Assembly: GCA_032718475.1 (NCBI GenBank) | Contig: JAUCBJ010007313.1 | Location: forward strand, 1 to 40,133 | Length of the DNA: 40,133 nucleotides | Source: Nemertoderma westbladi | Taxonomy: Eukaryota; Animalia; Xenacoelomorpha | Direction: 5' to 3' | Shown: one piece after another, positions 1-40,133 of the stretch | Position numbering within the stretch: position 1 is the first letter of the stretch | Layout of the letters: each line of letters opens with the position of its first letter | Translations under genes and position numbers: made by a program | Notes under the pieces: model-generated | What the model was told of the DNA's origin: nothing | Database searches by the model: none | What the model saw: the letters and a program-made list of their open reading frames with translations, nothing else

Positions 1-36
1 AGGTTAAACTGCTAAAGGTCTTCAAAAGCGCGAACA
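1..36 (+). mobile_element. 3' terminus of an LTR related to the BEL/Pao element (3' LTR or solo LTR, rest outside window)
   Basis: AGGTTAAACTGCTAAAGGTCTTCAAAAGCGCGAACA closely matches the LTR end GGGTTAAACTGCCAAAGGTCTAAAAGCGCGAACA at 3252 and 19429; followed directly by minisatellite sequence. Confidence 0.85.
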
Positions 37-1828
37 GTATCCATTACATACCTTGGTATCCACCAGTAGTTGGTGGTTGGTACAGCTACCGGTACGGCCC
101 CGTGTATCCATTACATACCTCGGTATCCACCAGTAGTTGGTGGTTGGTACAGCTACCGGTACAGCCCCGTGTATCCATTACATACCTTGGTATCCACCAG
201 TAGTTGGTGGTTGGTACAGCTACCGGTACGGCCCCGTGTATCCATTACATACCTCGGTATCCACCAGTAGTTGGTGGTTGGTACAGCTACCGGTAGGTTA
301 TTACCGGTACGGCCCCGTGTATCCATTACATACCTTGGTATCCACCAGTAGTTGGTGGTTGGTACAGCTACCGGTACAGCCCCGTGTATCCATTACATAC
401 CTCGGTATCCACCAGTAGTTGGTGGTTGGTACAGCTACCGGTACAGCCCCGTGTATCCATTACATACCTTGGTATCCACCAGTAGTTGGTGGTTGGTACA
501 GCTACCGGTACAGCCCCGTGTATCCATTACATACCTTGGTATCCACCAGTAGTTGGTGGTTGGTACAGCTACCGGTACGGCCCCGTGTATCCATTACATA
601 CCTTGGTATCCACCAGTAGTTGGTGGTTGGTACAGCTACCGGTACGGCCCCGTGTATCCATTACATACCTTGGTATCCACTTTTAGTTGGTGGTTGGTAC
701 AGCTACCGGTACAGCCCCGTGTATCCATTACATACCTCGGTATCCACCAGTAGTTGGTGGTTGGTACAGCTACCGGTACAGCCCCGTGTATCCATTACAT
801 ACCTTGGTATCCACCAGTAGTTGGTGGTTGGTACAGCTACCGGTACAGCCCCGTGTATCCATTACATACCTTGGTATCCACCAGTAGTTGGTGGTTGGTA
901 CAGCTACCGGTAGGTTATTACCGGCACGGCCCCGTGTATCCATTACATACCTTGGTATCCACCAGTAGTTGGTGGTTGGTACAGCTACCGGTAGGTTATT
1001 ACCGGCACGGCCCCGTGTATCCATTACATACCTTGGTATCCACCAGTAGTTGGTGGTTGGTACAGCTACCGGTACGGCCCCGTGTATCCATTACATACCT
1101 TGGTATCCACCAGTAGTTGGTGGTTGGTACAGCTACCGGTACGGCCCCGTGTATCCATTACATACCTTGGTATCCACCAGTAGTTGGTGGTTGGTACAGC
1201 TACCGGTACGGCCCCGTGTATCCATTACATACCTTGGTATCCACCAGTAGTTGGTGGTTGGTACAGCTACCGGTAGGTTATTACCGGTACGGCCCCTTGT
1301 ATCCATTACATACCTTGGTATCCACCAGTAGTTGGTGGTTGGTACAGCTACCGGTACGGCCCCGTGTATCCATTACATACCTCGGTATCCACCAGTAGTT
1401 GGTGGTTGGTACAGCTACCGGTACGGCCCCGTGTATCCATTACATACCTTGGTATCCACCAGTAGTTGGTGGTTGGTACAGCTACCAGTACGGCCCCGTG
1501 TATCCATTACATACCTTGGTATCCACCAGTAGTTGGTGGTTGGTACAGCTACCGGTACGGCCCCGTGTATCCATTACATACCTTGGTATCCACCAGTAGT
1601 TGGTGGTTGGTACAGCTACCGGTAGGTTATTACCGGTACGGCCCCGTGTATCCATTACATACCTTGGTATCCACCAGTAGTTGGTGGTTGGTCCAGCTAC
1701 CGGTACGGCCCCGTGTATCCATTACATACCTTGGTATCCACCAGTAGTTGGTGGTTGGTACAGCTACCGGTACGGCCCCGTGTATCCATTACATACCTTG
1801 GTATCCACCTTTAGTTGGTGGTTGGTAC
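37..1828. repeat. 67-bp minisatellite, about 26 copies, five of them with a 14-bp insertion (81-bp variant)
   Basis: Unit GTATCCATTACATACCTTGGTATCCACCAGTAGTTGGTGGTTGGTACAGCTACCGGTACGGCCCCGT; last copy overlaps the cadherin exon end. Confidence 0.97.
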
Positions 1829-1983
1829 GAACGCGAACGTTCCCCGTTATCCCGTCCAGCTCGAAGTTTTTATCCGCCACCGGCATGGAATAAAACACGG
1901 TACCGTAACTACCGCTGTCCTTATCTTCGGCCAGTACAGTTACTATGGGGATAGTGGGTGGTTGGGTGGCTGACACAAAGGCA
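1797..1983 (-). CDS. cadherin exon 18
   Basis: AFVSATQPP...VLAEDKDSG...FELDGITG...KVDTK; ctacag acceptor, AAG/gtatgt donor (a weaker in-frame donor gtggat lies 12 nt earlier). Confidence 0.88.
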
Positions 1984-4900
1984 CTGTAGGAAATTTAATA
2001 AATAATAATGAAATAAAATATACTAATTGGTGTTTCAATATGTTAAAAATGAAAATTAAAATATATTTTTTTAAAAATGATATTGTAAAAGCTTTTGTGG
2101 AATAACTGATTCGTTTGCCTTGCTAACCAGTTCCCCCCCAGTCGCTAGAATACTCTAAAAAGGGATATATAACTCGAATAGCACAAGCTACCGGCTGATT
2201 GGCTGATTCGCTGTGCGAAGGGATCTGGGCTACGTTTGATTGTCCAACTAGCTTGGGAAAGTATCTCCCAATAGAATTTGAGTTGATTTTGATTTCGACC
2301 TATCACAGGTCTACTGAACTGAATTTTCCTATCTTTATGCTCTTTCTCTGTGTTGGGTGGAAGCCTTTGTAAATAAGGTTATTCTTATCAGTTTTCAGTG
2401 TTGTTGGTCTTTCTTTCCTGAGCCAGGAGAGAACGGCTTGTAAATATTTTGTGCTTTTCTGTTTTAGTCTAACACTAGTAGGCTTAATTATAAAGGGCAT
2501 ATATCCGTTATCACAACAATCAACAACTCAAAACAAACTAATGAACTTAACGCACACTGAATCACTGTGCATACTTTTATATTGTTATACTGCTATTTAC
2601 TGTCAGTTCTTCATAATATGGTTGATGAATTATTATATTTGGAATAACGATAAATAACCCCGAAACCCAATATTCTTGATATACCGAAGGTAAGAGAGAA
2701 AGGTTACATATAACGATTGTGACTTATGTTAAAGTGGTTTGAAGTGAATCTAATGTTATTTGATAGACCCTACATGATTCGGTCCGTGTTCCTTTTATAT
2801 GTGACTAAAATCAGTGAAGATCGGCAGATTAGTGTGCAGTATTGTGCAGCATTGTGTATGAGTGAGACTGATAACGAAGCATTTCCTAAAGAATGCGCCA
2901 TATATGTGAATTATAACTAAGCCATATCGTTGTGAGTAGTTTAAGTCATAACTCTGTTTATATAGATAGAGCGCCACGTCCTAAAGGAACTGTTAATATT
3001 CCCCGAAGGTAAATAATATTGTCAGAGATTATATAATACTGTCAGTCGAATAATACATTAGGCTTATATAGCAATAAGATTAAGCCGTCGAACCCAATCT
3101 CCCGGGTATATCCAGCGGGTGAATGATCGCGCACAGATTGGTTTCGACTAGTGTAGTGAATTAAATACTTGTCATAGACTAAAAGTGATTTATTATCTAG
3201 AAGACATCATAATTTGGCGGGTTAAACTGCCAAAGGTCTAAAAGCGCGAACAATAACGGATATAGCTTTATTGCAGTAAGCAATAAAGTTGAAAGTACCG
3301 GTCAACCGGTAAACCTGAACGGTACTTCAGTAGGTCAGTAGGCCCAACTGTCCTAACCGGTACTTCCCGTATAAGTACAGCAGTATTATTCGATTTGATC
3401 TTTATATGCCGGTAGGTCTTAATAATTAATCGGGGACGCCTGGTTTTTATTGGGATTTTACTTAGGCCTATTTCTGTCAGTTTTATTTATTTGTAGGCCA
3501 GTATTGAACAGAAGGCGTGTAAGCCTGATCAGATTGTACAGACAATTTGTAGGTTGAACTGTTGTCTGATTGCTGTTAGGTCTGAACGGATTGCAGCGTG
3601 TGTAGATCATCTGTCCGATAAAGAACGGTTAGGAAGTAGGGGCAGCGAATGCTGTAAGGTAAACCCCCAACTAAAGAATAAGTCGTACTACTGGGTTAGA
3701 ACGCATACTACCTAATTATTTCGGAGTCTGCATGTCCTGTAGTTTATTTAGGCTTGAGAGTAGTCTGCCATCGTTGAGTCTGTACTTTGTTTGTGTAAGT
3801 CTGTACGGGTAGCGTATAATATTTATTTAGATAATTTGTAGGCTGGATAGTTGTCTGGCTGTTATTAGGTCTGAACGGATTGCAGCGTGTGTAGATCACT
3901 TGTCCGATAAAGAACGGTTAGGAAGTAGGGGCAGCGAATGCTGTAAGGTAAACCCCCTACTAAAGAATAAGTCGTACTACTGGGTTAGAACGCATACTAC
4001 CTAATTATTTCGGAGTCTGCATATACCGTAGTTTGTTTAGGCTTGATAGTAGTCTGTCAGTGTTCGGTCTGCATTTTGTTTGAGTAGTTTGTACGCGTAG
4101 CGTAATATTTATTATTCAGAGTTTATGCGATTATTCGCAACATTCATTCCCCAAGTTTGTTCCTACAGTAATTGTGTTTGTTATACATACCGCTATAGTT
4201 AAATTAACCCCGGTACTACACGGGCTGCTTGGCGTAGGTAAAGACTGGTGATTTTGTGCATCGGTCACTCCAGCAGATGCCGTGGTTCTTTTAGCTGTTC
4301 AAGTATATTTAACTACAGATTATATGTTATACAAGTACTCGTACCTAATTTAGGGTTTAGTGTACAGTGCTTTCCGAAAGTAATTAGTGTAGGCATTACA
4401 TTTGTATTGTAAAGTGGTTGATAGGCACGTTCGATTAGCTCTATTAACTTCTAGGTAGGAACACTCCGTGATACATAACGTAGAACCTATAGCGATACGG
4501 CTATAGGTCGTCAGGTGGTGGTATTTTCCTATCTGGACAACGCAGTGTATTTACTACTACGTATTATTTTCAAATACCGCAGTACCCTGTCCGTTGTAAT
4601 AACCAGATACTAACCCTTTGTTAGGCTGGTTTGTAGACTTCTTGTAAAATTACCCTGAAAATTCGTATTTTGTGTTTTTTGTAAATTTTTGTGTTTATTT
4701 AGAGATTGTAATCTCACCCGAATTGTACGTAATTTGTAGTATTAAGTAACTTAGGTAAATTAGAATTATTTGTTTTAGTGTCCTATAAGTAACACTTCAC
4801 TGAAAGCGCACCGCTTTGTGTAGTGATTACTCCCCAGAAATAATAACATTTATTTCAAACATTGAAAAAACCCATTAAAACGGGTATATATATATTATAA

Positions 4901-7900
4901 ATCAAATCTAACGATTTATAAATAGTAGGCCTACCATACAACCATTAGGTCCCCATATCAGTTGGTCTACTGCTCAAATAGCAGTAATAAAGTAAGTAAA
5001 GTAACCAAGTAACCCTAAAATTCAGAAATTCAATTATTTAAAATAATTGATATACCGGTATTCCCAATAGGCCTATTATCTTTATTTCTATAAATCTAGG
5101 CTGAAATTATACCGGTACTTGTAATTAATTCTATTCCAGAATTATACATACTACAAACTGTAAGCTGTATACCGGTATTCCCGATAGGCCTATTATATAT
5201 TTATATATATTTGTGCTAAAATTATACCGGTATTCTGTGATAAACCTAGTCTGTAATAATACTTATATAGTTATATAAATACTATAAGTATACCAGTGTT
5301 CTAATATATTATATATATATCCTACTACACTGAGTAGCAGTATCGGTAATTAATTACTAGGCTAGCAGCTAATACTGAGTTACTAGACTTGCTCAGACTG
5401 TAATACAGCAGTAGACATTCAACGGTATACATAGACATGTCTGATACTAAGCAGAACCTGTCAGACAGTTTATTAGATGTAACTATCTGCGACTCAGATA
5501 GAGGCGTAGAACCGTCTGGTCGTAAGTTCAGTTCACCTCCCACTGTGAGGAAGGTCATCCCTCCTGTAGTAATAACCGAACCTAGGCTGGTCCAACATCG
5601 TAGGTTTATCATAGGCACTCGAGCTCAGGTCAAGCGGGACCAAGAAGCAGCAGAACAGCAACAACCCGCGAGACAAGAACTTATTTCTCAGCGGCCCAAC
5701 AGTTCCAGTAGTGATGATACTGTAGAGCTGACACCCGAGCGCGGAGCGAAGATGACGGATGCGGTTTATTCGGATCCCCTTCTCATCCTTCCTGCAGCCG
5801 TACTCACCAGGTTATTGATCGCTGTGGAAGAACACCAGATCGATTGGGCGAGAAGCCAGCGTTCAACTAGAGATAGTTATGCTGGATACACAAGAGAAGA
5901 ACTGAAGTCCATAGTCGAGTCGCAATGGAACTTCCCCGGACCCGGACTCCCGTTTGATTTATCCGAAGCTGCCTGGGAAGACATACACCGGATGGGAGTA
6001 GCCAAGGAAACCATCGATCCAGCTGTGTGGAAGAGGTCCGCAGCCGGATACGCACAGGGATTCTTCAGCTCTATGGAGCGAGTAGAAAAACAACTGTTAC
6101 AACAACCTCAAGGACCTCAAGAGCAGGGACAGCTGCTTTATCAAGTAAGAGAAAGAATTCTACGAATCAGGTTAATATTATCGGCCTTTGAGGAGGCTTC
6201 TAAACGAAGACAAGACACGTCGTTGCAAGTTGCCATAAAAACTTGGTTTCAACGGGTGAGTCGCCAGGTGCAAGGAACAGCTCAGTGGAAAGCTCAGCTG
6301 GAGGAGCGCTCAACCCATGGAGAATCAACAGACGCTACTTATTCCCAAGTGGAAAGTGAAGCGACGGCAGAGAAACCGCATAAGAGGGATGCCATTGACA
6401 TCTATCTGTCGGACTATCAACGTTTTTTAGGTAATGACGAGTTGAGGAGAAGGTTAGAGGGACTTAGCCCTAATAGTGAAGGAACCAAGCTTGTGTTGGA
6501 TGCCATCGATGTGGAAATGAGGGCTGCGAATCAGGCTAAATTCGATGAACAACTCCGCCTGACACGAGTCCAAGAAGAGCAAGTAAAGAAAAAACGCATA
6601 GAAGACAGAAAGAAAGCGGCAGTGGTAGCTGCAGAAGCAGAAAGAAAAGCGGCAGCGGCAGAGGCAGCAGCAGAGGAAAAAGCGGCAGCGGCAGCGGTAG
6701 CGGCAGCGGCAGAAGCAAAGGCGGCCGAGGCTGAGAGAAAGGCCGCAGAGGCAGTGGCAGAAGCCGAACGGAGAGCGACTGAAGAAACCACCCAATTAGA
6801 ATTGGAAAACATTCAGGAGAATCAAGACTGCATAAATAAACAGTTAACAGCTAGTAATATGCAGATGATGAATCGATCTACTCCCAAAAGACAGAGATAT
6901 ACATCATCTGAGGAAGGCGATACCACCGATACTGAAGGCAAGGGAAATAGATCTCGTCTAAGTAGACGTAAAAGAACATTCCACCGTCAGAAATTGCCTG
7001 ATTTGCCTCCAGCTGTTAGAAGGCAACTAAATAACACCAACTTAGGTAGTACAGAGCCCACAGACCAAATAATTAAAATAGAAAGACTCCCTACTATAGT
7101 AGATGAGCCTGAAATAATTAGGCCTGTTCTTGAAATCACCCCTTCGGTGATAGACACACCTGTGCTCCCTGAAACTACCTCTAAATTCCCTCTGCATAGC
7201 ACTAAGCTACCTGTGCCCCGTAGAACTGCCCAGGGGACAGTTCAGGTCCTGGACCCCGAGCGAAATATTCATAATTTGTCGCCCGTTGTCCCTCGTCCGC
7301 CCGCTACAACGTTGGCGACTCCCGCTTCGGCGGTCGAATGGGTGGACGAGGGACGGCGGGGGATGGATATCCTGCTCGGGCAGATGCAGGAGACTGTCCA
7401 GCAATTCAAGGGCACAGTAAGGGAAAGTAGGCTAGAGTTGCAAGAAGTGCAGCAAAGTATCGCGCTAGAACGCGATAAATTAGTAAATACTCAAAAGGGT
7501 ATACCGCCACCCTCTGTAACAATGTGTCAACCTGTTAGGTCTGAAGTATCTCATGCGCAAGGTGTGGAGCCTACACGCATATATACTGCTAGTGAGGTAG
7601 AAACTCCTATAGTGAACCCTATTAAGGGTAATTATAGACCTGTTGATAATGACATTCCCTATAGAACTGATCATAATCCGAGAAATGTATATACCGATAA
7701 CTCGATATTAAATAACACGATGGCCCAAGAAAGTTTTACGCGTCAAATGGCTAGAACCGAAGCCCGGCAAGCGGTAAAGGTGGGAGAGATCGTCAAGTTC
7801 AATGGAGATGAGATGAAATGGTTACCTTTTAATGAATATTACAAAGATAACATACAGAACTCTGTACTATCTAATGGAGAAAAACTTAGATACCTCATCG

Positions 7901-10900
7901 AGTGCTTGGAAGGATCTCCCAAGTTAATGGCGTTAAAGTTTATTGGACATCCAGACGGATTAAGACAAGTTTGGGACACACTAAACATCAGGTATGGTAA
8001 TAGGAATAATATCGCTAAGTATTTATATGCAAAATTAGTAGCGCCCAGAAAGTTCATCAGCAGTGGGATAATAGAGTTTTCCGATGAGATTCAAGAGATC
8101 TGTAGACAATTAGATTGGTTAGGTAAGTCTCATGAATACCAAAGTTCTATGGTTATTGGAGCTGTGGCTTCTACTTTACCGAAAGGTGGGGTAGGCACAC
8201 GCTGGGATAAGAAAGTACTATATATGATGGAACAACAACGACGAGACCCTACCATGACTGATCTCATGTCATTCTTGGATGGAGAAGTGAAATTGCAACT
8301 CCTCAAGCAGTCCCGAGAGAAGACACCGGAAAACAAGGTAAGTGAAAAACCCGTCTCTAGGAGAAAGGTAACACCAGTGTGTTATACAGACGACGGCGAA
8401 AGCCAGACTTCTCAAGGAGAAGATAGCGGGAAAGACACTGATAGATCTTATTATGTCAATAAAATGCCTAAAGATCAGGTAAGTAAATTCAAGTCTCGAG
8501 CAAATGACAGGAGAGAACCGATAAGAAAAACTCCTCCCACGTCTCCCAAGAGAATTCAGGTGAGAAAGCCCGAAGAAAAGGCAAGTGTACACAATGTGAC
8601 TCAGAATAAGGTAAGTAACATCAAACCGAAATGTGCGCTGTGTGACGGGACCCACCATTTGAATAGGTGTGATGAATTTCTAAAGAAATCATTAACGGAG
8701 AGACGCGAAGTTATGTGGGATAAGCGGTTATGTTATAATTGCCTCAGACAAGGACACCAACGGCGAACCTGTTTCTCTGACATAAGGTGTGCAAAGTGTG
8801 GTGCGAAACATCATATCTTGTTGCACACTGAATTCGATCGAAATAGTCCGAATCAGGTAAGTGATTCCGAGCTACATGTCCAATTCAGTGATGTGAACGA
8901 CACTGATCAATCTGAGATGGAAGGATTCTATACAGACGAGTTCTCCTACGAAAACGAATCCTGTTACATGATAAATACCGCAGTGTATCGAGCACTCACC
9001 TATGAAAAGGATACAGACAACGACTTCACTCTAACTACTTCAGAACGACAACCATCTTGGAAAGAGCCATCTTCCAATGTAGGGATCCGAGAGTTTCCTG
9101 TGGTGCAAGTAAGGGTTCACGGACCTAAGAGGAGTTATGTAGTGAACGCCCTCCTTGACTCCGGTAGTACAGGAACATTCATCGACAAAGAGCTAGCCGA
9201 AGATATATTTGCTGGACAACCCAAGTTCCAAACTAAGCTCAATATGTCCGGCATTATGCAAGTTTGGAAATCTACAATAACAGCTGATTATTATGTAGGC
9301 GCGTTGTCCACCCCACAAGATGAACTAGGAGAACACAGCATAAGGTCAGTAAAAATGGTGGCTATAAAGAACTTCGCTACTACTCAAGCAGACCTTTATA
9401 ATTGGGACGAGGATGAGAGCATCCAACATCTTAACATACCTCGATTCCAGACTGATTATCCTGGAGTACAAATACTCATCGGCCAAAACGCGCATGAGGC
9501 GCTGGAGACATTAGAGAAACGGCCTGCTCAACCGCAGCCACTACAGACCTATGCGGTAAGAACTAGAGTAGGTTGGTACTTTACTGGCCCTTCCCGTAGA
9601 ACACTCAGAGAAAGACTACCGCCAGACAGCGTATGCCAGGTGAGTGAATGGGAAGATGATACCAGTGAGGGAGACAACTTAACTGAGGGAACTCCATACT
9701 CCTCAGATAATGACGACGTTCACCAGCTTTTTGATGAGGAGAATACCATCGATCTCCTTAAGGAAAACGAGGCTTGGCAGAACCAAGTGAACTTATGTCA
9801 ACTTCTCTATCCATCTGAACGAGAAGCTTATAACGACGAGTTAAATGACGTCATTGAGCGTCATAATGCCAAGACTCGGGATGAACATGCCGTACGATTC
9901 TTTACGCAAGAGGCGGTAGAGCCCAATTCCTACGATAAAGCCTTGTCGGTGGAAGAGGAAAGGGCCAAGCAGATCCAAGAGACAACTACACGTTTCCTCA
10001 AAGATCAAGGTAGGTATGAAGTCGGTCTACCTTTCCGCAAGAAAGAACCGAAGTTCATCAATAACAGACCTTTGGCGGAAAAAAGAATCGCGCAACTCCA
10101 TCGACGCCTTACGGCTAATTCTTCAGCTAAAGCAATGTATCAAACACAGCTGGAAAAATTTATTAGTAAGGGATACGCGGAGAGAGTACCGGAAGAAACA
10201 CCTGTGACTGAAAGAACGTATTACTTAACTCACCATTACGTTCCTAAACCCGGTAAGACACACGAAGTGAGAGTAGTGTTTGATGGCTCCGCTCTTTACA
10301 TGGGTCAATCCCTTAACTCTGAATTGTTACCCGGACCCAACTTGCTTCAATCTTTGTTGGGAATTCTTTTAAGATTGAGACAATATTCGATTGCTTTCGC
10401 CTCCGATATAGAAGGCATGTTCTTACAAGTCAAGGTGTTAGATAAGGATCGAGATAGTCTACGATTTCTGTGGTGGCCCAAAGGAGACCTCAACCAGAAA
10501 CCGGTGGAGTACTGGATGACCATCCAGGCCTTTGGGATAATCTCAAGCCCTTCCAACGCCTGTTCGGTAGTGCGTACCACTGCAGAGGACAACAGAGAGG
10601 CCTTCTCTAAGGAAGTGATCGACAACATCAAGAGAGACATATACATGGACGACAATCTGAAGTCCCTTCCATCAGTTGAGGAAGCCATTGAGGTCGCTAA
10701 AGGAACGGTAGAGTGCTTAAAAAGAGGTGGTTTTCGATTAACAAAATTCACCAGCAACTCCCGTGAGTTTCTGGAGTCGATCCCCGCGGAAGATCGAGGG
10801 GCGAAAGATCTAGATTTGATCAAAGATGATCTGCCAGAAACCAAGACACTCGGCTTGAAATGGGACACAGAGCGAGATATCCTGTTTTTCCAGCTAAAAC

Positions 10901-13900
10901 AGCGAGATAATCCAGTTCGAACAAAACGGATTTGCTTAAGTATACTGAGCACTTATTTCGATCCATTGGGATTTATTAGCCCAGTTATATTGATTGCTTG
11001 TAGCTTGGTACAACAAATGTGGCTTGAAAACCACTCATGGGACGATCCACTTAAGGGAGAATTATTGAAGAAGTGGATGGAATGGGAAGATTCTCTGCCG
11101 GCTATCGAGGATTTTATAATTTCCCGTTCATATTTTGGTCATGTTCTCCCTACGTATTCCTATCAACTCCATGTGTTTGGAGACGCCAGCGATATGGGAA
11201 TAGGTATAGTAGCCTATCTAAGGGTAGAAACTCCGGATGGAATCAAAGTCGCCCTGGTTACTTCTAAGGCATTAATCAACAACAAGTTGAAAGTTCCTCG
11301 AGCGGAGTTAAAAGCGGCTCTATACGCTACAGCCATCGGCCGGAATGTAACAGAACAGATTGACTATCCATTAGAGAAAACTGTCTATTGGACCGACGCT
11401 TTACTCGTGTTAGAGTATATAACCAATGAAGTCTGTCAGTTCAGCGTCTTCGTTACCAACAGGGTAGCCATCATACTTAGTCGCACGACGATGGACCAAT
11501 GGAGACATTGCCCCGGAACGATTAACCCAGCAGACATCGCTTCCAGGGGAGCGACTCCAAAGGAATTGGTAAATACTCCCGAATGGTTAGGAGGACCTGA
11601 CTTTCTCTACAGAGAAGAAGAAGAATGGCCACCCCATCTCACAACAGCAGAGATCAGACAGGCCAAGGGAGCGGAGAAAGTTAAACCCAAAACTCGAGCG
11701 AGTAAATCGAAGTTGTTTAAACCTGCGGTTGATCTATCTGTATTATTTACTTCCGGAGAGGATGCTTTGGATCAGAAACCCACCGCCATGACTAAAGAAG
11801 TCTTGGAAATCCGTGACAAGGATTGGAAATCTGGAATACCAGATATTTCGCAAGGACTCTCACCTCTCTTGCAGAGAGCGATACGTCACTACAGTTCCTG
11901 GAATCGGCTCTGTAAAGCTGTCACCTATCTGAAACGATGTTTTCATCATCGTTACTCCGGGACAAAGACCAATAGTGATGATGCTCCATCAACATCTGCA
12001 CGAGTCCATGTTGTTAAAGACCTTCCCCAATACAAGATATCCGACAGGTTTCTAAAGGAGAAGATCAGTTACCAGGAGCATGATGAAACCAACAAACAGA
12101 TGCTGAGACTCCTACAATGCTATGAGGATTCCGATAAGTATTTCCTGTTATTAAGAAATCCACAGATGCGCTTAAGGGATCGCTTCTCTAGTACCATGAT
12201 AGATGGGTTAATACGTGTTGGAGGTAGACTGACCAACGCCCCATTATCCTTTGACACTAAGTTTCCCATCCTCATTAGAAATCTTGACATACAAATCAAG
12301 ATAATTGTAGATGTTCATAGCAAACTGTACCATGCTGGTAGAGAACGAGTTCTGAGCGAAATTCGAACTCGCTACTATTTTTATAAACCCCGTAGGGCTC
12401 TGAACCAAGTTCTTAGGAACTGCATACCCTGTAGGAAAGCATTCAGTAGGCCTTTAACACAGCGAGAGGCAGAATTACCTAGGGAAAGAGTAAGCTTCTA
12501 TGAACCACCCTTTACTAATACCGGTGTGGATTTATTTGGCCCTATTGAAGTATATCGTGCCCGGACTATAGTCAAGAGATGGTGTGTCATCTTCGTTTGT
12601 ATGACTTGTAGAGCTATCCATCTCGATATGGTAAACGATCTATCCACCAACAGCTTCGTGTTGAGTTTACGACGACAGATTGCTCGCTTCGGAACCAGTA
12701 ACACGATGAGATCGGATAAGGGAACGAACTTCATTGGCGCCAACAACGAAATTCAAGCTTACGTAAAGGACTGGAACAAAAGACAGGTGGACGATCAGCT
12801 AAGGATAACAGCGTCTAGCTGGACCTTCAACGCCGCCGACGCCCCTTGGTGGGGAGGAAGTTGGGAGAGATTGATTAGGAGCGTGAAGACTGCGTTCCAC
12901 TTTATTGTGCCTTGTCGCGCTTATCTCACCGACGAACTATTGCGGACGTTAATGGAGGAAATCGCCGCCTATCTCAACGAAAGACCGCTTATGCCAGTCT
13001 CTTCAAATCCTGATTCCCTGGAAGCGCTAACACCCGCGCACTTTCTACTGAAGAAACCCGTAGCCATGCTCCCACGATCGGAGATCACAGACGGAGACGA
13101 GTACTGCCGTCGAACCTGGCAACTTATGCAGTTGCTATCCCGTCGTTTCGCTGACCATTTCGAGAAACATTACCTGTCCACTCTACAACTTCGAACTAAG
13201 TGGTTTGCGCAGCAAGAAAACGTCAGCTCTGGAGACATGGTGCTTATTGTGGACCCCGATCTCCCACGTAAGCGATGGCAAACAGGTCGTATCATCAAGA
13301 CGCATATCTCGAGCGATGGTTTGGTGCGATCAGTAGAGCTCGTCGTCATGCGGCGGAACTTTAAGAAACCAGGGATAGTCTTTGAGACTCAACAGCTCAA
13401 TCGCCCAGTGGGTCGTTTATGTTTACTGGAAAGAGACAGAGAGCTCTCCGGAAACTATGGAAGGCAAGAAACTCTTCCCACGACCACTTCCCTAATCCAA
13501 CCGACATCTAGGGACTCCCCAACTTAATATCGTTCGGAGTGGGCGTGTGACCCTATTATTTTATATTATTTTTATTATTTTTATATTTATGTATGTATTA
13601 CTATGTAATTTTATTATAATCGTTTTATTTAATTTAGTAGAATATTATTTAGCGATTATTTTGTAGAATAGTGCAATATATTCGTGTTTATTACGTACGT
13701 AATTACTTATATTATATTTAGTGCGACGGCGAGAAATAATAATTTTTTCTCTTTCCTTACTGTCCGTATTATATTATAAATACGTAACTACAGTAAGATG
13801 AAATGTACGTACTTATTAAAGTACAATAAAGCCACTACTATATTTAAGTATTATTGGTAGGCAGAGTATTAGGAATGCAAAGTTCAGATCCTCGTGTCTC

Positions 13901-16900
13901 GGCTAAACCAAGCTCTGGGTAGACCTTGGAAACGACTTGCCTCTTCACACTGACATTGCTTCGTGCGATATTGCTCTCATACCGTATATTAAATAATACA
14001 TATAGTAGCGTGATGTCCCTTTAACAGTAGCGTATAACGCAAAATAAATCTGTTAAACCCTTTGACCATCTGTAATTCTAGTCGATTAAGATATCGCGGC
14101 ACCCACCGATATACTTGAAAGACAAATTCTAGAATCAGTGGTTAACGTCCCCAGACAAGTTCTGGAATAAATCGGTGCCCATCTCAAATATTAATTATTT
14201 AATATTTGCAAATCTAATAAATCAAAATCTGTAAATTCAGATCCTTCAACAATTCTAGTCAATTAAGATATCGTAGCATTTACCGATATTCTTAAAAAAG
14301 ACAATTGTCATAGAATTAAGGATCTTGTGTCCCTAGACATGTTCTAGAATCAAAATATGTCCATTTAATTATCAAATAATAAAATTTCAGGGAATAAATT
14401 TAAATTCATGCCTTTTAATGAATTTAATAAATTGCCATTTTTACGCAATTTATAACATTCCCAAAATTCCATTAATTAATAGATCAAGGGAGCGGAGATT
14501 TATCTTATTATGCATATGAGTGTGCGAAAGTCACCCAAACATAGTCAATAGCCGATAAAATTCATAAAGTCATGTATAGAACAGAACATTGACTATTAAA
14601 GAATACTATTAAATAACATCCCAGATCTGTATGCATTGGAACTACCCTAATTCTACCGCTAGCTTTGCATAATGTCACCATAGCAACAACCACGATAGAA
14701 TTAGAATTGAGTTAAAAGAACAATAGAAAGCTTGTCCCATTGAATAGCATAGGGAATAAATAGCGCACTACTAGTATCCAAGGATACATAATAATACAGT
14801 GACATTCTGGAAGGCATTGACTAACGGACAAATGGCCCGAATGTGCGTAGTTGTGACCAGTTGTGTGGTATTTGTGAGTTTATAGGTGAATGTTACTGCT
14901 AAAGTGTGTTTACAGTAGCTAGTCGCAATCGTAAAAGTAACCTAACTCTCCAAGGAATACCTGAAGTACATCTAAGCCTTTGGGACGGACAGTTGAGTGA
15001 CTTGTGCCGGTTATCGTTGTCGTTGTACGGCTACGTCGTTGGCGAAAGTATAGCGACAGCGGTACATCGGCGCTGAGAATCTCATACTGTCCGGGGGCAA
15101 GGGAGAAATAGGCAGCGACGCCCGCTCGCCTAACAATATATAAACTCATTATAATATTGGTGAACTCGTATAGCAGATATGACTGAATTAATAGAAGATG
15201 ATCTTGGTATCAGGGAGAGATATACTCTACCTTTACAAGCGTTTGTCGATAGCTTGATACGCGGCGACGCTGATCCAACTACTACGGAGGACGATGGTCG
15301 TTATATCGAACCGCCAATGTCCCAGGAGCAACTTACGCGTGAATTGGACTATAGAAAATTCACTGCTCGCTATACACATCGTAATGGTACGTATATGGAC
15401 TTCTTGACCACTGGTCATCCTATTGATTTACACGACACCGACGATGTCGATACCGAAAGGGAAATGGTTTTATTTAAATATCATACCCAGCGGAGTCGAA
15501 ACGATAAATCGAGAATAGAACACGAGAACTCTATTCGAAATCAACTCGAAGGATAGAACGTGGAAGAAGGTTGATGCGAACAAATAAAGGAGAACCACTG
15601 GAGAAAAGACATGGGTTAATGTCCAGGGTCCATAATGTGAATAGTTTTCCCCGGGGCACGGGTGCTCGCGGGCGGTCTCCTTCGGGAGGCTGTAACTTTC
15701 CCTTCCTTCATCGTTTTCCTGTAATTATTGTGATCAGTGTCACAATTAAAAGGCAGGAATGAATGATGATGTGACGGAAAACACATCCATTGTGGTATCT
15801 TATGGATACTATCGTATATCCTCCCTCCTCGCTACTCCTCTTACCCTCTTATATGTTGTTACTAAAGATACGACATATTTCATCCCACCTTCTCTTCCAA
15901 CGTGCTCGGAGCTTCGGGAAACGAGCACTAAACCTCCCATCCCTTACTGTTCATCTGGATGCTAATATTAGTGTCCGCACCTCCTGTCCATGTCATATTC
16001 TGTTGATATTTATGATATCAACTTCCACCCTCTCGTTCTTGATTAGATAATCAGCCACTTCCTAATTTCCTCAAGTCCACAACCGTGAAACAAGGACTGA
16101 AAGGACACGAGGATAGTTTGTGAACAACTGGTACCATTATGTGTCATAAATCTGGTTGTTCACCTCCCTTAATGATTGGGGATATAAATCTTATGTAGAA
16201 CAACTGAGGCAAACATATCCTTGAACTGGTTGTTCCCTCATCACACTGGGGATAAATTCAGTTGGAGATAGTCCTCGAATGTAACAATCCTCCTACTGAG
16301 ATCGTATTTCGGAATATTTCTGAATACGACATAGGTCTTCCCCTGCTCTTTACCACTACCATCACTGTCACTGTCGGAAAACATATTGGGCATACAACAG
16401 GAATATGGAGAACATTCCATACCCTTTCGTTGATACTCAGCTGATTGCTCCTTGGGCCGAAGGCCGAGGTTTCTTTCGCACTATGTATGCCAATACACCC
16501 AGCGACATTACTAAAGTACAACGGACGTCCATCGGACATCTTGCCTTTCAAGAATATGGATGGAACTTCAAAGTTGGAAATCCTATCAATTACCAGCAGG
16601 TATATGGAGATCATTACTCCCGTTTATATTTTGACGGACCATTAACTGCGCCTGGTGCAGTATATAGCTTTATGAGTGTTCCACTTCGCCCTTCCTTAGC
16701 TATATACACGATCTTTGAAAACGCAGCACTTGCCGGTTGGCTAGCCGATGTGTGCAGTCGTACCATACGCGCTCACCCGTTAATACTTGGAACTAAACTC
16801 GCCAAGTTAGACGAACATAATAAGTTCATACGTTTCGAATGTTTCCGGTGCTTTCTGACTCCGTTCCGTAACGTCAATAGTCAGTTCAAGGACCGCGCGC

Positions 16901-19900
16901 TGACCAAACTCAGTCTGAGAGACTCGGCTGCGGAGAAACTGAGTAGCGCTGGATTTGCCGTGTTTCAAGACGTTTGTATACAGAACTCACATTCATCTGT
17001 TATACAAAGACCCCGAATACCTACAGGTTATTCTGTCGTGGAAATACAGACAGTGGATCCACTTACTGAGACAGACGCACCCACTTCGTCTATACAACTG
17101 GAGGATGAACCAGTGTGCTTGGAATCAGAAGCGATTCAGCCTACAACTTCCTGGAGCAGTGACAATGATTATGTCATAGAGTGGTATCAAGGTCCACAGC
17201 GTCTCACAGCGTACGATTATCGACACGCCAACTACGTTTCTCGAAAACGTTGTCGATTATGCGCATCGAGAGACCACTTCATTCCTCTAGACTCGAGCGT
17301 ACCTTGTTCCTATTTCCTCGAACAACCGATGATGGAAATATATTGTGCTTATTGCCGGCTTAATAACTCTCATATATTTGCCGTCTGCCCACAATTTATG
17401 ACTCAATGTCACTACTGTCAATTTAAAGGACATGAAAGTTACAATTGTCCCTTTAATCGCGATTTAGAGAGCGTAGACGAGATGATCACCCTGCGATACA
17501 TCCGAGCTTGGGAAGCGAATGCCGATTTACATTGCGAATCCCGACATCGCTATTACCCTGGACGAGCTTACGAGGGAGTTTACGCGTTCCATCCTTATCT
17601 ATTCGCGTCGATTGAACAGAAAACACGCGTACCAAGTTACGAGTTAATGAAGCGTGTTGGTGAGTGTATTTCCACCAAGTTTGTCAGGAAATACCTTAGA
17701 AACGTTAACCCTAATGATATAACCACATATCACCTGATCAATTTTATCCGTCAGGAAGCCTGAGTATGGCGACATCTTTGTGAACTCGCATCCTGAACTA
17801 CAGGAAATATCTCGGCGACCATATGAATATCGAACCCGAGAACGCGAGCTGGAGAGAACCATTAAACCGAGAAAGTTCCTCACCACTCACGGTCCACCCA
17901 CCGTTAGTGTCCAGACGACCCGTCAAGGACCCGTAGGAGCTGCTGTCTTGAGACGCGCTCTAAAGGCCGTTAGACCTCACTCCACTGAGGTTGATATTAA
18001 TCAACCAGGTACTTCGACCGGCGGGTATACCGATCGTAACCCTGCACCTTCTGATGCAATTATATTGCACCCTTCGCCTAGGAGCTACAGCCCTCCTCGT
18101 AAAGTGGCTCGCCCCAAAGAGAAAATGACTCTTGCTAGCTTTAAAAAACTGCATAAACGCCGTCCGCGCAAGAAAGACTAACTGTTTAGAGTATTTATGT
18201 ATATTAGAAATTGTGATTTTGTATATTTTATAGACTTAAATCCCATTTTCTGGGAGCGGTGTAAAAGCTTTTGTGGAATAACTGATTCGTTTGCCTTGCT
18301 AACCAGTTCCCCCCCCAGTCGCTAGAATACTCTAAAAAGGGATATATAACTCAAATAGCACAAGCTACCGGCTGATTGGCTGATTCGCTGTGCGAAGGGA
18401 TCTGGGCTACGTTTGATTGTCCAACTAGCTTGGGAAAGTATCTCCCAATAGAATTTGAGTTGATTTTGATTTCGACCTATCACAGGTCTACTGAACTGAA
18501 TTTTCCTATCGTTATGCTCTTTCTCTGTGTTGGGTGGAAGCCTTTGTAAATAAGGTTATTCTTATCAGTTTTCAGTGTTGTTGGTCTTTCTTTCCTGAGC
18601 CAGGAGAGAACGGCTTGTAAATATTTTGTGCTTTTCTGTTTTAGTCTAACACTAGTAGGCTTAATTATAAAGGGCATATATCCGTTATCACAACAATCAA
18701 CAACTCAAAACAAACTAATGAACTTAACGCACACTGAATCACTGTGCATACTTTTATATTGTTATACTGCTATTTACTGTCAGTTCTTCATAATATGGTT
18801 GATGAATTATTATATTTGGAATAACGATAAATAACCCCGAAACCCAATATTCTTGATATACCGAAGGTAAGAGAGAAAGGTTACATATAACGATTGTGAC
18901 TTATGTTAAAGTGGTTTGAAGTGAATCTAATGTTATTTGATAGACCCTACATGATTCGGTCCGTGTTCCTTTTATATGTGACTAAAATCAGTGAAGATCG
19001 GCAGATCAGTGTGCAGTATTGTGCAGCATTGTGTATGAGTGAGACTGATAACGAAGCATTTCCTAAAGAATGCGCCATATATGTGAATTATAACTAAGCC
19101 ATATCGTTGTGAGTAGTTTAAGTCATAACTCTGTTTATATAGATAGAGCGCCACGTCCTAAAGGAACTGTTAATATTCCCCGAAGGTAAATAATATTGTC
19201 AGAGATTATATAATACTGTCAGTCGAATAATACATTAGGCTTACATAGCAATAAGATTAAGCCGTCGAACCCAATCTCCCGGGTATATCCAGCGGGTGAA
19301 TGATCGCGCACAGATTGGTTTCGACTAGTGTAGTGAATTAAATACTTGTCATAGACTAAAAGTGATTTATTATCTAGAAGACATCATAATTTGGCGGGTT
19401 AAACTGCCAAAGGTCTAAAAGCGCGAACAGATATTGTTAGTAATAAATCATCTACGTTGGTAGAACAAGGATGATAAAGTGCTATATTGCTTATAAAGCT
19501 ATAGATAGGCCTATGATAAAGTGATAAAAGGACAATAAAGCGATTCGGAGAGCGATTCGATAACATATTGGTTCAATGTCAACCCTGTAAGTAATTCCCT
19601 ATACTGACTGCTTACAGACATTTGGCCTTGTCACTCCCCCTTTTTTTATAAAAAGGTAACAACTTTAAAGATTAACAAAATAAATTCAATTCAATTAATA
19701 TTGCTTGAAGGGATTCCTATTGGTTTGAGGGAATTTTTAAATTAAATAATTTAAGCAATTTAATTTAATTTCGCCAATAATTATTTTACAATTGATTAAG
19801 GCGGCAGTGTGTGTGCCGCCCATGGAGTTCAAAAGTGAAAGATTTAAAAAGTGCGAAAATACTTAAAGGCGGCAGTGTGTCGCCTTTTAGGGTAGGATAA

Positions 19901-22900
19901 GTAATAATATGGTTTATCATCTTTATATAAAAATCTCTGGTACGAGAAGAAAATAATCCTTGGTCCGATCAAATAATTTATTTTTCTTGGTCCATTGGGA
20001 GGAAAAATTTATGTAATTTATCTTTGTTACGCAAAGGGTTTTAAAGGCGAGATTTATTTTCAATAAAATAAATTATGATGACAACTTTAATGACTGAATT
20101 AATGACTCACTGATACAAATCCTTAGAGAATATGGGACAGTTGTCGTTCTGATCTGCTACATTTATAGTAACTGTTGTTGTTCCTGTAAGTATCTTTGGT
20201 GTTGTCTGATCTCTTTCAACCCCCTTATCCTTCGCTATTACCTTAAATGTTATCTGTAAAGGAAGACACAAATATGGTGTTGGGTATAGGGCAGGCCGAA
20301 AAATAGGTAGGCTGAAATATAGAGATGTAGGCCGAAATATAGAGATATAGGTAGGCCGAAAAATAGAGATATAGGTAGGCCGAAATATAGAGATATAGGC
20401 GGAAAAATAGCGATATAGGTAGGCCGAAAAATTGAGATATAGGTAGAAATATAGAGATATAGGCTTAAACATAAAGATATTCGTACGCCGAAAGATATAG
20501 GTAGGCCGAAATATAGATATATAGGCCGAAAAATAGAGATATAGGTAGGCCGAAAAATAGAGATACAGGCCGAAATATAGAGATATAGGTAGGCCGAAAA
20601 ATGGAGATATAGGTAGAAATATAGAGATATAGGCTTAAACATAAAGATATTCGTACGCCGAAAGATATAGGTAGGCCGAAATATAGAGATATAGGCCGAA
20701 AAATAGAGATATAGGTAGGCCGAAAAATAGAGATACAGGCCGAAATATAGAGATATAGGTAGGCCGAAAAATGGAGATATAGGTAGAAATATAGAGATAT
20801 AGGTAGGCCGAAAAATAGAGATACAGGCCGAAATATAGAGATATAGGTAGGCCGAAAAATGGAGATATAGGCCGAAAAATAGAGATATAGGTAGGCCGAA
20901 ATATAGAGATATAGGCGGAAAAATAGCGATATAGGTAGGCCGAAAAATTGAGATATAGGTAGAAATATAGAGATATAGGCTTAAACATAAAGATATTCGT
21001 ACGCCGAAAGATATAGGTAGCTCGAAACATAGAGATATAGGCCGAAAAATAGAGATGTAGGCGGAAAAATAGAGATATAGGTAGGCCGAAAAATAGATAT
21101 ATGTAGGCCGAAACATAAAGATATAAGTAGACCTAAACATACAGATTTAGGTGGAAAAATAGAGATATAGGTAGGCCGAAACATAGAGATATAGGTAGGC
21201 CGAAACATAGAGATACAGGCCGAAATATAGAGATATAGGTAGGCCGAAAAATGGAGATATAGGTAGAAATATAGAGATATAGGCTTAAACATAAAGATAT
21301 TCGTACGCCGAAAGATATAGGTAGGCCGAAATATAGAGATATAGGTAGGCCGAAACATAGAGATATAGGTAGGCCGAAACATAGAGATATAGGTAGGCCG
21401 AAACATAGAGATACAGGCCGAAACATAGAGATATAGGTAGGCCGAAAAATAGAGATACAGGCCGAAATATAGAGATATAGGTAGGCCGAAAAATGGAGAT
21501 ATAGGTAGAAATATAGAGATATAGGCTTAAACATAAAGATATTCGTACGCCGAAAGATATAGGTAGGTCGAAACATAGAGATATAGGCCGAAAAATAGAG
21601 ATATAGGCGGAAAAATAGAGATATATGTAGGCCGAAAAATAGATATATGTAGGCCGAAACATAAAGATATAAGTAGGCCTAAACATACAGATTTAGGTGG
21701 AAAAATAGAGATATAGGTAGGCCGAAACATAGAGATATAGGTAGGCCGAAACATAGAGATATAGGCGGAAAAATAGAGATATAGGTAGGCCGAAAAATTG
21801 AGATACAGGCCGAAATATAGAGATATAGGTAGGCCGAAAAATGGAGATATAGGTAGAAATATAGAGATATAGGCTTAAACATAAAGATATTCGTACGCCG
21901 AAAGATATAGGTAGGCCGAAACAGATATATAGGCCAAAAAATAGAGATATGGGTAGGCCGAAAAATAGAGATATAGGTAGGCCGAAACATAGAGATATAG
22001 GTGGAAAAATAGAGATATAGGTAGGCCGAAAAATAGATATAAGTAGGCCTAAACATACAGATATAGGTATGCTGAAAGATGAATAGGTAGGCCGAAACAT
22101 ACGTAGGCCGAAGATATAGGCCGAAACTAGATATATAGATGGCCGAAACATAGAGATATTGTTGACCGAAAACAGAAAAGGCTCTAATTCCAAATTAGTT
22201 TTAGTTTAAAATAAAAAAATGTGAAAATTAACCTTTTTTTCTTCTTCGTAATCCAACAACCCTGGTCCAGCTCTTAGATAACCATCAGCTGTCATATAGA
22301 ACACCTCATTGGCTCGCACACCGTCCAATGAGGTGGAGTCAATACTGTACTCAACCTAAAAATATTCATAATAAATTTGTTTAAATTATTACTATATATT
22401 AAGAAACTCCCTTGTTTATTGGAATCCGATAAACTCAGACATAATATATAGTTGAATTAGAAATGAACTCAGATAAGATGTATGTCAGTGTGTTGGATAA
22501 TTGGATATTTAATTGGTCTATGGTGTTTTGTAGTTTGTGAGGCTTAAAGACTCTAATGTATTTTAGATTAACTCGATAAGACAGGATGTATGTAATGTAG
22601 CACTTTATACGACATAAAATGGTATTATTTTATACAACACTTAAAGATACTTTATGAAACGGGTGAATGATTTAGCCAAGATAAAAATATGTTAATAACG
22701 AAATTGACATTGGTCATGTATTTGCTTTTACTTATGCATACTTTTACTGAATAGGTGAGTAACCTGTGAGTTGACGTGTCCAGGTTTATCAGCATCCGTA
22801 GCAACGAGAGGCAGAACCAAAGACGAGACAGGTCGGTTCTCCTGCACAGACTTTGTGAAGGTAGTCAGTCCAAAATCGGGTGTGTTGTCGTTGATATCCT

Positions 22901-25900
22901 TGAGAATAACTTGTACTGTAACATCGGTTGTTTGCTGGTTAGGTGGAGTACCTTTGTCCTTGGCCTGTATCTTAAGGTTGTAGACTTCAATCTAGGGAGC
23001 CAATGAAATCAGGAAATTAGTAAAATTAGGCATAAAAATACTACCCATTTTTTTCAAAGCACCAAAATGTAACTGGTAAACTTAACCGTAAGTGCTACTC
23101 TATGCCTAGGCTAAGGGCGTACGGTACACACAGGTATGGGGACAGGGATATAATTTCGAATCTGGAATCTTTTAAGCAATTTTTATGTGAATTTTTGGTT
23201 TCGGGTTGACCAACTAAATCAACAAAAATAAAACTGACTCAAATTTACAAAAATATTATGTCAGCCTGCGTTTCCAAATTGGACAGATTTGAAATCAACA
23301 TTACCGAACCGGTATGTGCAGTCCTACGGTAAAGATGACTAATTTATTTATATGCTAAAAAAAAGTAAATTTTCTTCGGCCGCTAGGCCTGGGATTACGC
23401 ACAAAGTCTGACGACTTATTTCCAGTGCGGTCCCCCCACAACTTTACTCACCAGAGGAAACTCAGTACTCATTTAGCTACTATTTAAGAATGCAAGGCAG
23501 AGATGCGCCCTGGTTGGGACCTTTAAAGCATTCGTGCCGAAACGAAAACTGCCCTGGCCCATGTGAGGCTCGAACCCACGACCTATAGGAGATATGAATT
23601 CAATGCAACCACTACACCAAGGTGGAACCTACATCGATGTACAAGGCTGGGATAACTCCCTCTTGAAATGACTCCCTAATCATCTCAGCCTAGGCTGAAA
23701 ACACTCCCCTTTGGCTGAGATGACTCCCCTTTGGCTGAGATGACTCCCCTTAGGCTGAGAACACTCCCCTTAGGCTGAGATGACTCCCCTTAGGCTGAGA
23801 TGACTCCCCTTAGGCTGAGAACACTCCCCTTAGGCTGAGATGACTCCCCTTAGGCTGAGATGACTCCCCTTAGGCTGAGATGACTCCCCTTAGGCTGAGA
23901 TGACTCCCCTTAGGCTGAGATGACTACCCTTAGGCTGAGATGACTCCCCTTAGGCTGAGATGACTCCCCTTAGGCTGAGATGACTCCCCTTAGGCTGAGA
24001 TGACTCCCCTTAGGCTGAGATGACTCCCCTTAGGCTGAGATGACTCCCCTTAGGCTGAGATGACTCCCCCTTAGGCTGAGATGACTCCCCCTTAGGCTGA
24101 GATGACTCCCCCTTAGGCTGAGATGACTCCCCTTAGGCTGAGATGACTCCCCTAATTGAGTTATAGTTCATATCCATACCTGTGGTATTTTCATATATTG
24201 CAAAAAACTGTAACCTATGTTATTAGTTATTGTTTACTAGTTATTGTTTTGGTTAGAAAAGCCCGCCACTTTAACCTGTTCCTTTCCGTTAATTAAGAAA
24301 TCTAGGGAAAAAACTGGGCAGTGTTTTAGACTGAAAAGACTGGATGTTTGGTTAGGAGTTATCTCAGCCTGTTACACCGGATCGCTTGTTTATTGTTATT
24401 ATTACGGTTTTTATTCCCCGGACTTACCTTCTCCCTATCCAACTCGTCGGCCACTGTCGCGAACTTGACTCTGAATTCTCCGGTGGTCTTATCGATGGCG
24501 AACTGATCGAATCGCGGGTCGCCGCCCACAATAAAGTATTCAACGGCCCCGAAAGCGTTAGAAGTTCCATCGTCGTCTAAATCCGTCGCTTTTATGTTTG
24601 TCGTTATTGAGAATACTGAAAGCGGAGTTGATAATAAATTATTTTTTGACCCTGAACTTACCGGACAATCTCATATAGTAAAGTGATATCCTAATATATA
24701 TTACCCACTGCCCATGTTACAATAGTTAATCAATGTTGATAATACTATGGTAATAGGGGCTACCTACACTGTACCCGTACACTACTACTATAAGAGGATT
24801 CACCCAGGGACTGCAGAAACTTATGTATTAAAAGCAAAATAAAACAATTTTCAATTTATAAACACGAAGTCTAGAACCCGAGCATTTTGCAGATGAGACT
24901 TCGTAGGAATTCACAAGGTTGGTTTGTAGGGAGTCACTGGACTGGTTCGAAACCAGCTCACAGCAATAATTTGTCAATAAATTCAAACCCATAAGGTCCC
25001 ATTAAAAATAACCTGGCTAAGCCATTCAAAATCAATAGCATAATATTATTATATCACTGAAGTATATCTCTAGAATATTATTTCAGAAAATGTAGCAAAT
25101 TATAGCGTTATGACCTTGTTTATTATATTTGGCTCGCTTCGCTCCTGTAATAAAGAAAACCCACTCGTTTATGTACTAAATTTCACAAAAGTAAGTAAAA
25201 TTTATATAAATTTTAATTGTTATTATTGTTATCCCCAACCCTGAAGAAGATGAACTTAAAAGTTATAAATAAAGTAAAACGTACAACTTGGATCGTCTTC
25301 GAATACGTGGGTGTATATATACGGGGTGTTCTCGAAGATAGGGGCATTGTCGTTGCAATCTGTGAGATCGACGGTGAGATGCCAATCGGTGCTGGTAGTA
25401 ACCGGAAGGACACTCTGGGTGCACTTCGGGGTCTGGCCACGGTCGCACGCCTAAATGAGTCACAGAGATAATGCGAGCAATTATTGGTTGAGCGGAATAA
25501 ACTATAGATTATGTGTGACAATGTTAACAGGACTGTTTGTACTGCAGAAATAAGTACAGCAATGAGTCTGGCTTTGTTGTTAGGAGTGTCAACTTACCCT
25601 AGCAACCAATGTGATAGCTTTGTTGTTTGGAGGGTCTCTGTCTAGATTCGCCTTGACCACGCTCAACTCTCCGGTGTTGGGTTCCAGGAAGAAGTAGTTT
25701 CCAGGGTTGCTAAGCAACTTATACTCTACGTCACTATTCCAACCGGCGTAGGGCGGTGTCAGGGTCAGATCCCTTGGTCGATCTTTATCAGTGGCAATAA
25801 ACTGTAAGGCAATAAATATATGGTAGTTTTATAAGTTGGGCATATGAAGAATAAAAAAAATCTAACCAAAAAACTAAACCAAGTGTATGACATTATTGTA

Positions 25901-28900
25901 GTATACTTCAGGAAAATGTTTTAAGTACAATAGGAGTACCTTATTAGTACATGATGACGTACAATAGAACAAGATAACAAGTCACATTGTGGGGGCAGAA
26001 AGAGTATTATTTAGGATAAAATAATAATAGTTAATTTTGTGTCCATATTATAAACAACATATCATACTATAGTTTAGTGGCTTGGCGGCATAAAATTGTA
26101 ATATTGCCCATTGAATTAAAGTTTATTGCAAAATTAATTAAATTATTCTGGAACATCAATATTTCGATCCTTATAAATAATAATCCTCATAAATATATGG
26201 TTAATTCTACCAAAAATTAGCCAAATGAGTTAGAGATGTTCAAAAGTTGATAACTTTGGCAATAATTTTTCAAATCTCACACAGTAAAGTGCAAAAAGTA
26301 GAGGAGATTTAGTAGTGTTGGGGACAGTTAAAATGTTTTGCACCTGCAAGAAAAAAAAATTACCAAAATTAACCTGGAATGTAAAAAAAAACGGTAAAAT
26401 GCGATTAAGAATGGTGAAGTGGCAGTGATTTGCGACCACGATGGCTACCATAGGTCCAGTAACAATATAGGCTACCATAAGAAACGCAGAAAAAAGTCTT
26501 ATAAGATTAAATTTCAATCTTTGTTGTAACACAACTACAGATTGAGCACTGGTTGTGGAACAAAAAATTCAGTATATTTCAATGTTCCAATACGAATCCC
26601 CCTATATAGTTGCTCACAATTTTTTTAGCTAAGCCACACTCCACTGCTAGATTTCATCACAACAATAATATTTACATAATCAGACATAATTCAAGCAAAG
26701 CAAACAGTCGGCCGAAGCCGGAGGCGACCCGAAGGCTCCTCTTTCGATAGCTGCTACCCGAGGGTAGGGGTGGGCGTTACTCCTATCCCAAGATTTGCTC
26801 CCAGTTATTTAACTGGTACTCATTTTATCGACCCCAGTGGATGAAAGGCTGAGTGGACCCTGGCGGGGCTGAACCTACAACCAACAGATTGCAGGCCCAG
26901 CGCTCTACCAACTGAGCGACCCCGCCTTAAGATATATATACATAATTAATATGATAAATTCGACTGACCTTGAAAGCCAGCGGGGTATTAAGGGGTTGGC
27001 ACTCGTCCATGTTTATATTTTGTGTAAGAGATGGGTCCCAAATCGGCGCGTTGTCATTGATATCAATGATATGGACAATAACTGTACCGGTGGATGACTT
27101 CTTATTAGCGGGGTTAGCGGGGCTGTCTTCTACCTTAACTAGAATCTTGTACCTATAGACGTGTAATAAATAGTCATATAAAAATGTTGTATCGGTTTAT
27201 ACACCGGGGGTAAACGCTACGCCTACACACCAACACCTACTAGAAGGCAGGTTAGTTAAGAAGCAGGTTACATAGCCGTGTTGAAAGGAACCAATACAAT
27301 AAACTTGAGATAGGAAACTCAAATTAATTGAGAATCAACAATTTGAGGATCAACAGTCAGACGTATTGGGGTGTCGTTTATACAGCCTTCTCATTGGGGT
27401 TAATAATTAATTAATATTGAAAAATTAGTGCCTATAATAAAACTTTTACTGTAAGCTGTGTTCCTAAATTTAGTTTATTGTTTTGGTTAGAAAAGTCTGG
27501 CATTATGACCTGCTTCTTTCCTTTAAAAGGTACTTTAAAATATGAATATTGAAATGAAATATTCGCGAAATTAAATTAATATGTTAAAATAATATGAAAG
27601 GACACCCCAATTGGTAATATGCTACCGGTACATGTAGGTGAAAGCGTGTATAAATAGGTGTCTGGGGGTTGGTGTTGGTGTGTATGCGTAATTTTTACCC
27701 CCCTATACAATACACCCCACTATCCAATCACCCATATATTAACCCTTGGGGTAACAGTAGGTCTATATACAAACTATCTACTCACTTATTGACCCCAGGG
27801 GGAGGGTTGTCCCGATCTATAGTCGAGGTGAAGGTGACCAGTCCGGTCGCAGAATCAACTGCAAACAGACTACCGGCTGGGGTCTCGCTAACTTTGGTGA
27901 AGACGTGGGCGATATTGATAGCGTCGGTGTCGGGATCGTTAATGCTAACAGGTGTCACTGGCTGATTGGCTGGAATAACGTCGAGTTCTTCATACAGAGT
28001 AATCTCCCATGGACTGCGAGAAGATAATTCAGAAATTTAGCGAATAGACATAAATATATAGGCCAAACATATAGTTTTAGCGAGAGAGTGAAATATGAAA
28101 CGAGAACGTGAAATAAAGGACTATATTTAAATCGAATATGTCGTTTTATTTTCAAGATTCAAAGTTTTATTAATTATAAATCATATATTACACCGGTAGT
28201 ACCTGTATAACATATGTAGCGTGAGCTGTCTGCCGCTATTTACAATAGGTTTAGGCAGCGACAGATTATGAGTGACACCGGACACGTCCGCGGTATAACG
28301 CGGTAACGACCTAGGTATCTTGTGCTGTCTGTATCTGCCATGAATGACTTACTGTTAGGCCTACTGTACCACAGTGTGACCGTCGAATACAGTACAATCA
28401 TACTGAAAGAATACTGTTACCGGTACTATATTTCACGCCGTGATATATAGAACCCCATAACCCATCAATGAGTTTACTTTACTTTTTTTCACGGCGTATT
28501 TCACGCCGACTTGAAAATACAATGTTTGTATGAGTTGATTAAAAACCATGACAGTACTATTAGGTTTGTTGTTGAGCAAGAAAACCATGAGAATTCAATT
28601 TGGCAGATTAAAGCTGGGCAAATGTACGATAACTTACTCCGCTGTGAATTTGGGCTGGTTGTCATTGATGTCGACAACTCTTATGTTCACGATACAACTG
28701 GAGACCTTTGGAGATGGATTACCGTCACTGGCTTGAACCTCCAATGTCCATCTACTGTACTCCTCGGTATCCAGGAACAACGAACAACCCGCCTTCACTA
28801 AAATCTGTCCCGAAGAACCGTTCACCTTAAAGAAATAACACAGATGGTGAGGAACTTTAAGTTCATCTACTTGACAAGCTTTTTCGAGGTGTTTGTCCCT

Positions 28901-31900
28901 AAAGGGTACGCCTGTGATGGGATTAGTCCTGCAATTGCGCCACTAGAATATGGGTTATTTTCGGTAAAATTAACTTATCATTCGAGGTTAAGACCCCTGG
29001 ATCCCTTCCTATCATAAATGTAAATATGTTGAAGGTCGTCACCCGCTGGTCAAGTTAAAATAGAACCATATGGAAAGATATGGACTTGTTGAAAAATTAA
29101 CGCCGGGACCGGGATTCGAACCTGGGACCTCTCACAAAACTTCTTCCACTGAGCTACCCCAGCTCAGGAGCAAATTAATAGTTGAACAAGTCCATATCCA
29201 GGGAAAGCCCCAACCATCTTTCAATGTGGTTCTATTTGAACATTACCAGCGGGTGTGGGCCTTCAATTTTAATATGAAATCCATTGATACGATTGGTTGT
29301 AAGTATATATAATGTACATCCATGAACAATGTCAATGATTCATCTCAACCCAAATTATACAATATTTAGTTGTTAAAAAACATTATCATTCAACAAAAAT
29401 CTTACTTATCAAACTTTAATAATTTGATACAATTATTGTGTGTCGTGCCACATGGCCACGTGCCACATTAGAACTGCGGTAACTAGTCGCTACTTACCTC
29501 CCAAGGTCCGGGTGCACCCCCACAATGTGTCGGTAGGTTCCCCTTTAGGAGACTGTACGTTACAATGTTATTATTGTTGATTCCGCTATCGGCGTCAACA
29601 GCTTTAACAGTGATAGAAAGAGGTGTACCATCAGCGCTGGTCTCAAATATGTCTCCGTCATATCTGACAATAAATTAATTAACAAATTAATTGCTTATTA
29701 TTTTAGGTTTTGATTCTAGAACAGTTTCTTCCGTTGAAGTGTTTGTACGCCAGTTACTGCATAATTAGTTACCTGTATTGTTGAAAAACAGGCCTGTTAT
29801 CGTTGACATCAGTGACCGCAATGTTTATAACGAAGTCAGCAACCGTGGTGGCTGGGTCTCTGTTGTCATATAGTTTGGCATTAATGGTGTAGGAGTCCTT
29901 ATTAGTGGCCTCCCTGTCCAACGCTTGCACCAAATATAGTTTACCCCAATCGGCGGAAAGTTTAAACATTGCGTTATCCAGAGTGCCGGCTGCATCTTTA
30001 ACTGAGTCGATTCTGAATGTTAAATAAACGCTTATAGCTAAAGATTGAAAGCAAAATTAATAATTCTCGCTCAACCACCAAGGAGGAGGGAGATGAAACT
30101 ATCTCGGTTACAAATTTCTTGCAATCTCATTGAGATTTGTAGAACAATTTGGGTGGTGCCGGTACCTGAATAAATACACTATATTCCAGGATTGGAGTAT
30201 GCTGCAAAGGAAAGAGCAATCGGTTTTAATTATTACCAATCATTTTACACTGTTCTAGAACTTTCGATATGCGCGATTCTCCTAAATTCGTTACGTGTCT
30301 TTAGCATCTATTATATTTACAGGACATAACATAACCTATTTGAGTCGCAGAAAAAACCAAAACCTGTACTATAATGGTTCTATACTTTACCAAATGAAAA
30401 ATAAAAATATTATCGAATTTGTAGTACCTCCTACTTGAGTTAAACGGTAAAAAATAGAGGAAAATAAAAGTTGTCAGATATTCTGAATTATTCATTTTTA
30501 TATCTTGTTATATTTTCTTATAAATTTTAATTATTTATTTTCTGGTACTGAGTAACTCCTATATACTGTACTCTAGATCGGTAACACATTGTACTATACT
30601 AACTTCCATTGTTTCAACCCATGTGCCGCCCCTAGATTGTCTAATTGTCGGTCCAAATCTTTCATAGTTACACCACCGATGTCAGCAGGAACTTTGAGAT
30701 CAGCCAATAAACTCCCAACCGCCTTATTCTCCGGTACATTTAGGGCTATAGGGCTACTCGAGACTGCGGGGACATTGTCATTCTCGGGTGTAACATAAAC
30801 GTTAACCACTGCAGTCGCGGTGTACCTCGGGGTGGCACCGTCGTTGTCTACAGCAATGACACGGAACTGATATTCCATTGGTTTAGCGTCGAAGTCTACT
30901 TTGTTTGTCCCGTGGGTCTTTAGTTGGCAAGCTAGACCTGCGCCGCCAGTGTCTGCATGGAAACAGGTTCAAAGTGGTAAAAGGATAGCTAAGAAAATAA
31001 CATGATAATGTGCCGGTACTGAAGTAAATTAACAAAGTATATTTTTAGTACATAAATATTCAATACTTTATTATATTTCTCAATTCTTTATCTTAGATAT
31101 CCACAGATCTATAAAAGATTTTAATGCAAAATACATGAAAATAAAATAAGTTACTTGGTCAGTAATTAATTATGTGACTATTTTTAATTAATTAATTAAT
31201 TAATTATCAAAAACTGTATTAAAGATCTGATATTCTTTTTCATATAAGAACACAAGATATACATATATCATATTATATGAATGGAATGGGAAATCTTTTA
31301 GGCTCGTTAAGCCAAGGAATGCCTGTTCACCAAGGATTGCGTGATCTTCCACAGTAAATCCTTCCACTCTGTTTTCTAAATTGCCGTGGTTCCCATACAA
31401 AGTATTGCATATTATCATATAAGTTATACAAAAAAATGTGTCTCTAAATAATTATTTTGATACTAGTCTTATTGTATTTTAATAGAAGTATCATCTACAA
31501 GTAACACGTAGGCCTCACCTAAGACTTGAAACTCTGTTGCCTTCACCGTATCCGAGGGGTGTATGGAACATACAACTTTCGCGTGGTTTCCTGTGGCCGG
31601 GTCATCGTCATCTGTTACCGCCATGGTCGCTATGACAACGGTGTCCACGGGAACCGTATCAACAACACCGGCGATAAAGTAGGGGTTAGTAAATTGAGGT
31701 TCATGGTTATTTAAATCCTAAAATAAATGAATGACGAGTTAGCTAAGAGGGCTGTGAAGACTAGGCAGGTGATGAAAGGTGAAAATCAGGCACTCTGGAC
31801 GCTTGTAAGATCCAGCCTTTCCCAACAACTTGATTATTGGCTTCAATTGTGCTACCCAACTCAGGTCAAGGCTGCAGCAAAGAAGATGGATGAAGTGCTG

Positions 31901-34900
31901 TGGGATGTTTTAGAGGCTATAGACGAATCTCATATCCCAAGAAACTGGGAGGAAAGAGATGGAGATTGCGAGATTGACATTCCAGGTGAGGGAATTGGAA
32001 TCAGGTCATATCAGGACTGGGTTGTTAGACAGCCAATAACGTTAGGTGGACTGGGTTGTTAGACAGCCAATAACGTTAGCTGGGCTGGGTTGTTAGACAG
32101 CCAATAACGTTAGGTGGACTGGGTTGTTAGACAGCCAATAACGTTAGGTGGACTGGGTTGTTAGACAGCCAATAACGTTAGCTGGGCTGGGTTGTTAGAC
32201 AGCCAATAACGTTAGGTGGACTGGGTTGTTAGACAGCCAATAACGTTAGGTGGACTGGGTTGTTAGACAGCCAATAACGTTAGGTGGACTGGGTTGTTAG
32301 ACAGCCAATAACGTTAGGTTGACTGGGTTGTTAGACAGCCAATAACGTTAGGTGGACTGGGTTGTTAGACAGCCAATAACGTTAGGTGGACTGGGTTGTT
32401 AGACAGCCAATAACGTTAGGTGGACTGGGTTGTTAGACAGCCAATAACGTTAGGTGGACTGGGTTGTTAGACAGCCAATAACGTTAGGTGGACTGGGTTG
32501 TTAGACAGCCAATAACGTTAGGTGGACTGGGTTGTTAGACAGCCAATAACGTTAGGTGGACTGGGTTGTTAGACAGCCAATAACGTTAGGTGGACTGGGT
32601 TGTTAGACAGCCAATAACGTTAGGTGGACTGGGTTGTTAGACAGACAATAACGTTAGGTTGACTGGGTTGTTAGACAGCCAATAACGTTAGGTGGACTGG
32701 GTTGTTAGACAGCCAATAACGTTAGGTGGACTGGGTTGTTAGACAGACAATAACGTTAGGTTGACTGGGTTGTTAGACAGCCAATAACGTTAGGTGGACT
32801 TGGTTGTTAGACAGCCAATAACGTTAGGTGGACTGGGTTGTTAGACAGACAATAACGTTAGGTTGACTGGGTTGTTAGACAGCCAATAACGTTAGGTGGA
32901 CTGGGTTGTTAGACAGCCAATAACGTTAGGTGGACTGGGTTGTTAGACAGACAATAACGTTAGGTTGACTGGGTTGTTAAACAGCCAATAACGTTAGGTG
33001 GACTGGGTTGTTAGACAGCCAATAACGTTAGGTGGACTGGGTTGTTAGACAGCCAATAACGTTATGTCTTGCATTAACGTCTAACATTAAGTTCTATTCG
33101 GTGGCAAGAAGATCTCAGTCCGGTAGCGTTTTTTGGGGTTCTGGAACGGACGCTCCCCAGCTTTGGAGGCGAAAAATGTGTATATCCTCAGTTAGGAAGA
33201 TTATGTGGAAGGGAAGAGGAAGGAGAGGTGGAAGCAACTTCTGGACTCTGGATGCCGTACTGGGAGAGACCTGGGGTGTGCTTGGACATAGCTTCAAAGA
33301 GAGGCAATATATATCTATAATTACCTGGGTCAAGAGCTGGAAGGCGTCTTGGCTAGTGGCAGTAGTTGGTGTTGGAGAAGGAAGTACAGATGGAAGTACC
33401 ACAAGGAATATCACTGAGCAAAGGGAGATGCTCAGAGGGGCGGCACTTAAAAGAGCTGTGGAGTTACACCCTAACCAGCATGCCAGACCAGTTCTGGTCT
33501 GGCCTCAGATGGAAAAGCTATCCTCTTCCTGGGTGCTGGCCCTTCCAGGGCCAGAAACTGGACTTTCTGGACCTAATTTTTCAGAGGCTGTATGCGAACA
33601 TCTTTGCCTATCCAGCCCTGCCTGTAAGGGTATTGTGGGAGAGAGGGTTGGAAAGACTGAGGTGGAGAGCTTTGGGGATGGAGTAATGGCAGCAGCCTTA
33701 CCAGGAGACCCACGGAGAAATCGACATGTTGTAATTTTGTAAATGTTTTGAATATATAATAAATATGAATTATTTATATAAGTGAACTAAATAATACATT
33801 TGAGTTAAAAGACACACCACCCCCACCCCCCCCCCCCCCCCCCCTATTTCAGCGGGTTTACTAACATTAACGGTAATTTTGACAGCTTGAGTCACTGCTG
33901 TTGTCCCGTCCGTGGCTTCCACAACCAAGTTGTATTCATTTGGTCCCGCGGGGTACCAAGTAATATCGCCGGTCGCCGCGGTGATCTTCCCCAAGAAATC
34001 TGCCCCAGACGGAACGGTTTTTATTGCGAACCAGCCTTTAGTATCTCCTGATTTAATGCGGAACTGTAAATGTTAAAGGATATTAAATTGATTAAAACAA
34101 ATAAATATTAAACACTAAAAGTAGACACTAATAATAGGTTGTTCGTGTCTAAAACAGTATATTTGTGTCCAATATATAATTGCTGAATCAGTTATGGACA
34201 TACTTACTGATATAGTTATGGACATACTTACTGATACAGTTATGGACATACTTACTGATACAGTTATGGACAGACTTAATCATACACATACTGATACAGT
34301 TTCTAATGGACACACGTATATTCACTATGGATACACTTACTAAATTGTTACAGTTACAATGGACTTGGACACACGCAAAGTTAATATGGGCACACTTACT
34401 GATACAGATACTATGGACACACGCAATGTTAATATGGGCACACTTACTGATACAATTACTATGGACACACGCAAAGTTAATATGGGCACACTTACTGATA
34501 CAGTTACTATGGACACACGCAAAGTTAATATGGGCACACATACTGATACAGTTTCTAATGGACACTCGTATATTTACTATGGATACACTTACTAAATTGT
34601 TACAGTTACTATGGACACACGCAAAGTTAATATGGGCACACTTACTGATACAGTTACTATGGACACACGCAAAGTTAATATGGGCACACTTACTGATACA
34701 GTTACTATGGACACACGCAAAGTTAATATGGGCACACTTACTGATACAGTTACTATGGACACACGCAAAGTTAATATGGGCACACTTACTGATACAGTTA
34801 CTATGGACACACGCAAAGTTAATATGGGCACACTTACTGATACAGTTACTATGGACACACGCAAAGTTAATATGGGCACACTTACTGATACAGTTACTAT

Positions 34901-37900
34901 GGACACACGCAAAGTTAATATGGGCACACTTACTGATACAGTTACTATGGACACACGCAAAGTTAATATGGGCACACTTACTGATACAGTTACTATGGAC
35001 ACACGCAAAGTTAATATGGGCACACTTACTGATACAGTTACTATGGACACACGCAAAGTTAATATGGGCACACATACTGATACAGTTTCTAATGGACACT
35101 CGTATAATTACTATGGATACACTTACTAAATTGATACAGTTACTATGGACACACGCAAAGTTAATATGGGCACACTTACTGATACAGTTACTATGGACAC
35201 ACCCAAAGTTAATATGGGCACACTTACTGATACAGTTACTATGGACACACGCAAAGTTAATATGGGCACACTTACTGATACAGTTACTATGGACACACGC
35301 AAAGTTAATATGGGCACACTTACTGATACAGTTACTATGGACACACGCAAAGTTAATATGGGCACACTTACTGATACAGTTACTATGGACACACGCAAAG
35401 TTAATATGGGCACACTTACTGATACAGTTACTATGGACACACGCAAAGTTAATATGGGCACACTTACTGATACAGTTACTATGGACACACGCATAGTTAA
35501 TATGGGCACACTTACTGGTACAGTTACTATGGACACACGCAAAGTTAATATGGGCACACTTACTGATACAGTTACTATGGACACACGCAAAGTTAATATG
35601 GGCACACTTACTGATACAGTTACTATGGACACACGCAAAGTTAATATGGGCACACTTACTGGTACAGTTACTATGGACACACGCAAAGTTAATATGGGCA
35701 CACTTACTGATACAGTTACTATGGACACACGCAAAGTTAATATGGGCACACTTACTGATACAGTTACTATGGACACACGCAAAGTTAATATGGGCACACT
35801 TACTGATACAGTTACTATGGACACACGCATAGTTAATATGGGCACACTTACTGATACAGATACTATGGACACACGCAAAGTTAATATGGGCACACTTACT
35901 GATACAGTTACTATGGACACACGCATAGTTAATATGGGCACACTTACTGGTACAGTTACTATGGACACACGCAAAGTTAATATGGGCACACTTACTGATA
36001 CAGTTACTATGGACACACGCATAGTTAATATGGGCACACTTACTGGTACAGTTACTATGGACACACGCAAAGTTAATATGGGCACACTTACTGATACAGT
36101 TACTATGGACACACGCATAGTTAATATGGGCACACTTACTGATACAGTTACTATGGACACACGCATAGTTAATATGGGCACACTTACTGGTACAGTTACT
36201 ATGGACACACGCAAAGTTAATATGGGCACACTTACTGATACAGTTACTATGGACACACGCATAGTTAATATGGGCACACTTACTGGTACAGTTACTATGG
36301 ACACACGCATAGTTAATATGGGCACACTTACTGATACAGTTACTATGGACACACGCAAAGTTAATATGGGCACACTTACTGATACAGTTACTATGGACAC
36401 ACGCAAAGTTAATATGGGCACACTTACTGATACAGTTACTATGGACACACGCAAAGTTAATATGGGCACACTTACTGATACAGTTACTATGGACACACGC
36501 ATAGTTAATATGGGCACACTTACTGGTACAGTTACTATGGACACACGCAAAGTTAATATGGGCACACTTACTGATACAGTTACTATGGACACACGCATAG
36601 TTAATATGGGCACACTTACTGGTACAGTTACTATGGACACACGCATAGTTAATATGGGCACACTTACTGATACAGATACTATGGACACACGCAAAGTTAA
36701 TATGGCAGACTTACTGCTGATACAGTAAATATAAACTTACAGATAGGGTTCCATGAGGAGTCACGAAGTCACCATCACTGGCTTTAACACTCATAATATC
36801 CGCATCCAGAGCAACATCCTCATCTACGGTGGCGACGGTGTAAGTAACAGTAGTATCGAACACTGGAGGGAATTCATCCTGTATAAATAATAATCAAATA
36901 ATCACACTTTACTTTCACTATCAGAACCCATATTTAATTTAACCGATCAGAAACATGAGTAAGTTTTATGTGCTTTTCTAATCTTATTCACTTGTAATTA
37001 TTTTATTCTGTCCACCATCATGGGGGGGGGGGGGGGGGATTTCGATATATAATTGACCCGTAGAGGATTAAAACCTGGGTGGAGTTAGGTTGTATCAGTT
37101 AATGCTCTGAGTGGCCAGACATTGCTCTCCATGCAGGGATCGAACTTTGGATCAACGGTTTGGATGCCCATAATATCGGCACACAGCCTTAACCCTTAAA
37201 CTGGTGAAAACTCATGAGTTTTGGGAGGGCCAATTCCACTTGGTGGGAATTTTTTTAATAGATGTGACTGACTTGGCGAGAACTTATATTTGAGTTCTCG
37301 CAAGTCGACTCCCTCTTGGTGGATCTTTTTTAAGAAGAATTAGTTGACTTGGTGAAAACTCATATATGAGTTTATGAGCCAACGTCTGGACTTGGTAGAG
37401 ATTATATTTTCAAAAATAATTTATGTAAATTTAAGAATTGAATGCGGAATTATGTTAGTTTGGAATTCATAAAAAGAATGGCTTGAAAATTATTCGTAAC
37501 ATTCTATGAATGTAAAAATGAAAATTATTCGTAACATTCTATGAATGTAAAAATGAAAATTATTCGTAACATTCTATGAATTTAAAAATGAAAATTATTC
37601 GTAACATTCTATGAATGTAAAAATGAAAATTATTCTTAACATTCTATGAATGTAAAAATGAAAATTATTCGTAACATTCTATGAATTTAAAAATGAAAAT
37701 TATTCGTAACATTCTATGAATGTAAAAATGAAAATTATTCGTAACATTCTATGAATGTAAAAATGAAAATTATTCGTAACATTCTATGAATGTAAAAATG
37801 AAAATTATTCGTAACATTCTATGAATGTAAAAATGAAAATTATTCGTAACATTCTATGAATGTAAAAATGAAAATTATTCGTAACATTCTATGAATTTAA

Positions 37901-38786
37901 AAATGAAAATTATAGATTAATCGGCTTACATATTATTATGAAAAAAACCGATAACTCGACACTATTTTTGACTCGCCTTGGGTGTAACTCGAACATTTAT
38001 CTCCACTGGCGACGTGTTCGCAGCGTCTGTTACCGTCCCGGTCAACCCGAAGAATTGCTCTGCAAGATCGTAATCAAACGGCGCTTTGGTTACCAGTTGA
38101 ACCTTACCGCTACCGTCTAGGGATAGCGACGCGGGGAAATACTAAATGAAATAAATACAAATATAATTAAGTTTCTGGAAATCTTCCAGATTTATAAAAT
38201 TTATTCTAAATAAATATATTTTATTATTTTAATGCCAATAATTAACATAACAAAATGTTATTAAAAAATTATTAAGTAATTTAAACAGGACTTAGGATGA
38301 TCCAACTCTATAGCAAATTGAGCGGAAAAAAATGAATTCGCCACCAGCGGGGATCGAACCCGCGTCTCCCGATAAACGTTCAGGTATGCTAAAAAATTAA
38401 ATTATTAGACGTAAATATAAAAATAGTAAAAATTAAAGTAAGTAAAATAAAAGTTAGTAAATTAATAGTAGAAAAATAATACAACAAAAACTGTTTGAAT
38501 TTCCCGCCTACATGTTAAATATTAGCAGTAGATAAATAATTTCAAACTATATATATAAGCTTAGATTATTTTTATTTAGAAAATAAATAAAAAATTCATT
38601 AATACTGAAGTTAGTCGTTGTAGATATAGTATAATAAACCGCATTATTATTGAAGGGACCACTAACGGTAGATTCTGTACCAACGAGGTTGAGACTGACG
38701 GTTAATGTTGCCACAGTGACGTCATCATCAGTGCATACCATATTGAGAGGGTAAGTGGCGGCAGCCGCTCCGTCGTCAATAGCAAT
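1797..38786 (-). CDS. Large cadherin-repeat protein gene (Fat/Dachsous/protocadherin-like), internal part, 18 exons, about 1147 aa
   Basis: Exons join in consistent phase with AG acceptors and GT (one GC) donors; nine EC linkers (PKDEFPP, DLNNHEP, PENDNVP, DVNDNRP, DINDNQP, DINDNAP, DCNDNAP, DINDNTP, DQNDNCP) plus LDRE/DYE and AxDxD motifs; no signal peptide or TM segment in window. Confidence 0.92.
2084..3252 (+). repeat. 5' LTR (1169 bp)
   Basis: TGTAAAAGC...GCGCGAACA; by eye differs from the 3' LTR by about 4 substitutions and one C in a poly-C run. Confidence 0.97.
3253..3264 (+). promoter_or_regulatory. Non-canonical primer-binding site, complementary to the element's own LTR
   Basis: ATAACGGATATA abuts the LTR end, has no TGG, and is the exact reverse complement of TATATCCGTTAT at 2500-2511 and 18677-18688. 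Confidence 0.65.
3541..4115 (+). repeat. Tandem duplication of about 289 bp in the element 5' leader
   Basis: Copies start at about 3541 and 3830 and share a long near-identical core (TAGGTCTGAACGGATTGCAGCG...TTTCGGAGTCTGCAT). Confidence 0.9.
5045..5295 (+). repeat. Degenerate duplication of about 115 bp with TATACCGGTA motifs, upstream of gag
   Basis: TATACCGGTATTCCCRATAGGCCTATTAT at 5051 and 5168; AAATTATACCGGTA at about 5104 and 5218. Confidence 0.75.
5437..13527 (+). CDS. BEL/Pao Gag-Pol polyprotein (2696 aa)
   Basis: Gag DUF1759-like (KFNGD..W..F), three knuckles (CALCDGTHHLNRC, CYNCLRQGHQRRTC, CAKCGAKHHILLH), protease LLDSGS, RT RVVFD/GPNL/YMDD, Pao RNase H FGDASD...PRAEL...WTD...NPAD, integrase H-H-CIPC, VDLFGP, SDKGTNF, WERLIRSVK; order PR-RT-RH-IN. 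Confidence 0.97.
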   Translation: MSDTKQNLSDSLLDVTICDSDRGVEPSGRKFSSPPTVRKVIPPVVITEPRLVQHRRFIIGTRAQVKRDQEAAEQQQPARQELISQRPNSSSSDDTVELTPERGAKMTDAVYSDPLLILPAAVLTRLLIAVEEHQIDWARSQRSTRDSYAGYTREELKSIVESQWNFPGPGLPFDLSEAAWEDIHRMGVAKETIDPAVWKRSAAGYAQGFFSSMERVEKQLLQQPQGPQEQGQLLYQVRERILRIRLILSAFEEASKRRQDTSLQVAIKTWFQRVSRQVQGTAQWKAQLEERSTHGESTDATYSQVESEATAEKPHKRDAIDIYLSDYQRFLGNDELRRRLEGLSPNSEGTKLVLDAIDVEMRAANQAKFDEQLRLTRVQEEQVKKKRIEDRKKAAVVAAEAERKAAAAEAAAEEKAAAAAVAAAAEAKAAEAERKAAEAVAEAERRATEETTQLELENIQENQDCINKQLTASNMQMMNRSTPKRQRYTSSEEGDTTDTEGKGNRSRLSRRKRTFHRQKLPDLPPAVRRQLNNTNLGSTEPTDQIIKIERLPTIVDEPEIIRPVLEITPSVIDTPVLPETTSKFPLHSTKLPVPRRTAQGTVQVLDPERNIHNLSPVVPRPPATTLATPASAVEWVDEGRRGMDILLGQMQETVQQFKGTVRESRLELQEVQQSIALERDKLVNTQKGIPPPSVTMCQPVRSEVSHAQGVEPTRIYTASEVETPIVNPIKGNYRPVDNDIPYRTDHNPRNVYTDNSILNNTMAQESFTRQMARTEARQAVKVGEIVKFNGDEMKWLPFNEYYKDNIQNSVLSNGEKLRYLIECLEGSPKLMALKFIGHPDGLRQVWDTLNIRYGNRNNIAKYLYAKLVAPRKFISSGIIEFSDEIQEICRQLDWLGKSHEYQSSMVIGAVASTLPKGGVGTRWDKKVLYMMEQQRRDPTMTDLMSFLDGEVKLQLLKQSREKTPENKVSEKPVSRRKVTPVCYTDDGESQTSQGEDSGKDTDRSYYVNKMPKDQVSKFKSRANDRREPIRKTPPTSPKRIQVRKPEEKASVHNVTQNKVSNIKPKCALCDGTHHLNRCDEFLKKSLTERREVMWDKRLCYNCLRQGHQRRTCFSDIRCAKCGAKHHILLHTEFDRNSPNQVSDSELHVQFSDVNDTDQSEMEGFYTDEFSYENESCYMINTAVYRALTYEKDTDNDFTLTTSERQPSWKEPSSNVGIREFPVVQVRVHGPKRSYVVNALLDSGSTGTFIDKELAEDIFAGQPKFQTKLNMSGIMQVWKSTITADYYVGALSTPQDELGEHSIRSVKMVAIKNFATTQADLYNWDEDESIQHLNIPRFQTDYPGVQILIGQNAHEALETLEKRPAQPQPLQTYAVRTRVGWYFTGPSRRTLRERLPPDSVCQVSEWEDDTSEGDNLTEGTPYSSDNDDVHQLFDEENTIDLLKENEAWQNQVNLCQLLYPSEREAYNDELNDVIERHNAKTRDEHAVRFFTQEAVEPNSYDKALSVEEERAKQIQETTTRFLKDQGRYEVGLPFRKKEPKFINNRPLAEKRIAQLHRRLTANSSAKAMYQTQLEKFISKGYAERVPEETPVTERTYYLTHHYVPKPGKTHEVRVVFDGSALYMGQSLNSELLPGPNLLQSLLGILLRLRQYSIAFASDIEGMFLQVKVLDKDRDSLRFLWWPKGDLNQKPVEYWMTIQAFGIISSPSNACSVVRTTAEDNREAFSKEVIDNIKRDIYMDDNLKSLPSVEEAIEVAKGTVECLKRGGFRLTKFTSNSREFLESIPAEDRGAKDLDLIKDDLPETKTLGLKWDTERDILFFQLKQRDNPVRTKRICLSILSTYFDPLGFISPVILIACSLVQQMWLENHSWDDPLKGELLKKWMEWEDSLPAIEDFIISRSYFGHVLPTYSYQLHVFGDASDMGIGIVAYLRVETPDGIKVALVTSKALINNKLKVPRAELKAALYATAIGRNVTEQIDYPLEKTVYWTDALLVLEYITNEVCQFSVFVTNRVAIILSRTTMDQWRHCPGTINPADIASRGATPKELVNTPEWLGGPDFLYREEEEWPPHLTTAEIRQAKGAEKVKPKTRASKSKLFKPAVDLSVLFTSGEDALDQKPTAMTKEVLEIRDKDWKSGIPDISQGLSPLLQRAIRHYSSWNRLCKAVTYLKRCFHHRYSGTKTNSDDAPSTSARVHVVKDLPQYKISDRFLKEKISYQEHDETNKQMLRLLQCYEDSDKYFLLLRNPQMRLRDRFSSTMIDGLIRVGGRLTNAPLSFDTKFPILIRNLDIQIKIIVDVHSKLYHAGRERVLSEIRTRYYFYKPRRALNQVLRNCIPCRKAFSRPLTQREAELPRERVSFYEPPFTNTGVDLFGPIEVYRARTIVKRWCVIFVCMTCRAIHLDMVNDLSTNSFVLSLRRQIARFGTSNTMRSDKGTNFIGANNEIQAYVKDWNKRQVDDQLRITASSWTFNAADAPWWGGSWERLIRSVKTAFHFIVPCRAYLTDELLRTLMEEIAAYLNERPLMPVSSNPDSLEALTPAHFLLKKPVAMLPRSEITDGDEYCRRTWQLMQLLSRRFADHFEKHYLSTLQLRTKWFAQQENVSSGDMVLIVDPDLPRKRWQTGRIIKTHISSDGLVRSVELVVMRRNFKKPGIVFETQQLNRPVGRLCLLERDRELSGNYGRQETLPTTTSLIQPTSRDSPT
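14040..14395 (+). repeat. Diverged tandem duplication of about 177 bp in the 3' intergenic region of the element
   Basis: AATTCTAGTCRATTAAGATATCG at 14074 and 14251, with similarity continuing downstream. Confidence 0.8.
15179..15556 (+). CDS. Putative accessory ORF A (125 aa, acidic, unknown function)
   Basis: ATG-started ORF, protein-like composition, preceded by TAGCAG; no recognised motif. Confidence 0.5.
   Translation: MTELIEDDLGIRERYTLPLQAFVDSLIRGDADPTTTEDDGRYIEPPMSQEQLTRELDYRKFTARYTHRNGTYMDFLTTGHPIDLHDTDDVDTEREMVLFKYHTQRSRNDKSRIEHENSIRNQLEG
16405..17763 (+). CDS. Accessory ORF B (452 aa) with three CCHC-type zinc knuckles
   Basis: Long non-repetitive ORF; CRLCASRDH..C, CAYCRLNNSHIFAVC, CHYCQFKGHESYNC; no obvious signal peptide or TM segment. 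Confidence 0.8.
   Translation: MENIPYPFVDTQLIAPWAEGRGFFRTMYANTPSDITKVQRTSIGHLAFQEYGWNFKVGNPINYQQVYGDHYSRLYFDGPLTAPGAVYSFMSVPLRPSLAIYTIFENAALAGWLADVCSRTIRAHPLILGTKLAKLDEHNKFIRFECFRCFLTPFRNVNSQFKDRALTKLSLRDSAAEKLSSAGFAVFQDVCIQNSHSSVIQRPRIPTGYSVVEIQTVDPLTETDAPTSSIQLEDEPVCLESEAIQPTTSWSSDNDYVIEWYQGPQRLTAYDYRHANYVSRKRCRLCASRDHFIPLDSSVPCSYFLEQPMMEIYCAYCRLNNSHIFAVCPQFMTQCHYCQFKGHESYNCPFNRDLESVDEMITLRYIRAWEANADLHCESRHRYYPGRAYEGVYAFHPYLFASIEQKTRVPSYELMKRVGECISTKFVRKYLRNVNPNDITTYHLINFIRQEA
17780..18181 (+). CDS. Putative accessory ORF C (basic, Arg/Pro/Ser-rich; no 5' ATG, frame open from 17738)
   Basis: Open in the +1 frame overlapping the end of ORF B; C-terminal KKLHKRRPRKKD resembles an NLS. Confidence 0.5.
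   Translation: MNSHPELQEISRRPYEYRTRERELERTIKPRKFLTTHGPPTVSVQTTRQGPVGAAVLRRALKAVRPHSTEVDINQPGTSTGGYTDRNPAPSDAIILHPSPRSYSPPRKVARPKEKMTLASFKKLHKRRPRKKD
18252..18259 (+). promoter_or_regulatory. Polypurine tract
   Basis: GGGAGCGG immediately before the TG of the 3' LTR. Confidence 0.8.
18260..19429 (+). repeat. 3' LTR (1170 bp)
   Basis: Direct repeat of 2084-3252, followed by TSD GATAT. Confidence 0.97.
20111..20253 (-). CDS. cadherin exon 17
   Basis: ITFKVIAKDKG...ADQNDNCPIF; ttacag acceptor, gtgagt donor; ends in phase 2, matching the next exon across the retrotransposon. Confidence 0.92.
20293..22172. repeat. Complex minisatellite with 20-24 bp subunits and irregular higher-order blocks
   Basis: GAAAAATAGAGATATAGGTAGGCC variants with a recurring CTTAAACATAAAGATATTCGTACGCCGAAAG block. 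Confidence 0.95.
22233..22355 (-). CDS. cadherin exon 16
   Basis: VEYSI...LLDYEEEKK; tttag acceptor, gttaat donor. Confidence 0.88.
22764..22991 (-). CDS. cadherin exon 15
   Basis: YNLKIQAKDKGTPP...DINDNTPDF...ATDAD; cctag acceptor, gttact donor. Confidence 0.92.
23360..23622 (-). mobile_element. Degenerate tRNA-derived SINE
   Basis: Minus strand A-box-like TGGTGTAGTGG, B box GGTTCGAGCC, and downstream AAATGAGTACTG core motif. Confidence 0.55.
23691..24153. repeat. 20-bp minisatellite, about 23 copies
   Basis: Unit TAGGCTGAGATGACTCCCCT. Confidence 0.97.
24428..24615 (-). CDS. cadherin exon 14
   Basis: IKATDLD...FAIDKTTG...LDREK; ttcag acceptor, gtaagt donor. Confidence 0.92.
25285..25450 (-). 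CDS. cadherin exon 13
   Basis: ACDRG...LTDCNDNAPIF; tttag acceptor, gtacgt donor. Confidence 0.9.
25598..25801 (-). CDS. cadherin exon 12
   Basis: FIATDKD...FFLEPNTGEL...LDRD; ttacag acceptor, gtaagt donor. Confidence 0.92.
26691..26926 (-). mobile_element. tRNA-head SINE with a Meta-domain-like core
   Basis: Head GGCGGGGTCGCTCAGTTGGTAGAGCG...GGTTCAGCCC; core CTCAGCCTTTCATCC..GGGGTCGATAAAATGAGTACCAG (resemblance to MetaSINE cores is from memory); short TTTGC tail. Confidence 0.75.
26969..27152 (-). CDS. cadherin exon 11
   Basis: YKILVKVED...DINDNAPIW; tatag acceptor, gtcagt donor. Confidence 0.92.
27786..28013 (-). CDS. cadherin exon 10
   Basis: ITLYEE...NDPD...FAVDSATG...IDRD; cgcag acceptor, gtgagt donor. 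Confidence 0.9.
28638..28825 (-). CDS. cadherin exon 9
   Basis: VNGSSGQI...LEVQASDG...DINDNQPKF; ttaag acceptor, gtaagt donor. Confidence 0.92.
29029..29266. mobile_element. Foldback/MITE-like element with a tRNA-like segment in its loop
   Basis: Imperfect inverted arms at 29029-29093 and 29182-29266; loop has minus-strand GTAGCTCAGTGG and GGTTCGAATCC. Confidence 0.7.
29498..29663 (-). CDS. cadherin exon 8
   Basis: YDGDIFE...VKAVDADSG; gtcag acceptor, gtaagt donor. Confidence 0.92.
29773..30012 (-). CDS. cadherin exon 7
   Basis: LDRE...VTDVNDNRPVF; ttcag acceptor, gtaact donor. Confidence 0.92.
30604..30952 (-). CDS. cadherin exon 6
   Basis: VDFD...YQFRVIAVDND...TPENDNVP...VPEN...KDLD; tgcag acceptor, gttagt donor. 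Confidence 0.9.
31519..31717 (-). CDS. cadherin exon 5
   Basis: DLNNHEPQF...AVTDDDDPATGNHA; ttttag acceptor, gtgagg donor. Confidence 0.9.
31727..33742 (+). pseudogene. Fragment of a non-LTR retrotransposon (CRE/RLE-type post-RT region) with frameshifts and stops
   Basis: RQPITLGGLG, LSPVAFFG, SSSWVLALP..GLS...FSEAV...L, FGD....A.LPGD....RH motifs. Confidence 0.7.
32015..33064. repeat. 34-bp minisatellite, about 31 copies, inside the LINE fragment
   Basis: Unit GACTGGGTTGTTAGACAGCCAATAACGTTAGGTG. Confidence 0.97.
33866..34063 (-). CDS. cadherin exon 4
   Basis: FRIKSGDTKGWFAI...YNLVVEATDG...ITVN; ttacag acceptor, gttagt donor. Confidence 0.9.
34188..36728. repeat. 48-bp minisatellite (about 50 units) with 24-bp precursor-like units at its left end
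   Basis: Unit ATGGACACACGCAAAGTTAATATGGGCACACTTACTGATACAGTTACT; fills most of the intron between exons 3 and 4. Confidence 0.97.
36741..36878 (-). CDS. cadherin exon 3
   Basis: DEFPPVF...VKASDGD...GTLS; tacag acceptor, gtaagt donor. Confidence 0.9.
37484..37913. repeat. 35-bp minisatellite, about 12 copies
   Basis: Unit TGAAAATTATTCGTAACATTCTATGAATGTAAAAA. Confidence 0.97.
37977..38141 (-). CDS. cadherin exon 2 (GC donor)
   Basis: YFPASLSLDGSGKVQLVTKAPFDYD...INVRVTPK; donor AAG/gcgagt. Confidence 0.85.
38335..38392 (-). mobile_element. tRNA-like/SINE head fragment
   Basis: Minus strand GCGGGTTCGATCCCCGC T-arm with B box; 5' half missing. Confidence 0.45.
38640..38786 (-). CDS. cadherin exon 1 (in window)
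   Basis: IAIDDGAAAATYPLNMVCTDDDVTVATL...NNNA; tttccag acceptor; donor gtttat is weak, so the 3' boundary is less certain. Confidence 0.7.
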
Positions 38787-39434
38787 CTGGAAATATTGTG
38801 ATTTATTTACTTATTTTACATTAAAAATGTCGAAAAATATCTATGAATATATGTTCCAGAATATTTAATTAGATAAAACAATAAACTTATTCAATGATTA
38901 CAATCTGCCTGTCTCCAATTAATTTATATATAGATATCTTATAAAAGACGATCATATTTTTAAAATTATATTACAAATTTTCCGATATATTAAAGTAACG
39001 GCGGGGCCTCAAAGTGGATACGGAATCCTATACTTCTTTATTTTGTGAACATTCTCGCTAACTTAATATTATTGAGCCAAGAGACCGATAAATAATAAAA
39101 GAGAGTATTCCATGTCCTCTTAGCGGGCTCCGTTATTCAACTGAATGTAATAAATAATAATTGAAATTATAATACAACCTTCTGAAATTTAATTGGGATA
39201 TATGAAACCCAATTTCAATTTATTATTCTGAATTCAAAATGTAATTATTACTGAAATCCAAATGAAAGATTATATTATAATTCAATTGTATTTTCTATAA
39301 TCAAAGTTATGTTTTTCTGAAATACATGTAGAAAAGGCGTAGGGAAGGTCTCTATCACTACCGGTAGTTAGAAAAAAAAGACTAGCAATCAGACAAAGAC
39401 TGTAGTAGCAATCAGATAGTTGGTTGCTTGCACA

Positions 39435-39741
39435 TTCACACATCTCCAACCAGACACTATATAACATTGGAGGTGTCTCATTGGTTCCCCCAAGCTTGAC
39501 ACTAGAACAAAATCGCCTCCGCTTTGCAGGACATTGCTTTCGCCGTGAGGACCAGCCAGTGCATAATCTTGTACTTTGGCAGCCTCATGGAGTGAATAAG
39601 CACGGTGGACAGCCCATGACTTTCTTGAGACGCATCTTAAAGGACACTGGCCTTGAAGATGCGGATGATCTAGCAAATGTCATGGGTGATAGGGAGTTGT
39701 GGCGGTGCAATTTTGTTGACAAGCCGGCACAGCATTCTTAA
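39435..39741 (+). pseudogene. 3' fragment of an RTE-clade LINE
   Basis: RLRFAGHCFR...LVLWQP...G.P.T....L.DTG....L...M.DR..WR, typical of RTE RT C-termini. Confidence 0.8.
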
Positions 39742-39810
39742 AAATGCAGCTGCAATGCAGCATGCCGATCCTAGTGCTCGCACATACAGACTCAGTTATT
39801 TTAATGTTTT

Positions 39811-39894
39811 TGTAAAAGCTTCTGTGGGATGTAACTGGCCCTTCGCCCCGCAACCCAGTTTTTCCCCCATACGCTAAAATACTCTGAAACCTAC
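39811..39894 (+). mobile_element. 5' start of a related LTR, interrupted after 84 bp
   Basis: TGTAAAAGCTTCTGTGG...CCAGTTTTTCCCCC..CGCTAAAATACTCTGAAA parallels 2084-2160. Confidence 0.75.
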
Positions 39895-40133
39895 TGTAAA
39901 GGTTTTTCTGGGATATGACTGATTTGTTTTCTTTGCTAACCAGTTCCCCCCTCCAAGGCGTTGGAATCCTTTAGGAGGGATCTGAGCTGTTCGATTGGAC
40001 AGCCGGCTTGGGAAGGTTGCCCCAGTTACCCATAGCCCTGCGTTGAGTTAGTTCTGATTTCGACCAATCCCGAGCTACTGAACTGAAATTATCCTGTCTC
40101 ACTGCTGATTACATGTGTTGAACGGGATTCTTG
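39895..40133 (+). mobile_element. 5' start of a second related LTR (runs out of the window)
   Basis: TGTAAA...TTGCTAACCAGTTCCCCCC...AGGGATCTG...GCTTGGGAA...TGATTTCGACC...CTACTGAACTGAA are colinear with 2084-2330. Confidence 0.85.

Follow-up and report, generated by a model that had tools for sequence, protein, structure and literature searches.

An intact BEL/Pao retrotransposon of Nemertoderma westbladi probably primes reverse transcription with RNA of its own, nucleotides 2500-2511 of its LTR transcript, in place of a tRNA end. The analysis covered a window of 40,133 nucleotides, to which all coordinates refer. Tentatively advanced in an initial annotation of this DNA, tRNA-independent priming by the element is the best reading of the data, and is backed by a conserved island that ends at the LTR partner to the primer-binding site (PBS), as well as by a matched change at the last base of the primer in a sister lineage. 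The extended pairing that formed part of the same proposal is probably replaced by a local hairpin.

The element and its primer-binding site

The BEL/Pao element at 2084-19429 (17.3 kb) is young and intact. Its LTRs of 1169 bp (5') and 1170 bp (3') both have the form TGT...CA and are 99.6% identical, four substitutions and one indel apart, so the insertion is recent. A 5-bp target-site duplication, GATAT, flanks the element on both sides. Its main features are the following.

2079..2083, + strand: left target-site duplication GATAT (right copy at 19430-19434)
2084..3252, + strand: 5' LTR, 1169 bp, TGT...CA
5404..13527, + strand: single Gag-Pol ORF, 2707 aa from stop to stop, first Met at 5437, with zinc knuckles and protease, RT (YMDD), RNase H and integrase motifs
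16324..17763, + strand: extra ORF of 479 codons, Cys/His-rich, without a Pfam or clear Atlas match
18252..18259, + strand: likely PPT, a short purine-rich tract adjoining the 3' LTR
18260..19429, + strand: 3' LTR, 1170 bp

The Gag-Pol ORF contains the Pfam domains DUF1759 (PF03564), Peptidase_A17 (PF05380), Integrase_H2C2 (PF17921) and DUF5641 (PF18701). The motifs for protease, RT, RNase H and integrase are all intact and follow the BEL/Pao order. Belpaoviridae is a family itself defined by RT phylogeny. The LTR-flanked gag-pol, the PR-RT-RH-IN order and the Pao-type domains are those of this family, and the RT-RH is closest to BEL/Pao, with PF05380 present in all 120 matches listed and in 40 of 43 in a second search. 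These Pol relatives are distant: identity is 29-43% among the 120 matches listed, and the best RT-RH relatives do not exceed 43% across the entire stretch. In a tree of 143 RT-RH stretches (the query plus 142 of 163 proteins, the others covering <420 aa), unlabelled as to the BEL, Pao, Tas, Sinbad, Suzu, Dan and Flow lineages, the element lies on a long branch. Pol has no chromodomain match in Pfam, and its domains are those of BEL/Pao and not of the Ty3/gypsy chromoviruses to which the Tf1/sushi group belongs.

Between pol and the 3' LTR (13528-18259, 4.7 kb) there are also shorter ORFs at 15164-15554 and 17738-18179. This region gave no convincing family match and no env-like match; for the 479-codon ORF the best Atlas score was 0.77, and Pfam gave none. 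The leader contains a 289-bp direct duplication (3540-4113, 90%). The insertion is in an intron of a cadherin-repeat gene (many exons, 1800-36850, minus strand), antisense to it and ~100 bp from a 3' splice site near 1985. At 37-1828 there is a 67-bp tandem array, the unit of which holds a cadherin exon end and splice donor (minus strand), so that the donor has been amplified many times. A related LTR end (2-36) adjoins this array. At the opposite edge (39811-40133) two related LTR starts, 75-84% alike to the LTR of this element, stand in tandem at 39811 and 39895, the result of either a nested insertion or a duplicated LTR start. Intronic tandem arrays with periods of 20-48 bp are found at 20303-22101, 23691-24153, 32014-33064, 34366-36716 and 37484-37913. 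Two short ORFs (31727-32060 and 39409-39739), neither with a Pfam match, we take by eye to resemble the ends of non-LTR retrotransposon proteins.

Priming of the element would involve three short sequences.

3253..3264, + strand: PBS without TGG, starting at the first base past the LTR
2500..2511, + strand: candidate self-primer, exact complement of the PBS, with predicted 3' end at 2511
18677..18688, + strand: copy of the primer 12-mer in the 3' LTR, the primer source if the 3' copy is used

The initial annotation had pointed out that TGG is missing right after the 5' LTR, that the 12 nucleotides there are complementary to the LTR, and that the geometry is correct for priming. All of this was borne out on recomputation. 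There is no TGG anywhere in 3253-3330, and no PBS matching the 3' end of tRNA-Arg or tRNA-Gly as in the ICTV description of Belpaoviridae. The sequence 2500-2511, like 18677-18688, is a perfect reverse complement of 3253-3264 (12/12), the match ending at 12 nt. Base 2511, the 3' end of the would-be primer, is paired with 3253, the first base after the 5' LTR. The arrangement is thus of the Tf1 type, in which at least 10 nt directly after the 5' LTR are complementary to the LTR, without a tRNA PBS. Of 14,994 internal 12-mers, the one at +1 alone is perfectly complementary to a part of the LTR. The match is rare, as had been estimated, but a Markov model gives an expectation somewhat higher than the earlier ~7e-5, at 1e-4 to 1e-3. 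The energy of the duplex is good rather than extreme, and is equalled somewhere in the LTR by 8 of 200 random non-coding 20-mers.

ARAGORN found no tRNA genes in the whole window, and a search of 2084-3500 against Rfam gave four matches, all far under threshold. A pattern scan of metagenomes returned two loci, both chance bacterial matches without similarity to the window. Prokaryote genomes and viral contigs, scanned for the pattern, showed no matches, and a protein scan of viral contigs gave seven pattern matches and no relative.

Conservation and probable matched changes in sister lineages

Relatives of the element were taken from contigs of four of seven public runs (X1, X3, X4 and X5), one per study, three of them labelled organism A and one organism B; X1 may be the sample from which the window itself derives, and X4 may be RNA-derived. 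The figures come from 40 of 210 substitution rows, 12 of 80 indel rows and 24 of 441 loose ends in a first contig comparison, and from 20 of 31 loose ends and 26 of 228 pieces in a second comparison, of the island. Two features were defined.

2462..2512, + strand: island of 51 nt, conserved among sister lineages and with variable flanks (depth, joints and loose ends in 4/4 runs)
2513..2585, + strand: variable, G-poor and A/C-rich spacer just past the predicted cut

The element family is abundant and varied in the contigs. Summed contig depth, which is not copy number, peaks in the bin 2473-2519 and drops 20- to 200-fold in the bin 2520-2566 in 4/4 runs, from 264,059 to 6,981 in X1, 101,244 to 5,038 in X3, 19.2 to 0.57 in X4 and 4,761 to 23 in X5. 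Among the loose ends listed, alignments start at 2462 in 4/4 runs and stop at 2510-2513. The drop in depth and the alignment ends therefore place the partner, 2500-2511, at the 3' end of the conserved 51-nt island. C2512 is retained in the sister groups shown, and a sister lineage with changes at 2492-2497 leaves the primer 12-mer intact. Sequence upstream of 2585 differs between lineages.

The PBS itself varies. The change 3253 A>T accounts for 15% of depth in X1 (23 contigs), 17% in X3 (12 contigs) and 74% in X4 (one contig); among the rows listed, it has 0 of a depth of 384 in X5. The change 3257 C>A accounts for 0.75% of depth in X1 (14 contigs), 24% in X3 (four contigs) and 88% in X4 (one contig), the position being uncovered in X5. 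Sister contigs also have a 3-nt insertion after 3265. Both substitutions and the insertion are borne by sequence with a single depth value (16.6) in X4; this runs 36-40 nt further, and so is not 3'-LTR flank.

Partner changes at 2511 and 2507 were predicted before the island contigs were examined. Alignments that halt at 2510 go on with A at 2511 in eight contigs of X1, two of X3 and one of two in X4, the last with a depth of 15 against 16.6 at the PBS. The change predicted at 2511 thus appears to have been found, matching that at 3253 in the PBS, with linkage by depth and not by shared molecules. For the second pair the evidence is a count. In X5 there is a 30-nt overlap between piece 26 (depth 2942) and pieces 22 and 23 (depths 1213 + 1369), both of which end at 2500. 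Two differences are present in piece 23, including one at 2471. Piece 26, which stops at 2510, likewise has two, both in 2472-2510. From the overlap it follows that there is at least one more difference within 2501-2510 in the lineage differing at 2511. This would fit the predicted change at 2507; the letter itself is absent from the table, which omits differences near alignment ends.

Some observations count against covariation. The one pair seen by letter, 3253/2511, lies at the edge of the island, where change is likelier. The shares of the two PBS changes in X1 disagree (15% versus 0.75%), X5 has no 3253 change listed though the 2511 lineage seems present, and one X3 contig, whose PBS may differ too, leaves the 12-mer after 2502. 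For the covariation in family members suggested at the outset, the contigs give one pair by letter and probably a second by count, with linkage by depth and with the discordances just named. Relatives at the window edges, which had been suggested for the same purpose, were uninformative: past the LTR end at 2-36 the sequence is host intron DNA, and the LTRs that start at 39811 and 39895 are cut off by the window edge before they reach the partner. Were the primer a host RNA, each cycle would restore the PBS, and the LTR would have no reason to track it. That the PBS varies between lineages, with the LTR appearing to follow it, counts against a host RNA primer.

Predicted RNA structure and proposed mechanism of priming

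The signals and predicted structures that bear on the mechanism are these.

2464..2470, + strand: TTAGTCT, initiator-like (YYANWYY, A+1 at 2466), also readable as a 3' splice site (AG 2466-2467); candidate 5' boundary of the RNA
2466..2484, + strand: predicted weak 6-bp hairpin at the island start
2489..2494, + strand: TATAAA, a possible TATA box; one A is absent in one sister lineage
3073..3078, + strand: likely position of the poly(A) signal, AATAAG in this copy; A at 3078 (AATAAA) in 60-82% of depth, 4/4 runs
3127..3249, + strand: predicted U5 structure beside the PBS, 3127-3132 with 3244-3249 and hairpins at 3153-3196 and 3213-3234
3265..3289, + strand: local hairpin directly 3' of the PBS, nine perfect pairs plus flanking pairs

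The initiator consensus is YYANWYY, and the only such sequence in 2440-2560 is TTAGTCT, four bases inside the island. The genomic RNA would start at or upstream of 2500, the best candidate being ~2466 at the island start. A start derived from TATAAA, at ~2519, falls in variable sequence without an initiator-like motif. TATATAA at 2166 was rejected as a TATA box, since it lies within a 59-nt stretch missing from the relative at 39895. At the other end of R, A at 3078 makes up 60, 73, 61 and 82% of contig depth across the four runs, and R probably ends near 3095. ATTAAA at 3160 was rejected as a poly(A) signal, given that 3162 is C in 93-100% of depth.

Read as an acceptor, 2464-2470 resembles the host's own splice acceptors, and the site at 2467 may act as one. 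The LTR has strong donor-like sites at 2690 and 3009 in the same context, CCGAAG/GTAA. AG sites lie just ahead of the Gag ATG at 5437, and the 2.9-kb leader holds 18 ATGs. Together these suggest that a spliced Gag-Pol mRNA without the PBS could be made. A primer built by splicing was considered and set aside as unnecessary: the 12-mer is contiguous, no AG precedes it, and 2084-2460 has no strong donor.

Folding calculations gave a probability of primer-PBS pairing of 0.8-1.0 for RNA running from 2490 or 2500 to 3300. This was 0.02-0.2 when the 3' end was placed at 3400, and at most 0.07 for RNA starts at 2196-2466. With the duplex forced, the fold lies 0-0.2 kcal/mol above the free minimum for a start at 2500, and 3-9 kcal/mol above it for one at 2466. 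Predicted folding therefore backs the primer-PBS duplex weakly. Concerning the features of the Tf1 'pretzel', the U5-side duplex (3127-3132 with 3244-3249) is predicted, and the downstream side is a local hairpin. The pairing of ATAAAG with CTTTAT, proposed earlier as an extension of the duplex, is present on paper, but 3266-3274 form a perfect 9-bp inverted repeat with 3280-3288, and the helix 3265-3289 has a calculated probability of 0.96. In the folded RNA the extension is probably replaced by this hairpin.

We propose the following mechanism. Genomic RNA would begin at or upstream of 2500, most plausibly at ~2466, and 2500-2511 would fold onto the PBS, flanked by the U5 structure on one side and the 3265-3289 hairpin on the other. 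Cleavage between 2511 and the conserved C2512 by a nuclease, probably the RNase H of the element as in Tf1, would generate a 3'-OH, from which RT would copy from 3252 back to 2512, through U5 and R. With R ending near 3095, ~580 nt of R would be left after the cut at 2511, giving room for strand transfer. In retroviral mechanics the primer is copied during plus-strand synthesis. Here such copying would rewrite the PBS from the primer, keeping PBS and LTR partner matched, which would explain an exact match that tracks the LTR. We regard as evenly balanced a more extensive proposal, that a high-copy, recently active BEL/Pao lineage independently exchanged tRNA priming for a self-primer forming the 3' end of a dedicated ~46-nt module (initiator or splice acceptor, hairpin, primer and conserved cut site), kept by sister lineages while the surrounding LTR turns over.

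Within self-priming we favor, with moderate confidence, the 5' copy of the primer over the 3' copy. If TATAAA at 2489 is a TATA box then the RNA would start at ~2519 with the 12-mer in U3, and only 18677-18688 could prime, by folding back or from a second packaged RNA, with the cut after 18688. TATAAA does sit in the conserved island, long-range folds from starts at or before 2466 disfavor the 5' duplex, and sequence upstream of 2585 varies among lineages, as U3 often does. Yet the region 25 to 31 nt beyond the TATA lies in the variable spacer and lacks an initiator-like motif, the only one in 2440-2560 being at 2466, and one lineage is without one A of TATAAA. Moreover, the cut would detach the 3' R required for strand transfer. 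We consider this form of self-priming unlikely, though a serious candidate. The same hexamer could instead be a poly(A) signal, placed 17 nt ahead of 2511, with host cleavage near that position giving the 3'-OH. This is very improbable. The 40 nt downstream are 55% A, 25% C and 5% G and so are not G/U-rich, the hexamer is altered in one lineage while a canonical hexamer position is available at 3073, and no run of T is present in the PBS for a poly(A) tail to pair with.

Priming by a host RNA, a half-tRNA or other small RNA, would leave the LTR match as a regulatory anti-PBS pairing. Belpaoviridae are described as tRNA-primed (PMC8742986), and anticodon-loop primers are known in copia-type elements from passages of PMC6317226 and PMC10886601. 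By eye, the 12-mer as an anticodon arm could give U33 followed by CCG. However, that reading has A32 and U37, where tRNAs usually have pyrimidine-32 and purine-37. No Rfam family comes near threshold in 2084-3500, and the PBS differs between lineages with the LTR appearing to follow, leaving a host primer improbable. We give similarly little credence to a match that arose by chance, to a structural helix unrelated to priming, or to a TGG site lost in this copy. While the random 20-mers that equal the duplex energy allow for chance, the register is exact at +1, for one 12-mer in 14,994, and the element is young and intact. Concerning a lost TGG, a piece from a second study (X3, 3224-3320) crosses from LTR to leader without a gap and with one difference, the leader is deeply covered in every run, and there is no junction insertion among the 12 of 80 indel rows listed. 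Self-priming by the LTR 12-mer remains the likely reading.

Comparison with known and predicted self-primed elements

In the passages of PMC7175516 on Tf1, the RNA's initial 11 bases anneal to the PBS, and RNase H cleaves between bases 11 and 12. Tf1/sushi elements and Tj1 are reported to self-prime in passages of PMC7175516, PMC10085805 and PMC4600332, and Tcn1 and the copia TAR lineage are predicted to do so in those of PMC6317226, where the criterion is an LTR complement of at least 10 bp starting 0-5 bp past the LTR. By contrast the ICTV account gives Belpaoviridae a host tRNA-Arg or tRNA-Gly primer, an 18-nt PBS, genomes of 4.2-10 kb and LTRs of 0.2-1.2 kb, and describes their replication as poorly understood (PMC8742986). 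In two BEL/Pao surveys the word tRNA is absent from the main text (PMC554778, PMC3118150), and no self-priming BEL element is named in the passages of PMC3601003, PMC10886601, PMC6934838 and PMC5443660. A wider search, by title, abstract start and passages, found no self-priming BEL/Pao element, in agreement within that scope with the statement of the initial annotation that none was known; most subscription papers and Repbase reports lie outside it, and an earlier mention is possible.

If our reading is correct, BEL/Pao would be the third retroelement superfamily with the trait, which Tf1 is shown to have and which is predicted for Tf1/sushi, Tcn1 and one lineage of copia. This would suggest that moving away from tRNA is easily and repeatedly achieved, and the element would be freed from silencing by 3'-tRNA fragments. 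Such elements would escape annotation tools that demand a tRNA PBS. Since family members are both numerous and young, primer, cut site and RNA start could be mapped directly in the host. A nematode element, Cer7, reportedly encodes its own tRNA primer.

The element resembles Belpaoviridae (genus Semotivirus) in having Gag-PR-RT-RH-IN in one ORF, Peptidase_A17, DUF1759 and DUF5641, an LTR within 0.2-1.2 kb and an animal host. It differs from the ICTV description in lacking a tRNA-type PBS, in its length of 17.3 kb compared with 4.2-10 kb, and in the extra ORF. As in the plant TAR-lineage copia elements (Houba, Osr-1) and Tcn1, self-priming is predicted by the criterion given in passages of PMC6317226, and there the TAR lineage shows the trait outside gypsy; those elements belong to other superfamilies, with plant or fungal hosts. 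As passages on Tf1/Tf2 of Schizosaccharomyces pombe, Tj1, Tosmo and the Tf1/sushi group describe for those elements, the PBS adjoins the LTR and is complementary to the element's own LTR RNA. In common with the Tf1/sushi group as so described, the duplex has 11-12 bp, the 3' end of the primer pairs at the LTR boundary, and a cut is needed to provide the 3'-OH. The Tf1/sushi elements are Ty3/gypsy chromoviruses, whereas Pol here is that of BEL/Pao with no chromodomain match, and this difference of family would point to an independent origin of self-priming. Unlike that group, the LTR is 1169 bp long with 741 nt between primer and PBS. Where the Tf1 primer consists of the RNA's first 11 nt, the candidate RNA start here may be ~34 nt upstream of the primer, and in place of the three-duplex 'pretzel' of Tf1 the helix downstream of the PBS is a local hairpin and not a pairing with the LTR. 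The element is therefore likely to function like Tf1, but outside the Tf1/sushi group.

Follow-up and report, generated by a model that had tools for sequence, protein, structure and literature searches.

A cluster of perfect splice-donor motifs in the gag region of a BEL/Pao retrotransposon from Nemertoderma westbladi

The stretch of DNA analyzed here, referred to as the window, comprises positions 1 to 40,133 of contig JAUCBJ010007313.1 (assembly GCA_032718475.1) from Nemertoderma westbladi. An LTR self-match, a 5-bp target site duplication and Pfam matches delimit an intact LTR retrotransposon, whose LTRs are 99.5% identical to each other, have TG..CA termini and are bordered on both sides by the duplicated GATAT. 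Its main features are listed below.

2084..19429, + strand: BEL/Pao LTR retrotransposon, 17.3 kb
2084..3252, + strand: 5' LTR, with two donor-like sites (2690 and 3009) and two acceptor-like ones (2427 and 2468); AATAAA is absent and ATTAAA occurs once (3160)
3253..3264, + strand: primer-binding site of non-tRNA type, exact complement of LTR positions 2500-2511, candidate self-primer
5437..13527, + strand: single Gag-PR-RT-RH-IN ORF, 2696 aa
8632-8670, 8731-8772 and 8788-8826, + strand: three BEL/Pao Cys-His knuckles in Gag, seen in the sequence and scoring 65.8 bits against a profile of relatives
18260..19429, + strand: 3' LTR, with candidate acceptors at 18604 and 18645

The polyprotein contains the Pfam domains DUF1759, Asp protease, Peptidase_A17 (1e-34), Integrase_H2C2 and DUF5641, in this order, and the motifs YMDD and FGDAS are present. 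The integrase lies downstream of RT-RH and not before RT as in Ty1/Copia elements; the element thus belongs to BEL/Pao (Belpaoviridae) and is not a Copia element. A tRNA primer-binding site is usual for this group, but not diagnostic. Here, TGG is absent after the LTR, and 12 nt complement the element's own LTR instead. This candidate self-primer is similar to that of Tf1; in the present element it is contiguous and lies 32 nt past an acceptor-like site. The closest proteins share ~35-43% identity in Pol, and neither a single-protein scan of metagenome contigs nor an alignment scan of viral contigs yielded a close DNA relative. The polyprotein is ~600 aa longer than in most relatives, and Gag has an N-terminal extension of ~790 aa (5437-7800) without a Pfam family, which includes an Ala/Glu minisatellite (6600-6714).

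The 2.2-kb leader carries a 288-nt tandem duplication (90%) at 3540-4113. There are 18 ATGs between position 2500 and the start codon, in addition to the donor-like sites at 2690 and 3009, from which we infer that the element probably needs splicing anyway. The sequence at both of these sites (2687-2695 and 3006-3014) reads CCGAAG/GTAA, and both precede the only ATTAAA of the LTR, an arrangement that resembles the R region of foamy virus. Related LTR ends (75-91% identical) are found at both edges of the window (1-36, 39811-39889 and 39895-40133), and long tandem arrays occupy 37-2000 (67-nt unit), 20300-22200 (20-24 nt), 23600-24150 (20 nt), 31900-33200 (34 nt), 34200-36700 (48 nt) and 37400-38000 (35 nt).

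A preliminary description of this DNA had reported four perfect MAG/GTAAGT motifs around the knuckles (GT at 8338, 8479, 8611 and 8857), together with AAG/GTAACA (8368), CAG/GTGAGA (8560) and CAG/GTGAGT (9640). All of these positions were verified, as was their phase 0 in the polyprotein frame, and the sites are listed here with a near-perfect one that is missing from that description.

8120..8128 (GT at 8123), + strand: near-perfect donor TAG/GTAAGT, phase 1
8335..8343, + strand: perfect donor motif 1, phase 0, behind the capsid region, 967 codons upstream
8365..8373, + strand: weak donor-like AAG/GTAACA, two mismatches, three variable places in related copies, one of them losing the GT
8476..8484, + strand: perfect donor motif 2, phase 0, predicted U1 pairing of -13.7 kcal/mol, the best in the element
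8557..8565, + strand: one-mismatch donor CAG/GTGAGA, phase 0
8608..8616, + strand: perfect donor motif 3, phase 0, 7 codons ahead of knuckle 1
8854..8862, + strand: perfect donor motif 4, phase 0, 10 codons past knuckle 3, in a predicted hairpin loop (z -1.74)
9637..9645, + strand: perfect donor CAG/GTGAGT, phase 0, behind the protease

Two further sites were also not mentioned before: AAG/GTAGGT at 10010 (phase 1) and, with one mismatch, a site at 9345 (phase 2). The 8368 site was rejected as a real donor due to its two mismatches and the loss of its GT in one related copy, and is probably non-functional. On the plus strand of the 40-kb window, MAGGTAAGT occurs only at the four positions above, and on the minus strand once (24430); the antisense strand of the element is free of perfect donor motifs. 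The spacings of the four perfect motifs and the subsequent 9640 site are 141, 132, 246 and 783 nt. Donors lie directly behind the capsid, the last knuckle and the protease, and those at 8857 and 9640 constitute strong U1 sites at the Gag or protease border. Of all places in the element, these same donor motifs are predicted to pair best with the U1 end. When hairpin folding was compared with shuffles, motif 4 (11/200 shuffles) and the 9640 site (z -1.44) were slightly better, and the other three of the five donors folded no better than shuffled sequence.

The expectation of 0.004 motifs per 530 nt given in the preliminary description agrees with the value of 0.0045 calculated from the element's own codon usage. 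The analytic chance of a cluster of this kind anywhere in the ORF is ~1e-9, and four motifs were reached in none of 20,000 synonymous shuffles and in none of 20,000 codon-order shuffles. The polyprotein has five [K/Q]-V-S tripeptides, and each is encoded by MAG GTR AGT, a perfect donor. Apart from the Ala minisatellite, AGGTAAGT is the sole 8-mer that occurs four times within 530 nt of the ORF. The ORF as a whole contains 10 donor-like sites compared with 3.17 expected (4/10,000 shuffles). Less can be learned from the reading phase. A perfect motif in phase 2 of an open frame is impossible because it creates a stop, and phase 0 is expected for 66-69% of sites, so that the shared phase says little (the chance of 5/5 sites in phase 0 is ~0.13-0.16). 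The statement that all sites are in phase 0 holds for the seven listed originally, but it is weak as an argument; 8123 and 10010 are in phase 1, and we rejected phase 0 as strong evidence.

To provide a control, 79 DNA loci were reduced to 58 BEL/Pao loci (458 kb) by removal of near-duplicates; these are 28-44% identical to the query, many of them maybe from few hosts, and they were used as a control only. In 31 of the 58, the ORF is full-length and its knuckle zone can be read. [K/Q]VS is coded as a donor in 4 of 61 instances in the 58 loci versus 5/5 here (p 1.4e-5). The same loci contain 8 perfect motifs in sense and 8 in antisense orientation, with a maximum of 2 within any 530 nt. Sites with at most one mismatch number five in the knuckle zone of our element; 27 of the 31 relatives have none there, and four have one or two. 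An 8-mer repeated four times within 530 nt was found in one of the 31 related ORFs and is of the poly-purine type. Among 126 related proteins, four [K/Q]VS within 180 aa were never found, and three were found twice; the array is thus without counterpart there and not a family trait.

When 30 of the 31 related ORFs (L004-L070) were pooled, they showed 30 donor-like sites, as against 51.1 expected from synonymous shuffles (p 0.001). The exception is the distant BEL/Pao locus L052 (1539-6182), whose ORF has 10 donor-like sites, four of them perfect, versus 3.15 expected; this enrichment was reached in 1/10,000 shuffles, for one of 31 loci tested, and the sites are scattered over the ORF in phases 0 and 1. 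Including L052, all 31 ORFs have 40 sites versus 54.3 expected. The BEL/Pao group as a whole avoids donor-like motifs, and two elements, the present one and L052, are enriched in them. If the motifs are avoided in the group, retaining them likely has a use. The donor array is real and strongly non-random, and it sets the element apart from its relatives.

Closer copies were available in a sequencing run, X1, which contains the element (41% of words) and whose status as RNA is a guess. It is probably DNA, since coding and non-coding regions are covered alike and many diverged copies are present. Among 40 listed of 53 variable places in 8300-8890, none falls inside the four perfect 9-mers, and three fall in the 8368 site. 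For these 40 of 53 places, conservation of the four 9-mers has p values of 0.064 (all sites) and 0.16 (third positions). Among the places listed, which exclude those near the contig ends, motif 4 is unchanged in two contigs that differ at 14 and 18 of 138 places. The preliminary description had asked whether synonymous donor positions stay fixed: the listed places contain no variant, but this is not significant, and the variation in X1 agrees with conservation of the motifs rather than establishing it. The 594 contigs over 4150-19429 of this probable DNA run have no joint at any donor and none among the loose ends listed, and the 37 contigs over 8300-8890 likewise have no junction or listed loose end there. 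Of seven joints in the X1 contigs, none is at a donor and none is GT..AG as cut. Some contigs omit the pol parts 9716-11497 and 11681-13398 with ends that are not GT..AG and are probably internally deleted copies. Runs X2 and X3 contain almost none of the element, which is no evidence on its expression.

The following features were noted behind pol and in Gag.

8458..8463, + strand: AATAAA within Gag, 120 nt downstream of donor 1
13540..13794, + strand: candidate acceptor zone, U-rich AG-free stretches leading to AG and a phase-0 stop, putative exon starts at 13638 and 13794
13815..14760, + strand: internal cluster of poly(A) signals, with 8 AATAAA on the plus strand and 0 on the minus strand, 2.3 expected
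16324..17763, + strand: ORF2 of 479 codons (ATG 16405), with knuckle-like Cys/His motifs towards its end and a candidate acceptor in phase 0 (16441)

Past the pol stop, each of the first three stretches of at least 55 nt that lack AG leads to an AG and then a phase-0 stop (13638, 13794 and 14006), and the first two are U-rich. This pattern was noticed after the fact; 7 of the 83 AGs in the region after pol have a stop directly behind them. Further phase-0 candidate acceptors lie where the integrase region starts (11875), in ORF2 (16441) and in the 3' LTR (18604/18645). Our acceptor score was home-made, and antisense scores were equal or higher, so the sequence does not name the partner acceptor, and simple acceptor scoring was rejected as not discriminating. 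The sense-strand excess of AATAAA in 13800-14800 has a p value of 0.001; ATTAAA is also found in this region, and the LTRs lack AATAAA. The cluster is likely an internal terminator, which the genome RNA would have to read through.

Good support for the maintenance of the motifs as U1-type nucleotide sequences comes from the codon choice, the strand, the relatives as a control and the absence of a clear duplication (see below). For their function, we consider it most likely, by analogy, that the array works like the Gag splicing of copia and EVADE (EVD). We tentatively propose, with a probability of about 45%, that selected donors splice out pol to give a Gag-only or Gag-protease mRNA, which would probably end at the poly(A)-signal cluster behind pol. 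The motifs would then be U1-type 5' splice sites written into codons at the end of Gag and serving as alternative donors. Donor 8857 would yield Gag with knuckles (1140 codons), donor 9640 Gag plus protease (1401 codons), and donors 8338, 8479 and 8611 a knuckle-less Gag, which is perhaps regulatory. The partner acceptor might be located directly behind pol, where 13638 and 13794 both have a phase-0 stop immediately after them, or else within the 3' LTR. After joining to an acceptor behind pol, translation would halt at once and the RNA would end at the poly(A) cluster at 13.8-14.8 kb. Unspliced RNA would be the source of Gag-Pol and of the genome, and weak acceptors would keep splicing incomplete.

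This proposal draws on what is directly observed, namely that the motifs exist, are in excess, share one strand and lie at domain borders; selection that would keep the motifs, their presumed use and the putative partner acceptor are what we infer from the sequence. Alternative donors for Gag-only or Gag-accessory mRNAs had been suggested in the preliminary description; the idea is plausible and fits the candidate acceptor/poly(A) zone, but no junction was seen. Against splicing, one donor would be enough to make Gag, and three of the four perfect donors would drop the knuckles; also, the excess sites of L052, in two phases across its ORF, fit a phase-blind role better. A modular scheme, in which the donor array would give Gag without knuckles, with knuckles, with protease or fused in frame to ORF2 (16441) or integrase (11875), while most relatives purged such sites and the present element and L052 form a donor-rich class, appears distinctly unlikely to us.

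Drosophila copia produces a spliced 2.1-kb Gag RNA (10.1101/2023.05.27.542554; PMC5580714). As in copia, there is a single ORF, and splicing from a donor close to the end of Gag/protease could take out pol and yield excess Gag. Copia differs in that it belongs to another superfamily and that its one described intron, of 3 kb, stops near the 3' LTR, whereas the present element has five perfect donors, a candidate intron of 4-5.3 kb and 4.7 kb of extra sequence after pol. In Arabidopsis EVD, splicing is coupled to early termination, and a U1 site makes the shGAG RNA and blocks early termination (PMC5580714). The shGAG RNA of EVD and other Ty1/Copia elements offers parallels in the U1 site at the Gag/protease border, in the stop that splicing would create here and in the candidate internal poly(A) site before the 3' LTR (PMC5580714). 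In contrast to the present case, where the candidate terminator is ~5 kb from the donors, EVD has one short intron (~300 nt on average) with the terminator near (PMC5580714). In retroviruses, donors are as a rule strong and acceptors weak (PMC9143442).

The Max-element of Drosophila is a member of BEL/Pao. One of its copies gives GT-AG spliced reads beside unspliced RNA, which indicates that a BEL/Pao element can yield GT-AG spliced RNA; the accessible part of that report mentions no donor array (10.1101/2023.05.27.542554). Nothing on Gag splicing in BEL/Pao was found in the accessible parts of PMC9094657, PMC11599104 and PMC2678813, and no donor array within the gag of a BEL/Pao element was reported in the open-access literature searched. 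We regard the array as a possible variation on the known spliced-Gag strategy.

Instead of being spliced, the sites may bind U1 without splicing, either as decoys that occupy acceptors and so leave the genome RNA uncut, similar to the NRS of RSV, or as a local block of premature polyadenylation in A-rich Gag. We consider this rather unlikely. Perfect splice donors are normally productive. Still, several equal sites close together suit binding and explain the redundancy better than splicing does, and the same is true of L052 with its 10 sites along the ORF in phases 0 and 1. The AATAAA at 8458 is within the ~1 kb range of donor 1, and in EVD early termination is also blocked by U1 bound at the donor (PMC5580714). 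The NRS lies in gag and acts as a decoy donor (PMC9143442; PMC3082916). It resembles our sites as a U1-binding 5' splice-site sequence within gag coding sequence of purine-rich context, but there is one such decoy in RSV, which overlaps a U11 site and lies ~300 nt away from the real donor, whereas here several consensus-perfect sites lie kilobases from the leader donors. Suppression of polyadenylation was reported to be relieved at 462 nt in foamy virus and 1000 nt in HIV-1 (PMC3694450), but the main poly(A) cluster is at least 3.8 kb from the last strong site. The LTR of our element does resemble these viruses in that donor-like sites (2690 and 3009) lie upstream of a poly(A)-like hexamer (3160); the major splice donor there acts on the LTR with a reach below ~1 kb, whereas the Gag cluster is far from both LTRs (PMC3694450). 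Within 150 nt, donors precede 3 of 8 in-ORF poly(A) hexamers (p 0.17), so that a donor-to-poly(A) coupling is not significant. The earlier suggestion that U1 protects a very long transcript is the weaker reading.

We regard it as unlikely that the cluster is a neutral by-product, due either to an old duplication of a short peptide-coding unit in a disordered Gag linker or to rare chance in a very large scan. Such a duplication had been named in the preliminary description as an alternative, and we found no clear one that explains the cluster. Tandem Repeats Finder detects no tandem repeat in 8300-8900. The flanks of the four motifs are alike over 6 nt and 12 nt (0.46 and 0.38 versus 0.27 for random in-frame positions; p 0.003 and 0.007), but this likeness is gone with 30-nt flanks (p 0.09). 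The best 36-nt self-match, 24/36 between 8476 and 8608 (lag 132), was equalled in 11/200 codon shuffles, and the protein has another internal repeat at 6600-6714. An old duplication of this one pair of motifs is possible. It leaves unexplained the sites past the knuckles and the protease and the restriction of the identity to the donor core. The spacings given above and the position of sites on both sides of the knuckles also speak against a neutral origin, as does the chance of ~1e-9 per ORF. Moreover, a duplication of which only the donor core is still identical, synonymous bases included, points to selection. Finally, it is very improbable that the repeats are transcription factor sites (CAGGTA-type) of an enhancer inside Gag: short identical motifs in clusters are typical of enhancers, and CAGGTAA and TAGGTAA resemble Zelda/ZEB-type sites, but every site is on the sense strand, the U1 match of 9-10 nt exceeds such a motif, two sites begin with AAG, and nowhere else in the element is the predicted pairing with U1 as strong.

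BEL/Pao elements encode Gag and Pol in one frame, and the literature searched gives no account of how excess Gag is produced. The present element provides exact candidate junction starts (8338, 8479, 8611, 8857 and 9640) and an end zone (13.6-14.8 kb). If splicing applies, it would be a copia-like solution in a second superfamily. The donor-poor relatives and the two donor-rich elements suggest two ways of living with the host spliceosome.

The 4.7 kb of extra sequence after pol comprises ORF2 and two short ORFs. For ORF2, neither a Pfam family nor a homologue was found; there was one weak knuckle-region match, and atlas scores were <0.8. A role as a second BEL/Pao nucleocapsid was unsupported (-5.5 bits versus up to 8.2 for shuffles). 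The accessory region (15138-18181), which is thinly covered in X1, has a TATA-like box at ~15138 and ORFs of 130 codons (15164-15556) and 147 codons (17738-18181). Right behind the pol stop (13529-13545), a purine tract is followed by TGT. The two resemble the remains of a polypurine tract and the beginning of an LTR, and the 4.7 kb may have been added later.

Follow-up and report, generated by a model that had tools for sequence, protein, structure and literature searches.

A 17.3-kb BEL/Pao-type element of Nemertoderma westbladi with a non-Env accessory module and a predicted self-primer

Structure and family of the element

The element described here is of BEL/Pao type and spans 17,346 bp from its 5' LTR to its 3' LTR in Nemertoderma westbladi contig JAUCBJ010007313.1, of which the window, that is, the whole stretch of DNA analysed, covers 40,133 nucleotides. 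All features lie on the forward strand. The 5' LTR (2084..3252, 1169 bp, TG...CA ends) and the 3' LTR (18260..19429, 1170 bp) are 99.57% identical over 1170 columns, with four mismatches and one gap, and are flanked by a 5-bp target-site duplication (left copy 2079..2083, right copy 19430-19434). The insertion is recent, since the LTRs are 99.6% alike and the target duplication is present. The 5' LTR is followed by a non-coding leader of 2.2 kb (3253..5436), in which 289 bp are duplicated in tandem (3540-4113) and several folds are stable, and then by a single gag-pol ORF (5437..13527, 2696 aa). A G-rich stretch that is polypurine-tract-like and resembles those of relatives (18248..18259) precedes the 3' LTR.

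The BEL/Pao assignment is based on domains and best matches. Pfam identifies Pao peptidase, DUF1759, DUF5641 and integrase zinc-binding domains in gag-pol; PF05380, PF03564 and PF18701 are present in Pol and Gag, and the order is PR-RT-RH-IN. PF05380 was found in 120/120 pol relatives among those listed, and the nearest pol relatives reach 31-43% identity at most. With BEL/Pao (Belpaoviridae, Semotivirus) the element shares TG...CA LTRs, a 5-bp target duplication, a single gag-pol ORF and a triple Cys-His box, which lies in Gag. It differs in that its 3' genes are not Env and in its Gag, which is ~490 residues above the median; the first nucleocapsid knuckle lies near residue 1065, whereas 86 relatives have a median position of 577. 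A reading made earlier from the sequence alone called the element oversized. Its 17.3 kb does exceed the 4.2-10 kb given for BEL/Pao in the ICTV profile, but remains under the largest LTR-to-LTR length of 22.8 kb in a de novo survey (median 7.4 kb), so the term holds only against the former. The family has a very high copy number, with 140,370 contigs placed on the element sequence in run X1.

The accessory module and its two genes

The 4.7-kb region that separates pol from the 3' LTR (13528-18259) contains the ORFs of 125 and 452 aa that the sequence-only reading placed between pol and the polypurine tract. ORF A (15179..15556, 125 aa) is acidic and has candidate acceptors just upstream, with exon starts at 15174/15177 in phase 1. 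ORF B (16405..17763) has 452 aa in the window copy and consists of an orphan N-terminal half, an acidic linker, three zinc knuckles and a predicted helical end. The knuckles (17251-17307, 17344-17388 and 17407-17448) start at residues 283, 314 and 335 and have exactly the spacings read before; the Nanos resemblance suggested for them was not borne out, as there is no Nanos family match in Pfam and the spacing is not that of the two Nanos fingers. The best candidate acceptor for ORF B (16440/16441) is in phase 0 and pyrimidine-rich. The 479-codon open frame of B is longer than that in any of 300 region shuffles (longest 221), and two canonical knuckles arose in 0/100,000 residue shuffles.

ORF C (17738..18181, 147 codons stop to stop), previously taken as a third gene, is the C-terminal part of B. 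Its first start codon occurs only in its last 16 residues, and its end is a basic tract, Lys/Arg making up 14 of the final 35 residues. B and C are in one frame in 6/6 contigs spanning ~17757 (four from run X2 and one each from X4 and X5; the single 206-base piece of run X7 lies outside this site), while the window copy is frameshifted there despite LTRs that are 99.6% alike. Since the spanning contigs join ORF C to B, we rejected the possibility that it is spliced in as an exon of its own. The module therefore holds two genes, A and B+C, the latter of ~590 aa with three knuckles and a basic tail.

Selection across copies was scored on the 40 best-supported of 495 differences. In ORF A 8/8 of the listed differences are silent (p 3e-5; gag-pol control 21/32), and ORF A is thus under purifying selection. 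The corresponding values for ORF B (4/7, p 0.10) and ORF C (2/6, p 0.58) are not significant, so that the case for selection stands for ORF A only. Contigs less than 90% alike cross B, and the ~590-codon frame is open in copies differing by up to 20%. Run X4 also contains abundant contigs with single-base indels in ORF A (15410, 15416 and 15455) and ORF B (17451), and one X4 contig skips 15538-17152, a shorter variant that retains the knuckle half of B. Contig depth, when summed, shows a dip at 15530-16380 and lower values for B than for A; depth cannot rank the parts of a gene, and we give it no weight here.

Searches with the module proteins returned few matches. ORF A has no relatives among longer proteins, and matches to PDB sequences have E values of at least 0.7. 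No homologue of ORF B was found among near-length proteins of 5.8 billion, nor any match in metagenome or viral contigs, and 1.84 billion representatives gave one weak match, a generic knuckle protein (P0001) matched in the knuckles only. In the Atlas the best value for B was 0.77, for the whole protein, with nothing for residues 1-200; PDB sequences gave E values of at least 0.5, and Pfam only a weak zf-CCHC_3 match (E 0.18). The Pfam scan of ORF C gave one sub-threshold match only. Single-sequence predicted folds have a mean pLDDT of 31 and 35, too low for use.

The origin of the region was assessed against Env, Gag and nested elements. Where BEL/Pao elements carry an additional 3' gene, the known ones are Env-like (PMC8742986; PMC13524379). 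In a hydropathy scan of A, B and C no signal peptide or transmembrane anchor was found, the highest 19-residue values being 0.46, 1.19 and 0.22, and the module proteins have no match to fusogens (F, gB, Gn-Gc) in Pfam or PDB sequences. This agrees with the earlier description of a non-Env module with no evident transmembrane helix. ORF B does not match the Gag-Pol of the element itself, and its best E among 120 related polyproteins is 0.17; 121 BEL/Pao polyproteins gave no tblastn match to 13528-18259, and no Pfam domain was found there. The same region has no terminal repeats, target duplication or transposon protein that would indicate a nested element or its remnant. The region is also present in other copies: all 30 bins of 2084-18259 are covered in four runs from four studies. 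Lying within matched LTRs, present in other copies and without Env, Gag or nested-element likeness, the 4.7-kb region is best taken as an accessory module that belongs to the element itself. A, B, C and the Gag N-terminus have no match in 80 pol-related loci, and a literature search, mostly outside subscription papers, found no report of a non-Env knuckle gene in BEL/Pao.

Splice donors, poly(A) signals and the primer site

Consensus 5' splice donors are concentrated in gag-pol. Six lie in a cluster at 8120..8862 (GT at 8123, 8338, 8479, 8560, 8611 and 8857) and two further ones lie in gag at 6256 and 9640. The gag-pol ORF contains 8 loose-consensus and 5 exact AGGTAAGT donors, where synonymous-codon shuffles average 1.0 and 0.24, and these counts were equalled in 0/2000 shuffles of each of two types. 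No exact AGGTAAGT site occurs elsewhere on the + strand of the window. As a control, 35 related gag-pol ORFs (69,758 aa) hold 9 loose sites, with no more than 2 per ORF, and in 11 LTR-bounded relatives the LTR begins 106-432 bases behind pol (L016, whose repeat overlaps its own gag, was left out of these distances). The donor cluster and the module thus co-occur here and are both absent there. Of the eight donors, seven are in phase 0, matching the acceptor richest in pyrimidines close to where ORF B starts; this agreement is not significant (about 0.07), because stop codons bar phase 2. Splicing from the donors after Gag residues 967-1140 would retain the capsid region in an in-frame fusion. 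None of the contig joints listed (15 of 138; 15 of 16) has GT..AG ends, and the contigs are mostly DNA, run X5 being a possible RNA set.

Candidate poly(A) signals are unevenly placed. The 5' LTR has no AATAAA and one ATTAAA at 3160. Eight sense AATAAA hexamers (13825..14760) lie in the 1.65 kb of non-coding sequence that follows pol and contains an internal repeat of ~100 bp, and a ninth (15583) lies just behind ORF A; sense and antisense hexamers number 4 vs 22 in 2084-13824 and 9 vs 1 in 13825-15588. The cluster of eight compares with 2.5 expected and was matched in 8/1000 shuffles, a statistic that is weakened by the 1.8-fold excess of AATAAA over shuffles across the whole window (102 vs 57). 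Only ~46% of the 4.7-kb region is coding. In the non-coding spacer between ORFs A and B (15557..16404) the 18 listed differences fall 7/4/7 by codon position, without periodicity. TATA-like hexamers occur at 13775, 15137 and 16183, upstream of ORFs A and B. Directly behind pol a purine tract is followed by TG (13536-13548), which may mark an older element end. An RNA fold scan gave z <= -2 in 26/107 windows, none of which stands out, and picked out no response element. Two sub-threshold microRNA matches in Rfam were taken as chance.

The primer-binding position (3253..3264) is not of tRNA type, the first TGG lying 188 bases further on, and no tRNA gene was found within the 40-kb window. In this the element departs from the ICTV profile of BEL/Pao, which gives as typical an 18-nt primer site of tRNA-Arg or tRNA-Gly type behind the 5' LTR. 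The 12 bases with which the sequence behind the 5' LTR begins are perfectly complementary to 12 bases inside the LTR (2500..2511), a candidate self-primer; a match as good as this 12/12 arose in 12/20,000 simulations and in 0/500 local controls. A hairpin of 10-12 bp lies directly beyond (~3263-3291). In Tf1/sushi self-priming elements (PMC7175516), too, the primer position pairs with 11-12 bases of the LTR, a hairpin lies beside it and there is no tRNA site. The predicted probability of the primer helix is 0.82-0.94 for RNA 2482/2494/2500-3300, the start sites being assumed, but 0.00-0.19 for RNA extended to 3400 and 0.003 for a start at 2470; the helix is predicted to be marginal and to compete with other folds. 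We consider it slightly short of an even prospect that reverse transcription starts, as this complementarity predicts, from the LTR sequence of the element's own RNA in the manner of Tf1 and not from a host tRNA. The Tf1 mode would require the paired LTR bases to form the 5' end of the RNA and an RNase H cut to free the primer.

No tRNA-type site lies directly behind the LTR in 6/6 relatives with both LTRs, three of which have uncertain ends, and the tRNA primer site is therefore not universal in BEL/Pao. An LTR complement of 11 bases is present in relative L030 and one of 8 bases in L003; 4/6 relatives with both LTRs have no unusual primer-site complement. When 30 related loci without known LTR ends were scanned for self-complementary primer sites, four sites proved tRNA-like and three hairpins came up, all of them doubtful. 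No report of self-priming in BEL/Pao was found in the literature search, again mostly outside subscription papers.

A possible regulator of genomic RNA

The sequence-only reading likened the module to the accessory genes of complex retroviruses and named RNA export, anti-silencing and primer chaperoning as functions. The donor and poly(A) clusters lend this analogy independent support. We tentatively favour, at a little less than even confidence, a role for B+C as a nuclear RNA-binding regulator of genomic-RNA fate, made from a predicted spliced RNA and CERV/Rev-like. A Gag-B+C protein would arise if the gag donors are joined to the acceptor at 16441, which is in phase 0; alternatively, the leader, with candidate donors at 2690 and 3009, would be spliced to A and B at their start codons. 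The AATAAA hexamers behind pol would terminate shorter gag-pol and ORF A messages. The 16-kb genomic RNA would retain all of these signals and need a dedicated factor. The knuckles might bind this RNA and the basic tail carry B+C into the nucleus, so that full-length RNA could evade splicing and early polyadenylation and exit. The CERV/Rev logic would then have been arrived at with an unrelated protein.

The Cer1 CERV of C. elegans (Gypsy/Ty3) is a lineage-restricted non-Env ORF placed after pol and before the 3' LTR that shares exons with gag and has a Cys-rich motif (C4-type loop) and a basic localisation signal (PMC10309623). B+C is also a non-Env 3' ORF without relatives found, with Cys motifs, a basic tract and, if spliced as predicted, exons in common with gag. 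It belongs to another superfamily, however, and has three CCHC-type knuckles in B instead of a C4-type loop; the element has a second gene (A), its splicing and export are predicted only, and no sequence likeness to CERV came up among the 1.84 billion representatives, where B matched one generic knuckle protein. Some C. elegans BEL-like Cer elements reportedly have an extra 3' ORF or exon that Bowen and McDonald in 1999, Ganko in 2001 and Frame in 2001 are said to have likened to retroviral accessory genes; these may be closer prior art than the literature search brought up. The export factors Rev, Rex and Rec have a spliced accessory message, a basic RNA-binding/localisation tract and genomes rich in splice signals. 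B+C differs from them in being far larger, in its zinc knuckles and in that no response element was found.

It counts against the regulator reading that knuckles suit a particle chaperone or a chromatin factor equally well. The listed joints without GT..AG ends, the non-significant silent fractions of B and C, the indels of the X4 contigs and the frameshift of the window copy also weigh against it. B+C could be a second nucleocapsid-like chaperone that is spliced onto Gag and, within the particle, aids 16-kb RNA packaging, self-primer annealing and strand transfer. CCHC knuckles in tandem typify nucleocapsids, the in-frame fusion would keep the capsid region, and a marginal primer helix with competing folds would make a chaperone useful. 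Gag, however, already has its triple Cys-His box, the knuckles of B are unrelated to those of BEL/Pao Gag, and ORF A and the poly(A) cluster are left unaccounted for; we regard this role as unlikely. We would not readily expect the module proteins to be anti-silencing or transcription factors either, acting on element DNA or on the small-RNA silencing of the host and transcribed from an internal promoter downstream of pol instead of being spliced from gag. The very high copy number fits an escape from silencing, A and B each have their own ATG and upstream TATA-like hexamers, and the tail is basic, but such hexamers are common in the A/T-rich DNA here, the donor cluster is unexplained and the searches gave no resemblance to a known factor.

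B+C may instead be cargo, captured from another element or a gene of the host and nearly or wholly functionless, so that only ORF A matters. The non-significant silent fractions of B and C, the frameshifts in the window copy and X4 contigs, the X4 contig with the skip and the possible older element end behind pol would fit. We consider this improbable, given that the frame is kept open in copies up to 20% apart, no source gene appears among the 1.84 billion representatives and the shorter variant retains the knuckle half. A diverged envelope or cell-to-cell transfer gene would suit the 3' position, where BEL/Pao Env-like genes are known, but is highly implausible for proteins without a hydrophobic segment or fusogen match and with knuckles and a basic tail, which are intracellular features.

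Returning to the regulator, we speculate that this BEL/Pao lineage has independently become 'complex', with Gag spliced to an orphan triple-knuckle regulator that controls how a 16-kb genome is spliced, polyadenylated and exported, and with Tf1-like self-priming, a mode maybe shared by other marine BEL/Pao; the combination as a whole is rather less likely than either of these parts. The obstacles that such a regulator would act on, the donor and poly(A) clusters, occur in one element together with the candidate regulator and in none of 35 related elements. If true, Rev-like control arose again, with a new protein, in a further branch of reverse-transcribing elements. Self-priming, if true, would place these elements beyond control by tRNA fragments. 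BEL/Pao self-priming would also overturn the ICTV statement of a tRNA-primed family. Given its abundance and recent activity in the host, the family likely shapes the host genome.

Structure and surroundings of the element

Self-comparison delimits an insertion of 17,346 bp, flanked by a 5-bp target duplication, whose 5' LTR (2084-3252) and 3' LTR (18260-19429) both have TG...CA ends and are 99.57% alike. The insertion is recent. Its single gag-pol ORF of 2696 aa (5437-13527) contains DUF1759, aspartic protease, Pao peptidase A17, integrase zinc-binding and DUF5641 domains, and it is by domains that the element is assigned to BEL/Pao; PF05380 is present in all 120 Pol relatives listed, and identity to the element is only 31-43%. 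The ICTV profile gives BEL/Pao a length of 4.2-10 kb and tRNA priming (PMC8742986), and excerpts of a de novo survey report a median of 7.4 kb and maxima up to 22.8 kb (PMC3118150). The Gag region before the nucleocapsid (5437-8630) is ~490 residues above the median of 86 relatives; it includes an Ala/Glu/Lys-rich repeat, and the N-terminal part of Gag has no match in 80 loci.

Relatives cluster in the window. Positions 1-36 are the end of a related LTR, and 39811-40133 the start of a more distant one (75-83% alike, first ~85 bases doubled). A minus-strand exon at ~20110-20260 has canonical splice sites and is cadherin-like by eye, with no Pfam match; the element would lie antisense inside or beside a cadherin-like gene. 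This resemblance points to a probable animal host. Large tandem arrays occupy 37-1830 (unit ~67 bases), 20290-22150 (~20/24), 23620-24150 (~20), 31880-33160 (~34), 34180-36750 (~48) and 37380-38010 (~35). Two ORF pieces at 31727-33742 flank the 34-base array and resemble, by eye, one decayed non-LTR element, with no Pfam match.

Coding content of the module that separates pol from the 3' LTR

The sequence-only reading placed three ORFs in the 4.7-kb module at 13528-18259. ORF A (125 aa, 15179-15556) and ORF B (452 aa, 16405-17763) are present as described, and the three knuckle motifs of ORF B have the spacings claimed and are not due to chance. ORF C (17738-18181) does not stand as a separate gene, as it has no usable start and contigs place it in frame with B. 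The window copy is frameshifted at ~17757 relative to all six contigs that span this point (sequencing runs X2, X4 and X5), and the family gene is therefore B+C, of about 450 + 139 residues, with 14 Lys/Arg within 35 residues at its C-terminal end. Protein, contig and PDB-sequence searches found no relative of ORF B except an unnamed protein whose paired knuckles are similar (E 6e-4), and none of ORF A was found within the sets searched; predicted folds were not usable.

The module is not absent from other copies, since all 30 bins of 2084-18259 are covered in four runs from four studies (140,370 contigs in the largest run); its linkage to pol in those copies is drawn from overlapping cover, because the stretch is not spanned in full by any single contig listed. 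Nor does it look like a nested remnant of another TE: no termini of a nested element were found inside it, and a tblastn search with 120 related BEL/Pao polyproteins plus that of the element itself, 121 in all, gave no match. Of 296 indels, none of the 12 listed falls within gag-pol or ORFs A-C. In one deep X4 contig 15537 is joined to 17153 across unknown letters; this is a shorter variant, skipping 15538-17152, which keeps A and the knuckle half but has neither the spacer nor B's N-half.

Judging each listed difference singly, among the 40 best-supported entries of 3603 and of 495, we found 21/32 silent in gag-pol (expected fraction 0.28), 8/8 in ORF A (p 3e-5), 4/7 in ORF B (p 0.10, one entry at the frameshift break omitted) and 2/6 in ORF C (p 0.58). 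Differences in the spacer between A and B (15557-16404) showed no codon periodicity. On the other side of the balance, deep contigs of X4 carry single-base indels within A and within B.

RNA-processing signals and the putative role of B+C

Five exact AGGTAAGT sites lie inside 740 bases of gag, and the + strand of the window holds no further exact AGGTAAGT; consensus splice donors number six in 740 bases at 8120-8862, and loose-consensus donors in gag eight altogether. The exact and loose-consensus counts were reached in 0/2000 synonymous-codon and codon shuffles, and 35 related gag-pol ORFs have 9 loose donors in total, at most two per ORF. The donors at 8120-8862 are encoded within Lys/Gln-Val-Ser/Arg and Gly-Lys-Ser codons. 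Seven of the eight donors are in phase 0, as is the best acceptor close to where B starts (16441), and the lone phase-1 donor fits the acceptors upstream of ORF A, an agreement that is suggestive only, because stops exclude phase 2. A phase-0 donor joined to the ORF A acceptor would, one residue later, run into a stop that overlaps the start codon of A (15177-15182), which may be a route to Gag alone, not followed by Pol, and to a restart into A. The contig joints listed include no splice joint, and none of the listed runs is on record as RNA.

The pol-to-LTR gap is only 106-432 bases in 11 LTR-bounded relatives (L016 left out). Through the end of pol AATAAA is scarce on the sense strand (4 sense versus 22 antisense); after pol there are eight sense copies in 935 bases, against 2.5 expected, plus one directly behind ORF A, but across the whole window the hexamer shows a 1.8-fold enrichment. 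Immediately after the stop codon of pol a purine tract is followed by TG and an A/T-rich stretch (13536-13900), with TATAAA at 13775 and AATAAA at 13825, which may represent an internal promoter or what is left of an older 3' LTR.

We suggest that a 16-kb RNA would need help to remain whole when it contains eight donors together with nine poly(A) hexamers, and that this help would come from the element's own knuckle protein with its basic tail. B+C would be produced through splicing, likely joined to Gag exons, and would work in the nucleus on genomic RNA. Excerpts of one study describe a corresponding role in Cer1 (C. elegans Gypsy/Ty3) for its non-Env protein CERV (PMC10309623). That B+C is a splicing product acting, CERV-like, in the nucleus on genomic RNA is a reading we hold tentatively, at a little short of even confidence. 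Its rivals are B+C as a particle chaperone, which is rather unlikely, or as an anti-silencing or transcription factor expressed from an internal promoter, which is equally so. That B+C is cargo is more doubtful still. An Env gene is highly improbable: A, B and C have no hydrophobic segment, in agreement with the earlier non-Env reading.

Primer site and relation to known elements

No tRNA-type primer site was found after the 5' LTR. The first 12 bases past it (3253-3264) pair perfectly with 2500-2511; a 12-base complement arose by chance in 12 of 20,000 simulations and in 0/500 local controls. In predicted folds the primer helix is dominant for RNA from 2482-2500 ending at 3300 (probability 0.82-0.94), and it is not dominant for RNA running to 3400 (0.00-0.19) or for RNA from 2470. 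Two related loci without a TGG site have such an LTR/post-LTR complement, of 11 bases in L030 (566-911) and 8 in L003 (682-1077), and it is absent in four of six relatives having both LTRs. Sites of tRNA-like pattern occur in L031, L032 and L040. Tf1 is described as self-priming in excerpts of PMC7175516, and the element is Tf1-like in having an LTR complement at the primer-site position, from which self-priming is predicted. That the element primes reverse transcription itself, as Tf1 does, is a prediction separate from the export model, and we consider it plausible at slightly less than an even chance.

Earlier publications reportedly describe BEL-like elements from C. elegans with an additional 3' ORF or exon, which may reduce the novelty of the module. 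A non-Env ORF in the same position is known from other superfamilies, CERV being the solved case according to excerpts of PMC10309623. The literature listings searched, together with excerpts of PMC554778, PMC8220671, PMC13524379 and PMC2774666, contained for BEL/Pao no extras other than Env-like ones and no report of self-priming. That this is both a complex and a self-priming BEL/Pao element would be the boldest description, and one we put forward as unlikely, at perhaps a modest chance.
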